Made by a program: the position numbers and the translations under genes. Of a stretch of 64,000 nucleotides of DNA, positions 1 through 64,000 are shown piece by piece. Positions within the stretch are counted from its first letter, which is position 1. Every line of letters begins with the position of its first letter. The notes under the pieces are model-generated. The model had not been told where the DNA came from. It did no database searches and was given only the letters and a program-made list of their open reading frames with translations. This stretch comes from Candidatus Paceibacter sp. (GTDB lineage: Bacteria; Patescibacteriota; Minisyncoccia; UBA9983). Where the stretch lies: contig JABWAS010000005.1 of the NCBI GenBank assembly GCA_013360865.1, positions 507 through 64,506 of the forward strand, in the 5' to 3' direction.

Positions 1-54
1 AAAAGGCCGTGGTTTACCTGAAAAAGGGGGAGAAAATAAATATCGCGTAATAAA

Positions 55-888
55 ATGAAATTTTTTAAGCCGACAACTCCATCAAGAAGGCAAATGTCAG
101 TGATATCTTATCGCGATGTTTTGACTCGTTCCAAACCGGAAAAAAGCCTGACGAAAGGATTTAAAAGAGGAACCGGCAGAAATTCCGCCGGCAGGATAAC
201 GGTAAGGCACAAGGGCGGCGGCGTTAAAAGGTGCTACCGCGAAATTGATTTCCGGCTGAACAAGAAAGAAATTCCCGCCGTGGTAAAATCCGTGGAATAC
301 GATCCGAACAGAAGCGGTTTCATCGGCCTGGTTACTTACGCCGACGGAGAGAAGAGATACGCTTTATTGCCGGTAGGATTGAGGCCGGGGGAGAAAATAA
401 TCGCTTCGGAAAACGCCGAGGTAAAATCGGGAAACCGTCTCCCGCTTAAAAAAATACCGGTCGGAACTTTCATATATAATATAGAAATATTGCCCAATTC
501 CGGCGCCAAACTGGTCCGGTCGGCCGGCAGTTTCGCCGAACTTTTGGCGCACGACGGCGGCTACGCTCTTTTGAAGATGCCTTCAACCGAAGTAAGGAAA
601 ATACCGGATTCCGCGTGGGCCAGCATCGGCCAGGTTTCCAACGAGGAATATAAGCTTAGAAATTTCGGAAAAGCCGGCCGCTCCAGGTGGCTTGGCATGA
701 GGCCGAAGGTCAGAGGCACCGCCATGAACCCGGTGGATCACCCGCTGGGCGGAGGAGAAGGCAGACAGCCGGCCGGCATGAGCAGGGTAAAGAACATGTG
801 GGGCAAGGGCATAAGAGGGGTAAAGACCAGAACGCCCAAAAAATATTCCAACGTATTCGTGGTTTCCAGAAGAAAGAAAAAGAAATAG
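55..888 (+). CDS. rplB: 50S ribosomal protein L2
   Basis: 277 aa; conserved L2 motifs (VRHKGGG, GRNxxGRIT); first gene of the r-protein run. Confidence 0.95.
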   Translation: MKFFKPTTPSRRQMSVISYRDVLTRSKPEKSLTKGFKRGTGRNSAGRITVRHKGGGVKRCYREIDFRLNKKEIPAVVKSVEYDPNRSGFIGLVTYADGEKRYALLPVGLRPGEKIIASENAEVKSGNRLPLKKIPVGTFIYNIEILPNSGAKLVRSAGSFAELLAHDGGYALLKMPSTEVRKIPDSAWASIGQVSNEEYKLRNFGKAGRSRWLGMRPKVRGTAMNPVDHPLGGGEGRQPAGMSRVKNMWGKGIRGVKTRTPKKYSNVFVVSRRKKKK

Positions 889-952
889 TAATGGCTTGGC
901 CTGAATTTTACGAGTTTTGCGAAGTAAAATTTAGTCGCCAAACATTACCCCG
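889..952 (+). repeat. ~64-bp intergenic repeat element, copy 1; starts at the stop codon of rplB
   Basis: TAATGGCTTGGCCTGAATTTTACGAGTTTTGCGAAGTAAAATTTAGTCGCCAAACATTACC recurs at 1378-1442 (about 97% identical) and in part on the minus strand at 58186-58224. Confidence 0.8.
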
Positions 953-1038
953 CACATAATTTATTAATATAGTTGCGTTGCGGGTAATTAAAAGATAAGG
1001 TAATATTTTGAAAATTATACAGAATTATTAGGCAAACA

Positions 1039-1380
1039 ATGAGCAGAAGTCTTAAAAAAGGTCCGTATATAGATCCCAAATTGCTTAAAAAAATAAGCGT
1101 TCTTAAACCTATGGACGGAACCGTCGTCAAAACCTGGTCGCGGGATTCCCAAATATCGCCGGAAATGATAGGTTTTACTTTCGGCGTTCATAACGGCAAA
1201 GACTTCATCCCCGTCACCATAACCGAAGAAATGATCGGCCACCGGCTCGGTGAGTTCAGTCCGACCAGGAAGTTCGTCAAGCACGGCGGCAAGATGCAGA
1301 GGGAAATAGAAGCCAAGAAAAAAGAGTCGGAAATAGCCGCGGCGCAAGCGGCCAAGGCGGCGCCGGCGGAAAAGAAGTAA
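1039..1380 (+). CDS. rpsS: 30S ribosomal protein S19 with Lys/Ala-rich C-terminal extension
   Basis: [12 protein letters not shown]... typical S19 N-terminus; 113 aa with [20 protein letters not shown] tail. Confidence 0.9.
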
Positions 1381-1442
1381 TGGCTTGGCCTAAATTTTAC
1401 GAGTTTTGCGAAGTAAAATTTAGTCGCCAAACATTACCCGCC
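1378..1442 (+). repeat. ~64-bp intergenic repeat element, copy 2; starts at the stop codon of rpsS
   Basis: 62/64 identical to 889-952; followed by hairpin CCGCCTAAGTTTTTAGGCGG (1436-1458). Confidence 0.8.
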
Positions 1443-1579
1443 TAAGTTTTTAGGCGGATTGACAAAAGAAAAGTTTACAAGCGTTAAAAATTAAGTAGTA
1501 TATTAGAGTTATATTTAAACAAAAACTTGGGCGGGTGCGCAATTTTATAATTGCTCGCAGACTCGCAAACAAAATTGGC

Positions 1580-1915
1580 ATGAAAGAAGTAAAAGCACAA
1601 TTGAATAATTACCGCGCTTCTCCGAGAAAGGTGAGGGTTGTCGCCAATCTCGTCGCCGGCAAAAAAGTCAAAGACGCTCTGACGCAGCTTGCTTTTTTGG
1701 CCAAAAAATCATCAACTCCCGTTGCCAAGCTTATAAAATCTGCTATAAATAACGCGAAGAATAATTTTAAAGTCCAGAACGAAGACTCCTTAAGAGTCAA
1801 AAAGATAACCGTTGACCCCGGCCCGATTCTCAAGAGGATAAGACCCCGGTCAAGAGGCATGGCCAACAGAATCAACAAAAGAACAAGCCGGATAACAGTC
1901 GTTCTTTCCGAATAA
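1580..1915 (+). CDS. rplV: 50S ribosomal protein L22
   Basis: MKEVKAQLNNYRASPRKVRVVANLVAG matches L22 N-terminal region; the start was chosen at the internal Met of the tracked ORF 1535-1915. Confidence 0.85.
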   Translation: MKEVKAQLNNYRASPRKVRVVANLVAGKKVKDALTQLAFLAKKSSTPVAKLIKSAINNAKNNFKVQNEDSLRVKKITVDPGPILKRIRPRSRGMANRINKRTSRITVVLSE

Positions 1916-1920
1916 TTACC

Positions 1921-2577
1921 ATGAGTAAAACAGTCCATCCATATTCATTCAGGCTCGGCATATTGCGAAATTGGAGGTCGCGCTGGTTCAGTCCGGGCAA
2001 ATATCGCTTCTTGCTCAAAGCGGACGTCTTGGTGCGGGAGAGTTTGGAAAAATCATTGAGAGGAATGTTCGTTGAGGGCATAGAAATAGAAAGGACCCCG
2101 GCGGTGTTCCACGTGATAATCAAAACTTCCCGACCCGGTTTGCTCATCGGCAGAAAAGGCGAGGGAACGGAAAAGATAAAGGCCCAAATACTGAAAATGG
2201 TAAAAAAAATCGGCGGCGAGATGCCCAAAGAGCTGAAGCTTACCGTGGAGGAAGTTCCGCATCCTGATTCCAGCGCCAAGATTTTGTCCCAGATGGCCGC
2301 GGAAAGCCTTGAGAAAAGAACGCCGTTCCGCCGGGTGATGAAGCAGACAATTGAGAAAGGAATGGCCAGCCCCGCGGTCAAGGGCGTCAAGGTGGCGATG
2401 TCAGGCCGGTTGGACGGTTCCGAAATGGGCCGGCGGGAGTGGTTGCGCAAAGGCAGGATACCGCTTCAGACGCTCCGCGCGGACATAGATTTCGCCAGAG
2501 AAAAAGCCCATTTGCCTTACGGCGACATCGGCATAAAGGTCTGGGTTTATAAGGGCGAGAAATTTGCCGAAAAATAA
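1921..2577 (+). CDS. rpsC: 30S ribosomal protein S3
   Basis: 218 aa; KH domain-like region GLLIGRKGEG; position after rplV. Confidence 0.95.
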   Translation: MSKTVHPYSFRLGILRNWRSRWFSPGKYRFLLKADVLVRESLEKSLRGMFVEGIEIERTPAVFHVIIKTSRPGLLIGRKGEGTEKIKAQILKMVKKIGGEMPKELKLTVEEVPHPDSSAKILSQMAAESLEKRTPFRRVMKQTIEKGMASPAVKGVKVAMSGRLDGSEMGRREWLRKGRIPLQTLRADIDFAREKAHLPYGDIGIKVWVYKGEKFAEK

Positions 2578-2579
2578 CC

Positions 2580-2996
2580 ATGTATTTTCCCAAAAAAGTA
2601 AAATATAGAAAATGGCACCGGATGAGGGAGAACCCTCTGAAGAAAAAACTGGCCACCAGGGGAAACGAACTTGATTTCGGCTCTTTCGGACTGATGGCGC
2701 AGGAAGCCCAGGAGATAAAGTCCAACCAGCTGGAGGCCGCCAGGAAGACGATGGCCCGTTTTACCCAAAATGCCGGAAAAATCTGGATCAGAATTTTCGC
2801 CGACATGCCCATTACCAGAAAACCGCTTGAAGTGGGTATGGGTAAAGGCAAAGGAGATCCGGCGTTCTTCGTTTCCAGGGTCAGGCCGGGCACGGTGATA
2901 TTTGAGATTGACGGTCTGGGCGAGGAGCAAAGCCGCGAAGCTTTGAGAAAAGGAGCTTCAAAATTGCCGGTGAAAACAAAAATTATCAGTAGATAA
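2580..2996 (+). CDS. rplP: 50S ribosomal protein L16
   Basis: 138 aa; MYFPKKVKYRK... L16 start; conserved GKGKGDPAFFV. Confidence 0.95.
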   Translation: MYFPKKVKYRKWHRMRENPLKKKLATRGNELDFGSFGLMAQEAQEIKSNQLEAARKTMARFTQNAGKIWIRIFADMPITRKPLEVGMGKGKGDPAFFVSRVRPGTVIFEIDGLGEEQSREALRKGASKLPVKTKIISR

Positions 2997-3121
2997 TTTT
3001 TGTAAATCCGAAACAATATCAAAAATTAAAATCCAAATGACAAAAAGTTTAAAATTTAAAATTTAAAAAATTAGAATTTGTTTCGAATTTCGATATTAGG
3101 ATTTAGAATTTAATTAAAGTT

Positions 3122-3355
3122 ATGCCAAAGAAAAAATTAAAAGGAATAGTGGTATCCGACGCGATGGAAAAGACCGTGGTTGTTTCCGTTGACCGCTACG
3201 TCAAACATCCCAAATACAAAAAATATCTGAAAAGAAGCAAAAGATACAAAGCCCACGATGAGAAGGAACAATACAACGTCGGGGACAAGGTCGTAATTCA
3301 GGAATGCAGACCGCTTTCAAAAGACAAACACTTTGAAGTGACGGGAAAAATTTAA
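3122..3355 (+). CDS. rpsQ: 30S ribosomal protein S17
   Basis: 77 aa; LKGIVVSDAMEKTVVVSVDRYVKHPKYKKY typical S17. No L29 ORF fits in the 125-bp gap upstream. Confidence 0.9.
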   Translation: MPKKKLKGIVVSDAMEKTVVVSVDRYVKHPKYKKYLKRSKRYKAHDEKEQYNVGDKVVIQECRPLSKDKHFEVTGKI

Positions 3356-3359
3356 TTTT

Positions 3360-3731
3360 ATGATCCAACTTAGAACAATGGTGAATATCGCCGACAATAC
3401 CGGAGCGAAACTGGCCCAGGTATTTCAGGTATTGGGCGGCAGCAAAAGAAGATACGCCCGGATAGGGGATATCGTCGTCGTTTCCATAAAAGCCGCCGAG
3501 CCGCGCAAACAGGTCAAGAAAAAAGAAGTTCATCACGCTCTGGTCGTGCGCCAGAGAAACCCGTATCGCAGAAAAGACGGCTCTTACGTCCGCTTTGACG
3601 ACAACGCCATTGTTATTTTGGACAAAGCCAAGCACGAGCCGCTGGGAGGGAGAGTTTTCGGGCCCATTCCGAGAGAAATCCAGGAAAGGGGCTACTCCCA
3701 AATTATTTCTTTGGCGCCGGAAGTGGTGTAA
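3360..3731 (+). CDS. rplN: 50S ribosomal protein L14
   Basis: 123 aa; MIQLRTMVNIADNTGAK typical L14. Confidence 0.95.
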   Translation: MIQLRTMVNIADNTGAKLAQVFQVLGGSKRRYARIGDIVVVSIKAAEPRKQVKKKEVHHALVVRQRNPYRRKDGSYVRFDDNAIVILDKAKHEPLGGRVFGPIPREIQERGYSQIISLAPEVV

Positions 3732-3837
3732 GTTCCCGCGCTTCGCTTGGTCAAAATAAAAAATTAAAAATAAAATCTAAAAATAGATAAGGAAAAATAA
3801 GATTTTAAATTTTAGATATAAGATTTTAGATCGAAAC

Positions 3838-4143
3838 ATGATTATTAAAAAAGGAGATACGGTAAAAATATTGTCCGGAAAAGACCGGGGTAAAACGGGG
3901 AAAGTTTCTTCCGCCTTGCCCAAATACGGAAAAATACTGGTTGAGGGCGTCAATATCCGGAAGAAGCATTTAAGGCCGAGAAAGCAAGGGCAGAAAGGAC
4001 AGGTCGCCCAGATTGCTTTCCCCATTTCCGCGTCCGCGGCCATGATTGTCTGCAAAGCCTGCGGCAAACCGGCCAGAGCCGGCCAGAAAATGATCGGCGC
4101 CAAGAAAGTCAGGGTTTGCAAGAAGTGCGGAGGCGAGATGTAG
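3838..4143 (+). CDS. rplX: 50S ribosomal protein L24 with C-terminal CxxC..CxxC zinc-ribbon-like extension
   Basis: KOW motif GDTVKILSGKDRGKTGKV; C-terminus CKACGKP...VCKKCGG. Confidence 0.85.
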   Translation: MIIKKGDTVKILSGKDRGKTGKVSSALPKYGKILVEGVNIRKKHLRPRKQGQKGQVAQIAFPISASAAMIVCKACGKPARAGQKMIGAKKVRVCKKCGGEM

Positions 4144-4235
4144 AAAGGCGGGCGAAAGTTGCAAAAAAGCCGGAATTATGTTAGTTAAATAGGGTTGCCG
4201 AAACAAAATTAAGGCCGTTGAAGTTGAATTTTAAA

Positions 4236-4772
4236 ATGAAAAACATCAAAGAAAAATACGAAAAGAACGCCGTTCCGGAGCTGAAGAAAAAATTCGGCTA
4301 TAAAAACATACTTGCCGTTCCCAAAATAAAGAAAGTGGTGGTCAGCGCCGGCGTCGGCTCCTACAAGGATGAAACAAAAAAAGAACTGACCGGAAAATCT
4401 TTGGCGACCATAACCGGGCAGAAGCCGCTCGTCAACAAAGCCAAGAAGTCAATCGCTTCCTTCAAGCTGAGGCAGGGGATGCCGATAGGCTACTCCGTCA
4501 CCCTGCGCGGCAATAGAATGTATGATTTTTTGGAGAAGCTTGTAAACGTGGCGGTGCCCAGAATCAGGGACTTCCGCGGGCTTGATCCGAAAGCGATAGA
4601 CCACAAAGGTTCGATGACGATAGGCTTCAAAGAGCACATCGCTTTTCCGGAAACAGCCGGGGAAGACGTGCGGTCGGCGTTCGGGCTGGGAGTAACGGTG
4701 GTGTCCAGCGCCAAAAGCAAAGAAGAAGCGGCGGAATTATTTAAACTCGTAGGTTTTCCGTTTAAGGTATAA
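4236..4772 (+). CDS. rplE: 50S ribosomal protein L5
   Basis: [37 protein letters not shown] matches L5. Start chosen at the internal Met; the tracked ORF begins at 4218. Confidence 0.9.
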
Positions 4773-4786
4773 TATATATCAACGAC

Positions 4787-4972
4787 ATGGCAAAAACATC
4801 AGTAATAGCAAGATCAAAAAAAGCGCCCAAATACAAATCCCGAGTGGTCAGACGGTGTTTCCGCTGCGGCAGAAAAAGGGGTTATATGAGGGATTTTGAC
4901 TTGTGCAGAATCTGCTTCCGCGAACTGGCCAACGAAGGCATGATCCCCGGAGTTAAGAAATCATCGTGGTAA
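4787..4972 (+). CDS. rpsZ: 30S ribosomal protein S14, zinc-binding type Z
   Basis: 61 aa with CFRCGRK...CRIC four-cysteine motif; position between rplE and rpsH. Confidence 0.9.
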
Positions 4973-4976
4973 AAAT

Positions 4977-5366
4977 ATGGATACAATAGCTAACATGTTG
5001 ACTTTAATAAGAAACGCCCAGACAGCCGGCAAACATACGGTTTCTGTTCCTTATTCCAAAATAAAAATGGCCATAGCCGAAATTTTGACGAAAGAGAATT
5101 TCATCAAAGAAGCCGACCATAAGGGCAAGAAAACGAAAAAGACCATAGATATAATTTTAAATTACGGCGATTCCGGCAAGCCCGCCATCAACAGCATTAA
5201 AAGGGTGTCAAAACCGTCCAGGAGGATTTACGTTCCGGCTGGGAAAATAAGGCCGGTCAGAAACGGTCTGGGAATCCAGATATTGTCCACCTCCGGCGGA
5301 GTTATGACCGGCAAAGAGGCGAAGGAGAAGAAGGTCGGGGGCGAAGTTTTGTGCGAAGTTTTTTAA
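4977..5366 (+). CDS. rpsH: 30S ribosomal protein S8
   Basis: MDTIANMLTLIRNA typical S8 N-terminus; 129 aa. Confidence 0.95.
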   Translation: MDTIANMLTLIRNAQTAGKHTVSVPYSKIKMAIAEILTKENFIKEADHKGKKTKKTIDIILNYGDSGKPAINSIKRVSKPSRRIYVPAGKIRPVRNGLGIQILSTSGGVMTGKEAKEKKVGGEVLCEVF

Positions 5367-5374
5367 TTTATAAC

Positions 5375-5920
5375 ATGAGCCACATAGGAAAAAAAGAAAT
5401 AATAATACCGGAAAAAGTGGAAATGTCTTTGAAAGACGGGGTTGTTTCCGTTAAGGGTCCGCTTGGGGAGATAAAAAAAGATTTTAAAACCGATGACGTG
5501 ACCATCGCGATTGAAAATAAGACCGTTTCCTTCAAACTCAAGAAAAATCCCAAAAATAAAGCCATGTGGGGGACCTGCGCGGCTTATGTAAATAACATGA
5601 TAAAAGGTGTCACGGCCGGTTTTGAGAAAAAACTGACCATAGAAGGTATAGGCTATAAGGCACAGACGGAAGGCAACAAACTTTCTTTGACTGTCGGATT
5701 GTCGCACCCTGTAAAATTGGATATCCCGGAAGGCGTAAAGGTGAAAGTGGAGAAAAACCTTATAAGCGTAACCGGTTTTGACAAGGATAAGGTCGGGCAG
5801 TTTTCCGCCGATGTCAGGGCAGTCAAAAAACCGGAGCCGTACAAAGGGACCGGCATCAAATACGAAAACGAAGTTATCAGAAGAAAGGCCGGCAAGAAGG
5901 CGGCCACGGCGGCAGCGTAG
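5375..5920 (+). CDS. rplF: 50S ribosomal protein L6
   Basis: MSHIGKKEIIIPEKVE... L6-like start (internal Met of tracked ORF 5351-5920); two L6 repeats. Confidence 0.9.
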   Translation: MSHIGKKEIIIPEKVEMSLKDGVVSVKGPLGEIKKDFKTDDVTIAIENKTVSFKLKKNPKNKAMWGTCAAYVNNMIKGVTAGFEKKLTIEGIGYKAQTEGNKLSLTVGLSHPVKLDIPEGVKVKVEKNLISVTGFDKDKVGQFSADVRAVKKPEPYKGTGIKYENEVIRRKAGKKAATAAA

Positions 5921-5963
5921 TAATAGGAGTCAGTGGTTAGCCACTAGCCACTAGTAAAAATTC

Positions 5964-6308
5964 ATGAAAAGATTAATTTCAAAAAAAGAAATAAGGCACA
6001 AAAGAATAAGGGCTAAAATCGCCGGAACGGCGGCTAAGCCCCGCCTTTCCGTTTTCCGTTCCAACAGGCATATTTTCGCCCAGCTTATAGACGACGAAAA
6101 GGGCGTCACTTTGGTTTCGGCGGGCGATTTAAAGAAGGGAAGCAAGGTCAAAAAAACCGATTCGGCTAAAAACGTCGGTCTGGAACTGGCCAAAGCGGCC
6201 AAGGCCAAAAAAATAGAAGCGGTTATGTTTGACAGGGGCGGTTTCAGATACCACGGCAGGGTCAGAGCCGTGGCCGAAGGAGCCCGCGAAGGCGGATTGA
6301 AGTTTTAA
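5964..6308 (+). CDS. rplR: 50S ribosomal protein L18
   Basis: 114 aa; [18 protein letters not shown] typical L18. Confidence 0.9.
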
Positions 6309-6320
6309 TTTTATAAAAAA

Positions 6321-6791
6321 ATGAGCAGACCAAGCAAATTCGGCAGAATGGGCGAAAGAGCGAAAAGCGATTTTGACCAAAAAATAATAGACATAAGGCG
6401 CGTGGCCAGAGTCACCAAAGGAGGAAAGCGGTTTAATTTCCGCGTCACCATCGTGGCCGGCAACAGGAAAGGGGAAGTGGGTGTGGGCATGGGCAAAGGA
6501 TCGGACACCTCCATGGCCATAGAAAAAGCTTTCCGCGTGGCCAAGAAGAATATCATCAAGCCTAAGCTTACGAAAGAATTTTCCATCCCTTGCGAGCTTG
6601 AGAACAAATACGCCAGCAGCCGCGTGGTTGTCCGGCCGGCGAAAGGCCGGGGACTGGTGGCCGGAAGCTCAGCCCGGACGGTGCTGGAGTTGGCGGGGAT
6701 AAAAGACGTCAACGCCAAGTTTTATTCCCGAAGCAAAAACAAGGTCAACAACGCCATGGCGGTGCTCGGAGCGCTGGGCAAGCTTTCCTAA
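6321..6791 (+). CDS. rpsE: 30S ribosomal protein S5
   Basis: 156 aa; RVARVTKGGKRFNFRVTIVAGN and GRGLVAG motifs. rplO follows 5 bp later, so no rpmD (L30). Confidence 0.95.
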   Translation: MSRPSKFGRMGERAKSDFDQKIIDIRRVARVTKGGKRFNFRVTIVAGNRKGEVGVGMGKGSDTSMAIEKAFRVAKKNIIKPKLTKEFSIPCELENKYASSRVVVRPAKGRGLVAGSSARTVLELAGIKDVNAKFYSRSKNKVNNAMAVLGALGKLS

Positions 6792-6795
6792 AAAT

Positions 6796-7233
6796 ATGCA
6801 AACAAACCAATTAAAACCGAATACAAGAAACAAGAAGGCCAAATACATCGGGCGCGGCGGCAAAAGGGGTACCTACTCCGGCCGGGGCATCAAAGGCCAG
6901 AAAGCCAGAGCCGGCAGAAAGTTGCGTCCGGAAATAAGGGACCTGATTAAAAAGCTGCCTAAGAAAAGAGGTTATAGATTTACGGTTTTTCAGGAAAAAC
7001 CGGCGGTGCTGAACCTGGAAGTCGTCAATAAGTTTTTCAACGACAACGATCAGGTTAATCCTCAAGCCATGGCGGACAAAGGATTGATTAGGAACATCGG
7101 AGGAAAAATTCCTGCGGTAAAGATTCTCGGCAAGGGAGAAATAACCAAAAAAGTTTCCGTATCCGGTTGTCTGATTTCGGAATCGGCCAAAGCTAAACTG
7201 GAAAAAGCCGGCGCCAAGTATTCCAATGCTTAA
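6796..7233 (+). CDS. rplO: 50S ribosomal protein L15
   Basis: 145 aa; glycine/arginine-rich N-terminus GRGGKRGTYSGRG typical L15. Confidence 0.9.
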   Translation: MQTNQLKPNTRNKKAKYIGRGGKRGTYSGRGIKGQKARAGRKLRPEIRDLIKKLPKKRGYRFTVFQEKPAVLNLEVVNKFFNDNDQVNPQAMADKGLIRNIGGKIPAVKILGKGEITKKVSVSGCLISESAKAKLEKAGAKYSNA

Positions 7234-8488
7234 CAGAATAAAAATAATCCTGAAAGACAAAGAATTGCGCAAAAAGATTTTGTTCGTTCTTTTTATGCTC
7301 GCGCTGTTCAGAATCGGCTCCAACATCCCCCTTCCGGGAGTGGACCAGGAAAGGTTGAGCGCGTTTTTGTCCGGCAACCAGTTCTTCGGTTTGCTGGATG
7401 TTTTTTCCGGAGGAGGACTTTCCAATCTTTCCATACTAATGCTGGGCGTGGCGCCTTACATCACCGCTTCCATCATAATGCAGCTGTTTACCATGATTTT
7501 CCCCAAACTCAAAGCGTTGTATCAGGAGGAAGGGGAGGCGGGTAGACAGAAGTTCAACCAGTACTCCAGGCTGCTGGCGGTGCCGCTGGGATTTTTGCAG
7601 GGTTTTGGTCTTCTGGCGATGCTGCAGAATCAGGGCGTGCTTACCGGCCTTACTTTTATGGATAAATTTACCAATATTTCCGTGATGATAGCCGGCAGTA
7701 TGGTGTTGTTGTGGCTGGGCGAGCTTATTTCGGAAAAAGGCATAGGCAACGGAGTTTCGCTTATAATATTTGCCGGAATCGTGTCGTCTTTGCCGCAAAG
7801 CATCAGAAACGCGCTGTATACGTTTGACCCGTCCCAGTTGCCGATGTACGTCATGTTTTTGGCCGCCGCGTTCGCTGTAGTCGCCGGAGTGGTGTTTATA
7901 ACCGAGGCGGAAAGGCCGGTGCCCGTTTCTTACGCCAAGCAAGTAAGAGGCGCGCGAATGTATGGCGGAGGCTCAACCAGAATACCATTGAGAGTCAATC
8001 AGGCGGGTGTTATACCCATAATCTTTGCCATCTCCATACTTCTTTTCCCGCAGATGATCGTTAACATGTTGGCGGGGTTGGGCGGCGGACAGGTCGCGGC
8101 TTTGGCCGGGCAGGTGGTTAATTTCATCAACAGCCCCTGGGTTTACGGAACGCTTTATTTTATCCTGGTTTTCTTCTTCACTTATTTTTACACCGCCGTC
8201 ACTTTTGATCCGCACATGATTTCTGAAAATTTACAGAAGGGAGGCGCTTTCGTGCCGGGCATTCGGCCGGGTCGGCCGACGGCGGAATTTCTGGGCAGGA
8301 TAATCACCAGAATCACCCTTGTCGGCGCCGTGTTTCTGGGAATAATCGCCATCCTTCCATTGGCGGTGAAATCTTTGACGGGAATCGCGTCGCTGGCCAT
8401 AGGCGGCACCGCGTTGCTGATCGTGGTTTCCGTTGTTCTGGAAACGGCCAAACAGATAGAAGCCCAGGTGGTGATGAAGGAATACTAA
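7226..8488 (+). CDS. secY: preprotein translocase subunit SecY
   Basis: 420 aa polytopic membrane protein; SecY signature regions (GISLIIFAGIV, TRIPLRVNQAGVIPIIFA). Confidence 0.95.
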   Translation: MLNRIKIILKDKELRKKILFVLFMLALFRIGSNIPLPGVDQERLSAFLSGNQFFGLLDVFSGGGLSNLSILMLGVAPYITASIIMQLFTMIFPKLKALYQEEGEAGRQKFNQYSRLLAVPLGFLQGFGLLAMLQNQGVLTGLTFMDKFTNISVMIAGSMVLLWLGELISEKGIGNGVSLIIFAGIVSSLPQSIRNALYTFDPSQLPMYVMFLAAAFAVVAGVVFITEAERPVPVSYAKQVRGARMYGGGSTRIPLRVNQAGVIPIIFAISILLFPQMIVNMLAGLGGGQVAALAGQVVNFINSPWVYGTLYFILVFFFTYFYTAVTFDPHMISENLQKGGAFVPGIRPGRPTAEFLGRIITRITLVGAVFLGIIAILPLAVKSLTGIASLAIGGTALLIVVSVVLETAKQIEAQVVMKEY

Positions 8489-8502
8489 GAAAACTCAAAA
8501 TT

Positions 8503-8532
8503 TTGGAAATCCGCCTTAAGGCGGATTTTGTG
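8503..8532 (+). terminator. rho-independent terminator after secY
   Basis: GGAAATCCGCCTTAAGGCGGATTTTGTG: 9-bp stem hairpin followed by a T-run. Confidence 0.6.
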
Positions 8533-8665
8533 TTAAAAGTTGCGTTGATATTAGTTGAAATGTTAAAATGGAAAAAACGAAAGGCAAGCGCCGTTTAATA
8601 AAAAATTAACGAAACGGGTGGGGTAAGAATAGCCTATTAGGAGAAAAATAAACCAAAAATAAATT

Positions 8666-9040
8666 ATGACGAAACAAAATCAAATTTACAAATGCGAAGT
8701 TTGCGGCGGATTGCTGGAAGTGCTGGTTTCCGGCGGGGAAGACCTGATTTGTTGCGGAGAAAAAATGAAGCTGCTTGAAGAGAAAACCGAAGACGTCGGC
8801 AGAGAAAAGCACGTGCCGGTGATAGAAAAAACCGCCAACGGAATCAAGGTCAAAGTGGGCGCGGCTCCGCATCCTATGGAGGAAAAGCATTACATCCAGT
8901 TTATAGAGGTTATTTACAACGGCAGAAGCTATAAGAAGTTTTTGAAGCCGGGCGACAAACCGGAAGCGGAGTTTGAAGTTCCGGCCGAAGGCGTCGTCGC
9001 CAGGGAACATTGCAACATCCACGGGCTTTGGAAATCATAA
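8666..9040 (+). CDS. dfx: desulfoferrodoxin (2Fe superoxide reductase)
   Basis: N-terminal desulforedoxin Cys4 site (CEVCGG...LICCG). C-terminal neelaredoxin His4Cys ligands ([24 protein letters not shown]). 124 aa. Confidence 0.8.
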
Positions 9041-9634
9041 ATGAAAGAACCAAGAAATTTTCTTCTGATAGGCAGAGCCGGCTGCGGCAAAGGAACGCAG
9101 GCAGAATTACTTTTAAAGTACATGGAAAAGAATTGTTATGGAAAAACCTCGTACATTTACGTCGGCAGCGCCTTAAGGAGTTTTATTAACGATAACAATT
9201 CTTTAACTTCAAAATTAGCCGGCAAAATAATGGAAAAAGGGGACATGGAGCCAAGTTTTCTTGCCGTATGGGCGTTAGCCAATAATTTCATAGAAAAAAT
9301 AAACGAAAACGCGAATATTATAAGCGACGGTTTCCCAAGAAACTTGACGGAAGCAACTATCATTGATGAGGCTATTTTGTTTTACGACCTAAAAAACGTG
9401 TTTCCTGTTTTTATAGAAACAAGCCGAGATTGGTCAAAAGAAAAACTTTTGAAAAGAAAAAGAAACGACGACACGGAAGAAGCGATTAAAAGAAGGCTGG
9501 ATTATTTTGAAGAATTTGTAACACCAGTCATTGATTATTATCAAAATAAAAGTAAATATAAACTGGTAAGAGTGAACGGAGAACAGGGTATAGAAAAAGT
9601 CCACGAAGAAATTATAGACAAGTGTTTTAAATGA
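9041..9634 (+). CDS. adk: adenylate kinase (divergent P-loop GRAGCGKGTQ)
   Basis: DGFPRNLTEA (NMP-binding) and KRKRNDDTEEAIKRRL (lid/R-x-DD) motifs; position between secY region and map. AT-rich compared with neighbouring genes. Confidence 0.7.
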   Translation: MKEPRNFLLIGRAGCGKGTQAELLLKYMEKNCYGKTSYIYVGSALRSFINDNNSLTSKLAGKIMEKGDMEPSFLAVWALANNFIEKINENANIISDGFPRNLTEATIIDEAILFYDLKNVFPVFIETSRDWSKEKLLKRKRNDDTEEAIKRRLDYFEEFVTPVIDYYQNKSKYKLVRVNGEQGIEKVHEEIIDKCFK

Positions 9635-10395
9635 CAATTCTGGAATCGGAAAAGGACATAGCGGCTTTGAGGGAAGGAGGCAAAATACTTGCCTCCGTTT
9701 TAAACGAAGTCGCCAGAAGAGTCGCGCCCGGGGTTGCCGCGGCCGACTTGGACGCGTTGGCGGAAAAACTTATCAGAGAGGCGGGCGCCGAGCCGTCGTT
9801 TAAAAACTACAAAACTCCGGACGATAAAATTCCTTATCCGGCTTCGCTGTGCGTTTCCGTCAACGACGAAGTGGTGCACGGGATACCGGACCAAAAAATA
9901 TTCCAAGAGGGCGATGTTGTCGGGCTTGATTTGGGCTTAAAATACAAAGGCTTTTACACCGACTCCGCTGTAACGGCGCTTGCCGGAAAGGCCGACACGG
10001 AATCGCTAAGGCTGGTTGAGACGGCCAAAAAATCTCTGGCCAAAGGCATAAGTGTGGTAAAAGACGGGGCGAGGATAGGCGACATCGGATTTGCCGTGCA
10101 ATCCCGCGCCGAGAAAGACGGCTTCGGCGTGGTGAGAAAACTGGTCGGCCATGGCTTGGGGCGTAAAGTCCACGAAGGTCCGCAGGTGCCGAACTTCGGC
10201 TCCAGAGGCTCGGGGATGGCGCTGAAAAAAGGTCTGGTGCTGGCCATTGAGCCGATGATAACCGCCGGCGACTCGGATGTTTATCTGGACGACGATCTGT
10301 GGACGTGGAAAACAAAAGACCGTTCTTTGGCAGCCCATTTTGAGCATACGGTTATAGTCACCGAAAACGGGGCGGAAATAATAACCAAACTCTGA
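9631..10395 (+). CDS. map: type I methionine aminopeptidase
   Basis: 254 aa; conserved metal-ligand regions (DxVHGIP, GHGLGRKVHE, EHTVIVTENG). Confidence 0.9.
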   Translation: MTILESEKDIAALREGGKILASVLNEVARRVAPGVAAADLDALAEKLIREAGAEPSFKNYKTPDDKIPYPASLCVSVNDEVVHGIPDQKIFQEGDVVGLDLGLKYKGFYTDSAVTALAGKADTESLRLVETAKKSLAKGISVVKDGARIGDIGFAVQSRAEKDGFGVVRKLVGHGLGRKVHEGPQVPNFGSRGSGMALKKGLVLAIEPMITAGDSDVYLDDDLWTWKTKDRSLAAHFEHTVIVTENGAEIITKL

Positions 10396-10401
10396 AGCTT
10401 T

Positions 10402-10851
10402 ATGCGTTTTTTGGGTATTGATTACGGTACGAAAAGAATCGGTCTTGCTCTTTCCGACGAAAAAGGAAAGATGGCTTTTGCTTATAAAATCATCGGCAAT
10501 TACGGCGCGGAAAAAGTTTTGGCGGAGCTTAAAAAAATCTGCGAAGAAAATTCGGTCGGAAAAATTATTTTAGGGGAGTCTTTAAATTACAGAGGCGAAC
10601 CGAATCCGGTAATGGCCGAAATTGAGCCGTTTAAAAAGGCGATGGAAAAGGAAACCGGCCTGCCGGTTGAATACGAGAAAGAAATTTTAACCTCGGCCGA
10701 AGCCCGAAGGCCGCTGGACGGTCCAAGAAAGCGCCCGCCCGTTTTAAGCGGGAGAAAATCGCCGCAAAAAGAAAAAAAGCTAAGAAGAAAAATTGACGCC
10801 GCCGCCGCCGCGCTTATCCTGCGGAGATATCTGGACAGGAGTGTGGTATAA
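10402..10851 (+). CDS. ruvX: Holliday junction resolvase-like RuvX/YqgF with basic C-terminal extension
   Basis: MRFLGIDYGTKRIGLALSD... canonical YqgF N-terminus; 149 aa. Confidence 0.8.
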   Translation: MRFLGIDYGTKRIGLALSDEKGKMAFAYKIIGNYGAEKVLAELKKICEENSVGKIILGESLNYRGEPNPVMAEIEPFKKAMEKETGLPVEYEKEILTSAEARRPLDGPRKRPPVLSGRKSPQKEKKLRRKIDAAAAALILRRYLDRSVV

Positions 10852-10860
10852 TCTTTAATC

Positions 10861-11463
10861 GTGAAGTTATTTTTTCTAAACAGTCTGCAAAAGCTCCGTT
10901 TTTGGACGTTGAAGTGGGCCGATTCCAAGAATTCCGCTTTGGCGCTCTTTATACTGGCTTTCGCCGAAGCGTCTTTTTTCCCCATACCGCCGGATGTCTT
11001 GCTTATCGGAATATTGGCCATAAACTCAACCAAGTGGCTGAAGTATGCCATTATCTGTACCGCTGGTTCCGTTTTGGGCGGGCTGTTCGGTTATCTCATC
11101 GGCTGGGGATTCTATGAGGCCGTCGGCCAGCGCATCGTTGATTTTTACGGGCTGCAGGCGACGGTGGATGCTATTGGTTTAAAGTATTCCCAGCACGCTT
11201 TTTGGACGGTTTTTACCGCGGCGTTTACGCCGATACCGTTTAAGGTAATAACAATTACCGCCGGCTTGTTTAAAATTTCCTTAATTCAATTAGTAGCGGC
11301 TTCCGTTGTGGGAAGGGCGGCCAGATTTTTCATGGTGGCGCTTATCCTTAAATTTTTTGGCAAAAGAGTGAATAATCTGGTGATAAAATATTTTGACATC
11401 CTCTCTTTGGCGGCCGTTGTCGTGGTTATCTTGAGTTTTGTGGCGATAAAATATGTTTTTTAA
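10861..11463 (+). CDS. DedA/VTT-domain family membrane protein
   Basis: Multi-pass membrane protein; FTPIPFKVITITAGL and GYLIGW resemble VTT/DedA signature. GTG start predicted by the track. Confidence 0.55.
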   Translation: MKLFFLNSLQKLRFWTLKWADSKNSALALFILAFAEASFFPIPPDVLLIGILAINSTKWLKYAIICTAGSVLGGLFGYLIGWGFYEAVGQRIVDFYGLQATVDAIGLKYSQHAFWTVFTAAFTPIPFKVITITAGLFKISLIQLVAASVVGRAARFFMVALILKFFGKRVNNLVIKYFDILSLAAVVVVILSFVAIKYVF

Positions 11464-11526
11464 ATACAAAAGTTCTTCACTTGTCGTCGTTGCCGCTAAT
11501 CGTAACGGTGATAAAATAGAAATAAA

Positions 11527-12630
11527 GTGAAGACGGATAATTTTTTCTTCAAATTATTCCCGCCGCCGGACTATCTTAAGATGCCGGCTCTTTGTCTGGA
11601 CATCTCCGATCGCTCGCTGAAGTACATGGAATTCGCCGGCGGCAGCGGCGGAATTTCCCTGAAAAAATACGGGCTGTTCCCGATACCGGAAGGGGTCATA
11701 GAAAGAGGGGAAATAAAGCAGAAAGAAAAACTGGCCGAAGTTTTAAGACCTATTCAAAAGAAGCTTAAAAACAGACTGGTCATGGCTTCTTTGCCGGAAG
11801 AAAAAGCGTTCCTAAGCAGGGTCAAGTTTCCCCTGATGCCGGAAAAGGAAATAAGAGGCTCCATAGAGCTCCAGCTGGATGAGTGCGTGCCGCTTAGCGC
11901 CGCCGAAGCCATATTTGATTTTGACGTGATCAGCCGCTCGGATGAGGAAGGGCATATGGACATCAACATCATCGCTTTTTCCAAGACTTTCGTGGAGCAA
12001 TACCGGGACGTTTTAAGGGAGTCCGGCTATATTCCCGCCGCGTTTGAAATGGAAGCGCACGCCTTCGCGCGGTCGGTGGTGCCATGGGGCGAGAGAGGCA
12101 ACGTCATCGTGGTTGACTTTGGCCGGACCAGAGCGACGTTTGCCATCGTTGCCGAAGGCAAGGTGCAGTTCGCCACGACCGTGGGCGTCGCCGGACAGGA
12201 CGTGGAGAACGCCATTGTCTCCAATCTCAAAGTCGGCAAAGAAGACGTGGAGAAAATAAAAAGGGAGGTCGGTTTTTACAAAACCAAAAACAACGAAGAT
12301 GTGTTTAACGCCATGCTCCCGATAATTTCCGTTATCAAGGATGAGATAAAAAAGCAGATTGATTATTGGGTTTCCCACTATGACGAGCATGCCAAAGACG
12401 GGCGGAAGGGCAGGGATAAGGCGAAAATCCAGAAGGTCATACTTTGCGGCGGGGAATCCACCCTGGCCGGCCTGCCGGAATATTTATCGTACGAGCTTAA
12501 ACTTAAAGTGGAGCTGGGCAACCCCTGGGTCAACGTCTGTTCCTTTGACGATTATATACCGGAAATAGAGAGGGGGGATTCTTTGGCTTACGCCACGGTG
12601 ATAGGCCTGGCTTTGCGCCAATGGCAATAA
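11527..12630 (+). CDS. pilM: type IV pilus assembly protein PilM-like (actin-like ATPase fold)
   Basis: LCLDISDRSLKYMEF... and GG/ATP-fold regions typical of PilM; followed by PilN/PilO-like single-pass proteins. Confidence 0.7.
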   Translation: MKTDNFFFKLFPPPDYLKMPALCLDISDRSLKYMEFAGGSGGISLKKYGLFPIPEGVIERGEIKQKEKLAEVLRPIQKKLKNRLVMASLPEEKAFLSRVKFPLMPEKEIRGSIELQLDECVPLSAAEAIFDFDVISRSDEEGHMDINIIAFSKTFVEQYRDVLRESGYIPAAFEMEAHAFARSVVPWGERGNVIVVDFGRTRATFAIVAEGKVQFATTVGVAGQDVENAIVSNLKVGKEDVEKIKREVGFYKTKNNEDVFNAMLPIISVIKDEIKKQIDYWVSHYDEHAKDGRKGRDKAKIQKVILCGGESTLAGLPEYLSYELKLKVELGNPWVNVCSFDDYIPEIERGDSLAYATVIGLALRQWQ

Positions 12631-12634
12631 AATT

Positions 12635-13192
12635 ATGATAAACTTGCTTCCGCCGGAAGATAAAAAATCAATAAGGAAAGAATATCTGGGCAGGCTTGCC
12701 GCTGTCTGGGGCGCGTTTTTTACTTTCGCTTTTTTTGCCGGGGCAACAGTGCTGCTTCCCAACTTTTTTCTATTTTCAAGCCAAAGCGGCGATTTAGCCG
12801 CGCAAATCTCCGCCGCCGAAGAAAAAATTAAAAAACTGGACGCCGAAAAAAGCGCCGGCGAAATAAAAAAAATAAACGAGCGGCTGGCCATGATAAACTC
12901 GCCCAAATTTGACTACCGGTTAAGCGAACTGTTCCAAGAAATTATCGGGCTGAAAAGCGCCGGAGTAAAAATAACGGCCATAAATTTTGACGTCCAGAAA
13001 ACCAAAAGCTCAACCGAAGCCAGAGTGTCGCTTTCCGGCAAGGCATCCGCCAGAGACGGCCTGCTTGATTTTATCAGCAAGCTGAAAAGGAGTTACGGGG
13101 ACCAAAGAGTCAGCTCGCCCATAACCAACCTGATAAGCGACAAGGACGCCGCCTTTTCTTTGACGATAACTTTGCCTTATGAAAAGCAATAA
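12635..13192 (+). CDS. pilN: PilN-like pilus assembly protein
   Basis: N-terminal TM helix plus coiled-coil; gene order after pilM. Confidence 0.5.
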   Translation: MINLLPPEDKKSIRKEYLGRLAAVWGAFFTFAFFAGATVLLPNFFLFSSQSGDLAAQISAAEEKIKKLDAEKSAGEIKKINERLAMINSPKFDYRLSELFQEIIGLKSAGVKITAINFDVQKTKSSTEARVSLSGKASARDGLLDFISKLKRSYGDQRVSSPITNLISDKDAAFSLTITLPYEKQ

Positions 13193-13730
13193 TTTTTTCA
13201 TCAAAACATTTTTATCCTTTGCCGCCGCGGCCGCCGCGTTGGGGGTCTGGCTGTTTGTTCTAAATTACATAGAGAACGGGAAAACCGATTTGGCCGTTCA
13301 GCGAGGCAAGCTGGCTGAAAACGAAGAAAGACTGGCCGGCCTCAAGTCCGCCATGGACTCGCTTAATTCGTTTAAAAAAGAGAGCGACATCATAGAATCG
13401 GTTTTTTTGACCGAGGACGAAATGATAAGAGTGATAGAAGGCCTGGAGTCCATCAGCGCCAACTCCGGAGTCAAACTGAAAATAAACTCGGTCAGCGCCG
13501 ACGGGGCGAAAAACTTAAAACCCAGTTTTTCTTTTTCCGTTGACGGGCCGTTTGAGAGCATAATCCGGTACCTTTATTCCTTGGAAAATCTGCCGTATCT
13601 TATAAACATCACCAGAGCGTCAATTATCAAAAAAGGAACATCCGCCTCCGCGGACGCCGGCGAGGAAGCCGTTGCTGGCGGCTGGCAGGGAGTTTTTACC
13701 ATAGAATTGGAAAGCTATGAAAAAAGTTGA
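13179..13730 (+). CDS. pilO: PilO-like pilus assembly protein
   Basis: N-terminal TM helix, coiled-coil, overlaps pilN end; gene order. Confidence 0.45.
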   Translation: MKSNNFFIKTFLSFAAAAAALGVWLFVLNYIENGKTDLAVQRGKLAENEERLAGLKSAMDSLNSFKKESDIIESVFLTEDEMIRVIEGLESISANSGVKLKINSVSADGAKNLKPSFSFSVDGPFESIIRYLYSLENLPYLINITRASIIKKGTSASADAGEEAVAGGWQGVFTIELESYEKS

Positions 13731-14043
13731 TTTTAAGTCAATTATAGGATATTTTAATTTCCGTGGCGGCTCAAGCGGTACGGGAGGGAGCGTCTGCCGG
13801 GATTGGGCCATCGCGTTAATTTGCTCCTCTTTTGTTTTGGCGGCAGTTCTGGCCGTTGACGGCTATGTCATCTGGAGAGGTTTGGGCGCGGAGAAAGAGG
13901 TTCCCGCCGCCGAATCCGGCAAGCAGAAATTTTCCGGAATAAGCAAAACCGCGCTGGACAGCGCCGTGGAAAAAATAGCGGATAAAGAAAAGCGGTTCAA
14001 AAACAGCTCCGCCGCGCCGAAAGTGGCCGACCCATCGCTGTGA
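13717..14043 (+). CDS. hypothetical membrane-anchored protein
   Basis: 108 aa ORF overlapping pilO end; one TM helix; no recognisable motif. Confidence 0.3.
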   Translation: MKKVDFKSIIGYFNFRGGSSGTGGSVCRDWAIALICSSFVLAAVLAVDGYVIWRGLGAEKEVPAAESGKQKFSGISKTALDSAVEKIADKEKRFKNSSAAPKVADPSL

Positions 14044-14047
14044 TTTT

Positions 14048-14118
14048 GCCCTCGTAGTTCAAAGCCGACGCTCTGGTCGGCTCCCCGACAACAAAGTTCG
14101 TCGGGGTGGATAGAATAC
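14048..14118 (+). repeat. partial duplicate of tRNA-Arg 5' end (positions 1-15 plus D-loop GGATAGAA) interrupted by a 47-nt hairpin insert
   Basis: GCCCTCGTAGTTCAA at 14048-14062 and GGATAGAA at 14108-14115 match the tRNA at 14403-14475. Between them lies the hairpin CCGACG...CGTCGG. Confidence 0.7.
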
Positions 14119-14120
14119 CT

Positions 14121-14396
14121 ATGGATACAAGTAAAAATGGGTATGTTTATATACTGAAAGACAAAAATGGGAAATTTTATGTTGGAAGCACCGATAATTT
14201 AGATAGAAGGCTGAAGCAGCATAAAAATGGCCACACTCAAACAACTAGAAAGATGAATGATTTCATGTTAGTTTTAATGCAAAAGTATGAATCATTAGAT
14301 TTGGCGCGTAAAGTAGAAAGAAGAATTAAAGATCTAAAACGCAAAGATTATATTGAAAAAATAGTTAATGACGGGTATATCAATATAAAAATTTGA
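14121..14396 (+). CDS. small GIY-YIG nuclease family protein
   Basis: GYVYILKDKNGKFYVGSTDNLDRRLKQHKNG = GIY-YIG motif (GIY...YVG...R...QH). ATG at 14121; the track starts at an upstream GTG (14106). Confidence 0.75.
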   Translation: MDTSKNGYVYILKDKNGKFYVGSTDNLDRRLKQHKNGHTQTTRKMNDFMLVLMQKYESLDLARKVERRIKDLKRKDYIEKIVNDGYINIKI

Positions 14397-14402
14397 TGTT
14401 GC

Positions 14403-14475
14403 GCCCTCGTAGTTCAATGGATAGAACTGGAGACTTCTAATCTCCCGATCGAGGTTCGATTCCTCGCGAGGGCAC
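14403..14475 (+). tRNA. tRNA-Arg (anticodon TCT)
   Basis: Cloverleaf folds by hand: acceptor GCCCTCG/CGAGGGC, anticodon stem GGAGA/TCTCC with loop CTTCTAA, T-arm CGAGGTTCGATTCCTCG. Confidence 0.75.
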
Positions 14476-14539
14476 ATAGTAGTGAGACCTACCGAAAGGC
14501 CTCAGTAGAGCAATATTTCAGATGAGTCAAGACAAAAAA

Positions 14540-14566
14540 CCAGGTTCGAGTCCTGGTGGGTTTTTG
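14540..14566 (+). repeat. tRNA 3'-end-like fragment (T-arm CCAGGTTCGAGTCCTGG plus TGGGTTT)
   Basis: Perfect T-stem/loop with the GGTTCGAGTCC consensus, but no upstream tRNA body. Resembles an attachment-site remnant at the island border. Confidence 0.45.
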
Positions 14567-14780
14567 CTCGCAGTAATAAAAATTCTTTTTGTGTTTTCAG
14601 ATAAAGCAAATTCATAATCAAAAATTGCTTCTGATTTCAAACCCCATCCTCGGCGAAAAACAGTGTGTGGCAGTGCGCTAAAATTCCGAATTCGTTTGGA
14701 AAATTCGGAGAAATCAGTTGGGCACGATGTATTTAATTCTCTTTTGAAATGCAATCCTGTAACATACATAGGGCGATCTT

Positions 14781-14875
14781 GCATAAAGCACAATTTGTGT
14801 TAAAAGAACGATAGAAGAAATCCTGGTGGATTTCTGAAAATTGCACATTTACAACCCAAAAGGAGGTGAATTATG
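14781..14875 (+). repeat. left ~97-bp inverted repeat carrying 5'UTR hairpin, RBS (AAGGAGGTG) and ATG of the radical SAM gene
   Basis: Reverse complement of 20717-20815 is about 97% identical (2 substitutions, 2 single-nt indels). Contains hairpin GAAATCCTGGTGGATTTC. Confidence 0.85.
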
Positions 14876-16096
14876 GAATTCAAGAAGGAATACTTCGCGG
14901 TAGCCAATTCGGAACCACGTGTCACGATCAACGGTATGACTACGGGACGAGAATTTTCTGTGCGCGAATATACATTCGGAGTTCTTGTGCCGGATAGCAA
15001 TCATCCGCTCTCATGCGTCAGTGTGTCTAATAGCTCGCTGAGCATTGATTTGTGGATTGGATGTTCTTGGCAGTGCAGATACTGCCACGTTCAAGACACC
15101 AATCAAGATCTTGCCGATCAGGGCATGATGCCGAAAAAACCACGACGGCGCAATCAGTTTACCGTGGACCAAATCCTCGATGAACTGGTCAAGCATCCGT
15201 TCTTCATCGCTGATGAGACAATCATCAGCATCGGAACGGCAAGCACCGAGCCATTCGCCCCTGCTGTCGTAGACAGCACGTTCGAGATTATGGACGGATT
15301 CGTCCGGCGCGGTCTGCGGAATCCTTTCTGGATCGTCACTAAGGGTGGCGTTCCTAAAGGGAGAAAACTTGACTTCGCCCGCATCTCGAATGCGACGCGC
15401 GGCTTGATGCTGTCGCTGTGCTGGGCAGACAATCCTGACACGATTGAGCCAGCGCATAACAACCGCTTTCTCAATGCTGAGGAAGCCAAGGAAGCAGGAG
15501 CCACCATTGCGTGGTACATGCGACCGATCGTTCCTGAGTGGAGCGGTAATCGGGACAGAATTGAGATGATGATGCTGTGGGTGAAAAAACACTACGGCGA
15601 AGTCATCGATATGATCGTTCCGGGTGGTCTGCGCTGGACGGAAGGTATCGAGAACGGACTGGCGGAGATTCACAAGCTCCCCATGCCTGACATCCCTCGG
15701 GATGACAATGTGAAATCGTTGCCGCAGGAGTTGGTGGATTCCATCTTCTCACTGAGCGCCGAACACTTTCCTGGTATCCCCGTCTATCTCAAGTCATCAT
15801 GCGCCCTTACTCGGATGCTCAGGATCCCGAGCATCACTTCAGTGCAGGTTTTCGCACGGCCAGGATGCGAGGCATCTCGCTGTCCTCTGACCCAACGGAG
15901 AATCTGCGCTCAGGGTTCGGCTTACAACATGACGGCCGAACGAGTACAGGGCATCTTGGATGACCTCGGGATTCCGGCTCATGTAGTGAGTTGGGATATC
16001 AACCACGGACTTGTTACTCACCCCGAGATGAGCAAGTTCACCTACGCAGTCAGGCAGACTGTATTCAAACATCTGGCAATGGGAGGTCCCACATGA
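14873..16096 (+). CDS. radical SAM protein, SplB/COG1533-like
   Basis: CX3CX2C motif in context IGCSWQCRYCHV near the N-terminus. 407 aa; more GC-rich (by eye) than the flanking genome. Stop overlaps the next ATG (ATGA). Confidence 0.65.
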   Translation: MEFKKEYFAVANSEPRVTINGMTTGREFSVREYTFGVLVPDSNHPLSCVSVSNSSLSIDLWIGCSWQCRYCHVQDTNQDLADQGMMPKKPRRRNQFTVDQILDELVKHPFFIADETIISIGTASTEPFAPAVVDSTFEIMDGFVRRGLRNPFWIVTKGGVPKGRKLDFARISNATRGLMLSLCWADNPDTIEPAHNNRFLNAEEAKEAGATIAWYMRPIVPEWSGNRDRIEMMMLWVKKHYGEVIDMIVPGGLRWTEGIENGLAEIHKLPMPDIPRDDNVKSLPQELVDSIFSLSAEHFPGIPVYLKSSCALTRMLRIPSITSVQVFARPGCEASRCPLTQRRICAQGSAYNMTAERVQGILDDLGIPAHVVSWDINHGLVTHPEMSKFTYAVRQTVFKHLAMGGPT

Positions 16097-17211
16097 AGAC
16101 GTATGATGAAATCAAACGCCACTTCGGGACCTTTGGTTTCCAGTGGCAAGAAAGTGTTCCGATTGTAAGCACCAATCCTAAGCTCCTGTTCAACATCTCT
16201 GGCGGTGTCGTGTTTGAGGATACGATCTCTCATGGAGTAATCCCTGAAAAGACCCGTGTCGTTTCGGTTCAGACATGCCTGCGAACGGACGGGTGGGAGA
16301 AGATTGGTTTGTCGGGAAGGCACCACCTTGCATTCGACATGCTCGGCCACTTCTCCCTCTACGAGGGCAAGGAGCAAGAGGTTAAGGAAGCAATAATCGA
16401 GAGTGCCTGGCGTTATCTGACGGTGTGTGTGGGGATCAGTCCTGCCACGCTGTCAGCAACAGTGCATCCGCAAGATGCAACATCGCAGAGAATCTGGGAA
16501 AGGTTGGGTGCCAAAACTGTCAGCAATGACGGAAATGTCACTTTTACTCCGACTCGGAACCGATGCGGTGTTCGCACGGAGATCGTCTGGAGAAATCCGG
16601 ACACGAGTAAGTCAATCGAGCTTTGGAACTTGGTCTTTACCGAGTTTCTGGGCGAGACGCTTTTCGAGTCTCCTCTGGAGAAGATTGCCGCCGATTCTGG
16701 TGCAAGTATTGATCGTATCGTCACGGCAGTCGAATGCTGTAGTAGCGATTATGAAAACACCAATTGGAAAGGCGTGATCGAATCTATCAGTGAGCGATCC
16801 GAGGTAAAGGATCGAGCCATCATGTGCCGCCTCGCAGATCTCGGCAAAGCGGCGGTGCTTCTGGTATCGCAAGGACTTCGACCTGGAAACAAAGCGGCGG
16901 ATTATGTCCTTCGGAAACTCATCCGAGAGGCTTTCATCCTCTGCCGACAGATCTCCATCTCATTTGATGAATTTGTCGTGATATCAGGAAATCAATGGGC
17001 CTCGGTTGATGCGGTGCAAACTGTGTTTGCCGAGGAGGTGTCAAAGTTCGAGAAAGGGCTTGAGCGCGGGAGAAAGGAATATACAAAATTCGTCTCTCGC
17101 AGGAATGGTCGCTTGACTGAATCAGACATCAAGTATCTAACATCCACATTCGGATTTCCGAAGGCTCTTATCGAGCTTGAGGAGTCGAAACGGAACAAGG
17201 AGGCACTATGA
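16093..17211 (+). CDS. alanyl-tRNA synthetase catalytic-domain paralog 1 (truncated, no editing/C-Ala domains)
   Basis: NPKLLFNISGGVVFED, VQTCLRTDGWEKIGLSGRHHLAFDMLGHFSLYEG and C-terminal TSTFGFPKALIE parallel AlaRS class II catalytic-core motifs. ATGA overlap with upstream rSAM gene and downstream ORF. Confidence 0.6.
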   Translation: MKTYDEIKRHFGTFGFQWQESVPIVSTNPKLLFNISGGVVFEDTISHGVIPEKTRVVSVQTCLRTDGWEKIGLSGRHHLAFDMLGHFSLYEGKEQEVKEAIIESAWRYLTVCVGISPATLSATVHPQDATSQRIWERLGAKTVSNDGNVTFTPTRNRCGVRTEIVWRNPDTSKSIELWNLVFTEFLGETLFESPLEKIAADSGASIDRIVTAVECCSSDYENTNWKGVIESISERSEVKDRAIMCRLADLGKAAVLLVSQGLRPGNKAADYVLRKLIREAFILCRQISISFDEFVVISGNQWASVDAVQTVFAEEVSKFEKGLERGRKEYTKFVSRRNGRLTESDIKYLTSTFGFPKALIELEESKRNKEAL

Positions 17212-17963
17212 AAAATAGTTTAGTCTCCAATCTGACTCACGTACTTTGTGAGTTACAAGGCATGAGAGTGCTCTTGCACGTCGGACTGAAGAGGAACTCC
17301 CCCAAAGGCAAGATCGATCTTTTGGCGGGCTGCGACGACGGGGGTATTGAAAAATATTCCCCTCTCATCAAGGCTTTGCTTGAGGATCGGTGGCCAACCG
17401 GAAACTTCTTTGTGTGCGATGACAGTGTTCGCTTTGATCTGCCGACAGGTTCTGGAGGTGTCGCAGTTTGCGACGCAGCCTTGCTTGTTCGGCAGGTTGA
17501 AGGGTGGATCGAGGGTAAGAATCTGGGTGGTCAACATCGCCCATGGGCTACAGGGTACTGGTTGCCAGAAGCGCTGTGCAGAGACTTGGCAACTGCCAAG
17601 ACCTTGTACGATGTTACGGATATCGGTGTCCGACTTAGGGAGCTACTAATTCCATACCCTGTTTCGCTCTCGGAATCTATCGTTGAGCTGTGTACTGATG
17701 AGATCAGGCAGAAACTCTCAATGCTTGAGAAGTTGCACGAAAATGCAACTATCGAACGGGAACTATGCCTATCGGATGTTACGGCCTCGATGGTTCGGCT
17801 CGCATTCGCGCGCAGTCGAAGATACTTCCGTGGATTCCGATCGCTTGAACAACAAGCGAAGCTCCTTGGGTTTTCGGACATGCTCATCTATGAACTCGCC
17901 CTGAAACTCTCAAAGAGAGAAAGGGTGGCGGATGTGGTGAGTGAAATCAAAAGGTTGCTCTAA
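17208..17963 (+). CDS. hypothetical protein, possible nucleotidyltransferase-fold (low confidence)
   Basis: 251 aa; Gly/Asp-rich N-terminal region (LLAGCDDGG, FFVCDDSVRFD) followed by a helical C-terminus. No firm motif assignment. Confidence 0.3.
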   Translation: MKNSLVSNLTHVLCELQGMRVLLHVGLKRNSPKGKIDLLAGCDDGGIEKYSPLIKALLEDRWPTGNFFVCDDSVRFDLPTGSGGVAVCDAALLVRQVEGWIEGKNLGGQHRPWATGYWLPEALCRDLATAKTLYDVTDIGVRLRELLIPYPVSLSESIVELCTDEIRQKLSMLEKLHENATIERELCLSDVTASMVRLAFARSRRYFRGFRSLEQQAKLLGFSDMLIYELALKLSKRERVADVVSEIKRLL

Positions 17964-17993
17964 CTGGAGGCATACGAAAGTGTGCCTCCTTTT

Positions 17994-18602
17994 TTATTCG
18001 ATGATAGTTTTCTCTCCATTTTCAATAAGAGCAGCCTGAGAATTGTTCAAACGCTCCACAGTGACTCTATTTTTTGCTTCAAAAGCCTTTGTTTCTTCTT
18101 CAATTTCTGGAGAATAGTGTGGCAATATAATAAAATTTGTTATTCCGAATCCTGTAAAATCTTCTAGACCAACTTCATTTTTATCTGCAGCAACTTCTCC
18201 TGCAATTTCGATTGACGGACCAATAATGATGCTTCCTGCACTTACGCCTATATATACTCCATTTCGTTTAAGGAGACTTTCGATTGATGCTTTAAAATTT
18301 GATTCTCGAGCAAATTTAAGAAGTTTGAAAGTATTGCCTCCGCAAACATAAATAACATCGTATTCAGCAAAGTCCTTATCGGGTTCGGTTTCTAGGTCTA
18401 TAAAATCAATACGTAAAAATCCCATTTCACTAAATTGTTTCTTGGCGAGTTGGGCGTATTTATTATTTTCTTTTTCTTCTGCAGCTGTCGTTACTATAGC
18501 AACGGCATAATTTTTATAATCAGAAAATAAGCCCTTGAACCTTTCGGTAACTGGCCCAGAAGAAAGTCCTGTTGATGTGAGAAATATAAAACCTTTACTC
18601 AT
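17994..18602 (-). CDS. peptidase S51 family protein (dipeptidase E / cyanophycinase-like)
   Basis: VCGGNTFKLL and GVSAGSII (Ser nucleophile) motifs typical of PepE/S51. Conspicuously AT-rich relative to the rest of the cassette. Confidence 0.65.
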   Translation of the reverse strand: MSKGFIFLTSTGLSSGPVTERFKGLFSDYKNYAVAIVTTAAEEKENNKYAQLAKKQFSEMGFLRIDFIDLETEPDKDFAEYDVIYVCGGNTFKLLKFARESNFKASIESLLKRNGVYIGVSAGSIIIGPSIEIAGEVAADKNEVGLEDFTGFGITNFIILPHYSPEIEEETKAFEAKNRVTVERLNNSQAALIENGEKTIIE

Positions 18603-18624
18603 GCCTTCATTCTATATGATTTTT

Positions 18625-18665
18625 GTAATTTTTTCAAAAAAATAACCCGCCTCGTGGTTTACACA
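18625..18665 (-). terminator. probable rho-independent terminator after AlaRS-like paralog 2 (minus strand)
   Basis: Minus-strand reading ACCCGTCTTGTGTAAACCACGAGGCGGGT followed by TATTTTTTTG. Confidence 0.4.
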
Positions 18666-18686
18666 AGACGGGTCAGTGTTTGTTGA

Positions 18687-19979
18687 TCACTTCTTCGGTC
18701 GGCGTGATACATCCCGATGTTCCTCGATGAGTTTGAGAAACTCAGCCTTCGGAAAAGGGACGCCGTGACGAGCACAGAATTCCTCCAGAAGGTCTTCGGG
18801 AATGCCCATGCCGGTTTTCAAAGTGAATGCGTGTTGTGCATCCAACTCCTTGGCCGCGACGATCTTGTCGAGATACTTTCTGCTGCGATGCATCAGCTTT
18901 TCGAAGCCTTCACGCTCCTCGCTGAGCCAGTGTGCGATAACAGATTTCTGACGAAAGGTCATGTCCTTGTTATCGATCACTTCACTGAGAGAGTCTGCCC
19001 ATTCTTGAAGAATAGTCAGATTGATCCCTCGCAGGAAGATGCCGATCATCGCTCGCCGAAGCGCGCGACGGAGAAGGTATCCCTCCCGAGTATTGCTCGG
19101 AACAATACCCTCTCGAATCATCAGGATTGAGGTCTTGATGTGGTCGAGAATGACCCTTGTCCATGCTGTATCACCAATCCGCTGATTGATGAGTTGATAG
19201 GACGGGTCGTACTGATCGATCTCGTGGATTGAAGCGCGGTCTTGCAGGATCATGGCGAAGCGCTCAAGACCTGCGCCCGTATCCACACACTTCATCGGGA
19301 GAGGGGAAAAAAATCCCTGCTCGTCTTTGTAGTATTGCATGAACACTCCGGCATTCCAGATCTCGATATGCCGCCCAGGTACCAGCACGTCGTCCGTTTC
19401 TTTCTCGGCGAATTCCTCGCCTCGATCGAAGAAAACCTCCGTGCAGGGACCGCATGGGCCACTGGTTCCCGCCGGACCCCAGAAGTTGTCTACTGGCGGT
19501 CGGCCAATGATTCGATCTCGTGGCAGGAATTTCTCCCAGATGCGAGCCGATTCTTCGTCGCTTGGCACACCCGGCAGACTTTCGTCAGCCATGAATACCG
19601 TAGCAGAGAGGCGGTCGACTGGAATCCCGAAACCCTCGGTGATGAGTTCAAAGGCGAGTTCGATAGCTCGTTCCTTAAAATAATCTCCGAATGACCACGA
19701 CCCCATCATACGGAAGTTTGTTCCGTGATAGGAATCGCCGACGCTTTCGACGTCCACGAACCTGATACAGTCCTGCATGTTCGTCAGACGCGGGTATGGA
19801 GGCTTCGCCTGGCCCGTGAAGCAGGGCTTGAGCGGAGCCATGCCCGAGTTGATGAACATGAGGGTCGGATCATTCCTTGGAATAATCCCAGACGGCTGGA
19901 TGAATTGATGATCGTGGTTGAGGAAATGTTCCAGAAATGTCTGGCGTACCTCCTCGGTGGTTTTGTACGGTGGTGTCAC
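18687..19979 (-). CDS. alanyl-tRNA synthetase catalytic-domain paralog 2 (truncated, 430 aa)
   Basis: RNDPTLMFINSGMAPLKP, WSFGDYFKERAIELAFE, GPCGPCTEVFFDRGEE, IEIWNAGVFMQYY and TGAGLERFAMILQ reproduce the AlaRS aminoacylation-core motifs. Lacks editing and C-Ala domains. Confidence 0.75.
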   Translation of the reverse strand: MTPPYKTTEEVRQTFLEHFLNHDHQFIQPSGIIPRNDPTLMFINSGMAPLKPCFTGQAKPPYPRLTNMQDCIRFVDVESVGDSYHGTNFRMMGSWSFGDYFKERAIELAFELITEGFGIPVDRLSATVFMADESLPGVPSDEESARIWEKFLPRDRIIGRPPVDNFWGPAGTSGPCGPCTEVFFDRGEEFAEKETDDVLVPGRHIEIWNAGVFMQYYKDEQGFFSPLPMKCVDTGAGLERFAMILQDRASIHEIDQYDPSYQLINQRIGDTAWTRVILDHIKTSILMIREGIVPSNTREGYLLRRALRRAMIGIFLRGINLTILQEWADSLSEVIDNKDMTFRQKSVIAHWLSEEREGFEKLMHRSRKYLDKIVAAKELDAQHAFTLKTGMGIPEDLLEEFCARHGVPFPKAEFLKLIEEHRDVSRRPKK

Positions 19980-19981
19980 TG

Positions 19982-20719
19982 TTAGCCTCCTTTTTTGAGA
20001 TAGTGAATGTTTTGTGTTATCTGATCTTCTGTTGTCATACCAATAACAACAGATGTGCCGAGAGTAAGTGCGTTTTGTGTAATCATCTCGGCCGAGTGCG
20101 GGCCAGTGAGCAACTTCCCCTGTTTAAACAAACTTCTCAAGAGAATCTCCTTTTTAAGATCGAGTAGATATGGGAGCTGTTGAAGCACCCAAGTTTGCTC
20201 AGTGTTGAAAGGAGCCGCAATCACGTCGATGTGCGACAAAACCGTTTCAGCGACGGAACATGAGAAATTGTCGGGCAGGGAAATTCCTACGCGCTTGACT
20301 ATGCCTTCATACTTAAGCCCGTTAAGGCATTCAAGGATTGCTATTGATTCTGACGACCACGTGGGTAGCCAGTTGTGCAGAAGTACCGCGTCGATAGAAG
20401 ATCGCCGTAGCCTTTCCAATGATTCGTACACGCTTTGATAGATACCATCTCGTGAGTAGAATCTTTGGATCAGTTCAGGTGCTTCCAGATTCGGTTTTGA
20501 TGCTGCCGGAATTTTGGTCACAATGACCGCATCTTCCGGTAGACATGTACCAAGCATCTCCTCGACTTTGCCTCCACCATAGACGGCCGCCGTATCGAAA
20601 CGACGAATACCGGAGCTGATGGCGAAAAGCAGAAGCGATTCAATGTAGGCGGGGGACAAGTTTTTGAACTGCCCTCCAAGTTGCCACGTACCGAAGTAGA
20701 GGCGATTAAACCATGCCAT
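19982..20719 (-). CDS. aldo/keto reductase family oxidoreductase
   Basis: FGTWQLGG and FDTAAVYGGGKVEEMLG motifs; 245 aa. Start codon lies inside the right inverted repeat. 2-nt gap to the downstream AlaRS-like gene. Confidence 0.7.
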   Translation of the reverse strand: MAWFNRLYFGTWQLGGQFKNLSPAYIESLLLFAISSGIRRFDTAAVYGGGKVEEMLGTCLPEDAVIVTKIPAASKPNLEAPELIQRFYSRDGIYQSVYESLERLRRSSIDAVLLHNWLPTWSSESIAILECLNGLKYEGIVKRVGISLPDNFSCSVAETVLSHIDVIAAPFNTEQTWVLQQLPYLLDLKKEILLRSLFKQGKLLTGPHSAEMITQNALTLGTSVVIGMTTEDQITQNIHYLKKGG

Positions 20720-20815
20720 AATTCACCTCCTTTTGGGGTTGTAAATGTGCAATTTTCAGAAATCCACCAGGATTTCTTCTATTGTTCTTTTAACACAAAT
20801 TTGTACTTTATGCAA
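20717..20815 (-). repeat. right ~97-bp inverted repeat carrying RBS and ATG of the aldo/keto reductase gene
   Basis: Reverse complement matches 14781-14875 at about 97% identity. Confidence 0.85.
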
Positions 20816-20837
20816 GATTGCACACTTGGGCCGACAG

Positions 20838-21296
20838 ATGGAGTCTGTCCTAACTAAGCAAGTAGGTGATGCCTTCAGAGAGTTTATTTCTAAAGAAGGT
20901 ATCTCATATGAAACCACTGGAGATGCCACGCTGGGTGACGAGAACATAATTCATGCGCACTGGTCGTGTGTTATTGGCGGAAAATTCGGTCCATCCGTCA
21001 CGCTTTATAGCTTGGTCATGTGGGGAAAATCACTTTCGGAATATCTTGACGATCGAAAGAACGACCCCGAGTTGCCAAATGCAAAAGTCACGGATTTGAA
21101 GTTTTCTATGCACAATACCAGTGGGGGTATAAAAATTGTATTGAATCAGGGGCAGTCCGAAAAACTTTTATCAAGGATTGAGGAGGAGATAAAGAAAAAT
21201 AAGGAGCTTGAGGAATATAGGAAGAAATGGCAAGAACTCTACCACAACGGCTCACTCCTTATTGGGAAGATAGATTCTTGGCTTTCTTCAGAATAA
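20838..21296 (+). CDS. hypothetical protein
   Basis: ~152 aa ORF (internal Met of tracked ORF 20745-21296) immediately outside the right inverted repeat; no recognisable motif. Confidence 0.4.
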   Translation: MESVLTKQVGDAFREFISKEGISYETTGDATLGDENIIHAHWSCVIGGKFGPSVTLYSLVMWGKSLSEYLDDRKNDPELPNAKVTDLKFSMHNTSGGIKIVLNQGQSEKLLSRIEEEIKKNKELEEYRKKWQELYHNGSLLIGKIDSWLSSE

Positions 21297-21298
21297 AT

Positions 21299-21745
21299 AT
21301 GGAAGAAAATATCATTATTGAAAAAATAGAATGCGTGGTGCGCGATTCCGCAACCGAACAAATCGACCACCTAAGAAGGGGTCGGGTTGAACGTAATTTT
21401 ACGACATACTTGGCAAATAAACTTAAACCAATTTTTGAGGATGGAACTATTACTGTTGACCCCTTTTATAACAGGCATGGGGATGCGGCGAAAAGATTGA
21501 ACGGCAGTTTGATTGAACTTGATATCGCGATTCATGAACAAGGGGTTGATCACAATAATCTAGTCGCCATTGAACTCGAAACTAACAATAAGCCGACACG
21601 TGATGATCTGTGGAAAATAGAAAGACTGACCAAAGAACTTGATGGCTATGGTTACAAGCTCGGGTTATTTGTGGTCTCTGGAATAAATGATAAGGCTGGA
21701 GAAGTTATCGCGATGGAGTGGTATAAAAATGGTAAACCTTTGTAA
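21299..21745 (+). CDS. hypothetical protein
   Basis: ~148 aa; starts 2 nt after the previous stop; no recognisable motif. Confidence 0.4.
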   Translation: MEENIIIEKIECVVRDSATEQIDHLRRGRVERNFTTYLANKLKPIFEDGTITVDPFYNRHGDAAKRLNGSLIELDIAIHEQGVDHNNLVAIELETNNKPTRDDLWKIERLTKELDGYGYKLGLFVVSGINDKAGEVIAMEWYKNGKPL

Positions 21746-21911
21746 GTGAGACAGTCCCGAGATGCCGTTTTGGTGTCTCATTTGTCTCATTCTCAAAAAC
21801 AATGCCTCTACCGAGAGGCCTAAATCTGGTATACTTGAAAGTACCAAAGAACCCTTACACGGCCTCACCCCAAAAGTTCCGAGACCGTGAGGGGGCATTT
21901 TAAAAATTTTA

Positions 21912-21985
21912 GGGCGCTTAGCTCAGTTGGTTAGAGCGTCTCGTTTACACCGAGAAGGCCGGGGGTTCGAATCCCTCAGCGCCCA
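21912..21985 (+). tRNA. tRNA-Val (anticodon TAC)
   Basis: Acceptor GGGCGCT/AGCGCCC, D-arm AGCTCAGTTGGTTAGAGC, anticodon stem TCTCG/CGAGA with loop TTTACAC, T-loop GGTTCGAATCC. Confidence 0.8.
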
Positions 21986-22067
21986 CAGAATTTAAGTTTG
22001 GGGGTACCCTTGTGGCACTTTTGCCGTTTCTATATCATCACTTTTGCGGGCTATAACCAAGAAATAT

Positions 22068-22883
22068 TTATAAATTGTCTTTTGTTTCGTTTTCCGCAGT
22101 TTCTTGAATGTGGCGCAATAATGTTTTTACTGATTCCGAACACCCCGCAAAGCCATTTTCCGGTTCATAAGGAAGTTTGAATGAAACATTGTCTTGCAGT
22201 TTGTCGTCCCACCACCATATCGTTACGATCTTTTCAAATTGATTCAGTGATGTATCATCAATATTTTCGCGCGGAATATCTTTTGCACAATTTTCAAAAA
22301 GTGCTTCTCGATTTATTCCTTTATTGGGATATATTACTTCGCACTTATTATTTACGCAGTCATATCCGGCAAGCTCAACGCAACTATATATGCATGTACT
22401 CTCATACGAATCTATAAATGCCTGTATTCTGTCCGCATCTTTTTTATTTACAAACGTATAACATCCAAAAGGACATTTAGATTGAACTTGCGCGCAATCG
22501 CTTTTAACTTCGCAATATTGTGTTTCTTTTATCGCTCGCTTTATGCCTTCTTGTGTTTGCGGAATTTTATATGAAGGACCGCTATCACAATATACAACTG
22601 ATTCGCCAATAGGAATACGAAAGAGAGTATACGCTTTTATGCGCAGTGCGCTGCTTACTTTTTCCTCAACAATAGTACTGCCAAAAACCCGAATACCGAG
22701 TTGCTCAATGGGATTGTCATATAGAATTGACCAACCCGCATGCTTGCATTCAATTTCCGCTTCGCTTAAATCCACCTGATTGCGGACGGTCAGCTTCGTT
22801 GTTGCGACACCGCTAATAAGAAAAAGAATGATCCCCAGAAAAACATATTTTCCAAGATTAAACATTTTTTTATTGTAGCTCAA
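22068..22883 (-). CDS. secreted cysteine-rich hypothetical protein
   Basis: N-terminal signal/TM segment (KYVFLGIILFLISGV); 14+ Cys in the mature part; AT-rich. Confidence 0.5.
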   Translation of the reverse strand: MSYNKKMFNLGKYVFLGIILFLISGVATTKLTVRNQVDLSEAEIECKHAGWSILYDNPIEQLGIRVFGSTIVEEKVSSALRIKAYTLFRIPIGESVVYCDSGPSYKIPQTQEGIKRAIKETQYCEVKSDCAQVQSKCPFGCYTFVNKKDADRIQAFIDSYESTCIYSCVELAGYDCVNNKCEVIYPNKGINREALFENCAKDIPRENIDDTSLNQFEKIVTIWWWDDKLQDNVSFKLPYEPENGFAGCSESVKTLLRHIQETAENETKDNL

Positions 22884-23222
22884 ACTTTATAATTTTATAA
22901 GATCGAACATATACTACGTATGTTATGCACGTTGTGTATGTCCTCAGTGGTGCCTGCCGAAACTCATCATTTGAGCGAGGCTCTAACACTGGATGGGATT
23001 TTACCCCCCCCCACACCAAAAACTTTGGTGTGGGGGTTTGCCGAAGTTTTGAAAAAAGTGCTCCGAAGCAGCGTCTTGGAGTTACCTACACGGGTAAAAT
23101 AAGGCAAAAGATGCTACAACATTAATCATAAACGGCTCTTTTAGAGCCTGGAGAGAGGTTCTAACCTGTTGTTCTTCTAAAGTGCACAACTTAAAACCAT
23201 CGGTAAAAAATCAGCTATAATA

Positions 23223-25925
23223 TTGAGCATGGATTTGACCGCTAAAAACAACTGGCATAAACGAGATGTTTTTGAAGTCCTTAGTGCGCTGGGTTCCGGC
23301 CAAAACGGTTTAAGCGAACAAGAGGCTAGGGAAAGGCTTTTAAAACAAGGGCGCAACGTTATTCCGGAGATTAAACCGCCGGGTATTTTTCTTATTTTCC
23401 TAAGGCAGTTTCAAAGTCCTCTGATTTACATATTGCTTGCCGCCAGTCTGGTTGTTTTTTTAATGGGGGAAGCGGTTGACAGCCTCATCATAGCTTTCGT
23501 CCTTTTGTTTAACGCGGGCATGGGAACGGTTCAGGAGGGCAAGTCGCAAAACACCCTGGCGGCTTTGAAAAAGTTTACAGAAACGGGAGCTGTTGTCGTC
23601 CGCGGCGGGGAGGAAATGATTGTTCCGGACAGCGAAGTGGTCGACGGGGACGTTTTGATTTTGCGCGAAGGAGACAAGATTCCCGCCGATGCCAGAATAA
23701 TTTTTTCCAGCTCCTTAAAAGTTGACGAAGCCAGCATAACCGGAGAATCGGAACCTGTTTATAAAACGGCGGATATTATGGCCGGGAATTCCGGACACGT
23801 TGTCGTCGCCGACAGAATGAACATGGTTTTTAAAGGAAGTCATGTCGTGTCCGGCGGCGGGAAAGCCGTGGTTACCGCGACAGGCTTGAAAACCGTAATA
23901 GGCGGCATCTCCAAAAAAATAATCGGGATTGATTCGGAAATGCCGCTCAAGAAAAATATCAGGTATTTGTCCCGAGCTATCATAATTGCCGTTGCCTTAA
24001 TCAGCGGTTTGATTTTTTGGGGCGGGGTGAGTATGGGAAAGGCGGCGGGAGAGATGTTCGCGGTCGTTGTTTCTCTTTCCGTTTCCATCATTCCCGAAGG
24101 GTTGCCGGTGGTTATTACTCTTGTTTTGGCCACCGGAGTCTGGAGAATGGCGAAAAGCAACGCTTTGGTCAAGAGGCTCCAGGCCGTTGAGGCTCTTGGC
24201 CAGGCGAAAGTGATAGCCGTGGACAAGACCGGCACCATAACCAAAAACGAAATGGCCGTTCAGAAGTTTTTCATTGCTGGGAAATTTTTTGAAGTCGGGG
24301 GTTCCGGCTATGTTCCGAAAGGGGAGATAAAGGAAAACGGCGCCGCTATTGAACCACTGAATCACAAGGAGATTATTCTCGCTGGAAAAATCGCCGCTTT
24401 TTGCGCAAACGCCAGGATAAAATATTCAAAAGAAAAAAAAGAATGGTCCGCCATCGGCGACCCGACGGAGGCCGCTTTGTTTGTTTTTTCGGAAAAAGTC
24501 GGATTCAGCAAGGAAAAAATTGAAAAAGAATCGCCATTGGTTTCAGAAATACCTTTTAATTTTGAAAACAAATACCACGCGACTCTGCACGGCAACGTGG
24601 AGGGAAGCGGATTTTTAACCGTAGTCGGAGCTCCGGAAACCGTAGTTTCTTTGTCCGGCGAAATATTTGACGGGCAGAATTTCACGCGTCTAAACGCGGA
24701 GGAAAAAGAAAAAATGGAGAATGTGGTTGCCGAAATGTCCCGCGAGGGGTTGAGAGTCCTCGCTTTTGCCGTCAAAAAAATTCCGGAGAAAAAACTGGAA
24801 CAAGAAGACATCGCCGATGTTTGCCTTGTCGGATTTTTCGGAATAAAAGACACGCTTCGTCTGGAGGCGGTGGAGTCCATAAAAAAGGCCAAAGACGCGG
24901 GCATAAAAGTCATAATGATTACGGGCGACCACAAAATCACGGCAGCGGCCATCGCCAGAGAGGCCGGTATTTATAAAGAGGGGGATGCCGTGATGACGGG
25001 CCGCCAGATTGACGAAATTGATGAAAAAGAATTTTTAGGCCAACTGAACTCCGTTTCCGTTTTCGCCAGGGTTACGCCCGACCATAAACTGAAGATAATA
25101 AACGCTTATAAAAAGCAGGGCGACATTATAGCGATGACAGGGGACGGCGTAAATGACGCGCCGTCGCTTGTGGCCGCTGATCTCGGGGTGGCTATGGGAA
25201 AGATAGGCACGGAGGTGGCAAAGGAAGCCTCGGATATCGTTCTGCTGGACGATAATTTATCCAGCGTCGTCGCGGCCATTGAGGAAGGAAGAAGCATTTA
25301 TAAAACCATCAAGAAAGTAACTCTTTACCTTTTCTCAACCAGTCTGGGTGAGGTTTTGACGGTGGCGGGTGCGCTGTTCTTCGGTTTGCCGCTGCCGATT
25401 CTGGCCTCGCAGATAATATGGCTGAACTTTGTCACGGACGGTTTCTTGGTTGTCGCATTGGCGATGGAACCGAAGGAAAGCAAATTGCTCAATGGCGGTT
25501 TCAAAAAGCCGGGCAAACTGATAGTTGATTTTTTGATGTTGCAAAGAATGGCGGTGATGGCTTTGCCGATGGCACTGGGCGCTCTGGTTTTGTTTTTGAT
25601 GCATCTGGGCGACGGGATGGATAAGGCGAGAACGGCGGCTCTTACCGCCTTGGCGGTGTTCCAGTGGTTTAACGCCTGGAACTGCCGGAGCGAAAAAGAG
25701 TCCGTTTTCGGCAAAGGAATTTTGGGTAACAAGATTTTAATCGCCTTGACTTTTGTGGTGATTTTCTTGCAGGGGTTGGCCGTTTATAATCCGTTTATGC
25801 GGAAAATATTGCATACTGTTCCTCTTGATTTGGGCGACTGGATGTTGATAGCCGCGACGGCTTTTGCCATTATTATCGTGGAAGAGGTTCGCAAACTGAT
25901 TCACCGGAAAATAAGCGCGATATGA
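23223..25925 (+). CDS. P-type cation-transporting ATPase (P2-type, Ca2+/Mg2+-ATPase-like)
   Basis: 900 aa; phosphorylation motif DKTGTIT, TGES, MITGDH, GDGVNDAPSL hinge motif, ten predicted TM segments. Confidence 0.9.
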   Translation: MSMDLTAKNNWHKRDVFEVLSALGSGQNGLSEQEARERLLKQGRNVIPEIKPPGIFLIFLRQFQSPLIYILLAASLVVFLMGEAVDSLIIAFVLLFNAGMGTVQEGKSQNTLAALKKFTETGAVVVRGGEEMIVPDSEVVDGDVLILREGDKIPADARIIFSSSLKVDEASITGESEPVYKTADIMAGNSGHVVVADRMNMVFKGSHVVSGGGKAVVTATGLKTVIGGISKKIIGIDSEMPLKKNIRYLSRAIIIAVALISGLIFWGGVSMGKAAGEMFAVVVSLSVSIIPEGLPVVITLVLATGVWRMAKSNALVKRLQAVEALGQAKVIAVDKTGTITKNEMAVQKFFIAGKFFEVGGSGYVPKGEIKENGAAIEPLNHKEIILAGKIAAFCANARIKYSKEKKEWSAIGDPTEAALFVFSEKVGFSKEKIEKESPLVSEIPFNFENKYHATLHGNVEGSGFLTVVGAPETVVSLSGEIFDGQNFTRLNAEEKEKMENVVAEMSREGLRVLAFAVKKIPEKKLEQEDIADVCLVGFFGIKDTLRLEAVESIKKAKDAGIKVIMITGDHKITAAAIAREAGIYKEGDAVMTGRQIDEIDEKEFLGQLNSVSVFARVTPDHKLKIINAYKKQGDIIAMTGDGVNDAPSLVAADLGVAMGKIGTEVAKEASDIVLLDDNLSSVVAAIEEGRSIYKTIKKVTLYLFSTSLGEVLTVAGALFFGLPLPILASQIIWLNFVTDGFLVVALAMEPKESKLLNGGFKKPGKLIVDFLMLQRMAVMALPMALGALVLFLMHLGDGMDKARTAALTALAVFQWFNAWNCRSEKESVFGKGILGNKILIALTFVVIFLQGLAVYNPFMRKILHTVPLDLGDWMLIAATAFAIIIVEEVRKLIHRKISAI

Positions 25926-25932
25926 AGTTTTT

Positions 25933-26679
25933 ATGTTTTCAAAATCGGATATAAAAATCATTTATCAAGATAACGACGTAATCGCCGTCAATAAGCCGGC
26001 GGGAATCGTGGCGCATCGCGCCAATCTTAAATCTAAAATCTTAAACCTAAAAAACGAAAAGGAAGATGTTTTTTTAACCGACTGGCTGGTGGAAAAATTT
26101 CCGGAAATAAAAAGAGTGGGCGATAAGCCGGAGTTGCGTCCGGGAATAGTACATCGCTTGGACAAAGACACTTCCGGAGTTTTAGTCGTGGCCAAAAATC
26201 AAAAAGCGTTTGAGTATTTGAAATCTTTGTTTCAAAAAAAAGAAATTGTCAAAAAATACGTTGCCTTAGTGGAAGGAAATTTAAAAAAAGACAAAGGAAT
26301 TATTGATTTGCCCATCGGCAGAAGCAAGAGCGATTTCAGAAAGAAACTGGCGTCGGAAGAGGCGAGGGGAGAATTGCGGGAGGCCATTACGGAATATAAA
26401 GTTTTGGAAAAATTTCCCGATTACACCCTGGTTGAGGCTTATCCAAAAACCGGCCGCACCCACCAGATAAGGGTTCATTTTAAAGCTATCGGCCATCCGG
26501 TGGCCTGCGATTCGCTGTATGGTGGTAGAAAATCAAAATGTCCCGAAGGTTTGAACCGGCATTTTTTGCACGCCAATTTTTTGGAGTTGAACCTGCCGTC
26601 TGGCGCCAGGATAAAACTGGAAGCCGATTTGCCGCCGGATCTGGAAAACGCGCTGGCGATATTGCGTCAAAACAAATAA
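25933..26679 (+). CDS. RluA-family pseudouridine synthase (RluD/RluC-like)
   Basis: Catalytic-Asp motif HRLDKDTSGVLVVAKN; 248 aa. Confidence 0.8.
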   Translation: MFSKSDIKIIYQDNDVIAVNKPAGIVAHRANLKSKILNLKNEKEDVFLTDWLVEKFPEIKRVGDKPELRPGIVHRLDKDTSGVLVVAKNQKAFEYLKSLFQKKEIVKKYVALVEGNLKKDKGIIDLPIGRSKSDFRKKLASEEARGELREAITEYKVLEKFPDYTLVEAYPKTGRTHQIRVHFKAIGHPVACDSLYGGRKSKCPEGLNRHFLHANFLELNLPSGARIKLEADLPPDLENALAILRQNK

Positions 26680-26688
26680 TGTGCTAAA

Positions 26689-27096
26689 TTGCCATTTATG
26701 AGCGTAAACGTTGAACAGAGGAAAAATTGGAATTTAAAGCCCGGCAACACGGTAAAAGTTTGGCAGAAAATCAAGGAAGGAGAGAAATTCAGGCTCCAGG
26801 CTTTTGAGGGTATGATTATCGCCCACAAACACGGCGCTGAATCAGGGGCGACTTTCACGGTGCGCAAAATTTCCGACGGCGTGGGCGTGGAAAGAATATT
26901 CCCCCTATTTTCCCCGAACATAGAAAAAGTTGACCTGGTGCGGGAATCCAAAGCCAGAAGGGCGAAACTTTATTACGTCCGGACCAAGGCCGCCAAAGAC
27001 ATCCGCAAGAAAATGAAGCATCTGAAAGCGGAAGGGAAGAAAAAAACGGAAGCGGAGCCACTCAAGGCGACGCAAGAACCGGCCGCGAAAGAATAA
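26689..27096 (+). CDS. rplS: 50S ribosomal protein L19 with Lys-rich C-terminal extension
   Basis: [29 protein letters not shown] and [18 protein letters not shown] typical L19. Confidence 0.85.
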
Positions 27097-27189
27097 TTTA
27101 TCAAGAGCTAAAAGCCGTCCCGTCAATGGGCGGTTTTTGTTTGACGATTGAAAAAAAGACGGTTATTGGGCATAATGGGCGAGTAGAAA

Positions 27190-27271
27190 GGGCGTGTGGT
27201 GGAATTGGTATACACGTACGCTTGAGGTGCGTATGCCTTACGGCTTGGAGGTTCGAGTCCTCTCACGCCCA
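27190..27271 (+). tRNA. tRNA-Leu (anticodon GAG), long variable arm
   Basis: Acceptor GGGCGTG/CACGCCC, anticodon stem TACGC/GCGTA with loop TTGAGGT, extra arm, T-loop GGTTCGAGTCC. Confidence 0.6.
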
Positions 27272-27376
27272 CAGCTGGTTCGCCGTTGGCGGATAAGCAA
27301 AATGGTGGCTATAGCTTAGTGGTAAAGCTCCGCTCTGTGGGTTTTTCCACAGTCTTACCCTTTACCTTTATGATAT

Positions 27377-27892
27377 TTGCCCTATTATAAAAACATGCCG
27401 CAGGTAAATTGCAGGATATGCGATGAAGAATTTTATGCCAAGCCAAGCTGGATCAAAAGAGGGCATGGAATATATTGTTCCCGCGTTTGTCAGCATAAAG
27501 GGATGAAGAATGGCAAATTGGTAAATTGTTTTATTTGCAATAAAGAAGTTTATAAGCCGCAAAAAGCCCTAAAACATTCTAAGAGTAAGAAATTTTTTTG
27601 CGGTAAATCTTGCCAAACTGTCTGGAGGAACACAATGGTCTTTGTCGGCTCAAACCATTTCAATTGGAAAGGAGGAGAATTTTCTTATAAAAGCAATTTA
27701 ATAAAAGGCAAACTTCCAAAAATATGCAAAATATGCCACATTAAAGACTTAAGGGTTTTGGCGGTGCATCATGTTGATCATAACAGGAAGAACAATAGAA
27801 TAAAAAACTTGATTACGCTTTGTCATAATTGTCACTTTTTAGTGCATCGTTATAAAGAAGAAGAGAAAAAATTTATGGAGACATTGGTGTAG
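27377..27892 (+). CDS. HNH endonuclease
   Basis: HNH motif HHVDHNRKNNRIKNLITLCHNCH plus several CxxC pairs; 3' end overlaps tRNA-His by 16 nt. The true start may be the internal ATG at 27395. Confidence 0.8.
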   Translation: MPYYKNMPQVNCRICDEEFYAKPSWIKRGHGIYCSRVCQHKGMKNGKLVNCFICNKEVYKPQKALKHSKSKKFFCGKSCQTVWRNTMVFVGSNHFNWKGGEFSYKSNLIKGKLPKICKICHIKDLRVLAVHHVDHNRKNNRIKNLITLCHNCHFLVHRYKEEEKKFMETLV

Positions 27893-27948
27893 CAGTAGCA
27901 CTGCACTCTGTGAAAGTGCCAGCGAGGGTGCGAATCCCTCATGTCTCC
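27877..27948 (+). tRNA. tRNA-His (anticodon GTG) with encoded G-1
   Basis: Hand fold: G-1:C73, acceptor GAGACAT/ATGTCTC, D-stem GTGT/GCAC, anticodon stem GCACT/AGTGC with loop CTGTGAA, T-arm GAGGGTGCGAATCCCTC. Confidence 0.65.
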
Positions 27949-27966
27949 CCGATAAAATAAAAACAT

Positions 27967-28566
27967 ATGCCCGTTTTGCGAAAAATTCTGGATATTCTTT
28001 TGCCCACAACAAGGCTTAATAACAGCCTAAGGGTGCTCGTGGCCACCAACACCGTCATGGTGTTCGCCATCGGCCTGTTCGCGCCTTTCTACGCCGTTTT
28101 CGTCAAAAACATCGGCGGCGGGCTGGCTTTCGCCGGTTTTTCCTGGTCGCTGTTGTACATCGTTTCCGGAATTTTGATTTTGCTTTTTACTAAATGGGAG
28201 CTAAGGGTCAAAGAACAGGAATTGCTGCTGGCGCTGGGGTATGTTTTAAGGGGTTTTGTTTTTTTGAGCTACGCTTTTATGGACAATATGCCGCAGCTTA
28301 TTTTAACCCAGGTTGTTTGGGGAATTGCCGCCGCTATTGGCACGCCGGCCTTTGATTCCGTCTACAGCAGTCACGTCAGCCAGGACAAATCCATAATGCA
28401 GTGGGGCCAGTGGGAAGGGCTGGCCGCCATAGCGACGGGCGCGGCCGCGCTAATCGGAGGAGTTTTGATTGAGAACTTTGGATACGGAATAATTTTTATG
28501 GTTATGGCCGGAATCTCATTTTTGCTCGGTGCTTACATCTGGCGGTTGCCGAGAGAAGTTTTGTAG
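27967..28566 (+). CDS. hypothetical polytopic membrane protein
   Basis: 199 aa, about six hydrophobic helices; no motif assigned. Confidence 0.45.
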   Translation: MPVLRKILDILLPTTRLNNSLRVLVATNTVMVFAIGLFAPFYAVFVKNIGGGLAFAGFSWSLLYIVSGILILLFTKWELRVKEQELLLALGYVLRGFVFLSYAFMDNMPQLILTQVVWGIAAAIGTPAFDSVYSSHVSQDKSIMQWGQWEGLAAIATGAAALIGGVLIENFGYGIIFMVMAGISFLLGAYIWRLPREVL

Positions 28567-28618
28567 ATCGCGTTAAAAGTTGTCTAAAACAATAATTCAG
28601 CTTATACTCCTTACTGTG

Positions 28619-28689
28619 CGGGCTGTCGTATACCGGTAGTACACACGCTTCGGGTGCGTGTTGACTGGGTTCGATTCCCAGCAGCCCGA
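28619..28689 (+). tRNA. tRNA-Pro (anticodon CGG)
   Basis: Acceptor CGGGCTG/CAGCCCG, anticodon stem CACGC/GCGTG with loop TTCGGGT, T-arm CTGGGTTCGATTCCCAG. Confidence 0.6.
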
Positions 28690-28740
28690 ATAAAATGAGG
28701 GATGAGCAAGACAACTGCTTGATAATTTATTGCTTGAGGT

Positions 28741-29598
28741 ATGCAGAATTTTATTCAAAAAATTATCACTAACACGGCTCCCTGGTTTTTGGACCACGGA
28801 GTTAAAATTATTGTTGTTCTTGTCGCGGCCTGGCTCATCCGTAGATTCGGCGGGGTTTTTATAGGAAGGGTTGTGCGAAAAATTGTCGTATCAGACCGTT
28901 TCCTCGCAAAAGAAGCAGAAGAAAAAAGAGAAGAAACTTTAATTCGTATTTTCGCGGGTAGTCTTGGTCTGGTTGTATGGATTCTTGCCGGACTCGTAAT
29001 TTTGCAAGAGGCCGGTTTCGCCATAGGACCGCTTCTTGCGGCCGCCGGCATTGCCGGGCTCGCTTTCGGCTTTGGCGGCCAATATCTTATACGGGATCTC
29101 ATCAGCGGACTTTTCATCATTATGGAAAATCAATATCGCGTTAATGATGTGGTTTGTTCTGACGGAACTTGCGGCTTAGTGGAAGACATCTCTCTGCGAA
29201 TGACAACTTTGCGGGATTTAGACGGGGTGGTGCATCATATACCGCACGGAGAAATCAAAAAGGTTTCCAATCTTACCAAGCATTTCGCGAGAGTAAATCT
29301 CAACATCGGTATTGCCTACAGCTCCGATATTGAACATGTTATTTCGGTGGTGAATAAAGTTGGCAACGAACTTGCCGCGGATGCCAACTGGAAAGAATTC
29401 ATTATCAAGCCGCCGCAATTTTTGCGCGTTGATGATTTTGGCGATTCGGCTATCATCATTAAAATTCTTGGCGAAACAAAACCAATTAAACAATGGGATG
29501 TTGCCGGCGAACTGCGCAAGAGGTTGAAAGTTGCTTTTGATAAAGAGAATATTGAAATTCCGTTTCCGCAAAGAGTTATTCATAAAGCTAAGCCATAA
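28741..29598 (+). CDS. mechanosensitive ion channel, MscS family
   Basis: Three N-terminal TM helices then the MscS beta-domain (LISGLFIIMENQYRVNDVV...GTCGLVEDISLRMTTLRD). Confidence 0.8.
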   Translation: MQNFIQKIITNTAPWFLDHGVKIIVVLVAAWLIRRFGGVFIGRVVRKIVVSDRFLAKEAEEKREETLIRIFAGSLGLVVWILAGLVILQEAGFAIGPLLAAAGIAGLAFGFGGQYLIRDLISGLFIIMENQYRVNDVVCSDGTCGLVEDISLRMTTLRDLDGVVHHIPHGEIKKVSNLTKHFARVNLNIGIAYSSDIEHVISVVNKVGNELAADANWKEFIIKPPQFLRVDDFGDSAIIIKILGETKPIKQWDVAGELRKRLKVAFDKENIEIPFPQRVIHKAKP

Positions 29599-29653
29599 GT
29601 GGCGCGCCGGCTTTATTGGCGCAAAATTCGGCGTACAATTTATTTTTTTATTT

Positions 29654-29688
29654 GACTTATTCCGCACGGAGTGTAGTATATTAACCAT
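29654..29688 (+). promoter_or_regulatory. sigma70-like promoter upstream of secE (TTGACT-16-TAGTAT)
   Basis: Good -35/-10 match with 16-nt spacer. Followed by hairpin GCCCGCAGTCGGGGC plus T-run (29690-29713) just before the secE start. Confidence 0.4.
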
Positions 29689-29718
29689 AAGCCCGCAGTC
29701 GGGGCTTTTTTAAGAAGA

Positions 29719-29904
29719 ATGATAAATAAAGCCATAAATTACGTCAAAGAAACGAAAGCCGAACTGAAAGGCGTCATTTGGCCGTCGCGAAGGCAAACCA
29801 TTACCTACACTTTGCTCGTTGTCGGCGCTTCTTTGGCAGTGGCGGTTTTGCTTGGTTTTTTTGACATGATTTCTGCTTATTTATTGGAAAAATTCGTTTT
29901 GTAA
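29719..29904 (+). CDS. secE: preprotein translocase subunit SecE
   Basis: 61 aa, single C-terminal TM helix; conserved position upstream of nusG. Confidence 0.8.
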   Translation: MINKAINYVKETKAELKGVIWPSRRQTITYTLLVVGASLAVAVLLGFFDMISAYLLEKFVL

Positions 29905-29909
29905 TTTTT

Positions 29910-30446
29910 ATGTTAAAGCAAAAAGTTCAAGCGGGCAGAAACTGGTACGCCATCCATACCTACGCTGGTTACGAGGACGCCGTGGTCAGAAACTTGAAGC
30001 AAAGAATAGAATCCCTGGGCATGGAAAATCTTATTTTTGACGCCATCGTTCCCACCGAGAAGAAAATAAAAATAGTGGGGGGCAAGAGAAAGACGGTGGA
30101 GGAGAAGATATATCCCGGGGTGGACATGATTGTCACCGACAACTCCTGGTATGTGGTCCGCAACACGCCCAGAGTCACCGGATTCGTCGGGGCGGGCACC
30201 ACGCCGGTGCCGTTGGTAAAGACGGAGGTGGATACGCTGTTTGAGAGAATGGGCATGGCCGAGCCGAAGTACAAGATGGATGTCAAAGAAGGCGACGTGG
30301 TAAGAATAACGGACGGGCCGTTCAAAGAGTTTGAAGGAACGGTCAACGAGGTTGACGAAGAGAGAGGGAAGATTAAAATCCTTATATCCATGTTCGGCAG
30401 GGAAACGCCGGTAGAAATAGATTACTTGCAGGTTAAAAAAATTTAA
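29910..30446 (+). CDS. nusG: transcription termination/antitermination factor NusG
   Basis: NGN domain (WYAIHTYAGYEDAV) plus KOW domain (GDVVRITDGPFKEFEGTV). Confidence 0.9.
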   Translation: MLKQKVQAGRNWYAIHTYAGYEDAVVRNLKQRIESLGMENLIFDAIVPTEKKIKIVGGKRKTVEEKIYPGVDMIVTDNSWYVVRNTPRVTGFVGAGTTPVPLVKTEVDTLFERMGMAEPKYKMDVKEGDVVRITDGPFKEFEGTVNEVDEERGKIKILISMFGRETPVEIDYLQVKKI

Positions 30447-30516
30447 GGTATGGCATCCCGACAGGTCGGGATTGCTCATATTTTAAAAATTTTTTAAAAT
30501 CAAAAAATTAAAAAAT

Positions 30517-30939
30517 ATGGCAAAAAACATAAAAACAATAGTAAAATTGCAGATTCCGGCTGGCAAAGCCAATCCGGCTCCTCCGGTCGGTCCGGCGCTC
30601 GGTCAACACGGCGTCAATATCGGCGACTTCGTCAGTAAGTTCAACGAAGCGACGAGAGAAAAAATGGGGGACATTATTCCGGTGGAGATAAGCATCTACG
30701 ACGACCGAACCTTCACTTTCAAAATGAAGACTCCGCCCGCCTCGGACTTGCTCCGCAAGGCCGCCGGCGTGGAAAAAGGCTCCGGCAAAAACGTCGCCAG
30801 CAAAGTCGGCAAAATAACCAAAGTCAAACTTAAAGAAGTGGCCGAAAGAAAGATGGAAGACCTAAACGCCAACGACGTGGACGCCGCGATGAACATAATC
30901 GCCGGCACCGCCCGCAGCATGGGTATAACGATAGAGTAA
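30517..30939 (+). CDS. rplK: 50S ribosomal protein L11
   Basis: [27 protein letters not shown] typical L11; 140 aa. Confidence 0.95.
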
Positions 30940-30964
30940 TTTTTGGAAGACGAGTAACTCACAA

Positions 30965-31010
30965 AAACAATCCCGTCCGCCAGCTGGCGGACGGGATTGT
31001 TTTTGTTTTT
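30965..31010 (+). terminator. rho-independent terminator directly after rplK
   Basis: AAAAACAATCCCGTCCGCCAGCTGGCGGACGGGATTGTTTTTGTTTTT: 16-bp stem, T-run. No rplA follows. Confidence 0.8.
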
Positions 31011-31449
31011 AGATTGTTATATTATTTAATTAAACCGTATCTTAACTTAGATATTTTTATAAATAAGAAAGGGGGATTTATGCCAAGTTGCCACAGGGCA
31101 TTGGTTATCGCAAGCGCCATTGTTATAACATGCGACAGTAAAGAAAGGTATGACGGAAAAGGGAACAGGATTAATCCGGAAACAGGCCTTCCGACCAGGC
31201 CGAAACCGAATATTTTTAAAAAAGTTTTTTCCGCCTTTAAAAAGGCGGGGTCAAAAAGAAATACGCCCCATAATAACCCGTATTGTCCACTACCATCCTG
31301 ATTTTTTTTCCTTTCCTTTCCTTTCTTAAAATTTTACAGCCACCATGGAGGGGTGGCTTTTATTTATTATCGCGCTAGTTCTATTTTTATCCCGACAACT
31401 CCGTATTTTTTTTGTTCCTCTTTCGGGTAAAAAGTTTCAATTTCTTTGA

Positions 31450-31704
31450 TTAGTTCGTCTTTTGAATTTCCGCCGAAGTACTCGGAAGGAAAGTCAGAAA
31501 ACCTTCAAATGTTGCGTATCTGTAAAACGCTTTTACTATTGTAATAACTTTTTCGTCCGGTTTGTCGTTGCGAGAAAACTCAATATGGTCTCCGATATTT
31601 ATCAGCTGACGTTTTTCGTCATATAGCCTTGATTCAATAATTTTTTTACCGCTGGCTATTTTTTCAAAAGGATTGGCTGATAATTTCATTTTATGAATAG
31701 TCAT
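31450..31704 (-). CDS. ASCH (PUA-like) domain protein
   Basis: 84 aa; KKIIESRLYDEKRQLINIGDHIEF pattern typical of ASCH domain. Confidence 0.5.
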   Translation of the reverse strand: MTIHKMKLSANPFEKIASGKKIIESRLYDEKRQLINIGDHIEFSRNDKPDEKVITIVKAFYRYATFEGFLTFLPSTSAEIQKTN

Positions 31705-31772
31705 AAAATTTAATATGTTTGAAAGTTAAAAAGTGTATTTTTCCAAGCATCCAAGGACCGTCCTTGGATAGA

Positions 31773-32786
31773 TTACGCGGCTGCTTCTTTTACCGCGGTT
31801 TTTATTTTACCCTCCAGATCATGAATGGTTTTCGGGTTTTCGCCTAAAAATTGACGGGCGTTGTCGTAGCCGCGGCCGAGGCTCTGGCCGTCGTAGGAGT
31901 ACGACGCGCCGGATTTTTTGATGATCCCGTATTTTTCCGCCAGATTTAAAACGTCGCCGGTGTAGGAGATGCCCTCGTTGTACAAAATGTCAAACTCGGC
32001 CGTTTTAAACGGCGCCGCCACTTTATTTTTGACCACTTTGGCTTTGACGCGGTTGCCGATGACGTCTTCGCCTTTCTTTATCTGGGCGGCTCGTCTTACT
32101 TCAACTCTGACGGAGGCGTAGAATTTGAGCGCTTTGCCGCCCGGGGTCGTTTCCGGATTGCCGAACATTATACCTATCTGCATTCTGATTTGGTTGATGA
32201 AGATAACCACGGTTTTTGATCTGGCGGTAATGGCCGTCAATTTCCTTAAGGCCTGCGACATCAGTCTGGCCTGCAAACCGACATGGGCTTGGCCCATCTC
32301 GCCCTCAATTTCCGCCTTGGGAGTCAGCGCGGCTACGGAATCAACCACAATAACATCTATGCCGCCGGAGCGGACTAGGCTTTCCGTTATTTCCAGAGCC
32401 TGCTCGCCGGTGTCGGGCTGGGAGATAAGGAGATCGTCTATTTTGACCCCCAATTTTTTAGCGTATTCGGGGTCCAGAGCGTGCTCGGCGTCTATGAAGG
32501 CGCACACCCCGCCCTTTTTTTGGGCTTGGGCCACTACGTTGAGAGCCAGAGTGGTTTTTCCGGAAGATTCCGGGCCGTAGATTTCTATTATTCTGCCGCG
32601 GGGCATTCCGCCCACGCCTAACGCGATATCCAGACTTAAAGAACCGGTGGGGATGACATCCACGTTTACTCTCGGCGCTTCGCCCAGCTTCATTATGGAG
32701 CCGTCGCCGTATTTTGTTTTTATCTCATGAAGGGCGTTTTCCACCCCGATATTTTTTTCTTTCGCCGGTTGATCTTTTTTTACCAT
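31773..32786 (-). CDS. recA: recombinase RecA
   Basis: Walker [14 protein letters not shown]1/L2 loops, 337 aa. Confidence 0.95.
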
Positions 32787-32796
32787 AATTTTTTAC

Positions 32797-33150
32797 TTAT
32801 TCTTTATAAACCACTTCCAGTTTTTCTTTGGTTTCTCTGCCGAACTTATCGTTGCCTTTTATCTCCATTATATTATAGCCGGGCGCCAGCAGCAACGAAT
32901 CGCTGAAGTTGCCTTCCTTGTCCGCGAATATCTGCCGGCCGTTTACGAAAAGGGAAGCGACGTTGACGGCTTTGCCGGAAATTTTAAGCAACTGCTCGCC
33001 TATAACCTCCCCGTTTAGCGGCGACACAATCGCTATTTCTGGCCCCTCCAGATAAGCCTTGGCTTTGTATAACCCATAACTGCCGAAAATGGCAAGAAGA
33101 AGCACGACCGCGCTTAAGCTTGTTAATATTTTTGGTTTTACCGCCGTCAT
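32797..33150 (-). CDS. hypothetical membrane-anchored/secreted protein
   Basis: 117 aa with N-terminal TM segment; upstream partner of recA in the same orientation. Confidence 0.4.
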   Translation of the reverse strand: MTAVKPKILTSLSAVVLLLAIFGSYGLYKAKAYLEGPEIAIVSPLNGEVIGEQLLKISGKAVNVASLFVNGRQIFADKEGNFSDSLLLAPGYNIMEIKGNDKFGRETKEKLEVVYKE

Positions 33151-35460
33151 TTAATTTATTGTTTCTTTGGCGTTGCCCGTCTGGGTGTTGTCCGCCTCCG
33201 TTAATTCCGGCCCATCTTCGCCGGGGAAATAATCCTCTTCGTTTTCTTGTTCCTTGTTTGATGTTTCATCCGTGTCCGCGCCCACCCCCTCAAATTCGTT
33301 TTCGTTTCTTATTAAAACCTGGCGGGCCTTGGCGCCTTCGCCCGGACCGACGACGCCTCTTTCTTCCAGCATATCAATCAGCCGGGCGGCTCGGGCGTAG
33401 CCGATCTTCAGTTTTCTTTGAAGATACGAAGTAGAGGCTTTCCCGGACTCTATCACCGTCTGGCGGGCATCCTCGTAAAGCTCGTCCAGGTCTTCCGCGC
33501 CTTCGTCCAGGTTCATCGCAAAGGCGGGCTGGATTTTTGTCCCTTCGCCGCCTTGCTCGGTGGCGGGGATGGCGCTTTCAAAATCAACATTCTTGTACTG
33601 GTCGGCCAGATAATCAACCACTTTTTTAACCTCGTTTTCGGAGATAAACGGCCCTTGGATTCTTTTGGGTTTTGCCGTGTCACCGGCCAGAAAGAGCATA
33701 TCGCCCTTGCCCAGGAGCTTTTCCGCTCCGGCCATGTCCAAAATGGTGCGGGAGTCTATCTGCGAAGCCACTTGGAGCGCCACGCGGCAGGTGATGTTGG
33801 CTTTAATTAGCCCGGTAATGACTTCCACCGACGGCCTCTGTGTGGACAAGACTAAATGGATGCCCACCGCCCGCGACATTTGCGCCAGCCGGACGATGGA
33901 CGCCTCCATTTCCCGCGGATAGGTGCTCATCAGGTCGGCCAATTCGTCTATCACCACCACCAGATAGGGCATCAGGCCGTCGCCGCCCTTTTTCTCGTGG
34001 TAAGAGCCGATGTCGCGCACTCCGGCGGAAAGCAGGACTTCGTATCTTCTTTCCATTTCCTTGCACAGCCACTTGAGCGTCATGATGGCTTTTTTGGTTT
34101 CCGTTATCACCGGAGCCAGCATGTGGGGAATCTGGTTGTAAACGGTCAGCTCCACGCGCTTCGGGTCAACCATGATAAATCGCAAAATTTCGGGAGAATT
34201 CCGGTAGAGCAAGCTGGTGATAAGGGTGTGAATGAAAATTGACTTGCCGCTGCCGGTGGCTCCCGCCACGAGCAGATGAGGCATCTTGGCGATGCTGGAA
34301 TAAACCGCCTTGCCCGCGACGTCTTTGCCCATGGCGATAAGCAGTGATTGTTTGGAGGCTTGATATTCCTCCTCGGAGAAAAGGGAAGCCAATCCGATGG
34401 TGGTTTTGGTGCTGTTGGGTATCTCTATGCCCACCAGCGAACGCCCCGGAATGGGCGCTTCTATTCTTAAGGGGTGGGCGGCCAGAGACAGAGCCAGGTC
34501 GTTTTGCAAAGCCAGGATGCGGGCGAGCTTTACTCCTTCGGCCGGTTTAAGAGTGTACTGGGTGACGGAGGGGCCGATGTTTATCTCCGCCATCTCCACG
34601 TCTATGCCGAAGTTTTGGAGAGTTCTTTTGATGATGTTGGCGTTGGCCTTGATGTCGCCGCTGGACGGCTTGCCACGATCTCCTTCAAGCAAAGAAAGCG
34701 GGGGAGGGACGAACGCCGTTTTCTGATGTTGCTCGTAAGAGCCGATGTCGTAATTTTCTTCCTCTTCTTTCGCTTTCTCGGCCGCCGGTTTTTTGGCTCG
34801 GTTTTTTTCTTTCGCCGCGCTTCTTGTCTCTTCCTCGTCGGCTTGGGCCGCTTTCGGCTCGTTTACTACTATCTCTTCGGCCGAATTTTCTTCCCCGTCG
34901 TCCGCGTCTTCATCGGTTTCTTTTTTCTTAAAAAAGTTCAGAGCGGACAGCGGGATATTGGCCATCAGCAGAATGGAAACCACCGACACGGCGCCGAGCA
35001 TCAAAAGAGTGGCGGAGAGGTCAAAAAATTTCATGAAAGGGTAGGAGGCAAAATATCCGACATAGCCGCCGGCTTTCATTCCCCATACCGCCGAGAGGGA
35101 ACCGAGGGCGCTGAAGAGAAAAAGCGTCGCCCCGATGGCGGCGTGTTTTACCAGATTGGGCCGGATGGAGCGGAAGAATAAAAAGGAGGAGAAAAAGAGA
35201 ATGGTCGGCACAAGGACGGAGCCCTTGCCGAACAGGACGTCTAAAATTTTGTTGGCGTAGCGGCCGGCCGTTCCGGCTTTGTCAAAGTAAGAAAGGATGA
35301 ACACCAATGCCAGAACGAACGCCCCCACCGCTAGTATTGAATACTTCGTTTCCCGTTTCAGCTCGCCGAGAAGGTTGCCCATGCGGTTTTCTTTTTCTTC
35401 GCGGGAGTTTGTCGCCCGCTTTTTACCTTCTTTCCCGTTGGAGATTTTTTTCCTGGCCAT
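33151..35460 (-). CDS. ftsK: DNA translocase FtsK/SpoIIIE
   Basis: N-terminal TM helices, acidic linker, motor domain with Walker A GATGSGKS and FtsK-gamma-like winged-helix C-terminus. Confidence 0.9.
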   Translation of the reverse strand: MARKKISNGKEGKKRATNSREEKENRMGNLLGELKRETKYSILAVGAFVLALVFILSYFDKAGTAGRYANKILDVLFGKGSVLVPTILFFSSFLFFRSIRPNLVKHAAIGATLFLFSALGSLSAVWGMKAGGYVGYFASYPFMKFFDLSATLLMLGAVSVVSILLMANIPLSALNFFKKKETDEDADDGEENSAEEIVVNEPKAAQADEEETRSAAKEKNRAKKPAAEKAKEEEENYDIGSYEQHQKTAFVPPPLSLLEGDRGKPSSGDIKANANIIKRTLQNFGIDVEMAEINIGPSVTQYTLKPAEGVKLARILALQNDLALSLAAHPLRIEAPIPGRSLVGIEIPNSTKTTIGLASLFSEEEYQASKQSLLIAMGKDVAGKAVYSSIAKMPHLLVAGATGSGKSIFIHTLITSLLYRNSPEILRFIMVDPKRVELTVYNQIPHMLAPVITETKKAIMTLKWLCKEMERRYEVLLSAGVRDIGSYHEKKGGDGLMPYLVVVIDELADLMSTYPREMEASIVRLAQMSRAVGIHLVLSTQRPSVEVITGLIKANITCRVALQVASQIDSRTILDMAGAEKLLGKGDMLFLAGDTAKPKRIQGPFISENEVKKVVDYLADQYKNVDFESAIPATEQGGEGTKIQPAFAMNLDEGAEDLDELYEDARQTVIESGKASTSYLQRKLKIGYARAARLIDMLEERGVVGPGEGAKARQVLIRNENEFEGVGADTDETSNKEQENEEDYFPGEDGPELTEADNTQTGNAKETIN

Positions 35461-35561
35461 CTTGTTGATTATTATACTCCAAAAGAAACGTAAAAACCAA
35501 AAACCGCTTATTTTGATTTGATTTTTAAGCAGACGTCCTTTAAAATGTCCAATAAGATTTA

Positions 35562-36311
35562 GTGGGTCAAAACCCTATCGGTCAGTTGAAAATCATCATG
35601 GACAACATAAGAGATATTTACGGACACATTACGGACAGAATCCAAAAGCTAACCTCTGCTTTATACAGAGTTACTGACCTTATGTCCGATAAAGAACCTC
35701 TCAAATGGACACTAAGGGAAACATCTCTTGCCGTTCACGATCTGATTGTGTCCATTAAGCTTGCCAAAGACAAAGACAGAGTTTTGACTGAAACTCTTAA
35801 TTTGTCTTATCGGATTATTAAAACACTGGAATTGGTTTCTTCCGGCGCCGGAATAGCCAGCCTTAATTTTGAGATATTGAAGAGGGAATACATCTACGTA
35901 AAAAATTTTCTGGAGGGCAAAAAAACGGAATTCGCCTACGACCCGAAGATGCTTCCAGAATTTGTTTTAAATCAAAAAAAGACAAGAGAATTTTCTGGCA
36001 GAACCCCGGAAACTCCCATAGCTTTTCCGGAGCAGATAATCGCCGGTTTAAAGCTGCCTGAAGGCGCGCCCGGCGCCGCAACGGCAAAGGCGGAAGAACA
36101 GGATGTGGAACCCCAAAGCCGCAAAGGTAAAATCCTTAATTTTCTAAAAGACGGGGAGGCCCGCTCGGTGGGCGAGGTGGCCGCTATCTTCAACGGGGGA
36201 GCCAGCGACAAGGCCGTCCAGAGGGACTTATTTGACCTGGTGAGAATGGGAAAAGTTGAGGCCAAAGGCGACAAAAGATGGCGGAAATACGAAATATTAA
36301 AAAACGGCTGA
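35562..36311 (+). CDS. hypothetical protein with C-terminal winged-helix-like domain
   Basis: 249 aa; C-terminal ILNFLKDGEARSVGEVAAIF...DLVRMGKV resembles a winged-helix DNA-binding module. Confidence 0.4.
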   Translation: MGQNPIGQLKIIMDNIRDIYGHITDRIQKLTSALYRVTDLMSDKEPLKWTLRETSLAVHDLIVSIKLAKDKDRVLTETLNLSYRIIKTLELVSSGAGIASLNFEILKREYIYVKNFLEGKKTEFAYDPKMLPEFVLNQKKTREFSGRTPETPIAFPEQIIAGLKLPEGAPGAATAKAEEQDVEPQSRKGKILNFLKDGEARSVGEVAAIFNGGASDKAVQRDLFDLVRMGKVEAKGDKRWRKYEILKNG

Positions 36312-36466
36312 AACAAAAGGAGTTTTATCTTGTTGACAGTACTGATATTCTATTGTCTTAGTTTTTAAAAAGATTGACCCCCGCCTTATTTTTTGCCATA
36401 ATCCCTATCAGATTAAACCGCCGCTTTCGAGCTCTTAACAATGCGGCTCCGGCTAAAACGCTGGAG

Positions 36467-36487
36467 TTATCCACATTGTTATCCACA
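36467..36487 (+). promoter_or_regulatory. two tandem perfect DnaA boxes (TTATCCACA x2, 12-bp phasing)
   Basis: GTTATCCACATTGTTATCCACATTT seen directly; a one-mismatch reverse box (TGTGAAAAA) lies in the AT-rich stretch downstream. Confidence 0.6.
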
Positions 36488-36822
36488 TTTTTGTTTGCAG
36501 AGTTGTCGGCGCGGTTTATAATGATTTGATAGAACGCAGTCGTGGCTATTTTCATCGTCGGAAGTTCCGTCCTGTTAGAACTTTAAAAAAAGAATAATTA
36601 AGAAAGCGCAAGACGCACGAAAGTCATTCAGAAAAAATTGTTGTGAAAAATTAATTTCGCAATTCGATAGTTTGGAAAAAAGAGATTATAAGTTTAATTG
36701 CGCGAAGTTTTTGGTTTTGTCGAAATCAAATGGATTCGCGCAAAAGAATAATTCATTCTTCGCCGTCGCCGCCAAACGGAACGGGGGAGGGTGAGATTAT
36801 TATTAAAAGGTTTAAAAACATT

Positions 36823-39800
36823 ATGGATAAATTTAAGACGACTAAAGTCGGTAAAGCGACTTCAGTTATCGTTGGCTTGGCCACCGCGGCCTGGTTGTCT
36901 GTTGGATCGCTTGCCGTTCCGATGACGACCTACGCTCAAACGACAGATGAGACAATTGCTCTGTTGTTGGCGCAGATCGCTAAGTTGCAAGCCGACCTTG
37001 CTGCTCTTCAGGCTGGCGCCACGACGGGAACAGCCGAGAAATGCAGTTTCACCAGATCGCTTACGGTTGGTTCGCAGGGCAGTGATGTCACCTGCTTGCA
37101 GGATTATTTGAGAAGCGGCGGATACTTTAACAGGGCGTCCACCGGCTACTTCGGTTCAATCACCAGGTCGGCCGTCGCCGCCTGGCAAGCCGCTAACGGA
37201 GTTTCTCCGGCGGCCGGATACTTCGGTCCTATTTCAAGGGCCAAGTACGACAGCCTGGTTTCTGTTGTAGTTCCTCCGGCTTCATCGGCTGGAGTCGGAG
37301 CTTCATCAGCCAGCTCGGTTGCCGTCGGCACCGGTGGCTTGACGATATCAGCGGCCACGCAGCCGTTAGTAACATTTGCGGTTGAAAGAGCCACTAGGGT
37401 TCCTTTCACCAATTTTACTTTAACCGCAGGTTCCCAGGATGTCACAATCACGGGAGTTAATGTGGAAAGAACTGGTTTAGCCGCAGACGGAGTCTTTGCG
37501 GGTATTGTTCTCTTGGATGAAAGCGGCAGTCAGCTTGGCATTGCCAAGACATTCAATTCTGAGCATAAAGCTACGATAGGAGACGCTGTTACAATCAAGG
37601 CTGGGCAATCAAAAACTTTCACAGTGGCTGGGAATATGAACACTGATGCCAGCGGATACTTGAATAGTAATAATGGTCTTACCGCTTATCTTTCCGTAAC
37701 GGGAGTGGTTACTTCCGCGACGGTCAGCGGGCTGCTTCCTATAAGCGGAGCTGGCCATTCAATCAATGGCAATCTTACAATTGGAAACGTTACCAATGAT
37801 AGGGGCTCTTTGGATCCTAACAGCAGCACTGGCGCGGTCATAACCAAGAATATTGGTACAACTAACTACACTTTCGCGGCTGTTAAATTCACCCCTGATT
37901 CAGTTGAAAAAATAAGAGTTAAATCAATCAGATGGAATCAGTCCGGTTCAGCCGGAGCTTCCGATTTGGCCAATATCAAGACTTACATTGACGGCGCGGC
38001 TTACGACACAGTTGTTTCCTCTGACGGTAAGTATTACACTTCCACTTTTGGAGACGGTATTGTCGTTGATAAAGGAGGAAACATTGAAATCTCTGTGAAA
38101 GGAGACATTGTCGGCGGTTCGGGCAGAACGATTGACTTTGACATCTATAGAAATACAGATGTCTACATGGTAGGAGAAACCAATAAATACGGTATAACTC
38201 CTCCGAATGGATCCAGCGATCCGACGGACGACAGTTCTAATTTCAGCAGCGGCAATCCTTGGTATGACGCCTCGCAGATTTCTGTCTCCGCTGGAACCAT
38301 CACTGTGACCAAAGCAACCTCGGTTGCTTCGCAGAACATTGCCGAGAACGTTCTTAATCAACCGCTGGGCGGAATTGTGGTAGAAGTCAAGGGTGAGCCG
38401 ATTTCGGCCAATAACCTGATTTTCCACTTCCAGCTTTCAAGCGGGGACGGAGACGTTGAAGACTTGACCAATATTACCTTGGTTGACGAAAACGGAACGG
38501 TCGCAGCCGGACCGGCTGACGGTTCAGGCGCTGATGTTGATTATGGCACCGTTACTTTCAGTGACACTGTTACATTCCCGGTTGGAACGAAGACCTACAC
38601 TCTGAAGGGTAAACTTGGCACCAATTTTGCCAACAATCAGACCGTAGTCGCTTCCACGACTCCTTCATCTGACTGGTCCAACGTGACCGGACAAACGACC
38701 GGCAACACCATTTCAGGAAGCTCAATCACTTCTTCAGTTATTACGGGCAACACGATGACGGTCAAGAGCGCGGTGGTTACTTTAAGCGTTTCCACCAACC
38801 CGGTGGCTCAAACGGTTGTTTCTGGAGCCCAGGGCTTCACTTTCGCCAACTATCTATTTGACGCGACCGCCTCGGGAGAAGACATCAAGTTCGGCTCTTT
38901 GCCGCTTGAGTACAACACCGGCGGAGCAACGGCGACTAACATTAACAACTGTATTTTGTACGATGGAGAAACTGCTTTGAACACCGGTTCAAACGTCGTT
39001 AATCCGACAGCCGCCGGTTCTTCTACGACTTTCACGCTTGATAGTGCCGGATTGGTTATCCCCAAGGGAACCACCAAGACAGTTGCTCTTAAGTGCAACA
39101 TTGTCGCGGGAGGCACCGGCACTTACCGATGGGGTTATGATAGCGGCTCGTCTCCTTCGGCTACGGGCGTGACTTCAGGACAGTCGGCCACTATTACGGA
39201 AAATGATTCGGCTGGTCAAGCGATGGCGCTTACCAGTGGCGGAACGCTTACCGTTGAGGAAGATTCTTCGCAGCCCAACTATGCCGCCGTTAACGCTAAC
39301 AGTAGCGTGGAAATCGGTGTTATTAAATTCACTGCGGCCAATGAAGCCATCAATCTTAGGAAACTTGGTCTTCAGTTGACCAACACTGCTTCCAGCTCTG
39401 TTTCCGATCTTACCCAACTCACTTTGTGGGATGGTTCAACCCAGGTTGGTTCGTTGGTCCTTACCGGCAGCACCGGAACGTCAACTTTGACTTCAGACTT
39501 TATCGTTCCCAAGGACGGTTCCAAGCTTATGAAGATCAAAGCTGATTTGGCCGCCGTAGGTACGGCATTGGCTGGCACGCAAGGCGCCTTCATCGCTGTT
39601 GATTACATCGGAGCCGGAAACGCTGAAGGTGTCGGACAATCCAGCGGCACGACCATTAACTCCACATCGGGCGCTACGTCGTTTGCCGGCGTGAGAATGT
39701 TCCGCTCAACTCCGATAGTCGCTCAGTTAACGGTTCCTTCTCAGACGTTGGTAACTCAAAGCGAAACGAACGTTTACAGGTTCAGTGTTAAAGCTGACCC

Positions 39801-40317
39801 GAGTACAAGTAACGGCATCGGTCTTTATAAGATCACCGTTAACGTCGCTACTTCGTCCGCTTCTGCGGTTTCCGGTACCACGACCCTTACGAACTTGAAG
39901 GTATTTGCCTACACCGATTCAGGCTTCAGTTCGCCGGTAACCGGCTTTACCAACGGTCAGGTTGTGAGCACTATCGCTGGTTTGATTAACGGAGACAACG
40001 ACGCGGTCTTGTCGTCAATTCTGCAGATACCGGCTGGTTCTACCTACTACTTCAAAGTAGTCGGAGACACCACATTGACCGCCGGCACGGGCACGTTCTC
40101 TGGTTCGGTAACGACAAAAGTTACCACCGACACGGCTCATCCGTCATTGGCCACTTATCTGGGCAATGCCGCCGGAGTTGACGCCGATGCCAGCGCGGAC
40201 GCTTTCATCTGGTCGGCTAACGCGACAACAACGTCCAACGCCAATCATCTTGACTGGTCTAACGGCCACGGAGTCTCAGGTTTGTCAGGCTTGACCTCAG
40301 TTACCATTTCCAAGTAA
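36823..40317 (+). CDS. large secreted/surface protein with N-terminal peptidoglycan-binding (PG_binding_1-like) domain and ~1000 aa Ser/Thr/Gly-rich beta-rich region
   Basis: Signal peptide; SFTRSLTVGSQGSDVTCLQDYLRSGGY...ITRSAVAAWQAANGV resembles PG-binding domain 1; long low-complexity T/S/G/V repeats. The tracked ORF starts at 36730; start here chosen at internal Met. Confidence 0.6.
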   Translation: MDKFKTTKVGKATSVIVGLATAAWLSVGSLAVPMTTYAQTTDETIALLLAQIAKLQADLAALQAGATTGTAEKCSFTRSLTVGSQGSDVTCLQDYLRSGGYFNRASTGYFGSITRSAVAAWQAANGVSPAAGYFGPISRAKYDSLVSVVVPPASSAGVGASSASSVAVGTGGLTISAATQPLVTFAVERATRVPFTNFTLTAGSQDVTITGVNVERTGLAADGVFAGIVLLDESGSQLGIAKTFNSEHKATIGDAVTIKAGQSKTFTVAGNMNTDASGYLNSNNGLTAYLSVTGVVTSATVSGLLPISGAGHSINGNLTIGNVTNDRGSLDPNSSTGAVITKNIGTTNYTFAAVKFTPDSVEKIRVKSIRWNQSGSAGASDLANIKTYIDGAAYDTVVSSDGKYYTSTFGDGIVVDKGGNIEISVKGDIVGGSGRTIDFDIYRNTDVYMVGETNKYGITPPNGSSDPTDDSSNFSSGNPWYDASQISVSAGTITVTKATSVASQNIAENVLNQPLGGIVVEVKGEPISANNLIFHFQLSSGDGDVEDLTNITLVDENGTVAAGPADGSGADVDYGTVTFSDTVTFPVGTKTYTLKGKLGTNFANNQTVVASTTPSSDWSNVTGQTTGNTISGSSITSSVITGNTMTVKSAVVTLSVSTNPVAQTVVSGAQGFTFANYLFDATASGEDIKFGSLPLEYNTGGATATNINNCILYDGETALNTGSNVVNPTAAGSSTTFTLDSAGLVIPKGTTKTVALKCNIVAGGTGTYRWGYDSGSSPSATGVTSGQSATITENDSAGQAMALTSGGTLTVEEDSSQPNYAAVNANSSVEIGVIKFTAANEAINLRKLGLQLTNTASSSVSDLTQLTLWDGSTQVGSLVLTGSTGTSTLTSDFIVPKDGSKLMKIKADLAAVGTALAGTQGAFIAVDYIGAGNAEGVGQSSGTTINSTSGATSFAGVRMFRSTPIVAQLTVPSQTLVTQSETNVYRFSVKADPSTSNGIGLYKITVNVATSSASAVSGTTTLTNLKVFAYTDSGFSSPVTGFTNGQVVSTIAGLINGDNDAVLSSILQIPAGSTYYFKVVGDTTLTAGTGTFSGSVTTKVTTDTAHPSLATYLGNAAGVDADASADAFIWSANATTTSNANHLDWSNGHGVSGLSGLTSVTISK

Positions 40318-40406
40318 TCTAGTTTCCTTGTGACTAGTCCAAACCCCCCCGAAAAATCGGGGGGTTTTGTGTTGCATAAAAAACTTATAATTGTTAAAAT
40401 TTTTCT

Positions 40407-41000
40407 ATGAAAAAAATAGTTTTAGCGATCCTTTCTTTACTGGTTTTATTTGCCGGATATGTTTTTTATAAAAACAATTTTAAGACGCACTTGTCGTTTG
40501 AGTCATTCGGCTTAGCAAAAAAAATAACACCAGCGCCCGAGTTGGGCAGGCCGTTAAAAATAAACGTCGTTTTGGAAGAAAATGTGGAAAAATTATTGGT
40601 TGAAAAAATACACGAAGTGGAATCAAACTTAAAATCAAACGACAAATCCATTGACGACTGGCTTGCTCTGGGAATTTACAGAAAAATGGCGGGCGACTAC
40701 GAGGGCGCGAGGGAAATATGGGAATATGCGAGTTTTATAAGCCCGGGCAATATCACGTCTTTTAATAATCTAGGTGAACTTTACGCTTATTATCTTAAAA
40801 ATAATAAAAAAGCGGAGGAAAATTACAAACAAGCCGTAAAAAATGGACCCGCCTCCATTTACATTTACAGAAATTTCCACTTCTTTTACAAAGATGTGTT
40901 AAAAAATAACACTAAAGCCAAGGCTGTCTTGGAACAGGGCATCGCCGCCAACCCGGGCGAAGCCTCCCTTGACCTCCAAAACCTCCTCAAAAACTACTAA
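40407..41000 (+). CDS. TPR-repeat protein with N-terminal TM anchor
   Basis: 197 aa; repeated Ala/Tyr/Gly TPR-like helices (WLALGIYRKMAGDYEGAREIWEYA...). Confidence 0.55.
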   Translation: MKKIVLAILSLLVLFAGYVFYKNNFKTHLSFESFGLAKKITPAPELGRPLKINVVLEENVEKLLVEKIHEVESNLKSNDKSIDDWLALGIYRKMAGDYEGAREIWEYASFISPGNITSFNNLGELYAYYLKNNKKAEENYKQAVKNGPASIYIYRNFHFFYKDVLKNNTKAKAVLEQGIAANPGEASLDLQNLLKNY

Positions 41001-41012
41001 ACTAAAGGGTGT

Positions 41013-41049
41013 GCCGCCATTATCAAGGTCGGACCTTGATAATGGCGGC
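41013..41049 (+). repeat. REP-like perfect palindrome, family 1, copy 1 (18-bp stem)
   Basis: GCCGCCATTATCAAGGTC-G-GACCTTGATAATGGCGGC; core ATCAAGGTCGGACCTTGAT recurs at 41233-41253 and 41745-41765. Confidence 0.85.
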
Positions 41050-41071
41050 AAAGGGTTTAAAATAATAGGTA

Positions 41072-41761
41072 ATGCAAAGAAGATCAGCTTTTTCCGTTGG
41101 TGAGTATTACCATATCTATAATCGCGGCACAGACAAAAGAGAAATTTTTCTGGATAAGCCCGATTATTTAAGGTTTATTGTTCTGCTCTATATTTCTAAT
41201 AACGTTGACGCTGTGCACGTCAGCAATCTTAAATATCAAGGTCGGACCTTGATGGGAATTTTAAATATAGATAAAAAAGACTCTCTTGTTGATATTGGCG
41301 CCTATTGCCTCATGCCAAACCATTTTCATATTCTTATTAAAGAAAAAATAGATAATGGAATTAGCCAGTTTATCAGAAAGTTATCTACCGGTTACTCAAT
41401 GTATTTTAACAAAAGGTATGAAAGAACGGGGAACTTGTTTCAGGGTAAATTTAAATCTATGCATGTTGATAATGACCAGTATCTTAAGTATCTATTTGCT
41501 TATATACACCTTAACCCAATTAAAATAATTGAACCTGGGTGGAAAGAGTTAGGAATTAGAGAAAAAGACAAGGCAGAATCATTTTTAAAAGATTATGAAT
41601 TTTCAAGCTATATGGATTATGACGGCAACGGCACGGAAAGGGTAGAAGCTAAAATAGTAAAAAAAGAATCTTTTCCCGAATATTTTTTAACGGCAAAAGA
41701 TTTTAATGACATGATAAAAGATTGGTTGTATTATAAAGATACTATCAAGGTCGGACCTTGA
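41072..41761 (+). mobile_element. IS200/IS605-family Y1 (HUH) transposase, REP-associated tyrosine transposase (RAYT)-like
   Basis: HUH motif CLMPNHFHILIKE and downstream catalytic Tyr region (YSMYFNKRYERTGNLFQGKF). The gene is flanked by, and internally contains, the family-1 palindrome. Confidence 0.7.
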
Positions 41762-41765
41762 TAAG
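41745..41765 (+). repeat. REP-like palindrome, family 1, copy 3, overlapping the RAYT stop codon
   Basis: TATCAAGGTCGGACCTTGATA; codes the C-terminal IKVGP-stop. Confidence 0.8.
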
Positions 41766-41807
41766 GCTTGATGAAGAAATTGAGGGTGTTATAATAAAAG
41801 TGATTTT

Positions 41808-42287
41808 ATGAGGTTTTTGAAGGCTAATTACAGGTATTTTTTTATTATTGTCGGGTTTTTGGTGTTTGGTTTTTATGTAACGGCGTTTATTTGGCCGGAG
41901 TATCGCGATTGGAAGTTTTGGCGGGACATACGGCGTGAGGCGGCCAAGTTTGAAAAAATAAGGGAGGACAGGGAAAAAGCGATAGCGGCCGACGCTTACG
42001 GCGGCAAAACACCGCAGGAAACGCTGGATATGTTTATCGCGGCGGTAGAAAAAGGCGACTACGAACTGGCCAGCAAGTATTTTGTGGTGGAAAGGCAGGA
42101 GGAACAACTGAAAGAAATGAAGGAATATGAAAAAGACAATGTTGATTTTCTGCTAGGGGTTATTAAACAATCACGAAAATCACAAGGATATTATTCATCA
42201 GACAAAAAGGTTTTTACGGTTGAAAAACCAGTTTATATTGACTTTACTCTTTATCCAAATAATAACTGGAAGATAAATGAAATCTAG
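41808..42287 (+). CDS. hypothetical membrane-anchored protein
   Basis: 159 aa; N-terminal TM helix; no motif. Confidence 0.4.
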   Translation: MRFLKANYRYFFIIVGFLVFGFYVTAFIWPEYRDWKFWRDIRREAAKFEKIREDREKAIAADAYGGKTPQETLDMFIAAVEKGDYELASKYFVVERQEEQLKEMKEYEKDNVDFLLGVIKQSRKSQGYYSSDKKVFTVEKPVYIDFTLYPNNNWKINEI

Positions 42288-43404
42288 TTTTTTCAAAATT
42301 TCTCTAATCCCGCTGGCTCTGGCGGGATTATTTTTAAACCAAAACGCCTTCGCCTTTGACGACCTGACCACTCATCCAGCGCTGACCGACGAAGTGATTG
42401 ATTTTTACAATTTATTCGCCGGGGAGAAAATAAACAACGAAGATAAGGAAACTATAATCCAAGGCGCCCAAGACGAAGACATCCCGCCGAGGTGGATAAA
42501 CCACTTTTACGACCCTGTGCGCAATCTTGGCTGGTCGGGCCGGAACACAGGTGTCTGGCCGCAAATGCTGGTCCATTATTTTTCCGGCACCGTGCTATCC
42601 AGCGAGTATCCAGTTTCCTCGCTGAACTGGCTGCACAATCAGGAGTTGCAATCAAAGTATTCTCGCTACAAAGGCAACCGCACCTGGGAAAAAGCGCTGT
42701 ATGAATACGCCAAAGGCAATAAAAAGGAAGCTTATTACACTTTGGGCTATATTTTGCACCTGATAGAAGACGCTTCGGTGCCCGACCATACCCGCGACGA
42801 CCCGCACGCCCACGAGATGAGATACGCTACCGGCGATTATGGCAGCCCACTGGAAGAATACGCCAAAAACTTCAACCGCGACAACTTAAACATCGCCAGT
42901 GAGTTAAAAGAGAAAAATTTTAAACCGGCGGAATTTGATTCGGTAGATAAATATTTGACGGCCTTGGCCGAATATTCCAATGGCCGCTTCTTCAGCAAAG
43001 ACACCATCAACGACCCGCTTTATGCTAACCCGAAAATTGTCAGGGAGGATGATAATTTTGGCTATGGTTTGGATAAAAACGGAGAAGAGTTTGAATTGGT
43101 AAAGTTAAGATATGACTTGGATGTAAAAAATAAAGTTATCTTGAAGGAATATTTTTTGCCAACAACTGATATAAATATAAACAACGAAGTACTCAATCAA
43201 TACTTCTCCCGCCTTTCGCGCGAGGCGGTTATTCACGGGGCGGGGGTTATAGAACTGTTTTTCCGCGAAGCCAAGGCCATCAAAAGCGGCCAAAGGCCGG
43301 CGCCGGAAATATTCCGGGAAATGCCTCCGGATCCGGCCAAAGCTCTGATGTTATTTTACATAAATCCGGTGCTGGGCATTATGGCTTACCGGAGAATTCT
43401 TTAA
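42277..43404 (+). CDS. secreted zinc-dependent phospholipase C / S1-P1 nuclease-like family protein
   Basis: Signal peptide; HLIEDASVPDHTRDDPHAHE His/Asp cluster characteristic of the PLC-Zn/S1-P1 fold. Confidence 0.5.
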   Translation: MKSSFFKISLIPLALAGLFLNQNAFAFDDLTTHPALTDEVIDFYNLFAGEKINNEDKETIIQGAQDEDIPPRWINHFYDPVRNLGWSGRNTGVWPQMLVHYFSGTVLSSEYPVSSLNWLHNQELQSKYSRYKGNRTWEKALYEYAKGNKKEAYYTLGYILHLIEDASVPDHTRDDPHAHEMRYATGDYGSPLEEYAKNFNRDNLNIASELKEKNFKPAEFDSVDKYLTALAEYSNGRFFSKDTINDPLYANPKIVREDDNFGYGLDKNGEEFELVKLRYDLDVKNKVILKEYFLPTTDININNEVLNQYFSRLSREAVIHGAGVIELFFREAKAIKSGQRPAPEIFREMPPDPAKALMLFYINPVLGIMAYRRIL

Positions 43405-43513
43405 GGTCGTTTCTCTCACAAACTCAACCAAAGAAATCATCCAAAACTTTATTCCCGTCGTCGCGAAAGGGATAAAGGAACTATTCACGCAAGATCAACC
43501 GCCGGAACTGCTT

Positions 43514-45598
43514 TTGGCCGGAGCCGCTGGCGCTACACCAAGCGCGGAAAATGTTGAACATCCGGAACCCGGCATTTTCGGCATTACTAATATTGCCGAA
43601 AATACTGATTCTTCAGTAGATGAATCATCAGATCAAGACAACATAATCTACATCCAAAATTCGCTGGAAGAGATGCGGCGGCAGATTGAAGAATTGGCAA
43701 AAAATCAAAATAATTTACCCGAGCCGCGCTTATCTTTGGCGCCGGAAGCGTCTGTTCCTGTGCCATTGGCGGAGGAAAACAAAACAGCGACGGCTGAAAA
43801 CCGGCCAAAAATTTTTCTTGTAAGCCTGGTTTATCCCGGCTTTGGCGGGGGAGGGGGAGCCCCGACGCCGGAGTCGGGGCAGGGTGGAAGCGCGCCGCAA
43901 TCGCAGACGGAACAGACACAAGAGGAGCAAGCGCCAGAAGACCTTAATCTCGTCGGTGAACCGGAAAATGAACCGGAAGCGGGAGACGAGGAGCAGGAGT
44001 CAGCCGCGTTTTTGCCACCGAACCTTAGCGCGCCGCAATGCGCGGATTCGCTGGCAACGGACGGTTGTCTTTTAGCCACCACGACCGTAAATTTCGTCTG
44101 GCCGGCCGTCTCGGGAGCGTCATATTACGGCATAAATAAAAACGGCGATTACGCCACGACAACGGAGCTGTCTTTTGCCACCATTGTTCCTGATTTTTCC
44201 GATTATAATTTTTCCATTTCAGCCATTGCCATTAATAACGGGGTTGCCACCACTAGTGCCACCAGCACCCAAACGGTTTCCGTCGCCACCATTCCCATCG
44301 CTATCAACGAAGTTGCCTGGATGGGCACCGGCGCTTCCGTCCATGACGAATGGCTGGAGCTCAAGAATAACACCGCGCGTACTTTGGACCTATCGCGGTG
44401 GGCGATAGAGTCAAAAGACGGCGCGCCTTACATCGCCCTTTCTGGCCAAATGGCGCCGAGAGAATATCGCGTTCTCCAGCGCCGAGAAAACGCCCTCGTT
44501 ATCAACGCCCCCATAGAAACTTACGGCAACGGCTCGCCCCAATGGGCGCTCGGCAACAACGGCGAAGAGCTTGTCCTGTACTTCGCCTCCACCACTTTGG
44601 ACAAAACACCAGCTATAACTGGCGGCAAATGGGTTGCTGGAGATAATTCCAACGCCTCCGGCAGAAAATCAATGGAAAGAATTGACTCCCGCCAGTCTGG
44701 CGCGACTTCTACCAACTGGGCGACGTGGGGAACAAATGTTGATTTTATAAAAAACGGAACCGACAGCGACGGCAACCCGATTCTCGGCACGCCCGGAGAA
44801 TGTAACTCGGCCAGCTACGCCAGCGTCAACAATGGCGAAGAAATTGAAGACAACCTCACTTTGGCCGCGAATGGTTGTTACTATGCTTCTTTTGGAGAAA
44901 TGGTTGTCGCCTCAAGCACGCTGACAATTGAAGCCGGTGCCAGAATAAACCTGACCGAAAGCGACCTGGAGGTGGAAGGAGTTTTAAAAGTGCAGGGTGA
45001 GAAAGGCAATCCGGTTGTCTTTAGCACTTTTTCCGGAGAACAAACCTGGAACGGCATCCAGATTTACGGCGGCGCCGGAACAAGCACGATAAACCATACC
45101 ATAATTAAAAATATCAGTGGAGTTGTTCTTGACGAAGGGGCAACCGCTGAAATCACCAACTCGGAATTTATAAACAACAGAACGGGCGTGGAATTGTATG
45201 ACGAAAGCAGCGTCGTCATTGAAAACATAAATTTTGCCAGCACGACTAACGAGGCGGTAGCGGCCTACGACGGCAGCAACGCGACCGCCGCTTCTTCAAC
45301 GATTATCAATTCCATCAATAATGGCGCGATTAGCGTTTACGAATCCAGCCTTTCAATTTCTTCAACAACTATAGACACGGTGTACAACGGCGACGGCATC
45401 GGCGTTTACGATTCTGTCGTGTCCATCGCCAATACAGCGGTAAGTAATGTTTTGTCCGGTGATGGCATCGCCCTGTACGATTCCGAAGCCGCGCTAGAAA
45501 ATGTAAAAGTGGCAAACGTTTCCGGCGAAGGTGTTGCCGTTTACGACAGCAACGTCTCCGGCATCGCGACGGTGGACGGAGAAGAGGTTGAATTTTAA
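43514..45598 (+). CDS. secreted lamin-tail-domain plus parallel beta-helix repeat protein
   Basis: INEVAWMGTGASVHDEWLELKNNTARTLDLSRWAIESKDG resembles a lamin-tail domain (LTD). C-terminal NxxGxxxxDxS-type right-handed beta-helix repeats. Pro/Glu-rich linker. Confidence 0.55.
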   Translation: MAGAAGATPSAENVEHPEPGIFGITNIAENTDSSVDESSDQDNIIYIQNSLEEMRRQIEELAKNQNNLPEPRLSLAPEASVPVPLAEENKTATAENRPKIFLVSLVYPGFGGGGGAPTPESGQGGSAPQSQTEQTQEEQAPEDLNLVGEPENEPEAGDEEQESAAFLPPNLSAPQCADSLATDGCLLATTTVNFVWPAVSGASYYGINKNGDYATTTELSFATIVPDFSDYNFSISAIAINNGVATTSATSTQTVSVATIPIAINEVAWMGTGASVHDEWLELKNNTARTLDLSRWAIESKDGAPYIALSGQMAPREYRVLQRRENALVINAPIETYGNGSPQWALGNNGEELVLYFASTTLDKTPAITGGKWVAGDNSNASGRKSMERIDSRQSGATSTNWATWGTNVDFIKNGTDSDGNPILGTPGECNSASYASVNNGEEIEDNLTLAANGCYYASFGEMVVASSTLTIEAGARINLTESDLEVEGVLKVQGEKGNPVVFSTFSGEQTWNGIQIYGGAGTSTINHTIIKNISGVVLDEGATAEITNSEFINNRTGVELYDESSVVIENINFASTTNEAVAAYDGSNATAASSTIINSINNGAISVYESSLSISSTTIDTVYNGDGIGVYDSVVSIANTAVSNVLSGDGIALYDSEAALENVKVANVSGEGVAVYDSNVSGIATVDGEEVEF

Positions 45599-45603
45599 CA
45601 GAG

Positions 45604-45631
45604 TTGACAGTTTTCCCCCAAATGCTACACT
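45604..45631 (+). promoter_or_regulatory. sigma70-like promoter (TTGACA-16-TACACT) ahead of the ~200-nt rplJ leader
   Basis: Consensus -35 with a good -10. GC-rich structured leader 45640-45830 where the L10-L12 autoregulatory leader is expected. Confidence 0.45.
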
Positions 45632-45830
45632 GGCAACAATCAAATACAGTCAGTCGCAGAAAGCGGGCGGCGAGCCGGAAGGCCAGCCTTAATTTCCCGC
45701 CGAGACTTATCAAACATTCATTTTCTGCGGCTTTTAGGCCGTTTTTTTAATTAAAAATTAAAGAGCGAAGCGATTATAATTTTCTTAATCCGCCTCTGGC
45801 GGAACACAATTAATAGGTAAAGTTAATTTT

Positions 45831-46382
45831 ATGGCTATTACAAAACAGCAAAAAAGCGAAGCGATAAACAGCCTTAAAAAGGACATCAAAGATTCCAATA
45901 TTGTGATGTTCGTCAACTTCCACGGCCTGAACGTCAAACTGGCCAGCGAGTTGAGAAAGAGTTTGAGGAAAATCGGCGCGGGCTACACTGTCGCCAAAAA
46001 AACTTTGGTGAAAAAAGCTCTGGAGTCGCTCGGTTACGAAGGCGAACTCCCGAATCTGGAAGGGGAGGTGGCGATGGCTTATGGCAGTACCGACCCGCTC
46101 GCTTCCGCCAAAGAGGTGCATCAGTTCGCGAAGAAGAACAAATTTTTGAAGATTCTGGGAGGAATTTTTGAAAGCAAGTACGTGGGGGCCGAGAGAATCG
46201 TGGCGTTGGCCAGCATACCGTCAAGAGAAGTACTGCTCGCCCAGTTCGTCCAGATTATCAATTCGCCGAGGAAAGGAGTGGTCGTGGCCTTGTCGGAAAT
46301 AGCCAAAAAGAAGGGCGCGGCCATGCCCGCCGGACAGACGGGCGAGCCCGCCGCGGAGGCGGTAGCGGAAGTAAAAGCGTAA
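45831..46382 (+). CDS. rplJ: 50S ribosomal protein L10
   Basis: MAITKQQKSEAINSLKKDIKDSNIVMFVNFHGLNV typical L10; 183 aa. Confidence 0.9.
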   Translation: MAITKQQKSEAINSLKKDIKDSNIVMFVNFHGLNVKLASELRKSLRKIGAGYTVAKKTLVKKALESLGYEGELPNLEGEVAMAYGSTDPLASAKEVHQFAKKNKFLKILGGIFESKYVGAERIVALASIPSREVLLAQFVQIINSPRKGVVVALSEIAKKKGAAMPAGQTGEPAAEAVAEVKA

Positions 46383-46414
46383 ATTATCAATTAATTATTA
46401 ATTAAAACAAACAT

Positions 46415-46798
46415 ATGGAAATACCATCAAAATTTAAAGACATCGTGGAGAAAATAGAATCAATGAGTGTTATGGATTTGTCCGAGCTCGTTAAATTATT
46501 GGAAGAAAAATTCGGCGTTTCCGCCCAGGCTGTCGCCATGATGGCGCCCGTCGCCGGAGGAGCGGCTGCCGGAGGAGCCGAGGAGAAGTCCTCGTTCAAC
46601 ATTGAGCTCAAGGAAGCCGGAGCGCAGAAAATCCAGGTCATCAAGGTTCTAAGAGAAGCTCTCGGTTTGGGCTTGAAGGAAGCCAAAGACTTCACGGATA
46701 AGACTCCGGTCGTGGTCAAGGAAGGCGTGGACAAGAAAGCCGCCGACGAACTCAAAGCCAAACTGGAGGCCGCCGGAGCCGTTGTTAACTTAAAATAA
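46415..46798 (+). CDS. rplL: 50S ribosomal protein L7/L12
   Basis: Ala-rich hinge plus [22 protein letters not shown]...[12 protein letters not shown]-terminal domain. Confidence 0.9.
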
Positions 46799-46817
46799 CG
46801 GTGCTAGAATAAGCGCG

Positions 46818-47405
46818 ATGAACGGTGTTCTGGAAAAACTTTTAGGCTCGGCTTCCCGGGTAAAAATCATCCGCCTGTTTCTGGCCAATCCGGAAGGATT
46901 CTTCACGCTGGAAGACGTCTCCCGTCGCGCGAAAGTGGCCATGCCGCTGACGCGTCGGGAGATTTCTCTTTTTAAGTCAATAGACCTGATAAAACAAAGA
47001 GAGGAAACGGTGGAGGAAACGATTAAACTCAAAAGCGGAGAAACCAAAACCAAGAAAAAGAAAGTGGTGGGCTATTCGCTCAACGCCGCTTTCCCGTTCC
47101 TCCATCCGCTGAAAAATCTTTTCGCCAACGTGGCGCCGGTGGACAAAGAAAAAGTCGTCAAAGAGCTCGGTTCCGTCGGCAAAATCAAACTGGTAATTTT
47201 TTCCGGCGTGTTCATCCAGTCCGACGGCAGCCGGGTTGATTTGCTTTTGGTCGGCGACGCCATCAGAGAAACGAAACTGGATAAAGTGTTGAAAAACATT
47301 GAGGCCGAGATCGGGCGGGAGATAACTTACACCGTGTTTAAAACGGAAGACTTTTTGTACCGCCTCGGAATGTACGAAAAAGCTTTGAACAAGATAAATG
47401 TGTAA
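46818..47405 (+). CDS. hypothetical protein with N-terminal winged-HTH
   Basis: SRVKIIRLFLANPEGFFTLEDVSRRAKV resembles ArsR/MarR-type wHTH; 195 aa. Confidence 0.4.
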   Translation: MNGVLEKLLGSASRVKIIRLFLANPEGFFTLEDVSRRAKVAMPLTRREISLFKSIDLIKQREETVEETIKLKSGETKTKKKKVVGYSLNAAFPFLHPLKNLFANVAPVDKEKVVKELGSVGKIKLVIFSGVFIQSDGSRVDLLLVGDAIRETKLDKVLKNIEAEIGREITYTVFKTEDFLYRLGMYEKALNKINV

Positions 47406-47412
47406 TTTTGAC

Positions 47413-47484
47413 GGACGATTAGCTCAATGGTAGAGCGCTACATTCACACTGTAGAGGCTAGAGGTTCGATCCCTCTATCGTCCA
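47413..47484 (+). tRNA. tRNA-Val (anticodon CAC)
   Basis: Acceptor GGACGAT/ATCGTCC, D-arm AGCTCAATGGTAGAGC, anticodon stem CTACA/TGTAG with loop TTCACAC, T-loop GGTTCGATCC. Confidence 0.65.
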
Positions 47485-47644
47485 CTTATCGAAGCAAAGG
47501 CCGTAGGCTTGCCCCGTACTTCCGCCGCAGGCGGATAGTAAGGGGTTCAATCCCTACATCGCGCACTAAAATCTTACTTTTGAGCCAGTAAAGAAAATTG
47601 CGGACGTGCTTGGCGTGGCGTTTGATGATTTAATTAAGTAAATT

Positions 47645-48745
47645 ATGGCAAATAAAAATCTTACAAACGCAAAACGGGCAAAGAACGACGAGTTTTATAC
47701 CCAATACGGCGATATTCAGAAAGAGATTGCGGCGTATCTGGAATACAACCCCGATGTGTTTCGGGGCAAAGTGGTGTATTGCAACTGCGACGATCCGTTT
47801 GAAAGCAATTTTTTTCGCTATTTTGTCCTCAATTTCAATAAGATTGGATTAAAACAGCTTATCACCACCAGCTACAAACCTTCGCCCGTAGCCAACACGC
47901 AACTGGGATTATTTGGCGACGACAAAACTCTCACGAAAGCAAAAGGACGCCCCAAAATAACGGCCAACAAATTTATTATCAACGAAGCGCGCGACATAAA
48001 CGGCGACGGCGAGTTTAACTTGAAGGATATTGCCCAACAGTTAAAGGCAAACAAACATAATGAATGGGCGCCACTGGAAGGCGACGGCGATTTCCGCAGC
48101 GATGAATGCATAAATCTGCTCAAACAATCTGACATTGTGATAACAAATCCGCCATTTTCTCTGTTTCGCGAATATGTTAAGCAGCTTTTTGATTATGATA
48201 AAAAATTTTTGATTATTGGCAATATGAATGCAATTACATATAAAGAGGTTTTCCCAAAAATTAAAGAAAACAAGATGTGGCTTGGGGCAACGAATTTTAA
48301 TACCGGCATGTATTTTCAAGTTTCTAATGATTTCGTTTATGCTGATACATATAAATTTGAACGTGAACAAAATGGCGTAAAAGTAAATCGCGTTCCTGGT
48401 GTTTGTTGGTTTACCAACCTAGACCATGGGCGCCGTCATCAACCATTGCCGCTTATGACAATGGAAGAAAATTTAAAATACAGCAAACACAAAGAAATCA
48501 AAGGCAAAAAGGCGTATGATAAATATGACAACTACGATGCCATAGAAGTGCCGTTCACCGACTCCATCCCGAGTGATTATAACGGCGTAATAGGCGTGCC
48601 GATTAGTTTTTTGGATAAATATAATCCTGACCAGTTTGAAATTGTTAAATTTAGACACGGAAGCGATGACAAGGATTTAAGATTAAAAAATGGAACATGC
48701 CCGTATTTTAGAATTTTGATTAAACATAAGAGAGTGGGGAAGTAA
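47645..48745 (+). CDS. N6-adenine DNA methyltransferase, EcoRI-methylase-like family
   Basis: Catalytic motif IV VITNPPFSLF; N-terminal KNDEFYTQYGDIQKE segment characteristic of EcoRI-family (gamma-class) adenine methyltransferases. Confidence 0.65.
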   Translation: MANKNLTNAKRAKNDEFYTQYGDIQKEIAAYLEYNPDVFRGKVVYCNCDDPFESNFFRYFVLNFNKIGLKQLITTSYKPSPVANTQLGLFGDDKTLTKAKGRPKITANKFIINEARDINGDGEFNLKDIAQQLKANKHNEWAPLEGDGDFRSDECINLLKQSDIVITNPPFSLFREYVKQLFDYDKKFLIIGNMNAITYKEVFPKIKENKMWLGATNFNTGMYFQVSNDFVYADTYKFEREQNGVKVNRVPGVCWFTNLDHGRRHQPLPLMTMEENLKYSKHKEIKGKKAYDKYDNYDAIEVPFTDSIPSDYNGVIGVPISFLDKYNPDQFEIVKFRHGSDDKDLRLKNGTCPYFRILIKHKRVGK

Positions 48746-48788
48746 TATGAAAGTAGCAGATAAAAACAAAAATGAAAGAAGGGTTTAT

Positions 48789-49373
48789 ATGAAAAAAATA
48801 GCAAATAAGCAACTTGCCAATTTATTGGGTGCTTCTGAGGATGTGAAGCGCGCTACTGTTATTTTTAAGAGCCTGAAAAATAATGAATTTACAACAGGAA
48901 CGACCAAAAAAGATAATTGGCTAAGAGAAATTCTTTTGACATTTATTGTTATCAAGCTGTATACACTTTTTGATAGTCATAATAACGCATTGAGTTTAGA
49001 AAAATTTTTGAAACACAATGCTTGCCATGTTACAAATAGTGAAAATATAAAGGATATTAGGGGTAGATTAGACAATATAAAAAAGTGCAATCAATTACTT
49101 ATTACACAGATTGAAAATAATAGGCACGAAAAAGGACATATTCCCCAAAAATCGGAACTTGGTGTAACAAAAGAGGTTGCAGATAAAATAAGAGAGTTTG
49201 GAAAAATGACTGGGAATGAGGAATACAAGAACCAGAAATCAGTTACTGATGAATATATGAGATTTTCTGTTGGAAACTTTCCGGCAGATAAAGCTAGTAA
49301 ATTGGCAGAGGAATTACAAAAATTAATAATGGGTATTGGGTATCCAAAGACATTAGAAAGTCGTAATTCTTAA
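48789..49373 (+). CDS. hypothetical protein with HEPN-like Rx4H motif (Abi-like)
   Basis: NNRHEKGH contains R-x4-H; all-helical. Start chosen at the internal Met of tracked ORF 48747-49373; sits directly after the methyltransferase gene. Confidence 0.35.
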   Translation: MKKIANKQLANLLGASEDVKRATVIFKSLKNNEFTTGTTKKDNWLREILLTFIVIKLYTLFDSHNNALSLEKFLKHNACHVTNSENIKDIRGRLDNIKKCNQLLITQIENNRHEKGHIPQKSELGVTKEVADKIREFGKMTGNEEYKNQKSVTDEYMRFSVGNFPADKASKLAEELQKLIMGIGYPKTLESRNS

Positions 49374-49690
49374 CGCAAAACTTTATGAAACAATCCCATG
49401 CCCAACCAAGACAAAAACAACTAAATTATTATTTATAACACTGTAGACGGCGAATGTTTAGTTGCCGTTGCTCTTGCAAAAGTCAACTAAATGGCATAAA
49501 ACGTTGACATTGGCATTATAGATATAAACAAACTGAAAACGTAAATATTGCTTGTTTTAACCCAAGATTTACGTTTTTCTGTGCAGTGATACATCTTGTT
49601 TTATTTATTGATACATATTACAATTTGATTGTAGTCGAAAAGCTCTTAAATTCAGCCCTTTTTGCTGTTTGAATGATACATGTTTAAAAA

Positions 49691-50842
49691 ATGAATGATA
49701 CATACAAAAAACTTGAATTGGTAACTCCCGATTTTGATTCAAGGCTGGCAAGTTTGATTATTGAATTGGAAAGAATGAGGGAGAAAAAACTCGGTGGAAC
49801 AACAGAGGCATCCACCTTTTTTCAATTGAAAAAAATCTTTCATATCTTTGAAAGCGTTGGTTCGGCGCGGATAGAGGGGAATAATACGACCGTTGCCGAA
49901 TACATAGAAATTACGATTGAAGACGGCAATAAAGAAAAAGATGAAAACATCGTGGAAATTGAAAATTCCGAAAGGGCGATGGATTTTATAGACAATGCCT
50001 TGATTAGTCGTCATAAAAAGATAGACCGCGCTTTTATAAGCGATATACACAAAATCGTAACCAAAGATCTTTCGGCATCAAAAGAGGGGAGCAAGACGCC
50101 GGGCGATTATAGAAAAGTTCCAGTTGTGATTAAAAATTCAAAACATAAGCCGGCAGATTACATAAAAGTTCCCGATTTAATGGAAGAATTAATTGATTTT
50201 ATAAACGTGGAAAATGAACCAAAGTATGATTTGTTAAAAACAGCTATCGCTCATCATCGTTTTGCGTGGATACACCCTTTTGATAACGGGAACGGAAGGT
50301 CTGTCCGACTTTTTACTTACGCAATGCTGGTAAATTATGGTTTTAACGTTGAGGTTGGAAGAATTATAAATCCAACCGCGGTTTTTTGTATTGATAGAAA
50401 TAAGTATTATGACGCGCTTGCGAAAGCGGATGATTTTTCAAAAGAAGGGCTGTTGTCTTGGTGCGAATATTTTTTGTCCGGATTGAAACGAGAAATTGAA
50501 AAGATATACAAGTTGGCGGATTATCAGTTTTTGAAAACCAAGATATTGTTACCCGCTCTGGATATGTCTTTAAATAGAAAAGTTATTAATGATGAAGAAT
50601 ATAAAATTCTGAAAGTTGCCGTTGAAAAACAAGTTTTCCAGTTCTCAGATATTTCCCCTGTTTTCGCTGACATGCCGAGAGTAACATTGTCTAGAAAAAT
50701 ATCAGCATTAAAAAAGAAAGAGATGATAATGCCCCAAGGGAAAAGTTCCATTAAATATGTTTTATGTTTTGGCAATAAATATTTAAGAAGGGACGTTGTA
50801 GAGATGTTGGATAAGAACGGGTTTCTTCCTGCTAATACATAA
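49691..50842 (+). CDS. Fic/DOC family protein (AMPylator-type)
   Basis: Canonical Fic motif [12 protein letters not shown]; 383 aa with C-terminal wHTH-like region. Confidence 0.85.
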
Positions 50843-50847
50843 ACACC

Positions 50848-52017
50848 ATGAAAACAACTCTAAAAACTAACATTACCGTCAAAGATATTTGCGAAGGGTT
50901 CGTCTATAACGAACTTGAGGGCAAAGGTTTATTTGGCTTATCTGGCAAGTTGACCATTCAGCCGGAATATCAACGCAATTATATCTACGCTTCCGACGGC
51001 GGTAAAAGAGAAATGGCCGTCATTGAATCAGTTTTGAAAGGATATCCAATTGGCTTGATTTATTTCAATAAAGTTAGCGAATATAATTTGGAGGTTTTGG
51101 ACGGACAGCAACGCATCACCAGCCTCGGACGTTTTATTACCGACAAATTTGCCATCAAAGACGAAAACGGCATGGAGCAATATTTTGGCGGCATGGCGAA
51201 AGACAAGAAAGTGAAAATTTTGGAAACTAAACTGCTCATTTATGAATGCGAGGGGACGGAAAGCCAGATAAAGGAGTGGTTTAAAACGATTAACATTGCC
51301 GGAGTTCCGCTCGTTCCTCAAGAATTGTTAAACGCAATCTATTCCGGACCGTTCGTTACGCTGGGCAAAGAGGAGTTCAGTAACAGCCAAAATGCCAATA
51401 TTCAAAAATGGAGCGCGTACATAAAAGGCAGCGCGAACCGACAGGCATTTTTTGAGAGAGCCTTAGACTGGGTAAGCAAAGGAAATATTGATGATTACAT
51501 GAGTATTCATCGCTATGACAAAAATATCAATGAGTTAAAAAAATATTTCAACAGCGTGATTGATTGGATCTCCAGTGTATTTACCGATGTAGAAAGCGAG
51601 ATGTGCGGGCTTGAGTGGGGACGGCTGCATGAGGAATATCACAAAAAAGCTTATAATCCGGCAAAAGTATCCGTTGAATTAAAAAAGCTTTATGCTGATC
51701 CTTATGTTAAAAACCGCAAAGGCATTTTTGAGTATATTCTCGGCGGCTCTGTTGATACAAAATTGATTGAAGTCCGAGTCTTTGATGAGGCAATTAAAAA
51801 GTCGGTTTACGCAACACAAACAGCTAAAGCAGAGAAAAAAGGCGAATCAAACTGTCCGCATTGCGCCATGGGGCATGACGCCAACAAGAGTAAAGTTTGG
51901 AGTTTTGGCGAAATGGACGCCGATCATGTGTCGGCTTGGAGTAAGGGCGGTAAAAGCGATATTAAGAATTGCCAAATGTTGTGCAAGACACATAATCGGG
52001 CGAAAGGTAATAGGTAA
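50848..52017 (+). CDS. DUF262 (ParB-like DGQQR) plus C-terminal HNH fusion: GmrSD-family type IV restriction endonuclease-like
   Basis: DGQQRITSL motif in the N-terminal half; C-terminal HNH (CPHC...[10 protein letters not shown]...[15 protein letters not shown]). Confidence 0.7.
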
Positions 52018-52091
52018 ACAATATGGCTGAACCAAATCGGGGAAATAAAGAAAAAAAGAACGAGTTGCGGTCTCGTTCTTTTTTGAGCTAT

Positions 52092-52271
52092 TTATTCCTT
52101 CTGTTGTATGGTTAAGCCAAGTTTGATGGCTATTGCCCTAATAGCATTTTCGGTCCTACCAAGTTTGAATCCGACTACTCGTGTTGGTGTATTTTGACGA
52201 ACCAGCTGTTTTAGTTGTGATACGTCTTTTTGTTGCCATGACTTGCCGGTATTGCGAGTATAATAAGGCAT
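52092..52271 (-). CDS. small (59 aa) HTH-like protein (below ORF-track threshold)
   Basis: Hand translation of the minus strand: MPYYTRNTGKSWQQKDVSQLKQLVRQNTPTRVVGFKLGRTENAIRAIAIKLGLTIQQKE, ATG to TAA; helix-turn-helix-like segment. Confidence 0.3.
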   Translation of the reverse strand: MPYYTRNTGKSWQQKDVSQLKQLVRQNTPTRVVGFKLGRTENAIRAIAIKLGLTIQQKE

Positions 52272-52511
52272 TTGTTTGAACTGTTAATACCCTTGTTTGT
52301 TAAATGACCTAAATCTGATAAGATAAAAGTGTTGAGTTTTTACTTCGAGTTTTAGCCGAAATGCCCCAAAGGGCTAAAAAAGACATTTCTGATTGGTGGG
52401 GGTGTCATTGCCGCAAACAATGACTGCTCCTTATTTTATTTTAGTCCTTTTATCTTTCTTGTCAAACTTATTCACATCTCTATTGACAAATAATTTTACA
52501 GGGATTAGTCT

Positions 52512-53303
52512 ATGAATGACAATATGCTTGGTAAATTTATTTTAGAACAGCGTAAAAAACACAACCTAACGCAGGATTTTTTGGCGTCTAAGATTGGCGT
52601 TTCCCGTCCGACCTACATTCAAATAGAACAAGGCGAGCGGGACTTAACTATCACTGAAGCAAGAAAATTGGCGGATATTTTTGGTATTGTTTTTGACGAT
52701 TTTGTTCAAGGAAAAGATACTTCTGCCATAGTAGAAGTTAAAAAGAGTGTCAAAAAAATAAAAGAAGAAAAGCAAGAAATGAGAATAAGCGTTCCGCAAA
52801 AAAATCTGGAAAAATTTAAGGAAGTTCTGCTTTATGTCTTATCAAAAGTCGGCGGCAAGCCGAATGTCGGCGAAGCGGTGGTTTATAAATTGCTTTATTT
52901 TATTGATTTTGATTTTTATGAAAAATTTGAAGAACAGCTTGTCGGCGCGACATATATTAAAAATCACTATGGACCTACGCCGGTTGAGTTCAAAACTATC
53001 GTTGATGACATGATTAAAAATGGCGAGATCGTCAAAGTAGAGGGAAAATATTTTAATTATCCACAAAGAAAATATTTGCCAATTCGCGAACCCGATTTAA
53101 CGAAATTAAAGGACGCGCGCGAGTTGCGCCATATTGATGAAGTAATAGCAAGACTGGGCGATAAAAATGCCACAGAATTAAGCGAATACTCTCACGAGGA
53201 CACTCCCTGGATTATCGCGAAAGAAAACCAGCCGCTTGATTACGAGGCCGTATTTTACCGCACCCCAAAAACTTCCGTGAGAAATTATGACGTTCAAGAT
53301 TAA
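52512..53303 (+). CDS. HTH-XRE plus Panacea/DUF4065 (SocA-like) domain protein, putative antitoxin
   Basis: N-terminal Cro/C1 HTH (LTQDFLASKIGVSRPTYIQIEQGER). C-terminal domain with KLLYFIDFDFY...HYGPTPVEF matches the Panacea/DUF4065 fold. Confidence 0.6.
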   Translation: MNDNMLGKFILEQRKKHNLTQDFLASKIGVSRPTYIQIEQGERDLTITEARKLADIFGIVFDDFVQGKDTSAIVEVKKSVKKIKEEKQEMRISVPQKNLEKFKEVLLYVLSKVGGKPNVGEAVVYKLLYFIDFDFYEKFEEQLVGATYIKNHYGPTPVEFKTIVDDMIKNGEIVKVEGKYFNYPQRKYLPIREPDLTKLKDARELRHIDEVIARLGDKNATELSEYSHEDTPWIIAKENQPLDYEAVFYRTPKTSVRNYDVQD

Positions 53304-53661
53304 TTATGGCGAAACGCCGGAATTTCAAAAAGATTTCAAAAGATTACTCAAAAAATTCAAATCGCTTGAGGACGATTTAGAGTTAGCAAAAGTCGCGGTG
53401 ATTGAGCTTTTTCATGTTCAGAAAGTAAATAATTTAAGCACTTTTCCGATTCAGGGTTTTTGCACGGAAAAGATACAAGTTTGTAAAATTAAAAAATTCG
53501 CTTGCAAAGCGTTGAAAGGGCGAGGTTCAAAAAGCGGAATAAGGGTTATTTATGCTTTTCATTGCGAAAACTGCACAGTTGATTTTATTGAGATATATTT
53601 TAAGGGTGAGAAAGAAAATGAAGATAGGGACAGAATTAAGGAATATTTAAAAAATTTTTGA
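53287..53661 (+). CDS. RelE/ParE-superfamily toxin-like protein
   Basis: 124 aa; GSKSGIRVIYAF...VDFIEIYFKGEKENEDRDRI resembles RelE/HigB/YafQ-type toxins; overlaps the upstream gene by 17 nt. Confidence 0.5.
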   Translation: MTFKINYGETPEFQKDFKRLLKKFKSLEDDLELAKVAVIELFHVQKVNNLSTFPIQGFCTEKIQVCKIKKFACKALKGRGSKSGIRVIYAFHCENCTVDFIEIYFKGEKENEDRDRIKEYLKNF

Positions 53662-53663
53662 GG

Positions 53664-53691
53664 TTGAAATCGCAACTCAAGGAGGTATAAT
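53664..53691 (+). promoter_or_regulatory. near-consensus sigma70 promoter (TTGAAA-17-TATAAT) driving an ORF-free region
   Basis: Seen directly; no ORF of at least 60 aa between 53692 and 54003. Confidence 0.5.
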
Positions 53692-53697
53692 ATAAGT

Positions 53698-54003
53698 GGT
53701 CATTGGGGTAAACTTCCTAGATTGAGTTACTTCAATCGGGAGCCTTATATCCGGTTATGGCCTCGCGCCATGACTATGCGGGCACCCACCTAGCTTACGC
53801 TGGGAGAGTTTACTCCCGGTGGCCATCGTCCGAATGAGCCTAAAAGATTCATGATTTGTTTAAAGCGGGATGCCCGGTAGTACAAAATATGATGGTTTTT
53901 GCTGGGCAGACCGATGTTGCTAGTTTAAAAGTAAAATGATTGTTTGATTGTTATTAGGTTATTTAACCAAAAACGATAAGCAATCATATTTTGTACTACC
54001 GGG
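53698..54003 (+). ncRNA. candidate structured non-coding RNA (unclassified)
   Basis: GC-rich ORF-free stretch with nested complementary segments (ATGGCC...GGCCAT; GGGAGAGTTTACTCCC). A 22-bp long-range inverted repeat at 53873-53895 / 53982-54004. GGGGTAAAC and CCCACC words. Confidence 0.3.
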
Positions 54004-54426
54004 ATGATTTTCGGGAAAAATTTTTCCAAAATATTAGTCGTTTTTCTGGTTTTGTTTTTTATCGGCCAAATGGTCGCCACTTTTTATTCCGTTTACTGGA
54101 GGTGGCCGTGGTTTGATAATCTGATGCATTTTCTGGGCGGGGCGTTTATCGCCATGGCCATGATTTGGTGGTCATCCAAAAGAATTCCGCTTAATTTTTT
54201 GCCGCCGGTTTACACCGCCATCGTTATTTTGGGCTTTGTGGCGCTTGTCGGCGTTGTTTGGGAATTTTACGAATTAGCCGTGGACCGCCTGATAACGAAA
54301 AACAATTACATCCAGCTTTTGGAACAGGGCGGCTTGCTGGACACGCTCAAGGATTTGCTGGTGGATTTGCTGGGCGGTCTGACAATATCGCTGAAATTTT
54401 TATATGAAAGAAAAAAAAGACAATAA
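54004..54426 (+). CDS. hypothetical membrane protein
   Basis: 140 aa, four hydrophobic segments. Confidence 0.45.
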   Translation: MIFGKNFSKILVVFLVLFFIGQMVATFYSVYWRWPWFDNLMHFLGGAFIAMAMIWWSSKRIPLNFLPPVYTAIVILGFVALVGVVWEFYELAVDRLITKNNYIQLLEQGGLLDTLKDLLVDLLGGLTISLKFLYERKKRQ

Positions 54427-55813
54427 GCGTAAAGTAAAAATAAGTTTCTTCGGCGGAACGGGGGAGGTGACCGGTTCAAATTACGTGGTGGAATCGGTTT
54501 CCGGTCCGGGCGGCTCCAAAATAGCCGTTGACTGCGGTCTGTTCCAGGGGACGAAAATCGGGGAGGAAAGGAATAACGAGCCGTTTCCTTACGAGCCGCA
54601 ATCGCTGAACGCGCTTATCGTCACTCACGCCCACTTGGACCACATCGGCAGAATTCCCAAACTGGTCAGAGACGGATTTAAAGGCGAGATATATTCCACC
54701 GCGCCCACCAGGGACTTTGCCAGGCTGATGCTGGTAGACAGCATCGGAGTTTTAAGCAAGGAGGCCAAACATAACGGCAAAAACAGCCTTATTTACACCG
54801 AAGCGGACGTGGAAAACGCGATGGCTTTATGGAAAACGAAAAATTACGGGGAAGATTTCGCGGTCGGAGAATTTTCCATCAAACTCAAAGACGCCGGACA
54901 TATCCTGGGTTCGGCTTTCGTGGAAATTTCCGGCGCAGGAAACCCTGAATCTAAAAAAATAATTTTCAGCGGCGATTTGGGCAATTCTCCCGAACCGCTG
55001 CTTAACCCGACGGAAGAAGCCAAAAACGCGGCCTACATGGTGGTGGAAAGCACTTACGGAGACAGACTGCACGAAGATTCCTCGGAGGCCGACATCAAGC
55101 TGGAAAGAATGATTGAGGAGACGGTGAAGAACAACGGCGTTCTGATGATCCCCGCTTTTTCTCTGGAGAGAACGCAAAGACTGCTTTACCAGATGAATAA
55201 TTTAGTGGAAAACGGCCGGGTGCCGAAGCTTTCCATTTTTCTGGACAGCCCGCTTTCAATCGGCGCCACCGGAGTTTACAAAAATCACGTCAATTTTTAC
55301 AGCGGCGAAGCGAAGAATGAAATTTTAAAAGGCGACGACTTGTTCAACTTTCCCGGCCTTAAAATGACCTTGTCCACCGAGGAATCAAAAAACATTTCCG
55401 GCGTTCCGGCGCCGAAAGTGATTATCGCCGGAGCGGGCATGTGCAACGGCGGCAGGATTCTGCATCACCTTAAAAATTATCTGCCCCATAAAAACAACTT
55501 TTTGCTGCTGGTGAGCTATCAGGCCGCCGGGTCTTTGGGCAGGATGCTGCAGGACGGGGCGAGACTGGTAAAAATTATGGGCGAGGAAGTGCCGGTGGAA
55601 GCCAGTGTGGAGAAAATCGGCGGTTATTCTTCCCACGCCGACGCCAACGGCCTCTTGGATTTCGTCGGCAAGTCGGTTGACACGCTCAAGAAAGTTTTTG
55701 TGGCCCACGGCGAGCCTAAATCAAGCCTTTTTCTGACCCAGCGGATAAGAGATTACCTGGGAGTGGACGCTGTTGCTCCGCAGATTGGAGAATCTTTCAC
55801 GGTTGAGATATAA
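54404..55813 (+). CDS. metallo-beta-lactamase/beta-CASP ribonuclease (RNase J-like)
   Basis: HAHLDHIGRIP motif 2, beta-CASP motifs, C-terminal HADANGLLDF; 469 aa. Confidence 0.75.
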   Translation: MKEKKDNKRKVKISFFGGTGEVTGSNYVVESVSGPGGSKIAVDCGLFQGTKIGEERNNEPFPYEPQSLNALIVTHAHLDHIGRIPKLVRDGFKGEIYSTAPTRDFARLMLVDSIGVLSKEAKHNGKNSLIYTEADVENAMALWKTKNYGEDFAVGEFSIKLKDAGHILGSAFVEISGAGNPESKKIIFSGDLGNSPEPLLNPTEEAKNAAYMVVESTYGDRLHEDSSEADIKLERMIEETVKNNGVLMIPAFSLERTQRLLYQMNNLVENGRVPKLSIFLDSPLSIGATGVYKNHVNFYSGEAKNEILKGDDLFNFPGLKMTLSTEESKNISGVPAPKVIIAGAGMCNGGRILHHLKNYLPHKNNFLLLVSYQAAGSLGRMLQDGARLVKIMGEEVPVEASVEKIGGYSSHADANGLLDFVGKSVDTLKKVFVAHGEPKSSLFLTQRIRDYLGVDAVAPQIGESFTVEI

Positions 55814-55879
55814 TAAAGAAATTCAAAAATCAAAATTAAGGAAAAAAGAGTTAAAAACACTAATTAAATTTTAATTTTT

Positions 55880-56473
55880 ATGAATGAAACACGACATCCT
55901 CATCTTAAGATAAAAATTTGCGTTTCCGGAGCGGCGGAAACGGGCCATTGCGGCATGGACGCTTTGGAATTGGGCCAGGACGTGGGGAAAGAAATAGTAA
56001 GTCAGGGAGCCGTCCTGGTGACCGGCGCCACCACCGGATTTCCGTTTTGGTCGGCCAAGGGAGCCAAAGAAGCGGGCGGCGTTTCCATCGGCATTTCTCC
56101 GGCCGAAACGGAGAAAGAGCACGTGGAGAAATACGGCCTGCCGCTGGAATTCATGGACCTGATAATTTTTACCGGCACCGGTTACGCCGGGCGCAACCTT
56201 TTGCTTACCCGTTCCACCGACGCCGTCATCGTCGGTTGCGGCAGAATCGGCACGCTCAACGAGTTCACCATCGCCTTTGAGGACAACAAGCCGATAGGAG
56301 TTTTGCAGGGCGACTGGGAGACCGACGAGCTCATCCAAAAAATATTGAACGAATCGCACCGCGGCAACGGCAAAGTTATATACGACAAGGACCCCAAAAA
56401 ACTGGTGGCAAGAATAATAGAAATGGTCAAAAAAGAAAAAGACTCTACCGCCCAATGCCCAGGCTGTATATAA
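55880..56473 (+). CDS. TIGR00725/LOG-like Rossmann-fold protein
   Basis: KICVSGAAETG...AVLVTGATTGFP pattern typical of the LOG/DprA-like (SLOG) family. Confidence 0.55.
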   Translation: MNETRHPHLKIKICVSGAAETGHCGMDALELGQDVGKEIVSQGAVLVTGATTGFPFWSAKGAKEAGGVSIGISPAETEKEHVEKYGLPLEFMDLIIFTGTGYAGRNLLLTRSTDAVIVGCGRIGTLNEFTIAFEDNKPIGVLQGDWETDELIQKILNESHRGNGKVIYDKDPKKLVARIIEMVKKEKDSTAQCPGCI

Positions 56474-57651
56474 AAGGAATAGGTTTGATGGTCGGAATGA
56501 TCGTGGGGGCGGGCATGTTCGGCCTCCCTTACGCTTTTTCCAAAGCCGGACTGTTCTGGGGCAATTTCCAGCTCGTCGTTTCTTTTCTTATAATCCTGCT
56601 TCTGCACCTTTGGTACGGCGAGGTTTCTTATTACACCAAAGGAGTTCACCGCATCACCGGCTACACCCGGATGTATCTGGGTAAAAAAGCCGAGAAGCTG
56701 GCGTTTATAACCACGCTTGGCGCCGCTTACGGTTCCTTGCTTGTTTACGGACTTCTTGGAGGAATTTTCCTGGGTAATTTTTTTGACTTGTTCAACGGCC
56801 GGACGGACGAGTTTTTCTCCATATTCTTTTTTATCGTCGGGGGCGTTTTGGCTTCCTTGAGTTTAAGCAAAATAGGGGAGATAAACTTTATCCTCACCGT
56901 ACCCGTTTTCGGCTTTATCGCTTATCTTTTATACGTGGCCGCGCCGGAAATAAGGCTGGATAATTTCTTTAACGGAACGCCTTATCTTTTAAACAAAAAC
57001 TGGCTGTTGCCGTACGGCGTGTGGCTTTTCTCTTTAAGCGGATTTTCCGTCATACCGGCGGTGCGGGACATATTTTCCGGCCAACCGATAAGCAAATACA
57101 AAAAGGTGATAATCGTCAGCCTGTTTCTGGCGGCGTTTTTTTACCTGATTTTCGTGGCCGCGGTGCTGGGCGTCAATGGGGGCATGGTCAGCCAGGACGC
57201 TTTATCCGGCATGGTGTCTGTTTTGGGCGGCAAGGCGCTGGCCATTGGCTCAATTATCGGTTTCTTCGCCGTGTTCACTTCTTATATCGCCCTGGCCATA
57301 GACGTAAAAAATATCTTTATGTACGACTACAAAATGCCCCAATTCGCGGCTCTTCTGGCGGCGGCGGTTCCTCCTGTGATTTTATATTACATCGGAAGGG
57401 AAGGAGGTTTGGTGATGATGCTTAGTATCATCGGCTCTTTGGGCATGGGAGCTCTGGGAATATTTATAACCCTTATCAGGAGAAAGATGGTAAAGATTCT
57501 CAAAGACGGAGACAAAAGCGACCTCATCGCGGAGATAGACTATAAGAAAATAAAGTTAAGACGGGGTTGGGAGATGGCGGTGCTTGCCGGCATCATCGCG
57601 GCGGTGGCTTATAATATCTGGGATATTGTTGCGGGGTTTGCGGGTAAATAA
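56455..57651 (+). CDS. amino-acid permease-like polytopic transporter (aromatic/hydroxy amino acid permease family-like)
   Basis: 398 aa, about 11 TM helices; N-terminal GxxVGAGMFGLPYAF motif. Confidence 0.55.
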   Translation: MPRLYIKGIGLMVGMIVGAGMFGLPYAFSKAGLFWGNFQLVVSFLIILLLHLWYGEVSYYTKGVHRITGYTRMYLGKKAEKLAFITTLGAAYGSLLVYGLLGGIFLGNFFDLFNGRTDEFFSIFFFIVGGVLASLSLSKIGEINFILTVPVFGFIAYLLYVAAPEIRLDNFFNGTPYLLNKNWLLPYGVWLFSLSGFSVIPAVRDIFSGQPISKYKKVIIVSLFLAAFFYLIFVAAVLGVNGGMVSQDALSGMVSVLGGKALAIGSIIGFFAVFTSYIALAIDVKNIFMYDYKMPQFAALLAAAVPPVILYYIGREGGLVMMLSIIGSLGMGALGIFITLIRRKMVKILKDGDKSDLIAEIDYKKIKLRRGWEMAVLAGIIAAVAYNIWDIVAGFAGK

Positions 57652-57656
57652 AAAAA

Positions 57657-57683
57657 CGACCCCGATTGGCGGGGTCGTTTTTT
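57657..57683 (+). terminator. bidirectional rho-independent terminator
   Basis: AAAAAACGACCCCGATTGGCGGGGTCGTTTTTTAA between convergent permease and rplT. Confidence 0.75.
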
Positions 57684-57749
57684 AAGGTGATTGTTGCCGG
57701 AAACTTGGAAGCTAAACTTCCAATTGGAAGTTTAGCTTCCAAGTTTGAA

Positions 57750-58088
57750 TTACATAGCCGCGATTTTGGAAAATATTTGAGGGTGATACTCGGCCAACTG
57801 GGCCAAGATTTTTCTGTCCAAAGCCACTTCCGATTTCTTGAGCTTGCTGATGAGTTTGCTGTAGGACAATCCGCCTGTTCTGGCGGCGGCGTTTATCTTC
57901 ACCTGCCACAGCGCCCGCATGTTCCTCTTCTTTTTTCTCCGGTCGTGGAAAGCGTGCTTGCCGGCGTGCAGCAAAGCGTCTTTGGCCATCCTTTCTTTGG
58001 ATTTGCGGCCATGCCTAAAACCCTTTGTTTGCTTCAATATTTTTCTCCTTCTTTTTAAGGCGTGAACGCCTTTTTTTACTCTTGTCAT
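57750..58088 (-). CDS. rplT: 50S ribosomal protein L20
   Basis: MTRVKKGVHALKRRRKILKQTKGFRHGRKS... typical L20; start chosen at the internal Met of tracked ORF 57750-58145. Confidence 0.9.
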   Translation of the reverse strand: MTRVKKGVHALKRRRKILKQTKGFRHGRKSKERMAKDALLHAGKHAFHDRRKKKRNMRALWQVKINAAARTGGLSYSKLISKLKKSEVALDRKILAQLAEYHPQIFSKIAAM

Positions 58089-58185
58089 ATGCCAATTTTG
58101 TTTGCGAGTCTGCGAGCAATTTACAAAATTGCGCACCCCGCACATAATCTGCTAATAATTCTGTATAATTTTCAAAATATTACCT

Positions 58186-58224
58186 TAACTTCGCAAAACT
58201 CGTAAAATTCAGGCCAAGCCATTA
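58186..58224 (-). repeat. partial third copy of the ribosomal-intergenic repeat element (minus strand), beginning at the rpmI stop codon
   Basis: Minus-strand TAATGGCTTGGCCTGAATTTTACGAGTTTTGCGAAGT identical to the first 37 nt of copies at 889 and 1378. Confidence 0.75.
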
Positions 58225-58413
58225 ATTATGCGGCAGATATGTGCCGATGTCTTTTCTGTCCATCTGGAATGGCTGCAGCTTTTTTTGCTTCAGCTGGTTT
58301 TTTCTTCTTTGCTTGGCGTTGAAGTGGTCGTGGCCGGCTTTTCTACCCAGGATTTTTCCGTTCCTGGTTATCTTCAGCCTTTTTGCGTATGATTTGTTTG
58401 TTTTAAATGCCAT
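58222..58413 (-). CDS. rpmI: 50S ribosomal protein L35
   Basis: 63 aa, MAFKTNKSYAKRLKITRNGKI typical L35. Confidence 0.85.
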   Translation of the reverse strand: MAFKTNKSYAKRLKITRNGKILGRKAGHDHFNAKQRRKNQLKQKKLQPFQMDRKDIGTYLPHN

Positions 58414-58423
58414 ATTGGTGTTG

Positions 58424-58932
58424 TTATTTTGAAACTTCTATCGTGGCCGTCATGCCGCGGGGACTCTTCTTCGGACCGTCGGCCATTTTATACTTTTCGC
58501 TTATTAAATTCAATATCCGGGTCATTCTTTCGCCGATGAAATTCTTGTCCAGATATTTTTCCCGCCCGCGCAGGATAAGGTCTATCTTGACGCGGTTGCC
58601 TTCCTTAAGAAACTCGTCTATTTTCTTGGCCCGCATCTCCAGGTCGTGGAGCGACGTGCCCAAACCTATCTGAATTCCTTTTATTTCCACCTCGTGCGCT
58701 TTTTTGGCCGCTTCTTTCTGTTTCTTCTGCTGCTGGTAAAGGTATTTGCCGAAGTCCATTATCCTGGCCACCGGCGGATTGGCCGTGGGCGATATTTCTA
58801 TCAAGTCCAGGCCGGCTTCTCTGGCTTTGTCCAGCGCTTCGGCGAGGCTTATAACGCCTAAATTTTCATTGTCGTTGCCAATGACCCTTAATTGGGAAGC
58901 GGTTATTTGATTATTTACGCGCGGTTTCTTAA
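58424..58932 (-). CDS. infC: translation initiation factor IF-3 (probable non-ATG ATT start)
   Basis: Hand translation upstream of the tracked ORF gives IKKPRVNNQITASQLRVIGNDNENLGVISLAEALDKAREAGLDLIEISPTANPPVARIMDFGKY... IF-3 commonly uses AUU/AUA starts. Confidence 0.7.
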
Positions 58933-58997
58933 TAAAGAGTATTCTACTTATTTTTTAATATTTTGCAAGCTCCCAGAGGTTGATAAAGACAATAGCC

Positions 58998-59024
58998 CAA
59001 TGTCAAGGTTGAACCTTGACATTG
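58998..59024 (+). repeat. REP-like perfect palindrome, family 2, copy 1
   Basis: CAATGTCAAGGTT-G-AACCTTGACATTG; shares the CAAGGT..ACCTTG core with family 1. Confidence 0.8.
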
Positions 59025-59078
59025 TAAACAAAAGGACTTTGCGATAGCATCAAGAAGTTCTCTTCTTTTTAGATTTAA

Positions 59079-59870
59079 CTATTGACGTCGAATGTCAATA
59101 GAATCTTTTATATCAAACTTGCCCACCTTTGTACGCTTAAGTCCCAGTAAAACCGCTCCGGTTTTTAGGTTTTGTCCCAGTTTGTGAGCGATGGATCGGA
59201 CATATGTTCCGCTGGAGCATTTTATTTTTATTCTCGCCACCCAAAATCCTTCTTGTTTTAAGCGATAGCAAATTTTAGGAAGGATTTTTTCTTGCCATTG
59301 TGAGAGTATTTTTTCCTGACGGAAGTCGCCTTGGACGACTTTTATTTTTTTGATAATTTTTTCCAGAAGCTTTTCCGAGCCGACTTTCTTCAGCTCCAGC
59401 AACTTAATTTCATAAATCTCAATCTCTTTTTCCGGGATTTTTATTTCTTTGAGCTTTCCTTTCCGCGCCCATTCAAAAAGCGGCTTGCCTTTGATTTTGT
59501 AAGAGGAGTAGGGCGGAAGCGGCATTTTATTTTTTCCCAGAAATTTTCCCAACCCAATGTCAAGGTTGAACCTTGACATTGGCAGCGGCTGGCGAATTTT
59601 TTGAGGCAGTCCTAAAATGTCGTAAGTATCCGTTTTAAAGCCGAACAAAATTTCGGCTTCGTATTCTTTATCCAGTTTGAGGTATTTTTCTTTTTGCTGG
59701 ATGGCGTCGCCGACCAGCAAAATCAAAACACCTTCCGCCAAAGGGTCCAGCCGTCCGGCGTAAGTTACTTTTTCTTTTTCCGTTTCCGGATGTTTTTGCC
59801 TCAAAATTTTTACCGCGTCCAAAGGCGAAATTCCGACCGGTTTATAGACATTGAAATTTTTTCCCTTCAT
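59079..59870 (-). CDS. truB: tRNA pseudouridine(55) synthase TruB
   Basis: YAGRLDPLAEGVLILLVGDA catalytic-Asp motif. Start chosen at MKGKNF; the upstream part of the tracked 392-aa ORF overlaps obg and is spurious. Carries an in-frame family-2 palindrome at 59555-59581. Confidence 0.8.
   Translation of the reverse strand: MKGKNFNVYKPVGISPLDAVKILRQKHPETEKEKVTYAGRLDPLAEGVLILLVGDAIQQKEKYLKLDKEYEAEILFGFKTDTYDILGLPQKIRQPLPMSRFNLDIGLGKFLGKNKMPLPPYSSYKIKGKPLFEWARKGKLKEIKIPEKEIEIYEIKLLELKKVGSEKLLEKIIKKIKVVQGDFRQEKILSQWQEKILPKICYRLKQEGFWVARIKIKCSSGTYVRSIAHKLGQNLKTGAVLLGLKRTKVGKFDIKDSIDIRRQ
59555..59581 (+). repeat. REP-like palindrome, family 2, copy 2, inside the truB coding sequence
   Basis: Identical 29-nt CCCAATGTCAAGGTTGAACCTTGACATTG; on the truB strand it encodes MSRFNLDIG in frame. 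Confidence 0.8.
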
Positions 59871-59882
59871 AATGCGAGTATT

Positions 59883-60863
59883 ATGCTTATAGACGATGTT
59901 ACAATCAAAGTCAAAGCTGGCAAGGGCGGCAAGGGCGGGGTTTACTTCAACAAAAACCTGATGACGCTGGGGCCGACGGGCGGCAGGGGAGGCAACGGCG
60001 GCAGCGTATATATGGAAGGCGTGTCCGACCTGGGCGCGCTCAAGCAATTTCGCTACAAAAAAGACATTGTCGCCAAAGACGGCGAGAACGGCAAGAAACA
60101 GCTCAACGACGGCACCGCCGCCGAGGATGTTGTTTTGAAAGTTCCCGTCGGAACGGTGATTCATAATCTGGATAAAGGCGCTGACCAGGAAATAACGAAA
60201 ATCGGAGAAAGGGTTTTGGTGGCCGAGGGCGGATTCGGCGGGCATGGCAATTGGCATTTCCGCGGCAGCAAAAATACCAGTCCGAGGCAGTGCCAGCCAG
60301 GATTGCCCGGAGAAGGTTTTACTTTGCGGCTGGAGCTAAAGCTCATCGCTGACGTGGGCTTGATCGGTTTTCCCAACGCCGGAAAGTCCAGTCTGCTCAA
60401 TGAACTGACTGCCGCCAAGAGCAAGGTGGCCAATTATGACTTCACCACTCTGGAGCCGCACCTCGGAGTCTATTACGATCTGGTTTTGGCCGACATCCCC
60501 GGACTTATTGAAGGCGCTTCCGCCGGAAAAGGGCTAGGTATAAAATTCCTGCGCCATGTTGAGCGCACCAAAGTTTTGTTCCACCTCATCTCGGCGGAAT
60601 CGGAGGATCCGCTTAAAGATTATTACATCGTCGTCAAAGAACTGATGACCTACAACGAGGCGCTTGTTAAAAAACCGGAATATATTTTCCTGGCCAAAAG
60701 CGACTTGGTTGACGAGAAAACTTTAAAGCAAAAAATGATGGAGCTTAGAAAGGCCGGCAAGCCGGTCAAAGCCGTCTCCATCCACGATCCGGCCAGCATG
60801 GAGGAGGTGAAGAAAATTCTGAATAAGTTGATGGAAGAGAAAACAAGTTCAGCGAATATTTAA
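59883..60863 (+). CDS. obg: GTPase Obg
   Basis: N-terminal Gly-rich Obg fold (KAGKGGKGGV, GGRGGNGG) and G-domain GFPNAGKSSLLN, DIPGLIEGAS. Confidence 0.9.
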   Translation: MLIDDVTIKVKAGKGGKGGVYFNKNLMTLGPTGGRGGNGGSVYMEGVSDLGALKQFRYKKDIVAKDGENGKKQLNDGTAAEDVVLKVPVGTVIHNLDKGADQEITKIGERVLVAEGGFGGHGNWHFRGSKNTSPRQCQPGLPGEGFTLRLELKLIADVGLIGFPNAGKSSLLNELTAAKSKVANYDFTTLEPHLGVYYDLVLADIPGLIEGASAGKGLGIKFLRHVERTKVLFHLISAESEDPLKDYYIVVKELMTYNEALVKKPEYIFLAKSDLVDEKTLKQKMMELRKAGKPVKAVSIHDPASMEEVKKILNKLMEEKTSSANI

Positions 60864-60962
60864 CAAGGTTGATAATTGACGCTGCCGATGCTAATTTGAA
60901 CTAAGAAAAATTAAGCGTGTGCTTATATTTTGTTGTTTGAAAATTTTTTAGGAGGGTTGGAT

Positions 60963-61625
60963 ATGCGATACTATCGTCCTTACGTTTTTAATAGATTCGC
61001 TAATTTGTTAAAAAAATTGAATGACAGGATGGGCGCTTATGGGTCTTTGGTAAAACTTGGAAAATCAACTGCCGTTGAAGACCGATATATAGATGTTTAT
61101 ACAAAAGGAATGGTTGCTTTGAAACAGAGATATTTCTTCTATAAAGGAATTGTTGCCGGCAGAATAGAATATTCTCCAGAAATGGGGACCGCCAGTAATT
61201 ATAAGGACAGGGCGTTAAGCGCGCTGCAAACATGCCACCGGCGAGCCGTTGAAATAAAGGAAAAAATCAACAGGTTGGTTAGCGTTGAAATTCCCGAAAG
61301 ATACAAAAGAGATTTTGAGACGCTTTTGTATTATCAAGACCGTAAGGAGAAAGAGGAAAGTAGTTTTATGAAAGAATTCTGCGATATTGGTGTTTCTCAA
61401 AGACATGTTTTTGACAAGATAGACAATGGAATCGTTTCCGACTGTGAAATACTTGGGTTTTGCGTATGTCGTTTTGGTAACGCGTCACCATATATGGGCG
61501 GCTGCGTAAGGAGTAATGTTGATATGCTTGATGATGGTGAGGCTATGAAAAGGTTTAAAGAAGGGTCTAAGTTGTTCGCAAGGTGGTTAGGCGAAACTTT
61601 TGGTCCTCAAGCCAAGCCAAGTTAA
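60963..61625 (+). CDS. hypothetical protein (Cys-rich C-terminus)
   Basis: ~220 aa AT-rich ORF; no recognisable motif. Confidence 0.35.
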   Translation: MRYYRPYVFNRFANLLKKLNDRMGAYGSLVKLGKSTAVEDRYIDVYTKGMVALKQRYFFYKGIVAGRIEYSPEMGTASNYKDRALSALQTCHRRAVEIKEKINRLVSVEIPERYKRDFETLLYYQDRKEKEESSFMKEFCDIGVSQRHVFDKIDNGIVSDCEILGFCVCRFGNASPYMGGCVRSNVDMLDDGEAMKRFKEGSKLFARWLGETFGPQAKPS

Positions 61626-61674
61626 GTGCCGTTAAACCAATATCCTCCAACGCAAAAACAGGGCGCTGTTTAAA

Positions 61675-62835
61675 TTAAAATGAAAACGGCGCCCTTTTGT
61701 TTTTCAAAACCACCTCAACCTCTTTCGCGTTTTTGCAGGCCATTAGCTTGATTCGTAATTCTTTAGCGCCGATGAAGCCGGAGACGTATGATTTGAAGTG
61801 CTTTTTCATCACGTCAAAATTTTTATTTTTATTTAATTTTTCAAATAATTTAGTGTGTTCAAGAAGGACAGATATCCGTGTCGAAAATTTTGCCGACCTT
61901 CCAGGATGAAAACAACCAGGCAGGACTGCAAAATTTTCGGCATTGGAAAACCGACCTGCCATGGTGACCGGCTTTGCGGGCTCCTGGCACGGTCGGTTTT
62001 CTGCAAACAGCCACGGATTGCCGAAAACCGCCCGGCCGATCATTACTCCGTCAGTGCCGTATTGTTCCGCTTTTTCATAAGCTTCCGCGACGCTTTGGAC
62101 ATCGCCGTTGCCCAGTATCAAAGTTTTGTCCGGTTTTGAACCGCAAAATTCATCTCTGATTTTCACCGCTTCGGCGACGATGTCCCATCGGGCTGGGACA
62201 AGCGACATTTCTTTTTTTGTCCGGGCGTGGATGGTGATGGCCGCCGGCTCGCATTCTAGAAGAGCAATCAGCCATTTTTTTAATTCTTTTTTGTCGTATC
62301 GGTTGTAGCCGATTCTGGTTTTGACGGAAACGGGCAAACGGCCCGCTCCACGCTTCGTCTCCAAAATAATTTTTTGCGCCAGTCGGGGGTTATTTATTAA
62401 AGATGCCCCGGCACTCTGCTTGATAACTTTTTTGTCCGGGCAACCCATGTTGATATCTATGCCGTCAAAACCGAGTTTTTTTATCAGCTTGGCTGACTCG
62501 TAAAAATTTTCCGGTTTGGCGCCGAAAATTTGCGCCACTATCGGCTTTTCTTTTTTAGAAAATTTCAACAGTGGCAGGAGATTTTTTCTGCCTTCAGAGC
62601 ACAGCCCATCGCAGGAAACAAATTCCGTAAAAGTGATGTAGGGCGCGCCATTTTTTGTTTTACTGTACTTCGCGATAATCCGGCGGAATGCCGCGTCGGT
62701 GACGTCCGCCATCGGCGCCAACGCCAAAATCGGCCACTTTGGCGGATTGTTTTTACGCTGAGCTTGTCGAATTGTTTTCCAGAAACCTTTTGTCATAACG
62801 TCCTTAAAAATATAGTTAATTTGGCATTTTGGCAA
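61675..62835 (-). CDS. tRNA-dihydrouridine synthase (Dus family)
   Basis: LAPMADVTDAAFR FMN-binding N-terminal motif and TIM-barrel pattern (ITIHARTK); 386 aa as tracked. Confidence 0.8.
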   Translation of the reverse strand: MPKCQINYIFKDVMTKGFWKTIRQAQRKNNPPKWPILALAPMADVTDAAFRRIIAKYSKTKNGAPYITFTEFVSCDGLCSEGRKNLLPLLKFSKKEKPIVAQIFGAKPENFYESAKLIKKLGFDGIDINMGCPDKKVIKQSAGASLINNPRLAQKIILETKRGAGRLPVSVKTRIGYNRYDKKELKKWLIALLECEPAAITIHARTKKEMSLVPARWDIVAEAVKIRDEFCGSKPDKTLILGNGDVQSVAEAYEKAEQYGTDGVMIGRAVFGNPWLFAENRPCQEPAKPVTMAGRFSNAENFAVLPGCFHPGRSAKFSTRISVLLEHTKLFEKLNKNKNFDVMKKHFKSYVSGFIGAKELRIKLMACKNAKEVEVVLKNKRAPFSF

Positions 62836-62860
62836 GAATATGAGAAAATAAGGGCGACTT

Positions 62861-64000
62861 ATGAAAACTTTTCTCGTTTTTTACTCGTTTATATGGAAAT
62901 ATAAATGGTACTTTATCCCCGCTGTTATAAGCGCTTTTCTCTCCACGTTGTTGGCCAGTTTTATGCCGTTTATTTACCGCTATATAGTGGATAATTTTTA
63001 CAATCTTACTTTGTCCGTTTTTCTCACGGTGGCGGGGGTCTACGGGGCGACCAGAATAGGGATGATTTTTTTCGGCAATCTGTCCGGATTTTTTGGCGGA
63101 GAATATTTCATACCGGCGCTTGCCGACTCCAAAATGAAGATATTCCGCCATTTGCAGAATCTTGATTTTGCCTTTCATTCCACCAAAAAATCGGGTGAGT
63201 TGATAAGCAAGTTCAAAAGAGGCGACGGCGCTTTTTCTAACATGGACCAGGATCTGAACGGAGAATTCATTGACGACTTTGTGAGGCTGATCGTCGCCGC
63301 TCTAGCCTTCTCTCTTATAAGCCCGAAGCTGCTTGCCGTGTTTTTCGCCGGCATCGTCTTTATCATTTTGTCTTCAATTTATTTCATAAGAAAAAACATG
63401 GTGATGAGGGCTGAACATATCAAAGACGATGACAACATATCACATCTTATCGCCGACAATCTGGTAAATTACGAAACAGTAAAATATTTCGCTAATGAAA
63501 GGAAGGAAACAGCCAACCTGGAAAAAGCTTTTGAACGATGGCGGTCTTCGTTGTGGAATCTTTATCTGTCGTTTCGGAAAATGAACTTCTCTGTCCGCAT
63601 GATCTCCGCTGCCGCCATTATCGCAATGCTGGCGTTTCTCGGCCGGGATGTGGCGGACAAGAAAATATCAGTCGGCGACTTCGTGTTGGTGTTCACTTTT
63701 ATGTCTCAGATTTTTCCCAATATAGAAAAAATAATGTTCAGGTTCAGGGGGATTTTGAGAAACTACGTTGACCTCAAAGATTACTTTGCCATTCTGGATT
63801 ATCCGTTGGTGGTGCTTGAGCCGGAAAAGCCGCTGGAATTCTCCTGCCGAAAAGGCGAGGTACAATTTAAAAATATTTATTTTTCTTACCCCGACGGGCA
63901 GGAAGCATTGAAAAATATTTCTTTAACCGTTACAGGCGGTTCTTCTGCCGCTTTGGTGGGGCGTTCCGGTTCCGGAAAGACGACGCTTACAAAATTGCTT
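62861..64000 (+). CDS. ABC transporter permease/ATPase fusion (MsbA-like exporter), 3' end beyond window
   Basis: Six-TM exporter domain then Walker A GRSGSGKTT at the window edge; no stop codon within the window. Confidence 0.7.
   Translation, partial: MKTFLVFYSFIWKYKWYFIPAVISAFLSTLLASFMPFIYRYIVDNFYNLTLSVFLTVAGVYGATRIGMIFFGNLSGFFGGEYFIPALADSKMKIFRHLQNLDFAFHSTKKSGELISKFKRGDGAFSNMDQDLNGEFIDDFVRLIVAALAFSLISPKLLAVFFAGIVFIILSSIYFIRKNMVMRAEHIKDDDNISHLIADNLVNYETVKYFANERKETANLEKAFERWRSSLWNLYLSFRKMNFSVRMISAAAIIAMLAFLGRDVADKKISVGDFVLVFTFMSQIFPNIEKIMFRFRGILRNYVDLKDYFAILDYPLVVLEPEKPLEFSCRKGEVQFKNIYFSYPDGQEALKNISLTVTGGSSAALVGRSGSGKTTLTKLL

Follow-up and report, generated by a model that had tools for sequence, protein, structure and literature searches.

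Why should nearly the same sequence stand between successive genes of a ribosomal-protein operon in a member of the CPR (Patescibacteria), bacteria whose tiny, tightly packed genomes are usually regarded as repeat-poor? The question arose from a 64,000-nt stretch of a Candidatus Paceibacter genome (contig JABWAS010000005.1; here termed the window), in which a sequence-only reading had noticed a 64-nt element after rplB (889-952) and rpsS (1378-1441) and a shorter copy after rpmI. These observations hold. The two long copies are 98% identical with one G/A difference, self-comparison of the window returns a 98% identical 64-nt direct repeat at 887-950 and 1376-1439, and the 37-nt partial copy is present at 58188-58224 on the minus strand. 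The 37-nt core, TAATGGCTTGGCCTRAATTTTACGAGTTTTGCGAAGT, occurs exactly three times in the window (889-925 and 1378-1414 on the plus strand, 58188-58224 on the minus strand), where 100 shuffles gave an expected count of 0.00. All three copies begin at a TAA, which is the stop codon of rpsS and of rpmI and which after rplB lies directly 3′ of the native TAG. The unit, however, is not 64 nt long. The remainder of the spacer is also repeated (992-1031 equals 58152-58191 on the minus strand, and 1549-1581 equals 58089-58121 on the minus strand), the repeats end at or beside the next ATG, and the full unit of about 205 nt fills the spacer from stop to start, consisting of a hairpin (P1), a long-range helix (P2) and a second hairpin (P3).

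Three copies lie in the window, with gene identities assigned from Pfam. Copy A follows rplB (L2; 55-888, plus strand; Pfam Ribosomal_L2 on the sister-strain gene), whose native stop TAG occupies 886-888, and consists of a 59-nt P1 (TAATGG...CATTA, 889-947), the left arm of P2 (CCCCGCACATAAT, 948-960) and the remaining P2 interior (961-1038), in which 992-1031 is common to copy C. In comparison with a sister strain (L001), which retains the partner of this arm, copy A has suffered a 59-nt deletion that removed the right arm of P2 together with P3, and GCAAACA at 1032-1038 now stands just before the ATG of rpsS (S19; 1039-1380, plus strand). The stop of rpsS, TAA at 1378-1380, also forms bases 1-3 of copy B, which is complete on the plus strand: a 59-nt P1 (1378-1436), the left arm of P2 (CCCGCCTAAGTTTTT, 1437-1451), a variable, AT-rich P2 interior (1452-1520) with a promoter-like TTTACA-16-TAGTAT at 1474-1501, the right arm of P2 (AAAAACTTGGGCGGG, 1521-1535) and P3 (TGCGCAATTTT...AAAATTGGCA, 1536-1582), which ends in the rplV start ATG at 1580-1582 (L22; 1580-1915, plus strand). 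Most genes in this operon have no Shine-Dalgarno sequence, a feature that is uninformative here. Copy C lies on the minus strand between rpmI (L35; 58222-58413), whose stop TAA at 58224-58222 forms its first three bases, and rplT (L20; 57750-58088). Only the 5′ half of P1 (37 nt, 58188-58224) is left in copy C; deletion has removed the P1 3′ half together with the left arm of P2, a P2 remnant extends over 58136-58187 (interior 58149-58187, right arm ATTATGTGCGGGG at 58136-58148), and P3 (58086-58135) ends in TTGGCAT, followed by the rplT start ATG at 58088-58086. The genome of the window holds four copies in 73 kb, all four of which flank ribosomal or translation genes.

P1 is an imperfect 21-bp hairpin whose foot is formed by TAATG and CATTA, with folding energies of -22.4 and -22.3 kcal/mol in two window copies (z -4.2 and -4.0). 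The hairpin TTTTAC-N12-GTAAAA of the sequence-only reading exists, but only as the upper part of P1. P2 is 11-21 bp long and closes about 70 variable, AT-rich nucleotides, and P3, of about 45 nt, has its foot adjoining the ATG of the next gene. This P1-P2-P3 layout recurs in all 18 copies that have a P1 5′ end, subterminal hairpins P1 and P3 stand in fixed orientation in all intact copies, and 13 of 15 complete copies measure 200-216 nt, P1 itself ranging from 55 to 70 nt. Because the search pattern used for copies beyond this genome fixes both ends of P1, the invariance of those 22 bases is partly ascertainment. The leading TA, which lay outside that pattern, is carried by every one of the 18 copies in which the P1 5′ end is present. 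An internal loop in P1, 5′-GA/3′-GAA, is conserved.

The fold is backed by base-pair covariation. Single-sequence folding predicted P1-P2-P3 in 11 of 15 full copies, and RNAalifold found compensatory changes at 20 of 37 pairs. The covariation analysis proposed with the sequence-only reading gave a strong result, with compensatory changes at 20 of 36 pairs. Paired cells amounted to 98.1% as against 77.3% in shuffled alignments, none of 500 shuffles scoring as high; the covariation score was 0.565 as against 0.152 for shuffled and 0.06-0.09 for slid controls, and paired positions held 11 G.U cells as against 4 C.A cells. Between the paralogous S7>EF-G and S19>L22 copies the changes in P1 are compensated and an insertion lengthens the apical stem. 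Covariation among paralogous repeats could derive partly from different master copies, not from selection in place. Terminal inverted repeats were sought by local alignment of the 5′-terminal 62 nt with the reverse-complemented 3′-terminal 50 nt. A significant match arose in just 2 of 13 copies (z 2.9 and 5.1), z being at most 1.7 in the other 11, and we reject long terminal inverted repeats (P1 against reverse-complemented P3) as a general feature. A short ATGGCT/AGCCAT match of 6 nt is confined to class-1 copies. A kissing contact of the P1 apex with the P3 loop was likewise rejected: it seemed convincing in one locus (L011; 10 of 11 bases), but cognate pairs (-11.2 kcal/mol) did no better than non-cognate ones (-11.8 kcal/mol). 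So too was a boxA/Nus-factor site in P3 (best matches 8-9 of 12, not above shuffles). No terminator-like site was called on the sense strand of 889-1582, where P1 is followed by CCCGCC and not by the U tract of an intrinsic terminator. None of the Rfam 15 covariance models, among them group I introns, small ribozymes and leaders, reached its gathering threshold in the window, the two spacer regions and 13 other loci, the best E-values on element regions (0.026-10) belonging to unrelated eukaryotic families.

The same copies speak to whether the element encodes a small protein. TAATG is a classic overlap of stop and start, and the sense mini-ORF it would open (MAWPEFYEF...) is conserved in its first four codons (MAWP). 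But the frame shifts with P1 lengths of 55, 57, 58, 62 and 68 nt, the mini-ORF of the S7 copy ends after 10 codons while other stops fall anywhere from the P1 apex to P3, and substitutions keep base pairs rather than codons. These frame shifts refute coding potential on either strand, and a protein product is barely credible. The antisense mini-ORF, which had been considered probably incidental, is indeed so, as the P1 lengths of 55-70 nt disrupt any reading frame.

Is the element tied to ribosomal proteins? An exact-pattern scan of GTDB representative genomes gave no match, and a gapped pattern was required; it returned 18 loci, including three chance matches in Proteobacteria (L008, identical to L024, and L012) and one doubtful locus (L009). 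No match was obtained in the viral contigs, phage records and plasmids searched, and literature searches on the element and on hairpin repeats in CPR turned up no account of it. In total, 21 copies on 15 contigs were identified, distributed patchily among diverse CPR bacteria, and at least eight different ribosomal-protein junctions plus seven non-ribosomal junctions are occupied. Ribosomal or translation genes flank 13 of the 21 copies; for seven more the junction involves pilus, cell-wall, cell-division, pyrG or ATP-cone genes, and for the last the flanks are unknown. All 20 copies with known flanking genes are co-directional with them. Replication strand was considered as a cause of this orientation and rejected, as GC skew is positive throughout the window, yet the minus-strand copy C follows its genes. 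In 14 of 18 copies a long upstream ORF ends in frame at the TAA, which in 2 of 18 directly follows a native stop, and in most copies P3 abuts the downstream ATG.

The association with ribosomal-protein genes suggested by the first copies is thus not specific, since seven copies stand at PilB>PilT, MraY>FtsW, FtsX>PyrG, YceG>ATP-cone, PilM and similar junctions. Of the proposal that the repeat is a functional RNA motif, the structural part stands on the strength of covariation, while the part that made it a binding or autoregulatory site for a ribosomal protein is opposed by these non-ribosomal contexts. A leader RNA or other cis-regulator of translation genes would agree with the placement of all four copies of this genome, and of 13 among the 21 in total, beside such genes, and with the conserved internal loop of P1. 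The non-ribosomal junctions largely refute it; in addition the same ribosomal-protein junctions lack the element in 11 related loci, and a single element at many different ribosomal-protein genes matches no known autoregulator and no Rfam leader. We regard this reading as very improbable.

Comparison of relatives points to a spreading insertion. In the closest relative (L002; 85-90% nucleotide identity) both sites are empty, with spacers of 3 nt and about 16 nt, and the alignment breaks off exactly at both elements; 11 related S10/spc loci, about nine of them distinct, hold no copy. Within one genome copies are 90-100% identical (90-98% in the window; two copies in L010 are identical). Empty sites, absence from related loci and intragenomic identity together indicate that the element spreads, in keeping with the earlier suggestion that a miniature element has recently been spreading, its copies beginning at gene stops. 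It also decays: besides the 59-nt deletion in copy A and the internal deletion in copy C, we found a copy lacking P1 (L020) and one fused to a truncated rpmJ (L011). The most probable explanation, to which we give a probability of roughly 60%, is that this non-coding repeat of about 205 nt is a selfish, copy-spreading insertion at operon stop-start junctions, with a lifestyle like that of MITEs, REPINs or PATEs and without classical terminal inverted repeats. The element looks like a hitherto undescribed, structured intercistronic kind of MITE/REPIN-like repeat rather than a ribosomal-protein regulator.

By what route would such an element move? Transposition is the presumed mode, and TAATG is the simplest candidate target sequence. 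The left flank is always TA and the right flank G or ATG; TAAT(G) always stands before or at the element start and pairs with the internal CATTA, with no variation there for covariation to register. Most copies, though not the L2>S19 copy of the sister strain (L001), fit either an AT duplication or a duplication-free insertion 3′ of TAAT. The empty S19>L22 site of the closest relative reads TAA-AAC-ATG, so that simple insertion would give no flush boundaries unless the ancestor had TAATG. Such -1 overlaps make up only about 4 of 155 crude junctions, and the window contains no TAATG stop/start overlap left unoccupied. A search for a transposase partner and a target-site duplication found neither.

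One proposal about the mode of movement, which is thereby compatible with the selfish-insertion reading, is that the element is a single-stranded DNA mobilised in trans by a Y1/HUH transposase, as an IS200/IS605-derived PATE or in the manner of REP/BIME/REPIN. P1 and P3 would then be the enzyme-bound subterminal hairpins, and the internal CATTA would guide insertion beside TAATG by pairing. Hairpins near both ends, strict strand and orientation specificity, the lack of an evident target duplication and a constant short left-border sequence (TAAT/TAATG) that pairs with an internal one all agree with it, and a RAYT-like Y1 transposase is encoded in the window at 41072-41761. That gene, however, is flanked by a different palindrome, TATCAAGGTCGGACCTTGATAA, rather than by P1 or P3 as a cognate RAYT gene in a REPtron would be, its protein scores below the NCBIfam cut-off, and no homologue occurs in the other element-bearing loci; we found no report of RAYT transposases in CPR in the literature. 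In IS608 a tetranucleotide target is chosen by pairing with an element-internal guide and insertion takes place 3′ of it without duplication, according to the published accounts (PMC3201880; PMC5934647). Relative to the hairpin foot, the guide of IS608 is on the 5′ side and the pairing partner in our element on the 3′ side. Orientation moreover tracks genes, not replication direction, although an asymmetric target would give the same. We regard Y1 mobilisation as possible but less than likely. Rather unlikely, and allied to the RNA device discussed below, is the idea that the element, as folded RNA or as single-stranded DNA, would guide its own insertion at TAATG through the CATTA pairing.

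How could an insertion of 200 nt be tolerated within essential operons? A possible answer lies in the fold. TAATG, which contains or directly follows the upstream stop, pairs with CATTA as the foot of P1, and the abutting P1, P2 and P3 bring the ends of the element, and hence the stop and start codons, side by side. A terminating ribosome would have to melt the foot of P1 and could thereby be delivered beside the AUG at the foot of P3; delivery of this kind might be what makes the insertion tolerable. Taken to its full extent, this would make the three-helix fold an RNA device that loops out 200 nt and hands the ribosome from the UAA at the P1 foot to the AUG at the P3 foot. The truncated copies A and C both precede essential genes, which implies that the downstream genes can be expressed without an intact fold; such tolerated truncations weaken the coupling idea and fit plain selfish DNA, and we consider the device rather unlikely. 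If true, reinitiation after termination would here span a long, structured spacer, in a bacterial counterpart of ribosome shunting, and a mobile element could thereby persist in essential, translationally coupled operons.

Two further readings concern the transcript. In an mRNA processing or stability cassette useful to the host, P2 would be an RNase III-type site, with P1 guarding the upstream 3′ end and P3 the downstream 5′ end, and would uncouple the stoichiometry of adjacent cistrons, as is reported for REP, ERIC and Correia transcripts. The conserved 11-21-bp P2 between two stable hairpins and the constant sense orientation within operons suit this role, and known small repeats act so when co-transcribed (PMC2229807). 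The patchy and recent distribution and the tolerated truncations do not; nor does a 3′ protective hairpin need a stop codon, and an AUG inside a 5′ hairpin is a poor start for independent initiation, so that we find this cassette doubtful. A mobile promoter is improbable. It would place a sigma-70-type promoter for the downstream gene in the AT-rich interior of P2, where TTGACA and TTTACA-16-TAGTAT occur in copy B of the window and the S7>EF-G copy. Matches of 9/12 were found in 6 of 17 interiors in sense (shuffles 2.6 +/- 1.5) and in only 1 of 17 in antisense, an enrichment that is weak and not universal; the other 11 of 17 interiors have no such match, neither position nor sequence is conserved, and P1, P2 and flush codon boundaries would be unnecessary for a promoter.

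This structured element of about 205 nt, along with several simpler hairpin families, occupies the most conserved operons, those of ribosomal proteins, RNA polymerase alpha, cell-division and pilus genes, and its placement between stop and start codons is precise to the base. Should the fold keep translational coupling, selfish DNA would be seen to shelter in essential operons by a new means, and the element would be a natural module by which cistrons can be linked; should it instead be a processing or promoter cassette, it would change the view of operon expression in these uncultured bacteria. Practically, the "intergenic" space is inflated in ribosomal-protein operons used for phylogenomic binning, the insertions are a possible strain-level marker, and the conserved core provides a search pattern for a family absent from Rfam.

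Several classes of small repeat share part of this character. Correia/NEMIS, ERIC, RUP and the Caulobacter CIR elements are likewise small, AT-rich and non-autonomous, form stem-loop RNA, and affect or are tolerated in operon transcripts; CIR transcripts fold as separate 5′ and 3′ stem-loops (PMC2229807). In REP sequences the conserved tetranucleotide GTAG stands before a palindrome of 20-50 nt, and the REP/BIME/REPIN family with its RAYT resembles our element in being made of non-coding intergenic hairpin repeats, often just past stop codons, in a possible build of two hairpins and a linker, in operon co-transcription and in supposed mobilisation in trans (PMC8266576). REPs, however, occur in hundreds of copies and both orientations, while the element keeps one orientation relative to genes, is a three-helix unit of about 205 nt in which a long-range helix takes the place of a plain linker, lacks GTAG and sits flush with stop and start. 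PATEs of IS200/IS605 (IS608) share with it subterminal hairpins, strand specificity, the lack of an evident target duplication and a short fixed left-border sequence that pairs with an internal one (PMC3201880). In our element there is no associated tnpA/tnpB, the CATTA partner lies 3′ of the hairpin instead of 5′, and the large conserved internal helix P2 is added.

Classical MITEs carry terminal inverted repeats, end in TA, duplicate their target and can insert either way round. The element is MITE-like in being short, non-coding, multicopy and polymorphic for presence and absence, but 11 of 13 copies lack terminal inverted repeats, there is no evident duplication and the orientation is fixed. 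The MIRUs of mycobacteria are reportedly intercistronic, with ends that overlap the upstream stop and the downstream start, and were proposed to maintain translational coupling; they are said to be tandem units of 46-101 nt in which a small ORF bridges the genes. No ORF of the MIRU type spans our unit, as the frame opened at TAATG ends at the P1 apex, the P2 arm, the P2 interior or P3; a single 205-nt unit bridges the genes by RNA or DNA helices, without a conserved reading frame. In structure-dependent translational coupling, as seen in operons and RNA phages, the downstream start is placed in a helix near the upstream stop, where a terminating ribosome would open it, an arrangement that our element would share. 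Known coupling of this kind uses native coding sequence over short distances, whereas in our element an inserted module of 200 nt would supply the pairing.

The three spacers of the window in which the sequence-only reading had noticed a repeat carry copies of one non-coding element, lying between rplB and rpsS (copy A, 889-1038), between rpsS and rplV (copy B, 1378-1582) and, on the minus strand, between rpmI and rplT (copy C, 58224 down to 58086); Pfam supports the identities of the flanking genes. Names attached to the closest S19 relatives place the organism among CPR bacteria of Parcubacteria/Paceibacteria type. A repeat search of the window returned a direct repeat of 64 nt at 98% identity (887-950 and 1376-1439), and a 37-nt core, TAATGGCTTGGCCTRAATTTTACGAGTTTTGCGAAGT, is present at three places (889 and 1378 on the plus strand, 58224 on the minus strand), where shuffles predict zero. 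The near-identical repeat after rplB and rpsS and its 37-nt partial copy after rpmI had thus been described accurately, as had the start of each copy at a TAA, which terminates rpsS and rpmI and immediately follows the native TAG at rplB. The 64-nt repeat is real but only part of a larger unit, the remaining spacer being repeated as well: 992-1031 recurs at 58152-58191 (minus strand), and 1549-1581 at 58089-58121 (minus strand), reaching or adjoining the next ATG. In order, the complete unit consists of a hairpin P1, a long-range helix P2 and a hairpin P3 whose 3′ strand continues into the downstream ATG.

The sister strain L001 (NCBI GCA_023150695.1), 99.7% identical to the window and extending 8.9 kb further upstream, holds a fourth copy after rpsG, where the whole S7>EF-G spacer (upstream gene>downstream gene) and the S19>L22 spacer share 90% identity. 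Its rplB>rpsS spacer contains a complete unit, exceeding that of the window by 59 nt (L001 9935-9993, absent at window 1031/1032), therefore copy A is a deletion derivative; a T/C difference in P1 turns a G.U pair into G-C. Copy C is a second deletion derivative without the P1 3′ half and the left P2 arm.

P1 has a foot TAATG/CATTA, followed by TTGGC/GCCAA, a variable stem of 8-10 bp, an internal loop 5′-GA/3′-GAA and a short apical helix. P2 comprises 10-21 pairs and adjoins P1 and P3 without a gap; its domain measures 98-109 nt in 15 of 17 copies, with an interior unalignable between subfamilies, and complete copies are 200-216 nt long in 13 of 15 cases and 240-241 nt in the remaining two. 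P3 takes one of two registers, TGGCGAUUUUUA/UAAAAAUC(A)GCCA and UGC(G)CAAUUUU/AAAAUUGGCA, with a G-C/C-G swap at its foot (8 versus 5 copies) and other feet in loci L020 (TGAA/TTCA) and L022 (TCAT/ATGA). Folding gave -22 to -36 kcal/mol for P1 alone (z -4.0 to -5.2) and -56.5 kcal/mol for the whole of copy B (z -3.8), P3 being the weaker hairpin (z -0.8 to -4.0). Independent folds of the 15 complete copies yield P1-P2-P3 in 11, and in four class-1 copies the entire element is closed by ATGGCU/AGCCAU instead; both fold types bring the element ends together.

Covariation analysis of the copies, proposed as a check by the sequence-only reading, bears this structure out. RNAalifold, given an alignment of 13 different copies from which the middle of the P2 interior had been cut out, predicted 37 pairs and found compensatory double changes at 20 of these. 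On the same alignment a 36-pair structure has 98.1% of cells paired against 77.3% when shuffled (0/500 shuffles as high), double changes at 20 pairs and a covariation score of 0.565, compared with 0.152 in shuffled and 0.06-0.09 in slid controls; within P2, 11 of 12 pairs covary. Since the search pattern prescribed the P1 ends, ascertainment accounts in part for their invariance, and a variant found by HMM, TGGCTCGGCC...GCCGAATATTA, has these ends changed in a compensated manner. G.U cells outnumber C.A cells by 11 to 4, a mild hint that the folded strand is the sense strand, as RNA or single-stranded DNA.

Further copies were sought with a gapped pattern in which nothing but the two P1 ends was fixed, scanned over GTDB species representatives (5 matching loci) and JGI metagenomes (13). 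Three of these loci were chance matches in Proteobacteria and one more is doubtful; the others are contigs of Patescibacteria (CPR), such as Parcubacteria GW2011_GWA2_49_9 and a MAG labelled Saccharibacteria. With diverged and partial copies added through profile searches, the total is 21 copies on 15 distinct contigs. The copies share features absent from the search pattern, namely a preceding TA (in every copy), the P2 layout, the lengths of the P2 domain and of the whole, and an orientation that matches the flanking genes wherever flanks are known (in L016 the upstream gene leaves the contig and the downstream gene is unidentified). The P1 5′ end survives in 18 copies: in 14 of these a long upstream ORF has the TAA as its in-frame stop, in two the TAA comes directly after a native stop, in one (L025) it is 5 nt beyond such a stop, and the last copy, at a contig end, is not judgeable. 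Translation-gene junctions are S7>EF-G, L2>S19, S19>L22, L35>L20, L36>S13 (twice), S13>S11 (four times), RpoA>L17 (twice) and S8>L6; the others are PilB>PilT (twice), an unidentified gene>PilB, MraY>FtsW, FtsX>PyrG, YceG>ATP-cone protein and PilM>188-aa protein. Given the pilus, FtsW, PyrG and ATP-cone contexts, the element is enriched at translation-gene junctions, not specific to them.

The element is structured, orientation-specific and copy-spreading, and it occupies stop-to-start gaps. In the closest relative found, L002, flanking genes are 85-90% identical and the spacers measure only about 16 nt (L2>S19) and 3 nt (S19>L22), the alignment breaking exactly at both elements. nhmmer (E<10) detected no copy in 11 related S10/spc loci with S19 identity of 80-95%, which amount to about nine distinct ones given the near-duplicates L003-L005 and L026/L027. 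Copies within a genome are 90-100% identical, and truncated and composite copies occur. In Parcubacteria GW2011_GWA2_49_9 (L011, ~3915-3690, minus strand) the first nine rpmJ codons (MRVKASVKK) are fused straight to the stem of a copy without the conserved 5′ strand, and L36 of this organism appears truncated or fused. Nothing similar was present in the viral contigs, phages or plasmids searched.

The non-ribosomal contexts and the absence from relatives rule out an r-protein leader and argue against an r-protein binding site, one of the functional RNA motifs first offered as explanations beside a spreading miniature element. Frame shifts among copies rule out coding sequence, and the element has the hallmarks of neither an intrinsic terminator nor a classical TIR-MITE. 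A promoter as a general property was rejected, though the window's own copies do hold promoter-like hexamers; no boxA site above chance and no covarying loop-loop contact was seen in the copies, and Shine-Dalgarno arguments are inapplicable, since most genes in this operon have none. We put the probability that this is a new family of structured, spreading intercistronic elements, and not an r-protein regulator, at about three in four.

Its target, mobilisation route and effect on expression we infer. The simplest model fitting nearly all borders would have the element insert 3′ of TAAT where genes meet in a TAATG-type junction. The element proper would then be GGCT...(G/C)CAT, its insertion preserving the stop (TAA) and regenerating the start (AT+G). 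The model fits copy C and L025, both ending ...GGCAT|ATG, the two copies that follow a native stop and, given one substitution, the L2>S19 copy of L001. The window has 80 TAATG sites, none of them an unoccupied stop/start overlap; such overlaps are rare (about 4/155 crude junctions) and the empty S19>L22 site of L002 reads TAA-AAC-ATG, so the model needs a different ancestral spacer or spacer replacement. Hairpins at both ends, strand specificity, no evident duplication and border pairing with internal sequence liken the element to IS200/IS605 single-strand transposition (PMC3201880) and REP/RAYT systems (PMC8266576).

The window also encodes a 229-aa Y1/HUH transposase-like, RAYT-like protein (41072-41761, plus strand; Pfam Y1_Tnp 7e-11, motifs NHFHIL and YIHLNP; NCBIfam REP-associated tyrosine transposase 48.7 bits, under the cut-off of 80). 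A palindrome TATCAAGGTCGGACCTTGAT(AA/GG) lies before, inside and at the end of this gene (41021, 41234, 41743), a REPtron-like arrangement (41021-41764) in a CPR genome. The case for this enzyme as mobiliser is circumstantial, and its palindromes differ from those of the element. A related 29-nt palindrome, CCCAATGTCAAGGTTGAACCTTGACATTG, has two copies (58996-59024 and 59553-59581); a TruB-domain ORF (59079-60257, minus strand) contains one of them and is closely followed by the other. Among all loci fetched, the palindrome family TCAAGGTNGNACCTTGA is confined to the window.

As P1, P2 and P3 abut, the fold would bring stop and start codons to a single junction. To terminate at UAA, a ribosome would have to melt the conserved 13-nt P1 5′ strand, which would leave it beside the AUG in the foot of P3, so translational coupling of the two genes might be kept across the element; this could be the reason that essential operons retain insertions only next to a stop and in sense orientation. 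However, the truncated copies before rpsS and rplT are evidently viable, thus an intact fold is not indispensable, and both plain selfish DNA and a processing role are live options. We hold the coupling mechanism itself to be rather doubtful, and consider the explanation as a whole moderately probable.

Simpler, different hairpin-repeat families occur in r-protein spacers of this genome (window 2997-3121, 3732-3837; L001 1697-1849, 6585-6687, 7015-7126, 7697-7846) and of some relatives (L007, L029), therefore colonising intercistronic space is a broader trait of some Parcubacteria. Those of this genome are of the CGAAAT/ATTTCG type (S12>S7, L3>L4, L16>S17), the GGCTAATCCCTAGTGGCTAA type (EF-Tu>S10, L6>L18) and the TTAGGAATTAACTTGTAG type (S10>L3). 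L007 (JGI Ga0104751_1003037) has 80-137-nt hairpin spacers of four repeat families at nearly every r-protein junction of its S10/spc operon, and its S19>L22 spacer, a different element, likewise starts TAATGGCTTG; an imperfect hairpin TTTTGCCGACCTTCCAGG...CCAGGCAGGACTGCAAAATTTT (window 61879-61942) resembles its 'fam4' spacer hairpins (S19>L22, S5>L15). Elsewhere in the window, a 97% identical inverted repeat of ~88 nt (14792-14879 and 20713-20801), which includes a Shine-Dalgarno sequence and start codon (AAAGGAGGTGAATTATGG), flanks a 5.9-kb segment with two opposed ORFs carrying alanyl-tRNA-synthetase class II domains (15991-17211, plus; 18687-19979, minus). Two perfect, loop-free 46-nt palindromes with 23-nt arms lie at 30961-31006 and 57701-57746, the latter between a 398-aa membrane-protein ORF and rplT. 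A related Parcubacteria contig (L030, 1545-2912) bears, next to genes for type IV pili, a diversity-generating retroelement with a reverse transcriptase (RVT_1) adjoining a bAvd gene.

The element matches no family in Rfam 15, and no description of it was found there or in the searchable literature, of which coverage was partial; nor did the literature yield RAYT transposases in CPR. Its likeness to REP/BIME/REPIN, PATEs and bacterial MITEs is one of lifestyle, and to mycobacterial MIRUs one of placement. It lacks the GTAG plus short palindrome and the cognate RAYT that define REP/BIME, the terminal inverted repeats that accompany a duplication in MITEs, and the bridging ORF of MIRUs. What sets it apart is the combination of three covarying helices, a fixed length, one orientation only and borders placed to the base at stop and start, and we rate it as a novel entry among small non-autonomous structured repeats, a kind already known.

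Follow-up and report, generated by a model that had tools for sequence, protein, structure and literature searches.

The tufA and tufB genes of Salmonella and E. coli are inverted duplicates in which, as Abdulkarim and Hughes reportedly found in 1996, RecA-dependent gene conversion keeps the copies homogeneous and inversion occasionally occurs. In chloroplast genomes, too, recombination keeps the two copies of the inverted repeat identical, and expression is unaffected when the segment between them undergoes flip-flop inversion. In hin/hix, gin/gix, fimS and the Bacteroides invertons the repeats are recombinase sites of 14–30 bp, and inversion of the segment switches a gene on or off. At the RNA level, stem-loops at the 5’ terminus act as stabilisers of bacterial mRNAs such as ompA, B. 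subtilis aprE and ermC.

We analysed a stretch of 64,000 nt (the window) from Candidatus Paceibacter sp., an uncultured ultra-small (CPR) bacterium, which carries a mobile six-gene cassette with two inward-facing operons between the arms of an inverted repeat of ~105 nt with ~95% identity. The left arm (14773–14879, plus strand; covariance-model match 14811–14876, 91.7 bits) comprises a promoter-like region, 5’ leader, ribosome-binding site and the first codons of a radical SAM gene, and the right arm (20713–20821, minus strand; match 20716–20782, 93.7 bits) places the same module before an aldo/keto reductase gene. Like tufA and tufB, the arms are inverted on one replicon, resemble each other more closely than they resemble copies in other genomes, and recombination between them can invert the intervening DNA; unlike tufA and tufB, they are only ~105 nt long (up to 435 nt in relatives), hold a promoter-like region, leader and start codon but no gene, and each stand before a different operon, 5.9 kb from each other on a mobile cassette. 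They resemble the chloroplast repeats in being copy-corrected and in that inversion between them would be expression-neutral, whereas the chloroplast repeats are of kilobase scale, carry rRNA operons and belong to organellar biology. As in the invertible switches, a DNA segment lies between inverted repeats, with a serine recombinase gene next to it in cassette relatives; in contrast to the switches, the window cassette has no recombinase, and each arm is a full inward-facing promoter-to-ATG unit, so that flipping cannot change expression. The arms look like a shared expression signal and neither like a switch nor like transposon ends. The reading that we favour, and consider probable, is that they are mirrored copies of an expression module which co-express both halves of the cassette, originated at the reductase gene, are kept alike by gene conversion, and carry a selected leader whose stem-loop acts in RNA.

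BLAST of the window against itself returned the repeat as a single alignment (109 columns, 94.5%), and a repeat search resolved it into an inverted pair of 70 nt with 97% identity (14792–14861/20732–20801), adjoined by pairs of 25 nt with 96% (14855–14879/20713–20737) and of 24 nt with 88% (14773–14796/20798–20821). A 30-mer from the core has exactly two matches in the window against 0 expected (100 shuffles), and no third copy of the arm was found within the window. An earlier note on this DNA had described inverted repeats of ~97 bp differing by 2 substitutions and 2 one-base indels. Within that span the description is accurate, and the similarity is not limited to the ~12 nt of ribosome-binding site and ATG; the repeat extends ~8 nt further outward, reaching just 5’ of a -35-like TTGCAT, and 4 nt further inward (ATGG and 2/3 following bases). 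The hairpin GAAATCC-TGGT-GGATTTC, AAGGAGGTG and the ATG of the inward-facing gene, which the note had placed in each copy, were found in both arms.

Both arms contain a promoter-like TTGCAT, 16–17 nt and TGnTAAAAG, followed by a leader of ~65 nt that holds an 8-bp stem-loop, an invariant ACATTTACAAC box and, before ATGG, a strong ribosome-binding site. The two operons do share their leader, ribosome-binding site and start codon, as had been claimed, and the promoter-like region as well. Read from the sequence, the left promoter-like core (14779–14806, plus strand) consists of TTGCAT (14779–14784), a 16-nt spacer ending with TG (14798–14799) and TAAAAG (14801–14806), and its right counterpart (20787–20815, minus strand) of TTGCAT (20815–20810), a 17-nt spacer and TAAAAG (20792–20787). 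Over 14 leaders TTG, TG, TA, the box and the ribosome-binding site are invariant and the promoter spacer is variable; the related locus L003 shows a perfect TATAAT at the predicted -10 position. TTGCAT agrees with TTGACA at 3/6 positions, TAAAAG is without the final T, and the arm site was not called in a consensus promoter scan; promoter activity and start site are putative for either arm. The stem-loop P1 (AGAAATCC-TGGT-GGATTTCT in the left leader, 14816–14835, plus strand; 20758–20777, minus strand, in the right) is present in every predicted fold on the left, is borne out on the right by predicted folds and by pairing across leaders, and would start within a few bases of the predicted transcription start site. 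It is followed by the box (on the left 14845–14855, plus strand), in which ACATTTAC is unchanged in 14/14 leaders and whose counterpart on the right is at 20748–20738 (minus strand), and then by the ribosome-binding site AAGGAGGTG, a 4-nt spacer and the radical SAM ATG (14860–14875, plus strand), with the equivalent before the reductase ATG at 20732–20717 (minus strand). Written as RNA, the leader presents the stem-loop, a ACAUUUACAAC box, the ribosome-binding site AAGGAGGUG and AUGG.

The plus-strand operon begins with a radical SAM protein of 407 aa (14873–16096), for which the Pfam match is weak (Radical_SAM, E 0.0016); C64, C68 and C71 of its CxxxCxxC motif are invariant, and the best fold matches of its model (pLDDT 87) are radical SAM enzymes. 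Next come a diverged alanyl-tRNA-synthetase-like protein of 372 aa with the catalytic region only (16093–17211; tRNA-synt_2c, E 7e-43) and a 251-aa protein (17208–17963) without a Pfam match, whose predicted structure (pLDDT 88) suggests a small-molecule nucleotidyltransferase fold of the ANT(4’)/LinB type (Foldseek match 6p01 ANT-4’, E 7e-6, TM 0.57). In the relative L026 this nucleotidyltransferase-like protein is fused to the reductase. A terminator-like hairpin with a T-run marks the end of the operon (17966–17989, plus strand). The minus-strand operon comprises the aldo/keto reductase of 245 aa (19982–20719; Aldo_ket_red, E 7e-28), a truncated alanyl-tRNA synthetase paralog of 430 aa (18687–19979; tRNA-synt_2c, E 8e-103) and a terminator-like hairpin at its end (18643–18675). 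The identities originally proposed for the two inward-facing first genes hold by Pfam, motif and fold model. The gene for a peptidase S51 of 202 aa (17994–18602, minus strand; Peptidase_S51, E 7e-29) is probably a separate transcription unit, because a promoter-like site of its own is seen at 18637–18609. No regulator gene was found among the annotated genes of the cassette. The 430-aa paralog, 27% identical to the 372-aa protein, retains the catalytic and tRNA-recognition region (TIGR00344 positions 1–429 of 847), with the editing and C-Ala domains absent. The same reduced domain set is found in the mini-alanyl-tRNA synthetase of Tupanvirus, which has only the catalytic and tRNA-recognition parts, without editing and C-Ala domains (PMC10036535); the putative synthetase described here is in contrast bacterial and cassette-borne, beside a far more diverged alanyl-tRNA-synthetase-like gene.

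The same mirrored arms were found in at least 8 other metagenomic lineages, with 87.5–100% identity within a locus and a mean of 82% between loci, and lengths of ~105 nt (window, L004), at least 130 nt (L060) and 435 nt (L006). Clustering of the arms follows the locus in all 7 loci where both arms are complete. Same-locus arms are always each other’s closest relatives, so the duplication is old and maintained by gene conversion. An old duplication also follows from the one chimeric junction, in codon 2–3 of the radical SAM gene, that is common to all arm-bearing loci, in lineages whose fourfold sites are only 40–90% identical. Of the earlier suggestion of recent duplication or gene conversion, gene conversion is therefore the better explanation for the identity, and recent duplication is not supported. 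The cassette can do without identical leaders, since in L002 the same six-gene order is combined with two upstream regions that are unrelated. Recombination between neighbouring repeats might also make the arms alike passively, without selection for their identity.

That the arms do recombine is evident from their concerted evolution, and they might serve mainly as DNA recombination substrates for flipping the cassette or exchanging its variable half between related elements, the promoter content making such events harmless; we regard this as rather unlikely. Three different sets of synthetase paralogs occur inside the same arms, cassette architectures are interleaved in the radical SAM tree, the halves diverge unequally (window versus L006: radical SAM protein 93%, reductase 67%), and homology between genomes ends at the outer arm edges. 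Breakpoints in similarity between cassette types are, however, also found inside the cassette, e.g. at the radical SAM 3’ end, and the strong constraint lies on the transcribed leader and the RNA pairing, not on the whole arm. In orientation, L046/L064 turn the radical SAM side towards recombinase and tRNA-Leu and L006 the reductase side, which agrees with the arms as a site for inversion, as had been proposed; but L006 and L046 differ in cargo and are not two states of one element, and inversion brings no obvious benefit, being expression-neutral because each arm holds the whole promoter-to-ATG unit.

Regarding the origin of the module, in 25/35 genome loci the radical SAM gene is immediately preceded, on its own strand, by the aldo/keto reductase gene. 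All 7 colinear loci that were read have a single leader upstream of the reductase gene, with a TTTACAAC-type box in 6 of them, and in the 6 with a readable radical SAM start a separate ribosome-binding site precedes this gene, whose first bases are ATGA(A/G)T or ATGAAA. All arm-bearing loci have ATGGAA or ATGAAA at this start, with radical SAM sequence after it, and L017 is convergent, without the repeat, and retains the ancestral radical SAM start. On these comparisons of sequence, the first owner of the leader is the aldo/keto reductase gene, and the leader was later copied onto the radical SAM gene. In the ancestral state the reductase and radical SAM genes would have been adjacent, in this order, in one operon with one module; the convergent arrangement would have come first, and the copying of the reductase leader would then have changed ATGAATTCC to ATGGAATCC at the junction in codon 2–3, leaving behind a chimeric second codon. 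Afterwards gene conversion would keep the copies alike, and purifying selection would preserve the leader.

Identity between loci is 89% for the leader, 74% for the promoter core and 67% for fourfold sites of the adjacent gene; the leader is thus far above neutral sites, which argues for purifying selection on it. Drift has brought the L004 arms to 87.5% identity, yet both retain every feature of the module and show no difference from box to ATG. The conserved structure that the earlier note suggested looking for across homologous cassettes is present as P1: pairing is complete (100%) in 16 distinct leaders, and 4/8 pairs show compensatory double changes, values matched by 0/500 shuffles in a set of ~16 closely related sequences. 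These compensatory changes favour an RNA element. All one-sided changes in the stem are compatible with wobble pairing of the G-U kind and the loop is 4 or 5 nt long, a pattern that an RNA fits better than a protein operator on DNA. The P1 half-sites AGAAATCC-N4-GGATTTCT do form a perfect 8-bp palindrome in both arms just downstream of the predicted start site, a typical roadblock position, where a dimeric repressor could shut both promoters together; yet pairing is kept across the double-changed pairs and the half-site sequence is not, the half-sites are 4 or 5 nt apart, three base pairs are replaced outright in L003, and the cassette is without a regulator gene, so we find a DNA operator improbable. 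A second proposed helix (AUUUAC/GUGAAU) is weak, showing almost only one-sided wobble changes and one double change in one sequence. The leader matches no Rfam family, and a covariance-model search of the window and 750 kb of related loci found it only at cassette arms, L003 and L039. As in ompA, aprE and ermC, a stable hairpin would lie a few bases from the predicted mRNA 5’ end, its pairing conserved over its loop sequence; in contrast to a simple stabiliser, the 5’ stem half (AGAAA) and the box further downstream are more conserved in sequence than such a role needs, which hints at a specific partner. A common RNA- or DNA-binding factor co-regulating both arms, as first envisaged, is plausible.

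The earlier note had also raised the arms as ends of a mobilisable module. The homology of the window to L004, L005, L006, L048 and L049 does run only from arm to arm and the cassette is found in unrelated genomic contexts, as would be expected if the arms were terminal inverted repeats on which a transposase or site-specific recombinase acts. An 8.5-kb element at tRNA-Leu, with a 42-nt direct repeat, carries the cassette in the better-preserved relatives L006 and L046/L064, matching the large-serine-recombinase elements of tRNA genes, and the large serine recombinase (Resolvase, Recombinase and Zn-ribbon protein) adjoins the arms in all three. The relatives’ recombinase gene is flanked by a 147-nt inverted repeat that encodes the recombinase’s own C-terminus. 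This demonstrable mobile unit is however larger than the cassette, the ends of the L006 element lying well outside the arms, and colinear relatives with a single leader copy still occur in many contexts. In contrast to these elements, the window holds a remnant (14539–14721), with a tRNA 3’-end-like fragment (14539–14557) and a region (14578–14721) that shares 72% identity with the repeat and the sequence upstream of the L046/L006 recombinase gene, and no recombinase or transposase gene was found in or beside its cassette. Arms of ~105 to 435 nt are unfit for a defined recombination site, the bases flanking the arms form no direct repeat or target-site duplication, and phage, plasmid and viral collections gave no match; terminal repeats are thus a highly improbable explanation. 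A tRNA-Arg(TCT) gene (14403–14475, plus strand) lies just outside the left arm, and the relatives’ cassettes likewise adjoin tRNA genes. We give hardly any credence to a functionless, neutral recent duplication or an assembly artefact: short-read assemblies do break at the arms and many contigs of ~5.9 kb end inside them, but an artefact is excluded because the same arms were assembled through in independent NCBI, JGI and ENA contigs of several lineages (L004, L006, L048, L049, L060, L063–L065), and the common chimeric junction, the clustering of arms by locus, the leader conservation well above neutral sites and the compensatory stem changes contradict neutrality.

In the favoured reading of a duplicated expression signal, each arm would be a full module of promoter-like region and ~65-nt 5’ leader, the left copy driving the radical SAM/alanyl-tRNA-synthetase-like/nucleotidyltransferase operon and the mirrored copy the reductase/truncated alanyl-tRNA synthetase operon, so that both cassette halves would receive the same transcription and translation signals. 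The stem-loop would most likely act in RNA, as a 5’-end stabiliser or a putative factor-binding site. Excision, earlier considered as well, is not expected, as recombining inverted copies invert a segment, and inversion between the arms would leave expression unchanged.

Three routes confirmed that the inverted repeat reported in the earlier note exists as such. A repeat search of the window returned three adjoining inverted pairs that jointly span 14773-14879 (left arm, plus strand) and 20713-20821 (right arm, minus strand), pairwise alignment gave arm-to-arm identity that is unbroken from just 5' of TTGCAT to ATGG, and self-BLAST of the window found the arms to be 94.5% identical over 109 columns. 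A core 30-mer occurs exactly twice in the 64-kb window, where no occurrence is expected by chance. The span first described (14781-14875 and 20717-20815) was borne out, including its two substitutions and two single-base indels, although the true ends lie about 8 nt farther outward and 4 nt farther inward. A contig of a Candidatus Pacebacteria MAG (JAKLKK010000005.1, GCA_023150695.1) matches the window with 99.8-99.96% identity. Homologues of the radical SAM protein encoded next to the left arm are frequent in CPR metagenomes, a striking number of them on contigs of 5.7-6.3 kb. Three such contigs among the related loci (L001, L051 and L061) consist of the cassette itself, cut by the assembler inside the arms, and the short-read cassette contigs all end within the arms. 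It is thus the repeat that isolates the cassette as a contig of ~5.9 kb in short-read assemblies, a loss that matters for the binning and annotation of such islands.

Both arms share one order of elements: TTGCAT, a spacer that ends in TG-n and measures 16 nt in the left arm and 17 nt in the right, TAAAAG, and about 9 nt beyond it a stem-loop AGAAATCC-TGGT-GGATTTCT (P1). A short linker rich in A separates P1 from the box ACATTTACAAC, which is followed by the ribosome-binding site AAGGAGGTG and, after four bases, ATGG. In promoters of the extended -10 sigma-70 type a spacer of 16-18 nt separates elements near TTGACA and TATAAT, and a TG stands one base before the -10. The arms agree with this type in spacing and TG, but TTGCAT fits the -35 consensus at three of six positions and TAAAAG the -10 consensus at four of six, lacking the final T; a perfect TATAAT stands at the position of the -10-like element in the related locus L003. 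Across 14 leaders the -35-like TTG, the TG and the -10-like TA are invariant, with the spacer free to vary. A consensus promoter scan did not list the TTGCAT/TAAAAG site. It listed TTTACA-16-AATTAT in the right arm, which we rejected since the left arm does not keep its spacing, its '-10' is lost at other loci (GAGTTAT, GGGTTAT) and a start there would be intragenic. The spacer palindrome CACAA(A)TTTGTG was likewise discarded as an operator, being unconserved in L004, L006 and L049, and an antisense ORF running from the box (MCNFQKSTRISS...) was taken as non-coding because its length and frame differ among loci.

The leader is more conserved than the promoter core and than neutral sites. Identity between loci is 89% in the leader, 74% in the promoter core and, in the neighbouring radical SAM gene, 67% at fourfold-degenerate sites, and in comparisons with L048 the leader remains 89-94% identical while fourfold sites are just 40-52% identical. 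P1 can pair in all 16 distinct leaders, with double-sided changes in four of its eight pairs in an alignment fitted to the model and in two of eight in a MAFFT alignment that was not model-fitted. No shuffle of 500 reached the P1 scores, in what is a small sample of 16 distinct sequences. Every one-sided stem change is G-U compatible, and loops differ in sequence as well as in length (4-5 nt), a pattern that suits an RNA hairpin better than a DNA operator. Even the arms of L004, only 87.5% identical to each other, keep all promoter and leader features in both copies and are identical from box to ATG. A putative second helix, AUUUAC with GUGAAU (the bases after the ribosome-binding site), is compatible with the data and may be regarded as a weak possibility, its changes being essentially wobbles with one double change in one sequence. 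Rfam gave no match at gathering score in the window, only irrelevant families at E 1.5-3.8 for the arm, and nothing other than tRNAs in L006 and L046. A covariance model of the leader, run on the window and 750 kb of related DNA, matched solely the cassette arms, one site in L003 and one in L039. The leader motif is undescribed, and P1 is probably conserved as an RNA stem-loop.

The L003 match lies upstream of the radical SAM gene of a decayed cassette (9916-15080), which has a split second AlaRS-like gene, a shortened form of the truncated AlaRS and a tRNA-Ala(UGC) gene in place of the reductase gene; the leader survives there with three stem pairs exchanged. The L039 match (9100-10894) precedes unrelated genes, namely a Pol-beta-type nucleotidyltransferase and a PHP phosphoesterase, and comprises a promoter-like region, a stem-loop with two G-U pairs, the ACATTTACAAC box and a ribosome-binding site. 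These genes adjoin a tRNA-Leu gene and, as read from the translation, a putative cytosine methyltransferase-like ORF.

Related loci were collected by a genome scan (35 loci), a metagenome scan with the leader pattern (11 loci) and exact-protein look-ups. Both arms were found in L004, L005, L006, L048, L049, L060 and L063-L065. Their arm length ranges from ~105 nt in L004 up to 435 nt in L006, with at least 130 nt in L060. In the arm tree each arm has the other arm of its own locus as its sister tip, and identity is 87.5-100% within loci versus a mean of 82.4% between loci; the within-locus range leaves out L063, where 90.4% is an artefact of a right arm truncated by the contig end. Where the repeat is absent, the radical SAM gene starts ATGAATTCC (Met-Asn-Ser) behind a ribosome-binding site of its own, and the reductase gene starts ATGGAATGG. 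The radical SAM start in arm-bearing loci is ATGGAATCC, a chimera of the two, so that the leader must originally have belonged to the reductase gene and been copied once onto the radical SAM gene, with the join at codon 2-3. This direction of copying is supported by the prevalent gene order: in 25 of the 35 genome loci the two genes share a strand, with the reductase gene directly upstream. All seven colinear loci that we read have a single leader, six of them with a TTTACAAC-type box. Since the chimeric junction is common to the arm-bearing loci, the duplication is old and probably of single origin, and the recent duplication that the earlier note gave as one of two options is not supported; separate duplications in each lineage are unlikely because the join is identical in all of them. 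That the copies are nevertheless more alike within than between genomes is the mark of concerted evolution by gene conversion.

Two loci bear on the order of events: L017 is convergent, has no repeat and retains the ancestral radical SAM start, and L002 has the gene order of the window with two unrelated upstream regions. As both are convergent without a repeat, the leader was probably copied only after the convergent layout had arisen, and the cassette can evidently do without identical leaders, at least as judged from these arrangements. An attempted reconstruction derived the gene order of the window from the colinear order by no single event. We consider the arms to be best explained as an old duplicated promoter-leader module that would co-express both halves of a mobile cassette, its copies held uniform by gene conversion together with purifying selection. 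On this reading they fall under known kinds, those of duplicated control regions and of inverted duplicates that evolve in concert. In some relatives (L006 9573-9900 and 15770-16088, L046 2858-3160, L060 3400-3620) the arms reach about 300 nt farther upstream into a conserved stretch that ends in a GC-rich hairpin (CCGCCCGCA...TGCGGGCGG) immediately before the -35-like element. This stretch is lost from the window and L004, and we rejected it as coding since reading frames are not kept.

In L006 and L046/L064 the cassette is carried as cargo by a small element whose insertion site is a tRNA-Leu gene. The element's large serine recombinase has Resolvase, Recombinase and Zn-ribbon domains (16086-17621 in L006), and in L006 the element ends are marked by a 42-nt direct repeat at tRNA-Leu. 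Such a three-domain recombinase and attachment-site repeats, typical of an integrative element, are present in L006 and absent from the window. Outside the left arm the window has a tRNA 3'-end-like fragment (14539-14557) and a segment (14578-14721) that is 72% identical to the repeat and the region upstream of the recombinase gene; together (14539-14721) these are the only vestige of this integrative element, whose recombinase gene is gone. Homology of the window with L004, L005, L006, L048 and L049 covers the cassette with both arms and stops at their outer edges. We read this stop as the likely result of erosion of everything not under selection; it may instead have come about by exchange through the arms. 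Collections of phage, plasmid and viral sequences gave no match.

Further repeats and mobile genes were seen in these relatives. An inverted repeat of 147 nt, whose copies are 98-100% identical within a locus, encloses the serine recombinase gene in L006 (16086-17934), L046 (1000-2860) and L064 (137-1997). One of its copies codes for the recombinase's own C-terminal ~45 residues, and relative to tRNA-Leu the enclosed segment points one way in L006 and the other way in L046. An IS200/IS605-type Y1 transposase gene sits between the nucleotidyltransferase-like and peptidase genes in L064 (4477-4920) and L065 (4452-4895), whose cassettes are otherwise identical. In L004, a Saccharibacteria MAG, five direct repeats of ~150 nt (4569-4654, 8253-8396, 9004-9157, 9686-9839 and 16933-17095) separate toxin-antitoxin-like genes from the cassette, a layout reminiscent of a cassette array.

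The earlier note considered the arms as possible ends of a mobilisable module. The arm-to-arm homology speaks for this; against it, Pfam, NCBIfam and PADLOC scans found no transposase among the six cassette genes, the flanks (left ending in ...ACATACATAGG, right starting with ACACTTGGGCC...) contain no target-site duplication, and there is no fixed outer limit. The same note had named inversion. In an inverton the orientation of a segment decides which promoter is joined to which gene, a dedicated recombinase is encoded nearby and both orientations occur in one population. The cassette has the flanking inverted repeats, and a recombinase gene adjoins the arms in L006, L046 and L064, while a tblastn search with the L046 recombinase found none in the 64-kb window. 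A difference in cassette orientation was seen only between lineages, L006 versus L046/L064, the radical SAM side being proximal to recombinase and tRNA in L046/L064 and the reductase side in L006. This is as expected from an inversion, but it is no proof of one because the cargo of the two elements differs, and inversion would be neutral for expression, since a crossover in the arms restores identical units. An on/off switch was rejected on the ground that each arm is a complete inward-facing promoter-like region with leader, ribosome-binding site and ATG. We also rejected a defined recombinase site, as the outer limit of the arms depends on the lineage, and transposon ends, as the window has no transposase, target-site duplication or recombinase gene. 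Excision between the arms can be dismissed, because recombination of inverted copies does not excise the segment.

The cassette itself consists of two convergent transcription units. The plus-strand unit encodes, after the radical SAM protein, a diverged AlaRS-like protein of 372 aa and then a protein of 251 aa, and it ends in a terminator-like hairpin at 17966-17989, the minus-strand unit encodes the aldo/keto reductase and a truncated AlaRS (430 aa) and ends in one at 18675-18643, and an S51 peptidase gene with its own promoter-like site lies between them. The structural model of the 251-aa protein (pLDDT 88) shows a small-molecule nucleotidyltransferase fold of the kind seen in ANT(4') (E 7e-6, TM 0.57), and that of the radical SAM protein (pLDDT 87) showed only general likeness to radical SAM enzymes. 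Sequence searches of solved structures yielded nothing useful for either protein, and no cassette gene matched a PADLOC defence model. Cassettes of this family (window 14873-20719, L006 12697-14929, L063 2786-4305 and L026 8485-13230, among others) are spread over many CPR lineages, with more distant examples in Bacilli, Clostridia, Bacteroidales and one Rickettsiales MAG. Their constant part is the radical SAM protein, the ANT(4')-like nucleotidyltransferase, the reductase and an S51 or S66 peptidase, and the cassette frame runs arm, radical SAM, nucleotidyltransferase-like, peptidase, synthetase paralog(s), reductase and arm. As synthetase paralogs, the window, L004, L049 and L060 have a pair of AlaRS-like genes, L006 has a pair of class II Asp/Lys/Asn-type genes, and L063-L066 have a class I LysRS. 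A relative from Bacilli has an S66 (LD-carboxypeptidase) peptidase and the nucleotidyltransferase-like domain fused to the reductase.

Such a gene set could possibly specify a pathway for an amino-acid-specific, nucleotide-linked compound, along with a resistant synthetase and a self-protection peptidase, and if so, a shared control region for the two operons would make sense. A broader proposal, which we offer as speculative and rather unlikely as a whole, is that the ~65-nt leader (5' stem-loop, invariant ACAUUUACAAC box and ribosome-binding site) is an undescribed cis-regulatory RNA that couples the operons by responding to a cassette product or protein, that the cassette makes a nucleotide-linked amino-acid-specific compound (e.g. 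a synthetase inhibitor) as well as a resistant synthetase, and that the arms serve as portable homology. The arms would then enable serine-recombinase elements of CPR bacteria to exchange the amino-acid-specific half, be it the AlaRS pair, the class II Asp/Lys/Asn pair or the class I LysRS. In the literature searched, nothing relevant turned up on this gene combination or on mirrored promoters.

Several features border the cassette. Directly upstream of the adjoining tRNA-Arg gene lies a stand-alone GIY-YIG nuclease-domain ORF (14106-14396, 96 aa). The tRNA-Arg(TCT) gene itself is intact in the window, and that of the sister MAG L050 holds 155 extra bases (9397-9551, against 14417-14424 in the window) with a second complete tRNA-Arg(TCT) between GC-rich complementary stretches, i.e. 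a tRNA gene nested in a tRNA gene. Between the right arm and tRNA-Val(TAC) are two small ORFs (20838-21296 and 21299-21745) with no family match and no DNA-similarity or tblastn match among the related loci compared; the second gave a weak PADLOC match to the model PD-Lambda-3_A (E 1e-4).

To our knowledge almost nothing is known about regulatory sequences of CPR bacteria (Patescibacteria), and the arms provide a defined, conserved promoter-leader unit from such a bacterium that is open to direct testing. They are also a clean natural case in which a regulatory region, not a gene, was mirror-duplicated and then copy-corrected across many lineages. A more valuable lead may lie in the cargo, a cassette that is widespread and moves horizontally. 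Its radical SAM enzyme, reductase, peptidase and antibiotic-nucleotidyltransferase-like protein are constant, and the aminoacyl-tRNA-synthetase paralog changes. The undescribed leader motif and this synthetase-swapping cassette family are more promising leads than the repeat itself.

Follow-up and report, generated by a model that had tools for sequence, protein, structure and literature searches.

Two proteins encoded in a 6-kb island, here called P1 and P2, carry the catalytic and tRNA-recognition core of alanyl-tRNA synthetase (AlaRS). There is about an even chance that they are different AlaRS-derived enzymes which cooperate in an accessory, horizontally mobile pathway, and that they are not two translation enzymes. 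The island probably serves to make, or to resist, a toxic aminoacyl-nucleoside rather than ordinary translation; by analogy, its closest precedent is the AcmD/AcmF/AcmE set from the ascamycin pathway. What was observed directly is described first: the layout of the island, how far its genes are conserved, the joint occurrence of both families, the mobility of the unit and the state of the residues in the active sites. Positions refer to the window, i.e. the whole 64-kb stretch of DNA that was analysed.

Results

Extent, layout and mobility of the island

When the whole window was compared by blastn with loci L013–L021, nucleotide identity (66–92%) was confined to positions 14772–20817, across which L014 is 91.6% identical; outside these borders the flanks are unrelated. 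The loci comprise eight species representatives (L020 is the same contig region as L001) labelled as Nomura-, Uhr-, Buchanan- and Yonathbacteria, Saccharibacteria, Parcubacteria and Patescibacteria group, with one labelled Gammaproteobacteria. The features are as follows.

14772–20817, no strand given: six-gene island (blastn of the window against L013–L021)
14773–14879, + strand: leader copy 1, forming the left arm of an inverted repeat; promoter-like region, palindrome AGAAATCCTGGTGGATTTCT, ribosome-binding site and beginning of the radical-SAM operon
14873–16096, + strand: radical-SAM-like protein, 407 aa, CxxxCxxC (C64, C68, C71) and five more invariant Cys
16093–17211, + strand: P1, putative neofunctionalized AlaRS-like protein, 372 aa, catalytic and helical tRNA-recognition domains
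17208–17963, + strand: small-molecule nucleotidyltransferase-like protein, 251 aa, ANT(4')/LinB fold, DUF4037-type
17966–17989, + strand: terminator-like hairpin between the convergent units
17994–18602, − strand: S51-family peptidase, 202 aa, PepE/MccG family (Pfam Peptidase_S51)
18643–18675, − strand: strong terminator-like hairpin (14 bp stem and T-run) directly after the P2 stop codon
18687–19979, − strand: P2, AlaRS core, 430 aa, catalytic and tRNA-recognition domains, no editing or C-Ala domain
19982–20719, − strand: aldo-keto reductase, 245 aa (Pfam Aldo_ket_red, 7.4e-28)
20713–20821, − strand: leader copy 2, upstream of the reductase–P2 operon; right arm of the inverted repeat

The genes form two convergent operons, each preceded by a 105-nt leader of identical type. 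The two leader arms are 88–97% complementary; L014 and L015 have the leader ahead of the corresponding genes, and it matched no family in Rfam. The peptidase gene has a promoter-like site of its own (18637–18609). The window shares with approximately 25 distinct related loci (L001–L033 and L093) a gene set made up of the reductase, the radical-SAM protein, P1, the nucleotidyltransferase and a peptidase, with variable gene order and, in one version, a fusion of the nucleotidyltransferase to the reductase; ω is at most 0.2 for all six island genes. Across related loci, tRNA genes or a recombinase often adjoin the island. Neither an exporter nor a precursor peptide is encoded within it, and no dedicated tRNA(Ala) gene was found in or near the 21 related loci scanned, nor any tRNA(Ala) gene among the six tRNA genes of the window. 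On these comparisons, the island is a mobile unit of approximately 6 kb that is carried among Patescibacteria.

Two distinct families with a shared AlaRS core

It had been proposed that the two reading frames are AlaRS-core paralogs, and both do encode an AlaRS catalytic and tRNA-recognition core: PF01411 (tRNA-synt_2c) is the sole Pfam match of each protein, at 6.9e-43 for P1 (profile positions 10–403) and 8.4e-103 for P2 (1–430). The C-termini correspond to AlaRS positions ∼407 for P1 (HMMER alignment) and ∼436 for P2, and by Pfam and alignment ends no editing domain (tRNA_SAD) follows the tRNA-recognition domain in either protein; a tblastn search with AlaRSs of ∼620 aa as query found none in the window or in loci L001–L012. 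Both proteins score below the curated alaS equivalog cut-offs of TIGR00344 (457 bits; P1 152.6, P2 352) and PRK01584 (529 bits; P1 88, P2 317.7). Neither gene behaves as a stable housekeeping gene, both being placed in an island whose similarity ends at its borders and P2 being optional.

The expectation that the two genes are not redundant was borne out. P1 and P2 share ∼25% identity, fall into two separately monophyletic families in the tree, are under purifying selection and co-occur systematically across the loci examined; on this evidence they are two old and distinct families rather than redundant copies. A loss of adenylation activity, which had also been raised, finds no sign at the sequence level in either protein, because R69, F90, V214, D235 and R242 (E. 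coli numbering), for which contacts to ATP or alanine are documented (PMC12143591), are invariant in 97 P1-family and 117 P2-family sequences and in both window proteins. H86, E183, E209, N212 and G237 are likewise invariant in both families (N212 and D235 are kept in 97 of 97 P1-family sequences). At the pair that reads G3:U70 (E. coli N303 and D400, Met-inclusive), the Asn is kept in both proteins and the Asp is replaced by Ser in P1 and Thr in P2; Thr or Ser likewise occupies this position in the ∼600-aa AlaRSs that carry an editing domain.

P2 as a short AlaRS core

The segments on which the original prediction relied were placed by HMMER on E. coli AlaRS (3hxu) and on 9jc7; they align as had been assumed, and the substitutions are real rather than alignment artefacts. 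P2, the sequence of which includes GDSYHGTNFRMMGSWSFGDYFKE and SGPCGPCTEVFFD, starts with a GTG codon 2 nt past the stop of the reductase gene and branches in the tree among short AlaRSs of ∼600 aa. These enzymes, which carry an editing domain and are presumed to be genuine, read (S/T)H(N/S/A/L) in place of RHH and have a short motif-2 loop; P2 keeps H86, the sole invariant residue of the triplet. Since RHH is not universal, the replacement of His-His in P2, which had been taken as a sign of altered function, is typical for an AlaRS of this kind and no evidence for such a change; a changed substrate is not plausible for this protein. The E91 position, invariant in the canonical AlaRSs examined, reads R, E, N or H in the P2 family, in which F89 is also variable.

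The ω of P2 (0.02–0.06) is the lowest in the island. In all six clusters that were approached from a P2 homolog, an AlaRS-like partner was present; each P2 homolog examined has beside it such a partner, of degenerate type, together with a peptidase (S51 or S66) or an AstE/AspA-type deacylase. P2 is cleanly missing from the L015 island, the P1 of which is 89% identical, and is also absent from L018, L021 and L009. Judging by this mobility and patchiness, P2 is probably not the housekeeping AlaRS.

In two clusters termed type C (L012 and L094), the AlaRS-like partner gene overlaps the P2 homolog. These partners have D235E and are without E183 and H86, but the Asn/Asp pair for reading G3:U70 is complete in them. 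The neighbours of P2 in type-C clusters are methyltransferases, a carbamoyltransferase, decarboxylases, a WelO5-like oxygenase and an aminotransferase.

Remodelling of P1

The P1 sequence includes LSGRHHLAFDMLGHFSLYEGKEQ; its ATG is internal to the mechanically called frame 15991–17211 and overlaps the upstream radical-SAM stop codon (ATGA). The family has ∼104 members at 90% clustering and ∼34 clusters at 50%, with ω values of 0.10–0.16 that indicate purifying selection, and searches seeded with P1 return this family first, followed by canonical AlaRSs mixed with unclassified short AlaRS-like proteins of ∼380–470 aa. The AlphaFold model (pLDDT 94) superposes on AlaRS catalytic fragments in both domains (TM 0.75–0.82).

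P1 had been described as close to canonical, but by its residues it is the divergent, remodelled paralog. NAGM (40–43) is replaced by an invariant ISGG, W170 is not conserved, N95 is replaced by His, and T236 and G239 are both replaced by Ser. The GPCGPC loop was correctly noted as missing in P1 and kept in P2; it is located after motif 2 and before motif 3, and does not itself constitute motif 2. Where P2 and E. coli AlaRS read GPCGPC, P1 reads NRCGVR, and its family has a basic loop, x(R/K)(C/S)Gx-R, with an invariant Arg181, giving the pocket two new basic residues (R/K177 and R181). The tRNA-recognition domain retains PGNKxxYVLRK, and P300, N302 (81 of 97 sequences), Y307, R310 and G402 are conserved. 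The suggestion of changed specificity is thus plausible for P1, in which the pocket has been rebuilt, and it is here, not in P2, that it survives.

The other island genes

Homologs of the radical-SAM-like protein gave a weak match to Pfam Radical_SAM in six of six cases (best 1.3e-4), and a weak match to the Rv2578c family was also obtained; a search by sequence found no relative with a solved structure. Its mean column identity across distant loci is 65%, the better conservation of the two families aligned across loci, the other being the nucleotidyltransferase.

The AlphaFold model of the nucleotidyltransferase-like protein (pLDDT 90.2) resembles a Pol-beta-type nucleotidyltransferase with a helical domain over its full length. 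Foldseek returned kanamycin nucleotidyltransferase ANT(4') at 1e-5 (TM 0.57) and also LinB, with 6p01, 1kan and 3jyy at probability 1.00 (TM 0.42–0.57). Some homologs match Polbeta, NTP_transf_2 or DUF4037, and in type-B clusters the protein is fused to the aldo-keto reductase. Of the usual catalytic signature (G-S, D-x-D and a third acid), the DxD pair has D37 as its one invariant member. Invariant acids further occur at D71 and D72, and the window protein has GL for GS.

The peptidase belongs to the S51 family (Pfam Peptidase_S51 at 6.8e-29, covering 17–205 of 206 profile positions), its closest solved structures being Lmo0363 and Peptidase E. Elsewhere, island versions have a non-orthologous S66 or M55 peptidase in its place. 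The translation of the reductase contains the D/Y/K/H tetrad motifs FDTAAVYG, VTKIP and LLHNW.

Discussion

A proposed cooperative accessory pathway and its alternatives

From these observations we infer the catalytic roles of all of the island proteins and the identity of the product as follows. P2 would be an active AlaRS core without editing, which provides a local supply of Ala-tRNA(Ala), a product-insensitive spare target, or both. P1, with its adenylate-binding scaffold and tRNA-recognition helices kept around a rebuilt pocket, would attach an amino acid, delivered by aminoacyl-tRNA or activated as its own adenylate, to a small molecule resembling adenosine. This small molecule would be built by the radical-SAM enzyme, the ANT(4')/LinB-like nucleotidyltransferase and the aldo-keto reductase, and the S51 peptidase (elsewhere S66 or M55) would cut the aminoacyl-nucleoside bond for self-protection or activation. 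More specifically, and only tentatively, such cassettes in minimal-genome Patescibacteria and in Bacilli/Clostridia-labelled MAGs may make an AlaRS-directed adenylate mimic (an aminoacyl-nucleoside). Charging would fall to P2, as an enzyme dedicated to the task or resistant to the product, aminoacyl transfer or ligation to P1 or the type-C partners, and immunity to peptidases of the MccF/MccG type; if so, the island would be the first example of such a horizontally mobile biosynthetic cassette family. Points against the cooperative pathway are the lack of an exporter or precursor peptide and of a dedicated tRNA(Ala), the activation residues that P1 has kept and AcmF has not, the motif spacing of P1, which does not point to a specific sequence relationship with AcmF, and the single remaining DxD acid.

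It is unlikely that P1 is instead a tRNA-independent adenylate-forming ligase for a new acid or amino acid, comparable to AsnA or to the amino-acid:carrier-protein ligases that descend from class II synthetases, with no direct part for P2. The retention of R69, H86/H87, F90, E183, E209, N212, D235 and R242 in P1, its new basic residues and ISGG, and the lack of P2 in type-B clusters favour such a ligase. However, the tRNA-recognition domain of P1 has been retained and conserved, and P2 has repeatedly been recruited beside P1 and beside AcmF-like type-C partners.

Somewhat more doubtful still is a cassette for resistance to, or detoxification of, an external AlaRS-targeting aminoacyl-nucleoside, in which P2 would stand in as a second target that the compound does not affect, P1 would act as an inhibitor-binding decoy, and the nucleotidyltransferase, reductase and peptidase would inactivate the compound. 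The constant presence of the well conserved radical-SAM protein is hard to fit to this scheme, the type-C neighbours of P2 look biosynthetic, and the invariant catalytic residues of P1 favour catalysis over mere binding, whereas the ANT(4')/LinB fold is typical among antibiotic-modifying enzymes, homologs of MccG (S51) and MccF (S66) frequently occur as resistance genes on their own (PMC9239234), and the missing exporter, patchy distribution and mobility would suit such a cassette.

Finally, it is very improbable that P2 is the working AlaRS of the organism (naturally a mini-AlaRS, or else one half, the N-terminal one, of an enzyme split in two with editing encoded elsewhere) and lies near P1 incidentally: all tested catalytic residues are present, its ω is the lowest in the island, a viral mini-AlaRS of like architecture is functional (PMC10036535), and no other AlaRS or editing domain was found in the window or the fetched loci L001–L012, but P2 lies inside a bounded 6-kb island, is precisely missing from the otherwise near-identical L015 island and absent from three other loci, has an AlaRS-like partner beside six of six homologs and varies at E91, and CPR bacteria are reported to have an AlaRS of ∼600 aa with an editing domain (bioRxiv 10.1101/2023.05.29.542759).

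Comparison with known systems

The small AlaRS of CPR bacteria, DPANN and others (catalytic, ATL and editing domains; PRK01584) is comparable to P2 in its short motif-2 loop without GGKH, in having a motif other than RHH, in a WGP insertion that follows W170, and in Thr or Ser at the D400 position. P2 differs in having no editing domain, in its score of 318 bits against the 529-bit cut-off, in the variable E91 and F89 of its family, and in being island-borne and optional. The two-domain mini-AlaRS of Tupanvirus is a functional AlaRS (PMC10036535) and shares with P2 its architecture, without editing or C-Ala domains, and the loss of the canonical G3:U70 Asp; however, the Tupanvirus protein serves translation on its own and is related to the host AlaRS, whereas P2 belongs to a bacterial family with a second AlaRS-like gene alongside in all homologs examined.

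S66 (MccF) and S51 (MccG) are the two families shown to hydrolyse the carboxamide bond of toxic aminoacyl-nucleotides (PMC9239234). The known targets are aspartyl rather than alanyl mimics, and the island has neither an MccA peptide nor an MccB ThiF-like enzyme; the likeness, drawn by family only, is that S66 and S51 interchange in the island beside synthetase-derived enzymes.

In the ascamycin module of Streptomyces sp. 80H647, as reviewed in PMC12945691 (Zheng et al., ACS Catal 2024, cited therein), AcmF is an Ala-tRNA-dependent transferase that acts with an extra AlaRS, AcmD, and a hydrolase, AcmE. Ascamycin mimics alanyl-adenylate, and AcmD has a second role as a target that resists it; AcmF carries the activation-residue changes N219Q and D232E and transfers Ala from Ala-tRNA to a sulfamoyl-adenosine. 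The island differs in several respects. N212, D235 and the ATP/Mg residues, all lost in AcmF, are present in P1, which may therefore be able to adenylate unaided, without tRNA or P2; the motif spacing of P1 also departs from the published residue numbers of AcmF, a comparison of positions rather than of sequences. P2 is without an editing domain, whereas in the review only AcmF is called truncated; the island hydrolase has an S51, S66 or M55 fold, in contrast to the alpha/beta hydrolase AcmE. The radical-SAM protein, ANT-like nucleotidyltransferase and reductase are unrelated to sulfamate biosynthesis, and the hosts are Patescibacteria and Bacilli/Clostridia-labelled MAGs (some from gut or rumen), not actinomycetes. 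The likeness lies in the architecture of P1 (catalytic and tRNA-recognition domains) and in its neighbours P2 and the S51 peptidase, a trio that recurs in other loci. Furthermore, the type-C partners of L012 and L094 share the change from Asp to Glu at the Asp that binds the alpha-amine, which fits the published AcmF signature. If the tentative reading of a mobile cassette family is true, AlaRS would have been turned to the aminoacylation of small molecules in many lineages, and the Streptomyces case would not be an isolated curiosity.

Organization of the six-gene island

P1 and P2, the two AlaRS-like proteins, are encoded in an island of six closely spaced genes that form two convergent units, each preceded by a copy of the same leader. 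In the first unit the stops and starts of successive genes overlap.

Features of the island (window coordinates)
14873-16096, forward strand: radical-SAM-like gene, first gene of unit 1, followed by P1 and then by the 251-aa gene
16093-17211, forward strand: P1, 372 aa, AlaRS class II core; its ATG overlaps the stop codon of the radical-SAM-like gene
17208-17963, forward strand: nucleotidyltransferase-like (NTase-like) gene, 251 aa, last gene of unit 1
20719-19982, reverse strand: aldo-keto reductase (AKR), head of unit 2, with P2 after it
18687-19979, reverse strand: P2, 430 aa, AlaRS class II core; begins with GTG, 2 nt beyond the AKR stop codon
18602-17994, reverse strand: S51 peptidase, downstream of P2 and of a predicted strong terminator, with its own promoter-like site
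14773-14879 and 20713-20821, inverted orientation: leader copies of ~105 nt, 88-97% complementary, one before each unit

The radical-SAM protein carries CxxxCxxC and five more invariant cysteines and is strongly conserved (mean column identity 65% across distant loci); a profile search found no relative among PDB sequences. Pfam gave no match for the 251-aa window protein, the model of which (pLDDT 90) matches the kanamycin nucleotidyltransferase ANT(4') and LinB, and some of its homologs match Polbeta and DUF4037. None of the six island proteins matched a PADLOC defence model.

Each leader contains a promoter-like region, the perfect palindrome AGAAATCCTGGTGGATTTCT, a ribosome-binding site and the start codon, and the leader is conserved in two related loci (L014 and L015). 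Its presence before both units suggests that they are co-regulated. The leader could act as an operator or as part of the 5'-UTR, and the rearrangements found in relatives could result from recombination between its two arms; a search with Rfam assigned it to no family and matched the flanking tRNAs alone.

Family membership and active sites of P1 and P2

Both proteins match Pfam tRNA-synt_2c (6.9e-43 for P1 and 8.4e-103 for P2), and purifying selection acts on the two genes (omega 0.10-0.16 for P1 and 0.02-0.06 for P2). Because they score below the curated alaS cut-off of 457 bits (152.6 and 352, respectively), lack an editing domain and are borne on the island, neither is a canonical alaS product. 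The P1 family, comprising about 104 clusters when grouped at 90% identity (about 34 at 50%), is clearly set apart from canonical AlaRS; the P2 family comprises at least 120 clusters. An AlphaFold model of P1 (pLDDT 94) superposes on AlaRS catalytic fragments with TM values of 0.75-0.82 over the catalytic and helical tRNA-recognition domains.

The original prediction held that the two paralogs differ at a conserved AlaRS block, and this is borne out: HMMER aligns GRHHLAFDMLGHFSL of P1 and SYHGTNFRMMGSWSFGDYFK of P2 with the expected segment of both E. coli AlaRS (3hxu) and 9jc7, and together with the superposition of the P1 model this shows that the difference is no alignment artefact. As also predicted, GPCGPC is kept in P2 and absent from P1, in which NRCGVR aligns on the same E. 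coli motif. A deletion of residues 167-177 (DNFW...GP) in P1, which appeared in the first automatic alignment, was discarded as an artefact, since an L-INS-i alignment shows the segment to be remodelled but present.

For the residue comparison, 97 P1-family and 117 P2-family proteins were aligned with E. coli AlaRS and canonical sequences. In the 9jc7 enzyme, the motif-2 Phe and motif-3 Arg sandwich the adenine, the motif-2 Arg carries the alpha-phosphate, a Val touches the methyl group of alanine and the Asp corresponding to E. coli D235 binds the alpha-amine (PMC12143591, a 2025 structure paper). These contacts, which in E. coli numbering are F90, R242, R69, V214 and D235, are invariant in both families (97 and 117 proteins), as are H86, E183, E209, N212 and G237.

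The replacement of His-His in P2 had been taken as a sign that the paralogs are not redundant. The conclusion was right, but the argument was wrong, since RHH is not universal: short AlaRSs of ~600 aa with an editing domain (P0108, P0109, P0112, P0113 and P0116) read (S/T)H(N/S/A/L) at this motif, and they have no GGKH insertion in the motif-2 loop and Thr/Ser at the Asp that reads G3:U70. RHH is thus unfit as a universal AlaRS signature. P2 shares the non-RHH motif, the missing GGKH, the Thr/Ser and a WGP insertion after W170 with these enzymes, and a neighbour-joining tree places it among them; on these sequence grounds the HH-to-HG change appears to be typical of the short-AlaRS type. Features specific to P2 are a variable F89 (S/F/N) and a variable E91 (R/E/N/H; the canonical AlaRSs examined all have Glu here), together with W96, A44-P45, A238 and one Gly inserted after residue 213.

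Judged by its residues, it is P1 rather than P2, the supposed divergent paralog, that is remodelled. Its N40-A-G-M43 has become an invariant I-S-G-G; N95 is replaced by H, W170 by T/F/S/H, G173 by P, P177 by R/K (96 of 97 proteins) and C181 by R (97 of 97), and M216, T236 and G239 by T, S and S, respectively. The tRNA-recognition domain of P1 retains PGNKxxYVLRK and G402.

Related loci and cluster designs

The P1 family lies within this gene set in MAGs of Patescibacteria, variously labelled Nomura-, Uhr-, Buchanan- and Yonathbacteria, Paceibacterota and Saccharibacteria; it is found, too, in MAGs with the labels Bacilli or Clostridia, some of which derive from gut or rumen samples. Three cluster designs were distinguished.

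Cluster designs
Type A: AKR, radical-SAM, P1, nucleotidyltransferase and S51; P2 present or absent
Type B: NTase::AKR fusion, radical-SAM, S66 peptidase and P1; no P2-family gene
Type C: P2 homolog directly beside a different, degenerate AlaRS-like partner; the two genes overlap in L012 and L094

The NTase::AKR fusion is one protein of ~490 aa (L005:4382-5863; also in L022-L025, L029 and L033), which provides a Rosetta-stone link between the NTase-like protein and the AKR; clusters with this fusion lie in MAGs labelled Bacilli or Clostridia and have an S66 peptidase instead of S51. An M55 peptidase stands in the place of S51 in L009. Upstream of one type-B cluster, on an 8-kb contig, lies a third kind of short AlaRS core (L025:841-2202; ORF of at most 454 aa), which, unlike the P2 family, scores as canonical AlaRS.

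In all six look-ups begun from P2 homologs, the cluster proved to contain an AlaRS-like partner. In L012 and L094 the type-C partner has E in place of D235 and has lost both E183 and H86, and it keeps both the Asn and the Asp that read G3:U70. Companions of type C include methyltransferases, a carbamoyltransferase, decarboxylases, a WelO5-like oxygenase and an aminotransferase or Asp/Asn/Lys-type synthetase-like protein, and every type-C cluster contains an S66, S51 or AstE/AspA-type hydrolase. An S66 peptidase and methyltransferases are found in both L094:9353-13463 and L012:2422-5599; the former also has an AdoMet decarboxylase together with a truncated class II protein (374 aa) resembling synthetases of the Asp/Asn/Lys type, and the latter a PLP decarboxylase. 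The S66/PLP-decarboxylase/methyltransferase trio of L012 may resemble MccF/MccE-N/MccD of microcin C; a search of NCBIfam for MccD/MccE-type names in this cluster matched generic families only. A metagenome scan with the P2-family alignment, the patterns of which also match ordinary AlaRS, returned canonical AlaRSs of 580-960 aa at 79 of 80 loci, including ORFs cut by contig ends and one 467-aa fragment; the sole P2-family member (L095) has a partner and an S66 peptidase.

Mobility of the island

At the nucleotide level, the window resembles eight other species representatives only within 14772-20817 (66-92% identity), and the flanks are unrelated. The block of P2 and AKR occurs in two arrangements among relatives. 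The P2 gene is cleanly absent from L015, the P1 of which is 89% identical, and is absent too from L018, L021 and L009. Genes for tRNAs often adjoin the islands (tRNA-Arg in the window; also L015, L017, L010 and L092), and a 549-aa serine recombinase adjoins that of L010 (13870-15519). The end of similarity at the island edges, the loci lacking P2 and the tRNA and recombinase neighbours argue that P2 is an accessory gene and not the AlaRS of the cell. L002 was rejected as a locus without P2, which would have pointed to a disrupted, dispensable copy: tblastn shows an intact gene (99.8% identical), so the apparent absence reflects gene calling only. The P2 homolog of L016 (6589-7904) is broken into two ORFs that overlap, either by a frameshift (a possible pseudogene) or through an assembly error. 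No dedicated tRNA(Ala) was found in or near the clusters among the 21 related loci and the window.

About 300 nt upstream of the island lies tRNA-Arg(TCT) (14403-14475), directly preceded by the gene for a small protein of 96 aa that consists of a stand-alone GIY-YIG/T5orf172 nuclease domain (14106-14396) and followed by a tRNA T-arm-like hairpin, ACCAGGTTCGAGTCCTGGT (14539-14557), which scores as a bidirectional terminator and may be a tRNA remnant of integration. Just outside the other edge, before tRNA-Val(TAC) (21912-21986), are two ORFs without a Pfam match (20745-21296 and 21227-21745), the second of which has a weak PADLOC match to PD-Lambda-3_A (1.7e-4). In L007 (1-3817) an island lies beside phage-like genes (a terminase fragment, a ParB-methylase and an S24 repressor-like protein). 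Island DNA 70-92% identical to the window is also present in MAGs labelled Gammaproteobacteria or Saccharibacteria (L019, CAZQUL010000001.1, 1.34 Mb; L014); either these labels are unreliable or transfer was very recent.

Proposed mechanism and comparison with known systems

Class II synthetase paralogs with non-translational jobs include AsnA, HisZ, EpmA and amino-acid:carrier-protein ligases. In the literature found, AcmF (2024) was the only characterised non-translational AlaRS paralog, and neither this island nor AlaRS-like clusters in CPR were described. The closest precedent is ascamycin biosynthesis, in which AcmD, an extra AlaRS, makes Ala-tRNA(Ala) and is less product-sensitive, AcmF, with N-to-Q and D-to-E changes, moves alanine from the tRNA to sulfamoyl-adenosine in the old adenylate site, and AcmE hydrolyzes the alanyl group (PMC12945691). 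The S66 (MccF) and S51 (MccG) peptidases, which alternate in versions of the island, are the two families shown to hydrolyze toxic aminoacyl-nucleotides (PMC9239234).

On the basis of these precedents, P2 would charge tRNA(Ala) locally, serve as a spare insensitive target, or both; the radical-SAM protein, nucleotidyltransferase and reductase would produce an adenosine-like acceptor, P1 would aminoacylate it and the peptidase would cleave the aminoacyl bond made by P1. P1 may, however, adenylate a new substrate by itself, since its activation residues are kept, unlike in AcmF. It is also possible that the island is a pure resistance cassette.

The island would belong to a known kind, AlaRS-derived enzymes in aminoacyl-nucleoside chemistry. 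P1, P2 and the type-C partners accompanying P2 homologs add three AlaRS-derived families to AcmF, all of them associated with variable tailoring enzymes and with the two families of peptidases known to detoxify aminoacyl-nucleotides; the more interesting result is this mobile six-gene island with its systematic pairing of two AlaRS-derived families. Patescibacteria have minimal genomes and are not known to have much biosynthetic capacity. Should the island, which moves between lineages, produce a compound directed at AlaRS, it would rank as a rare instance of specialised antibiotic-type chemistry in this group. A gene annotated as "alanyl-tRNA synthetase" in these MAGs should not be taken for the translation enzyme. 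Among known systems, P2 resembles viral mini-AlaRS in architecture and small AlaRS in sequence; P1 has the architecture and context of AcmF but has not lost the residues for activation.
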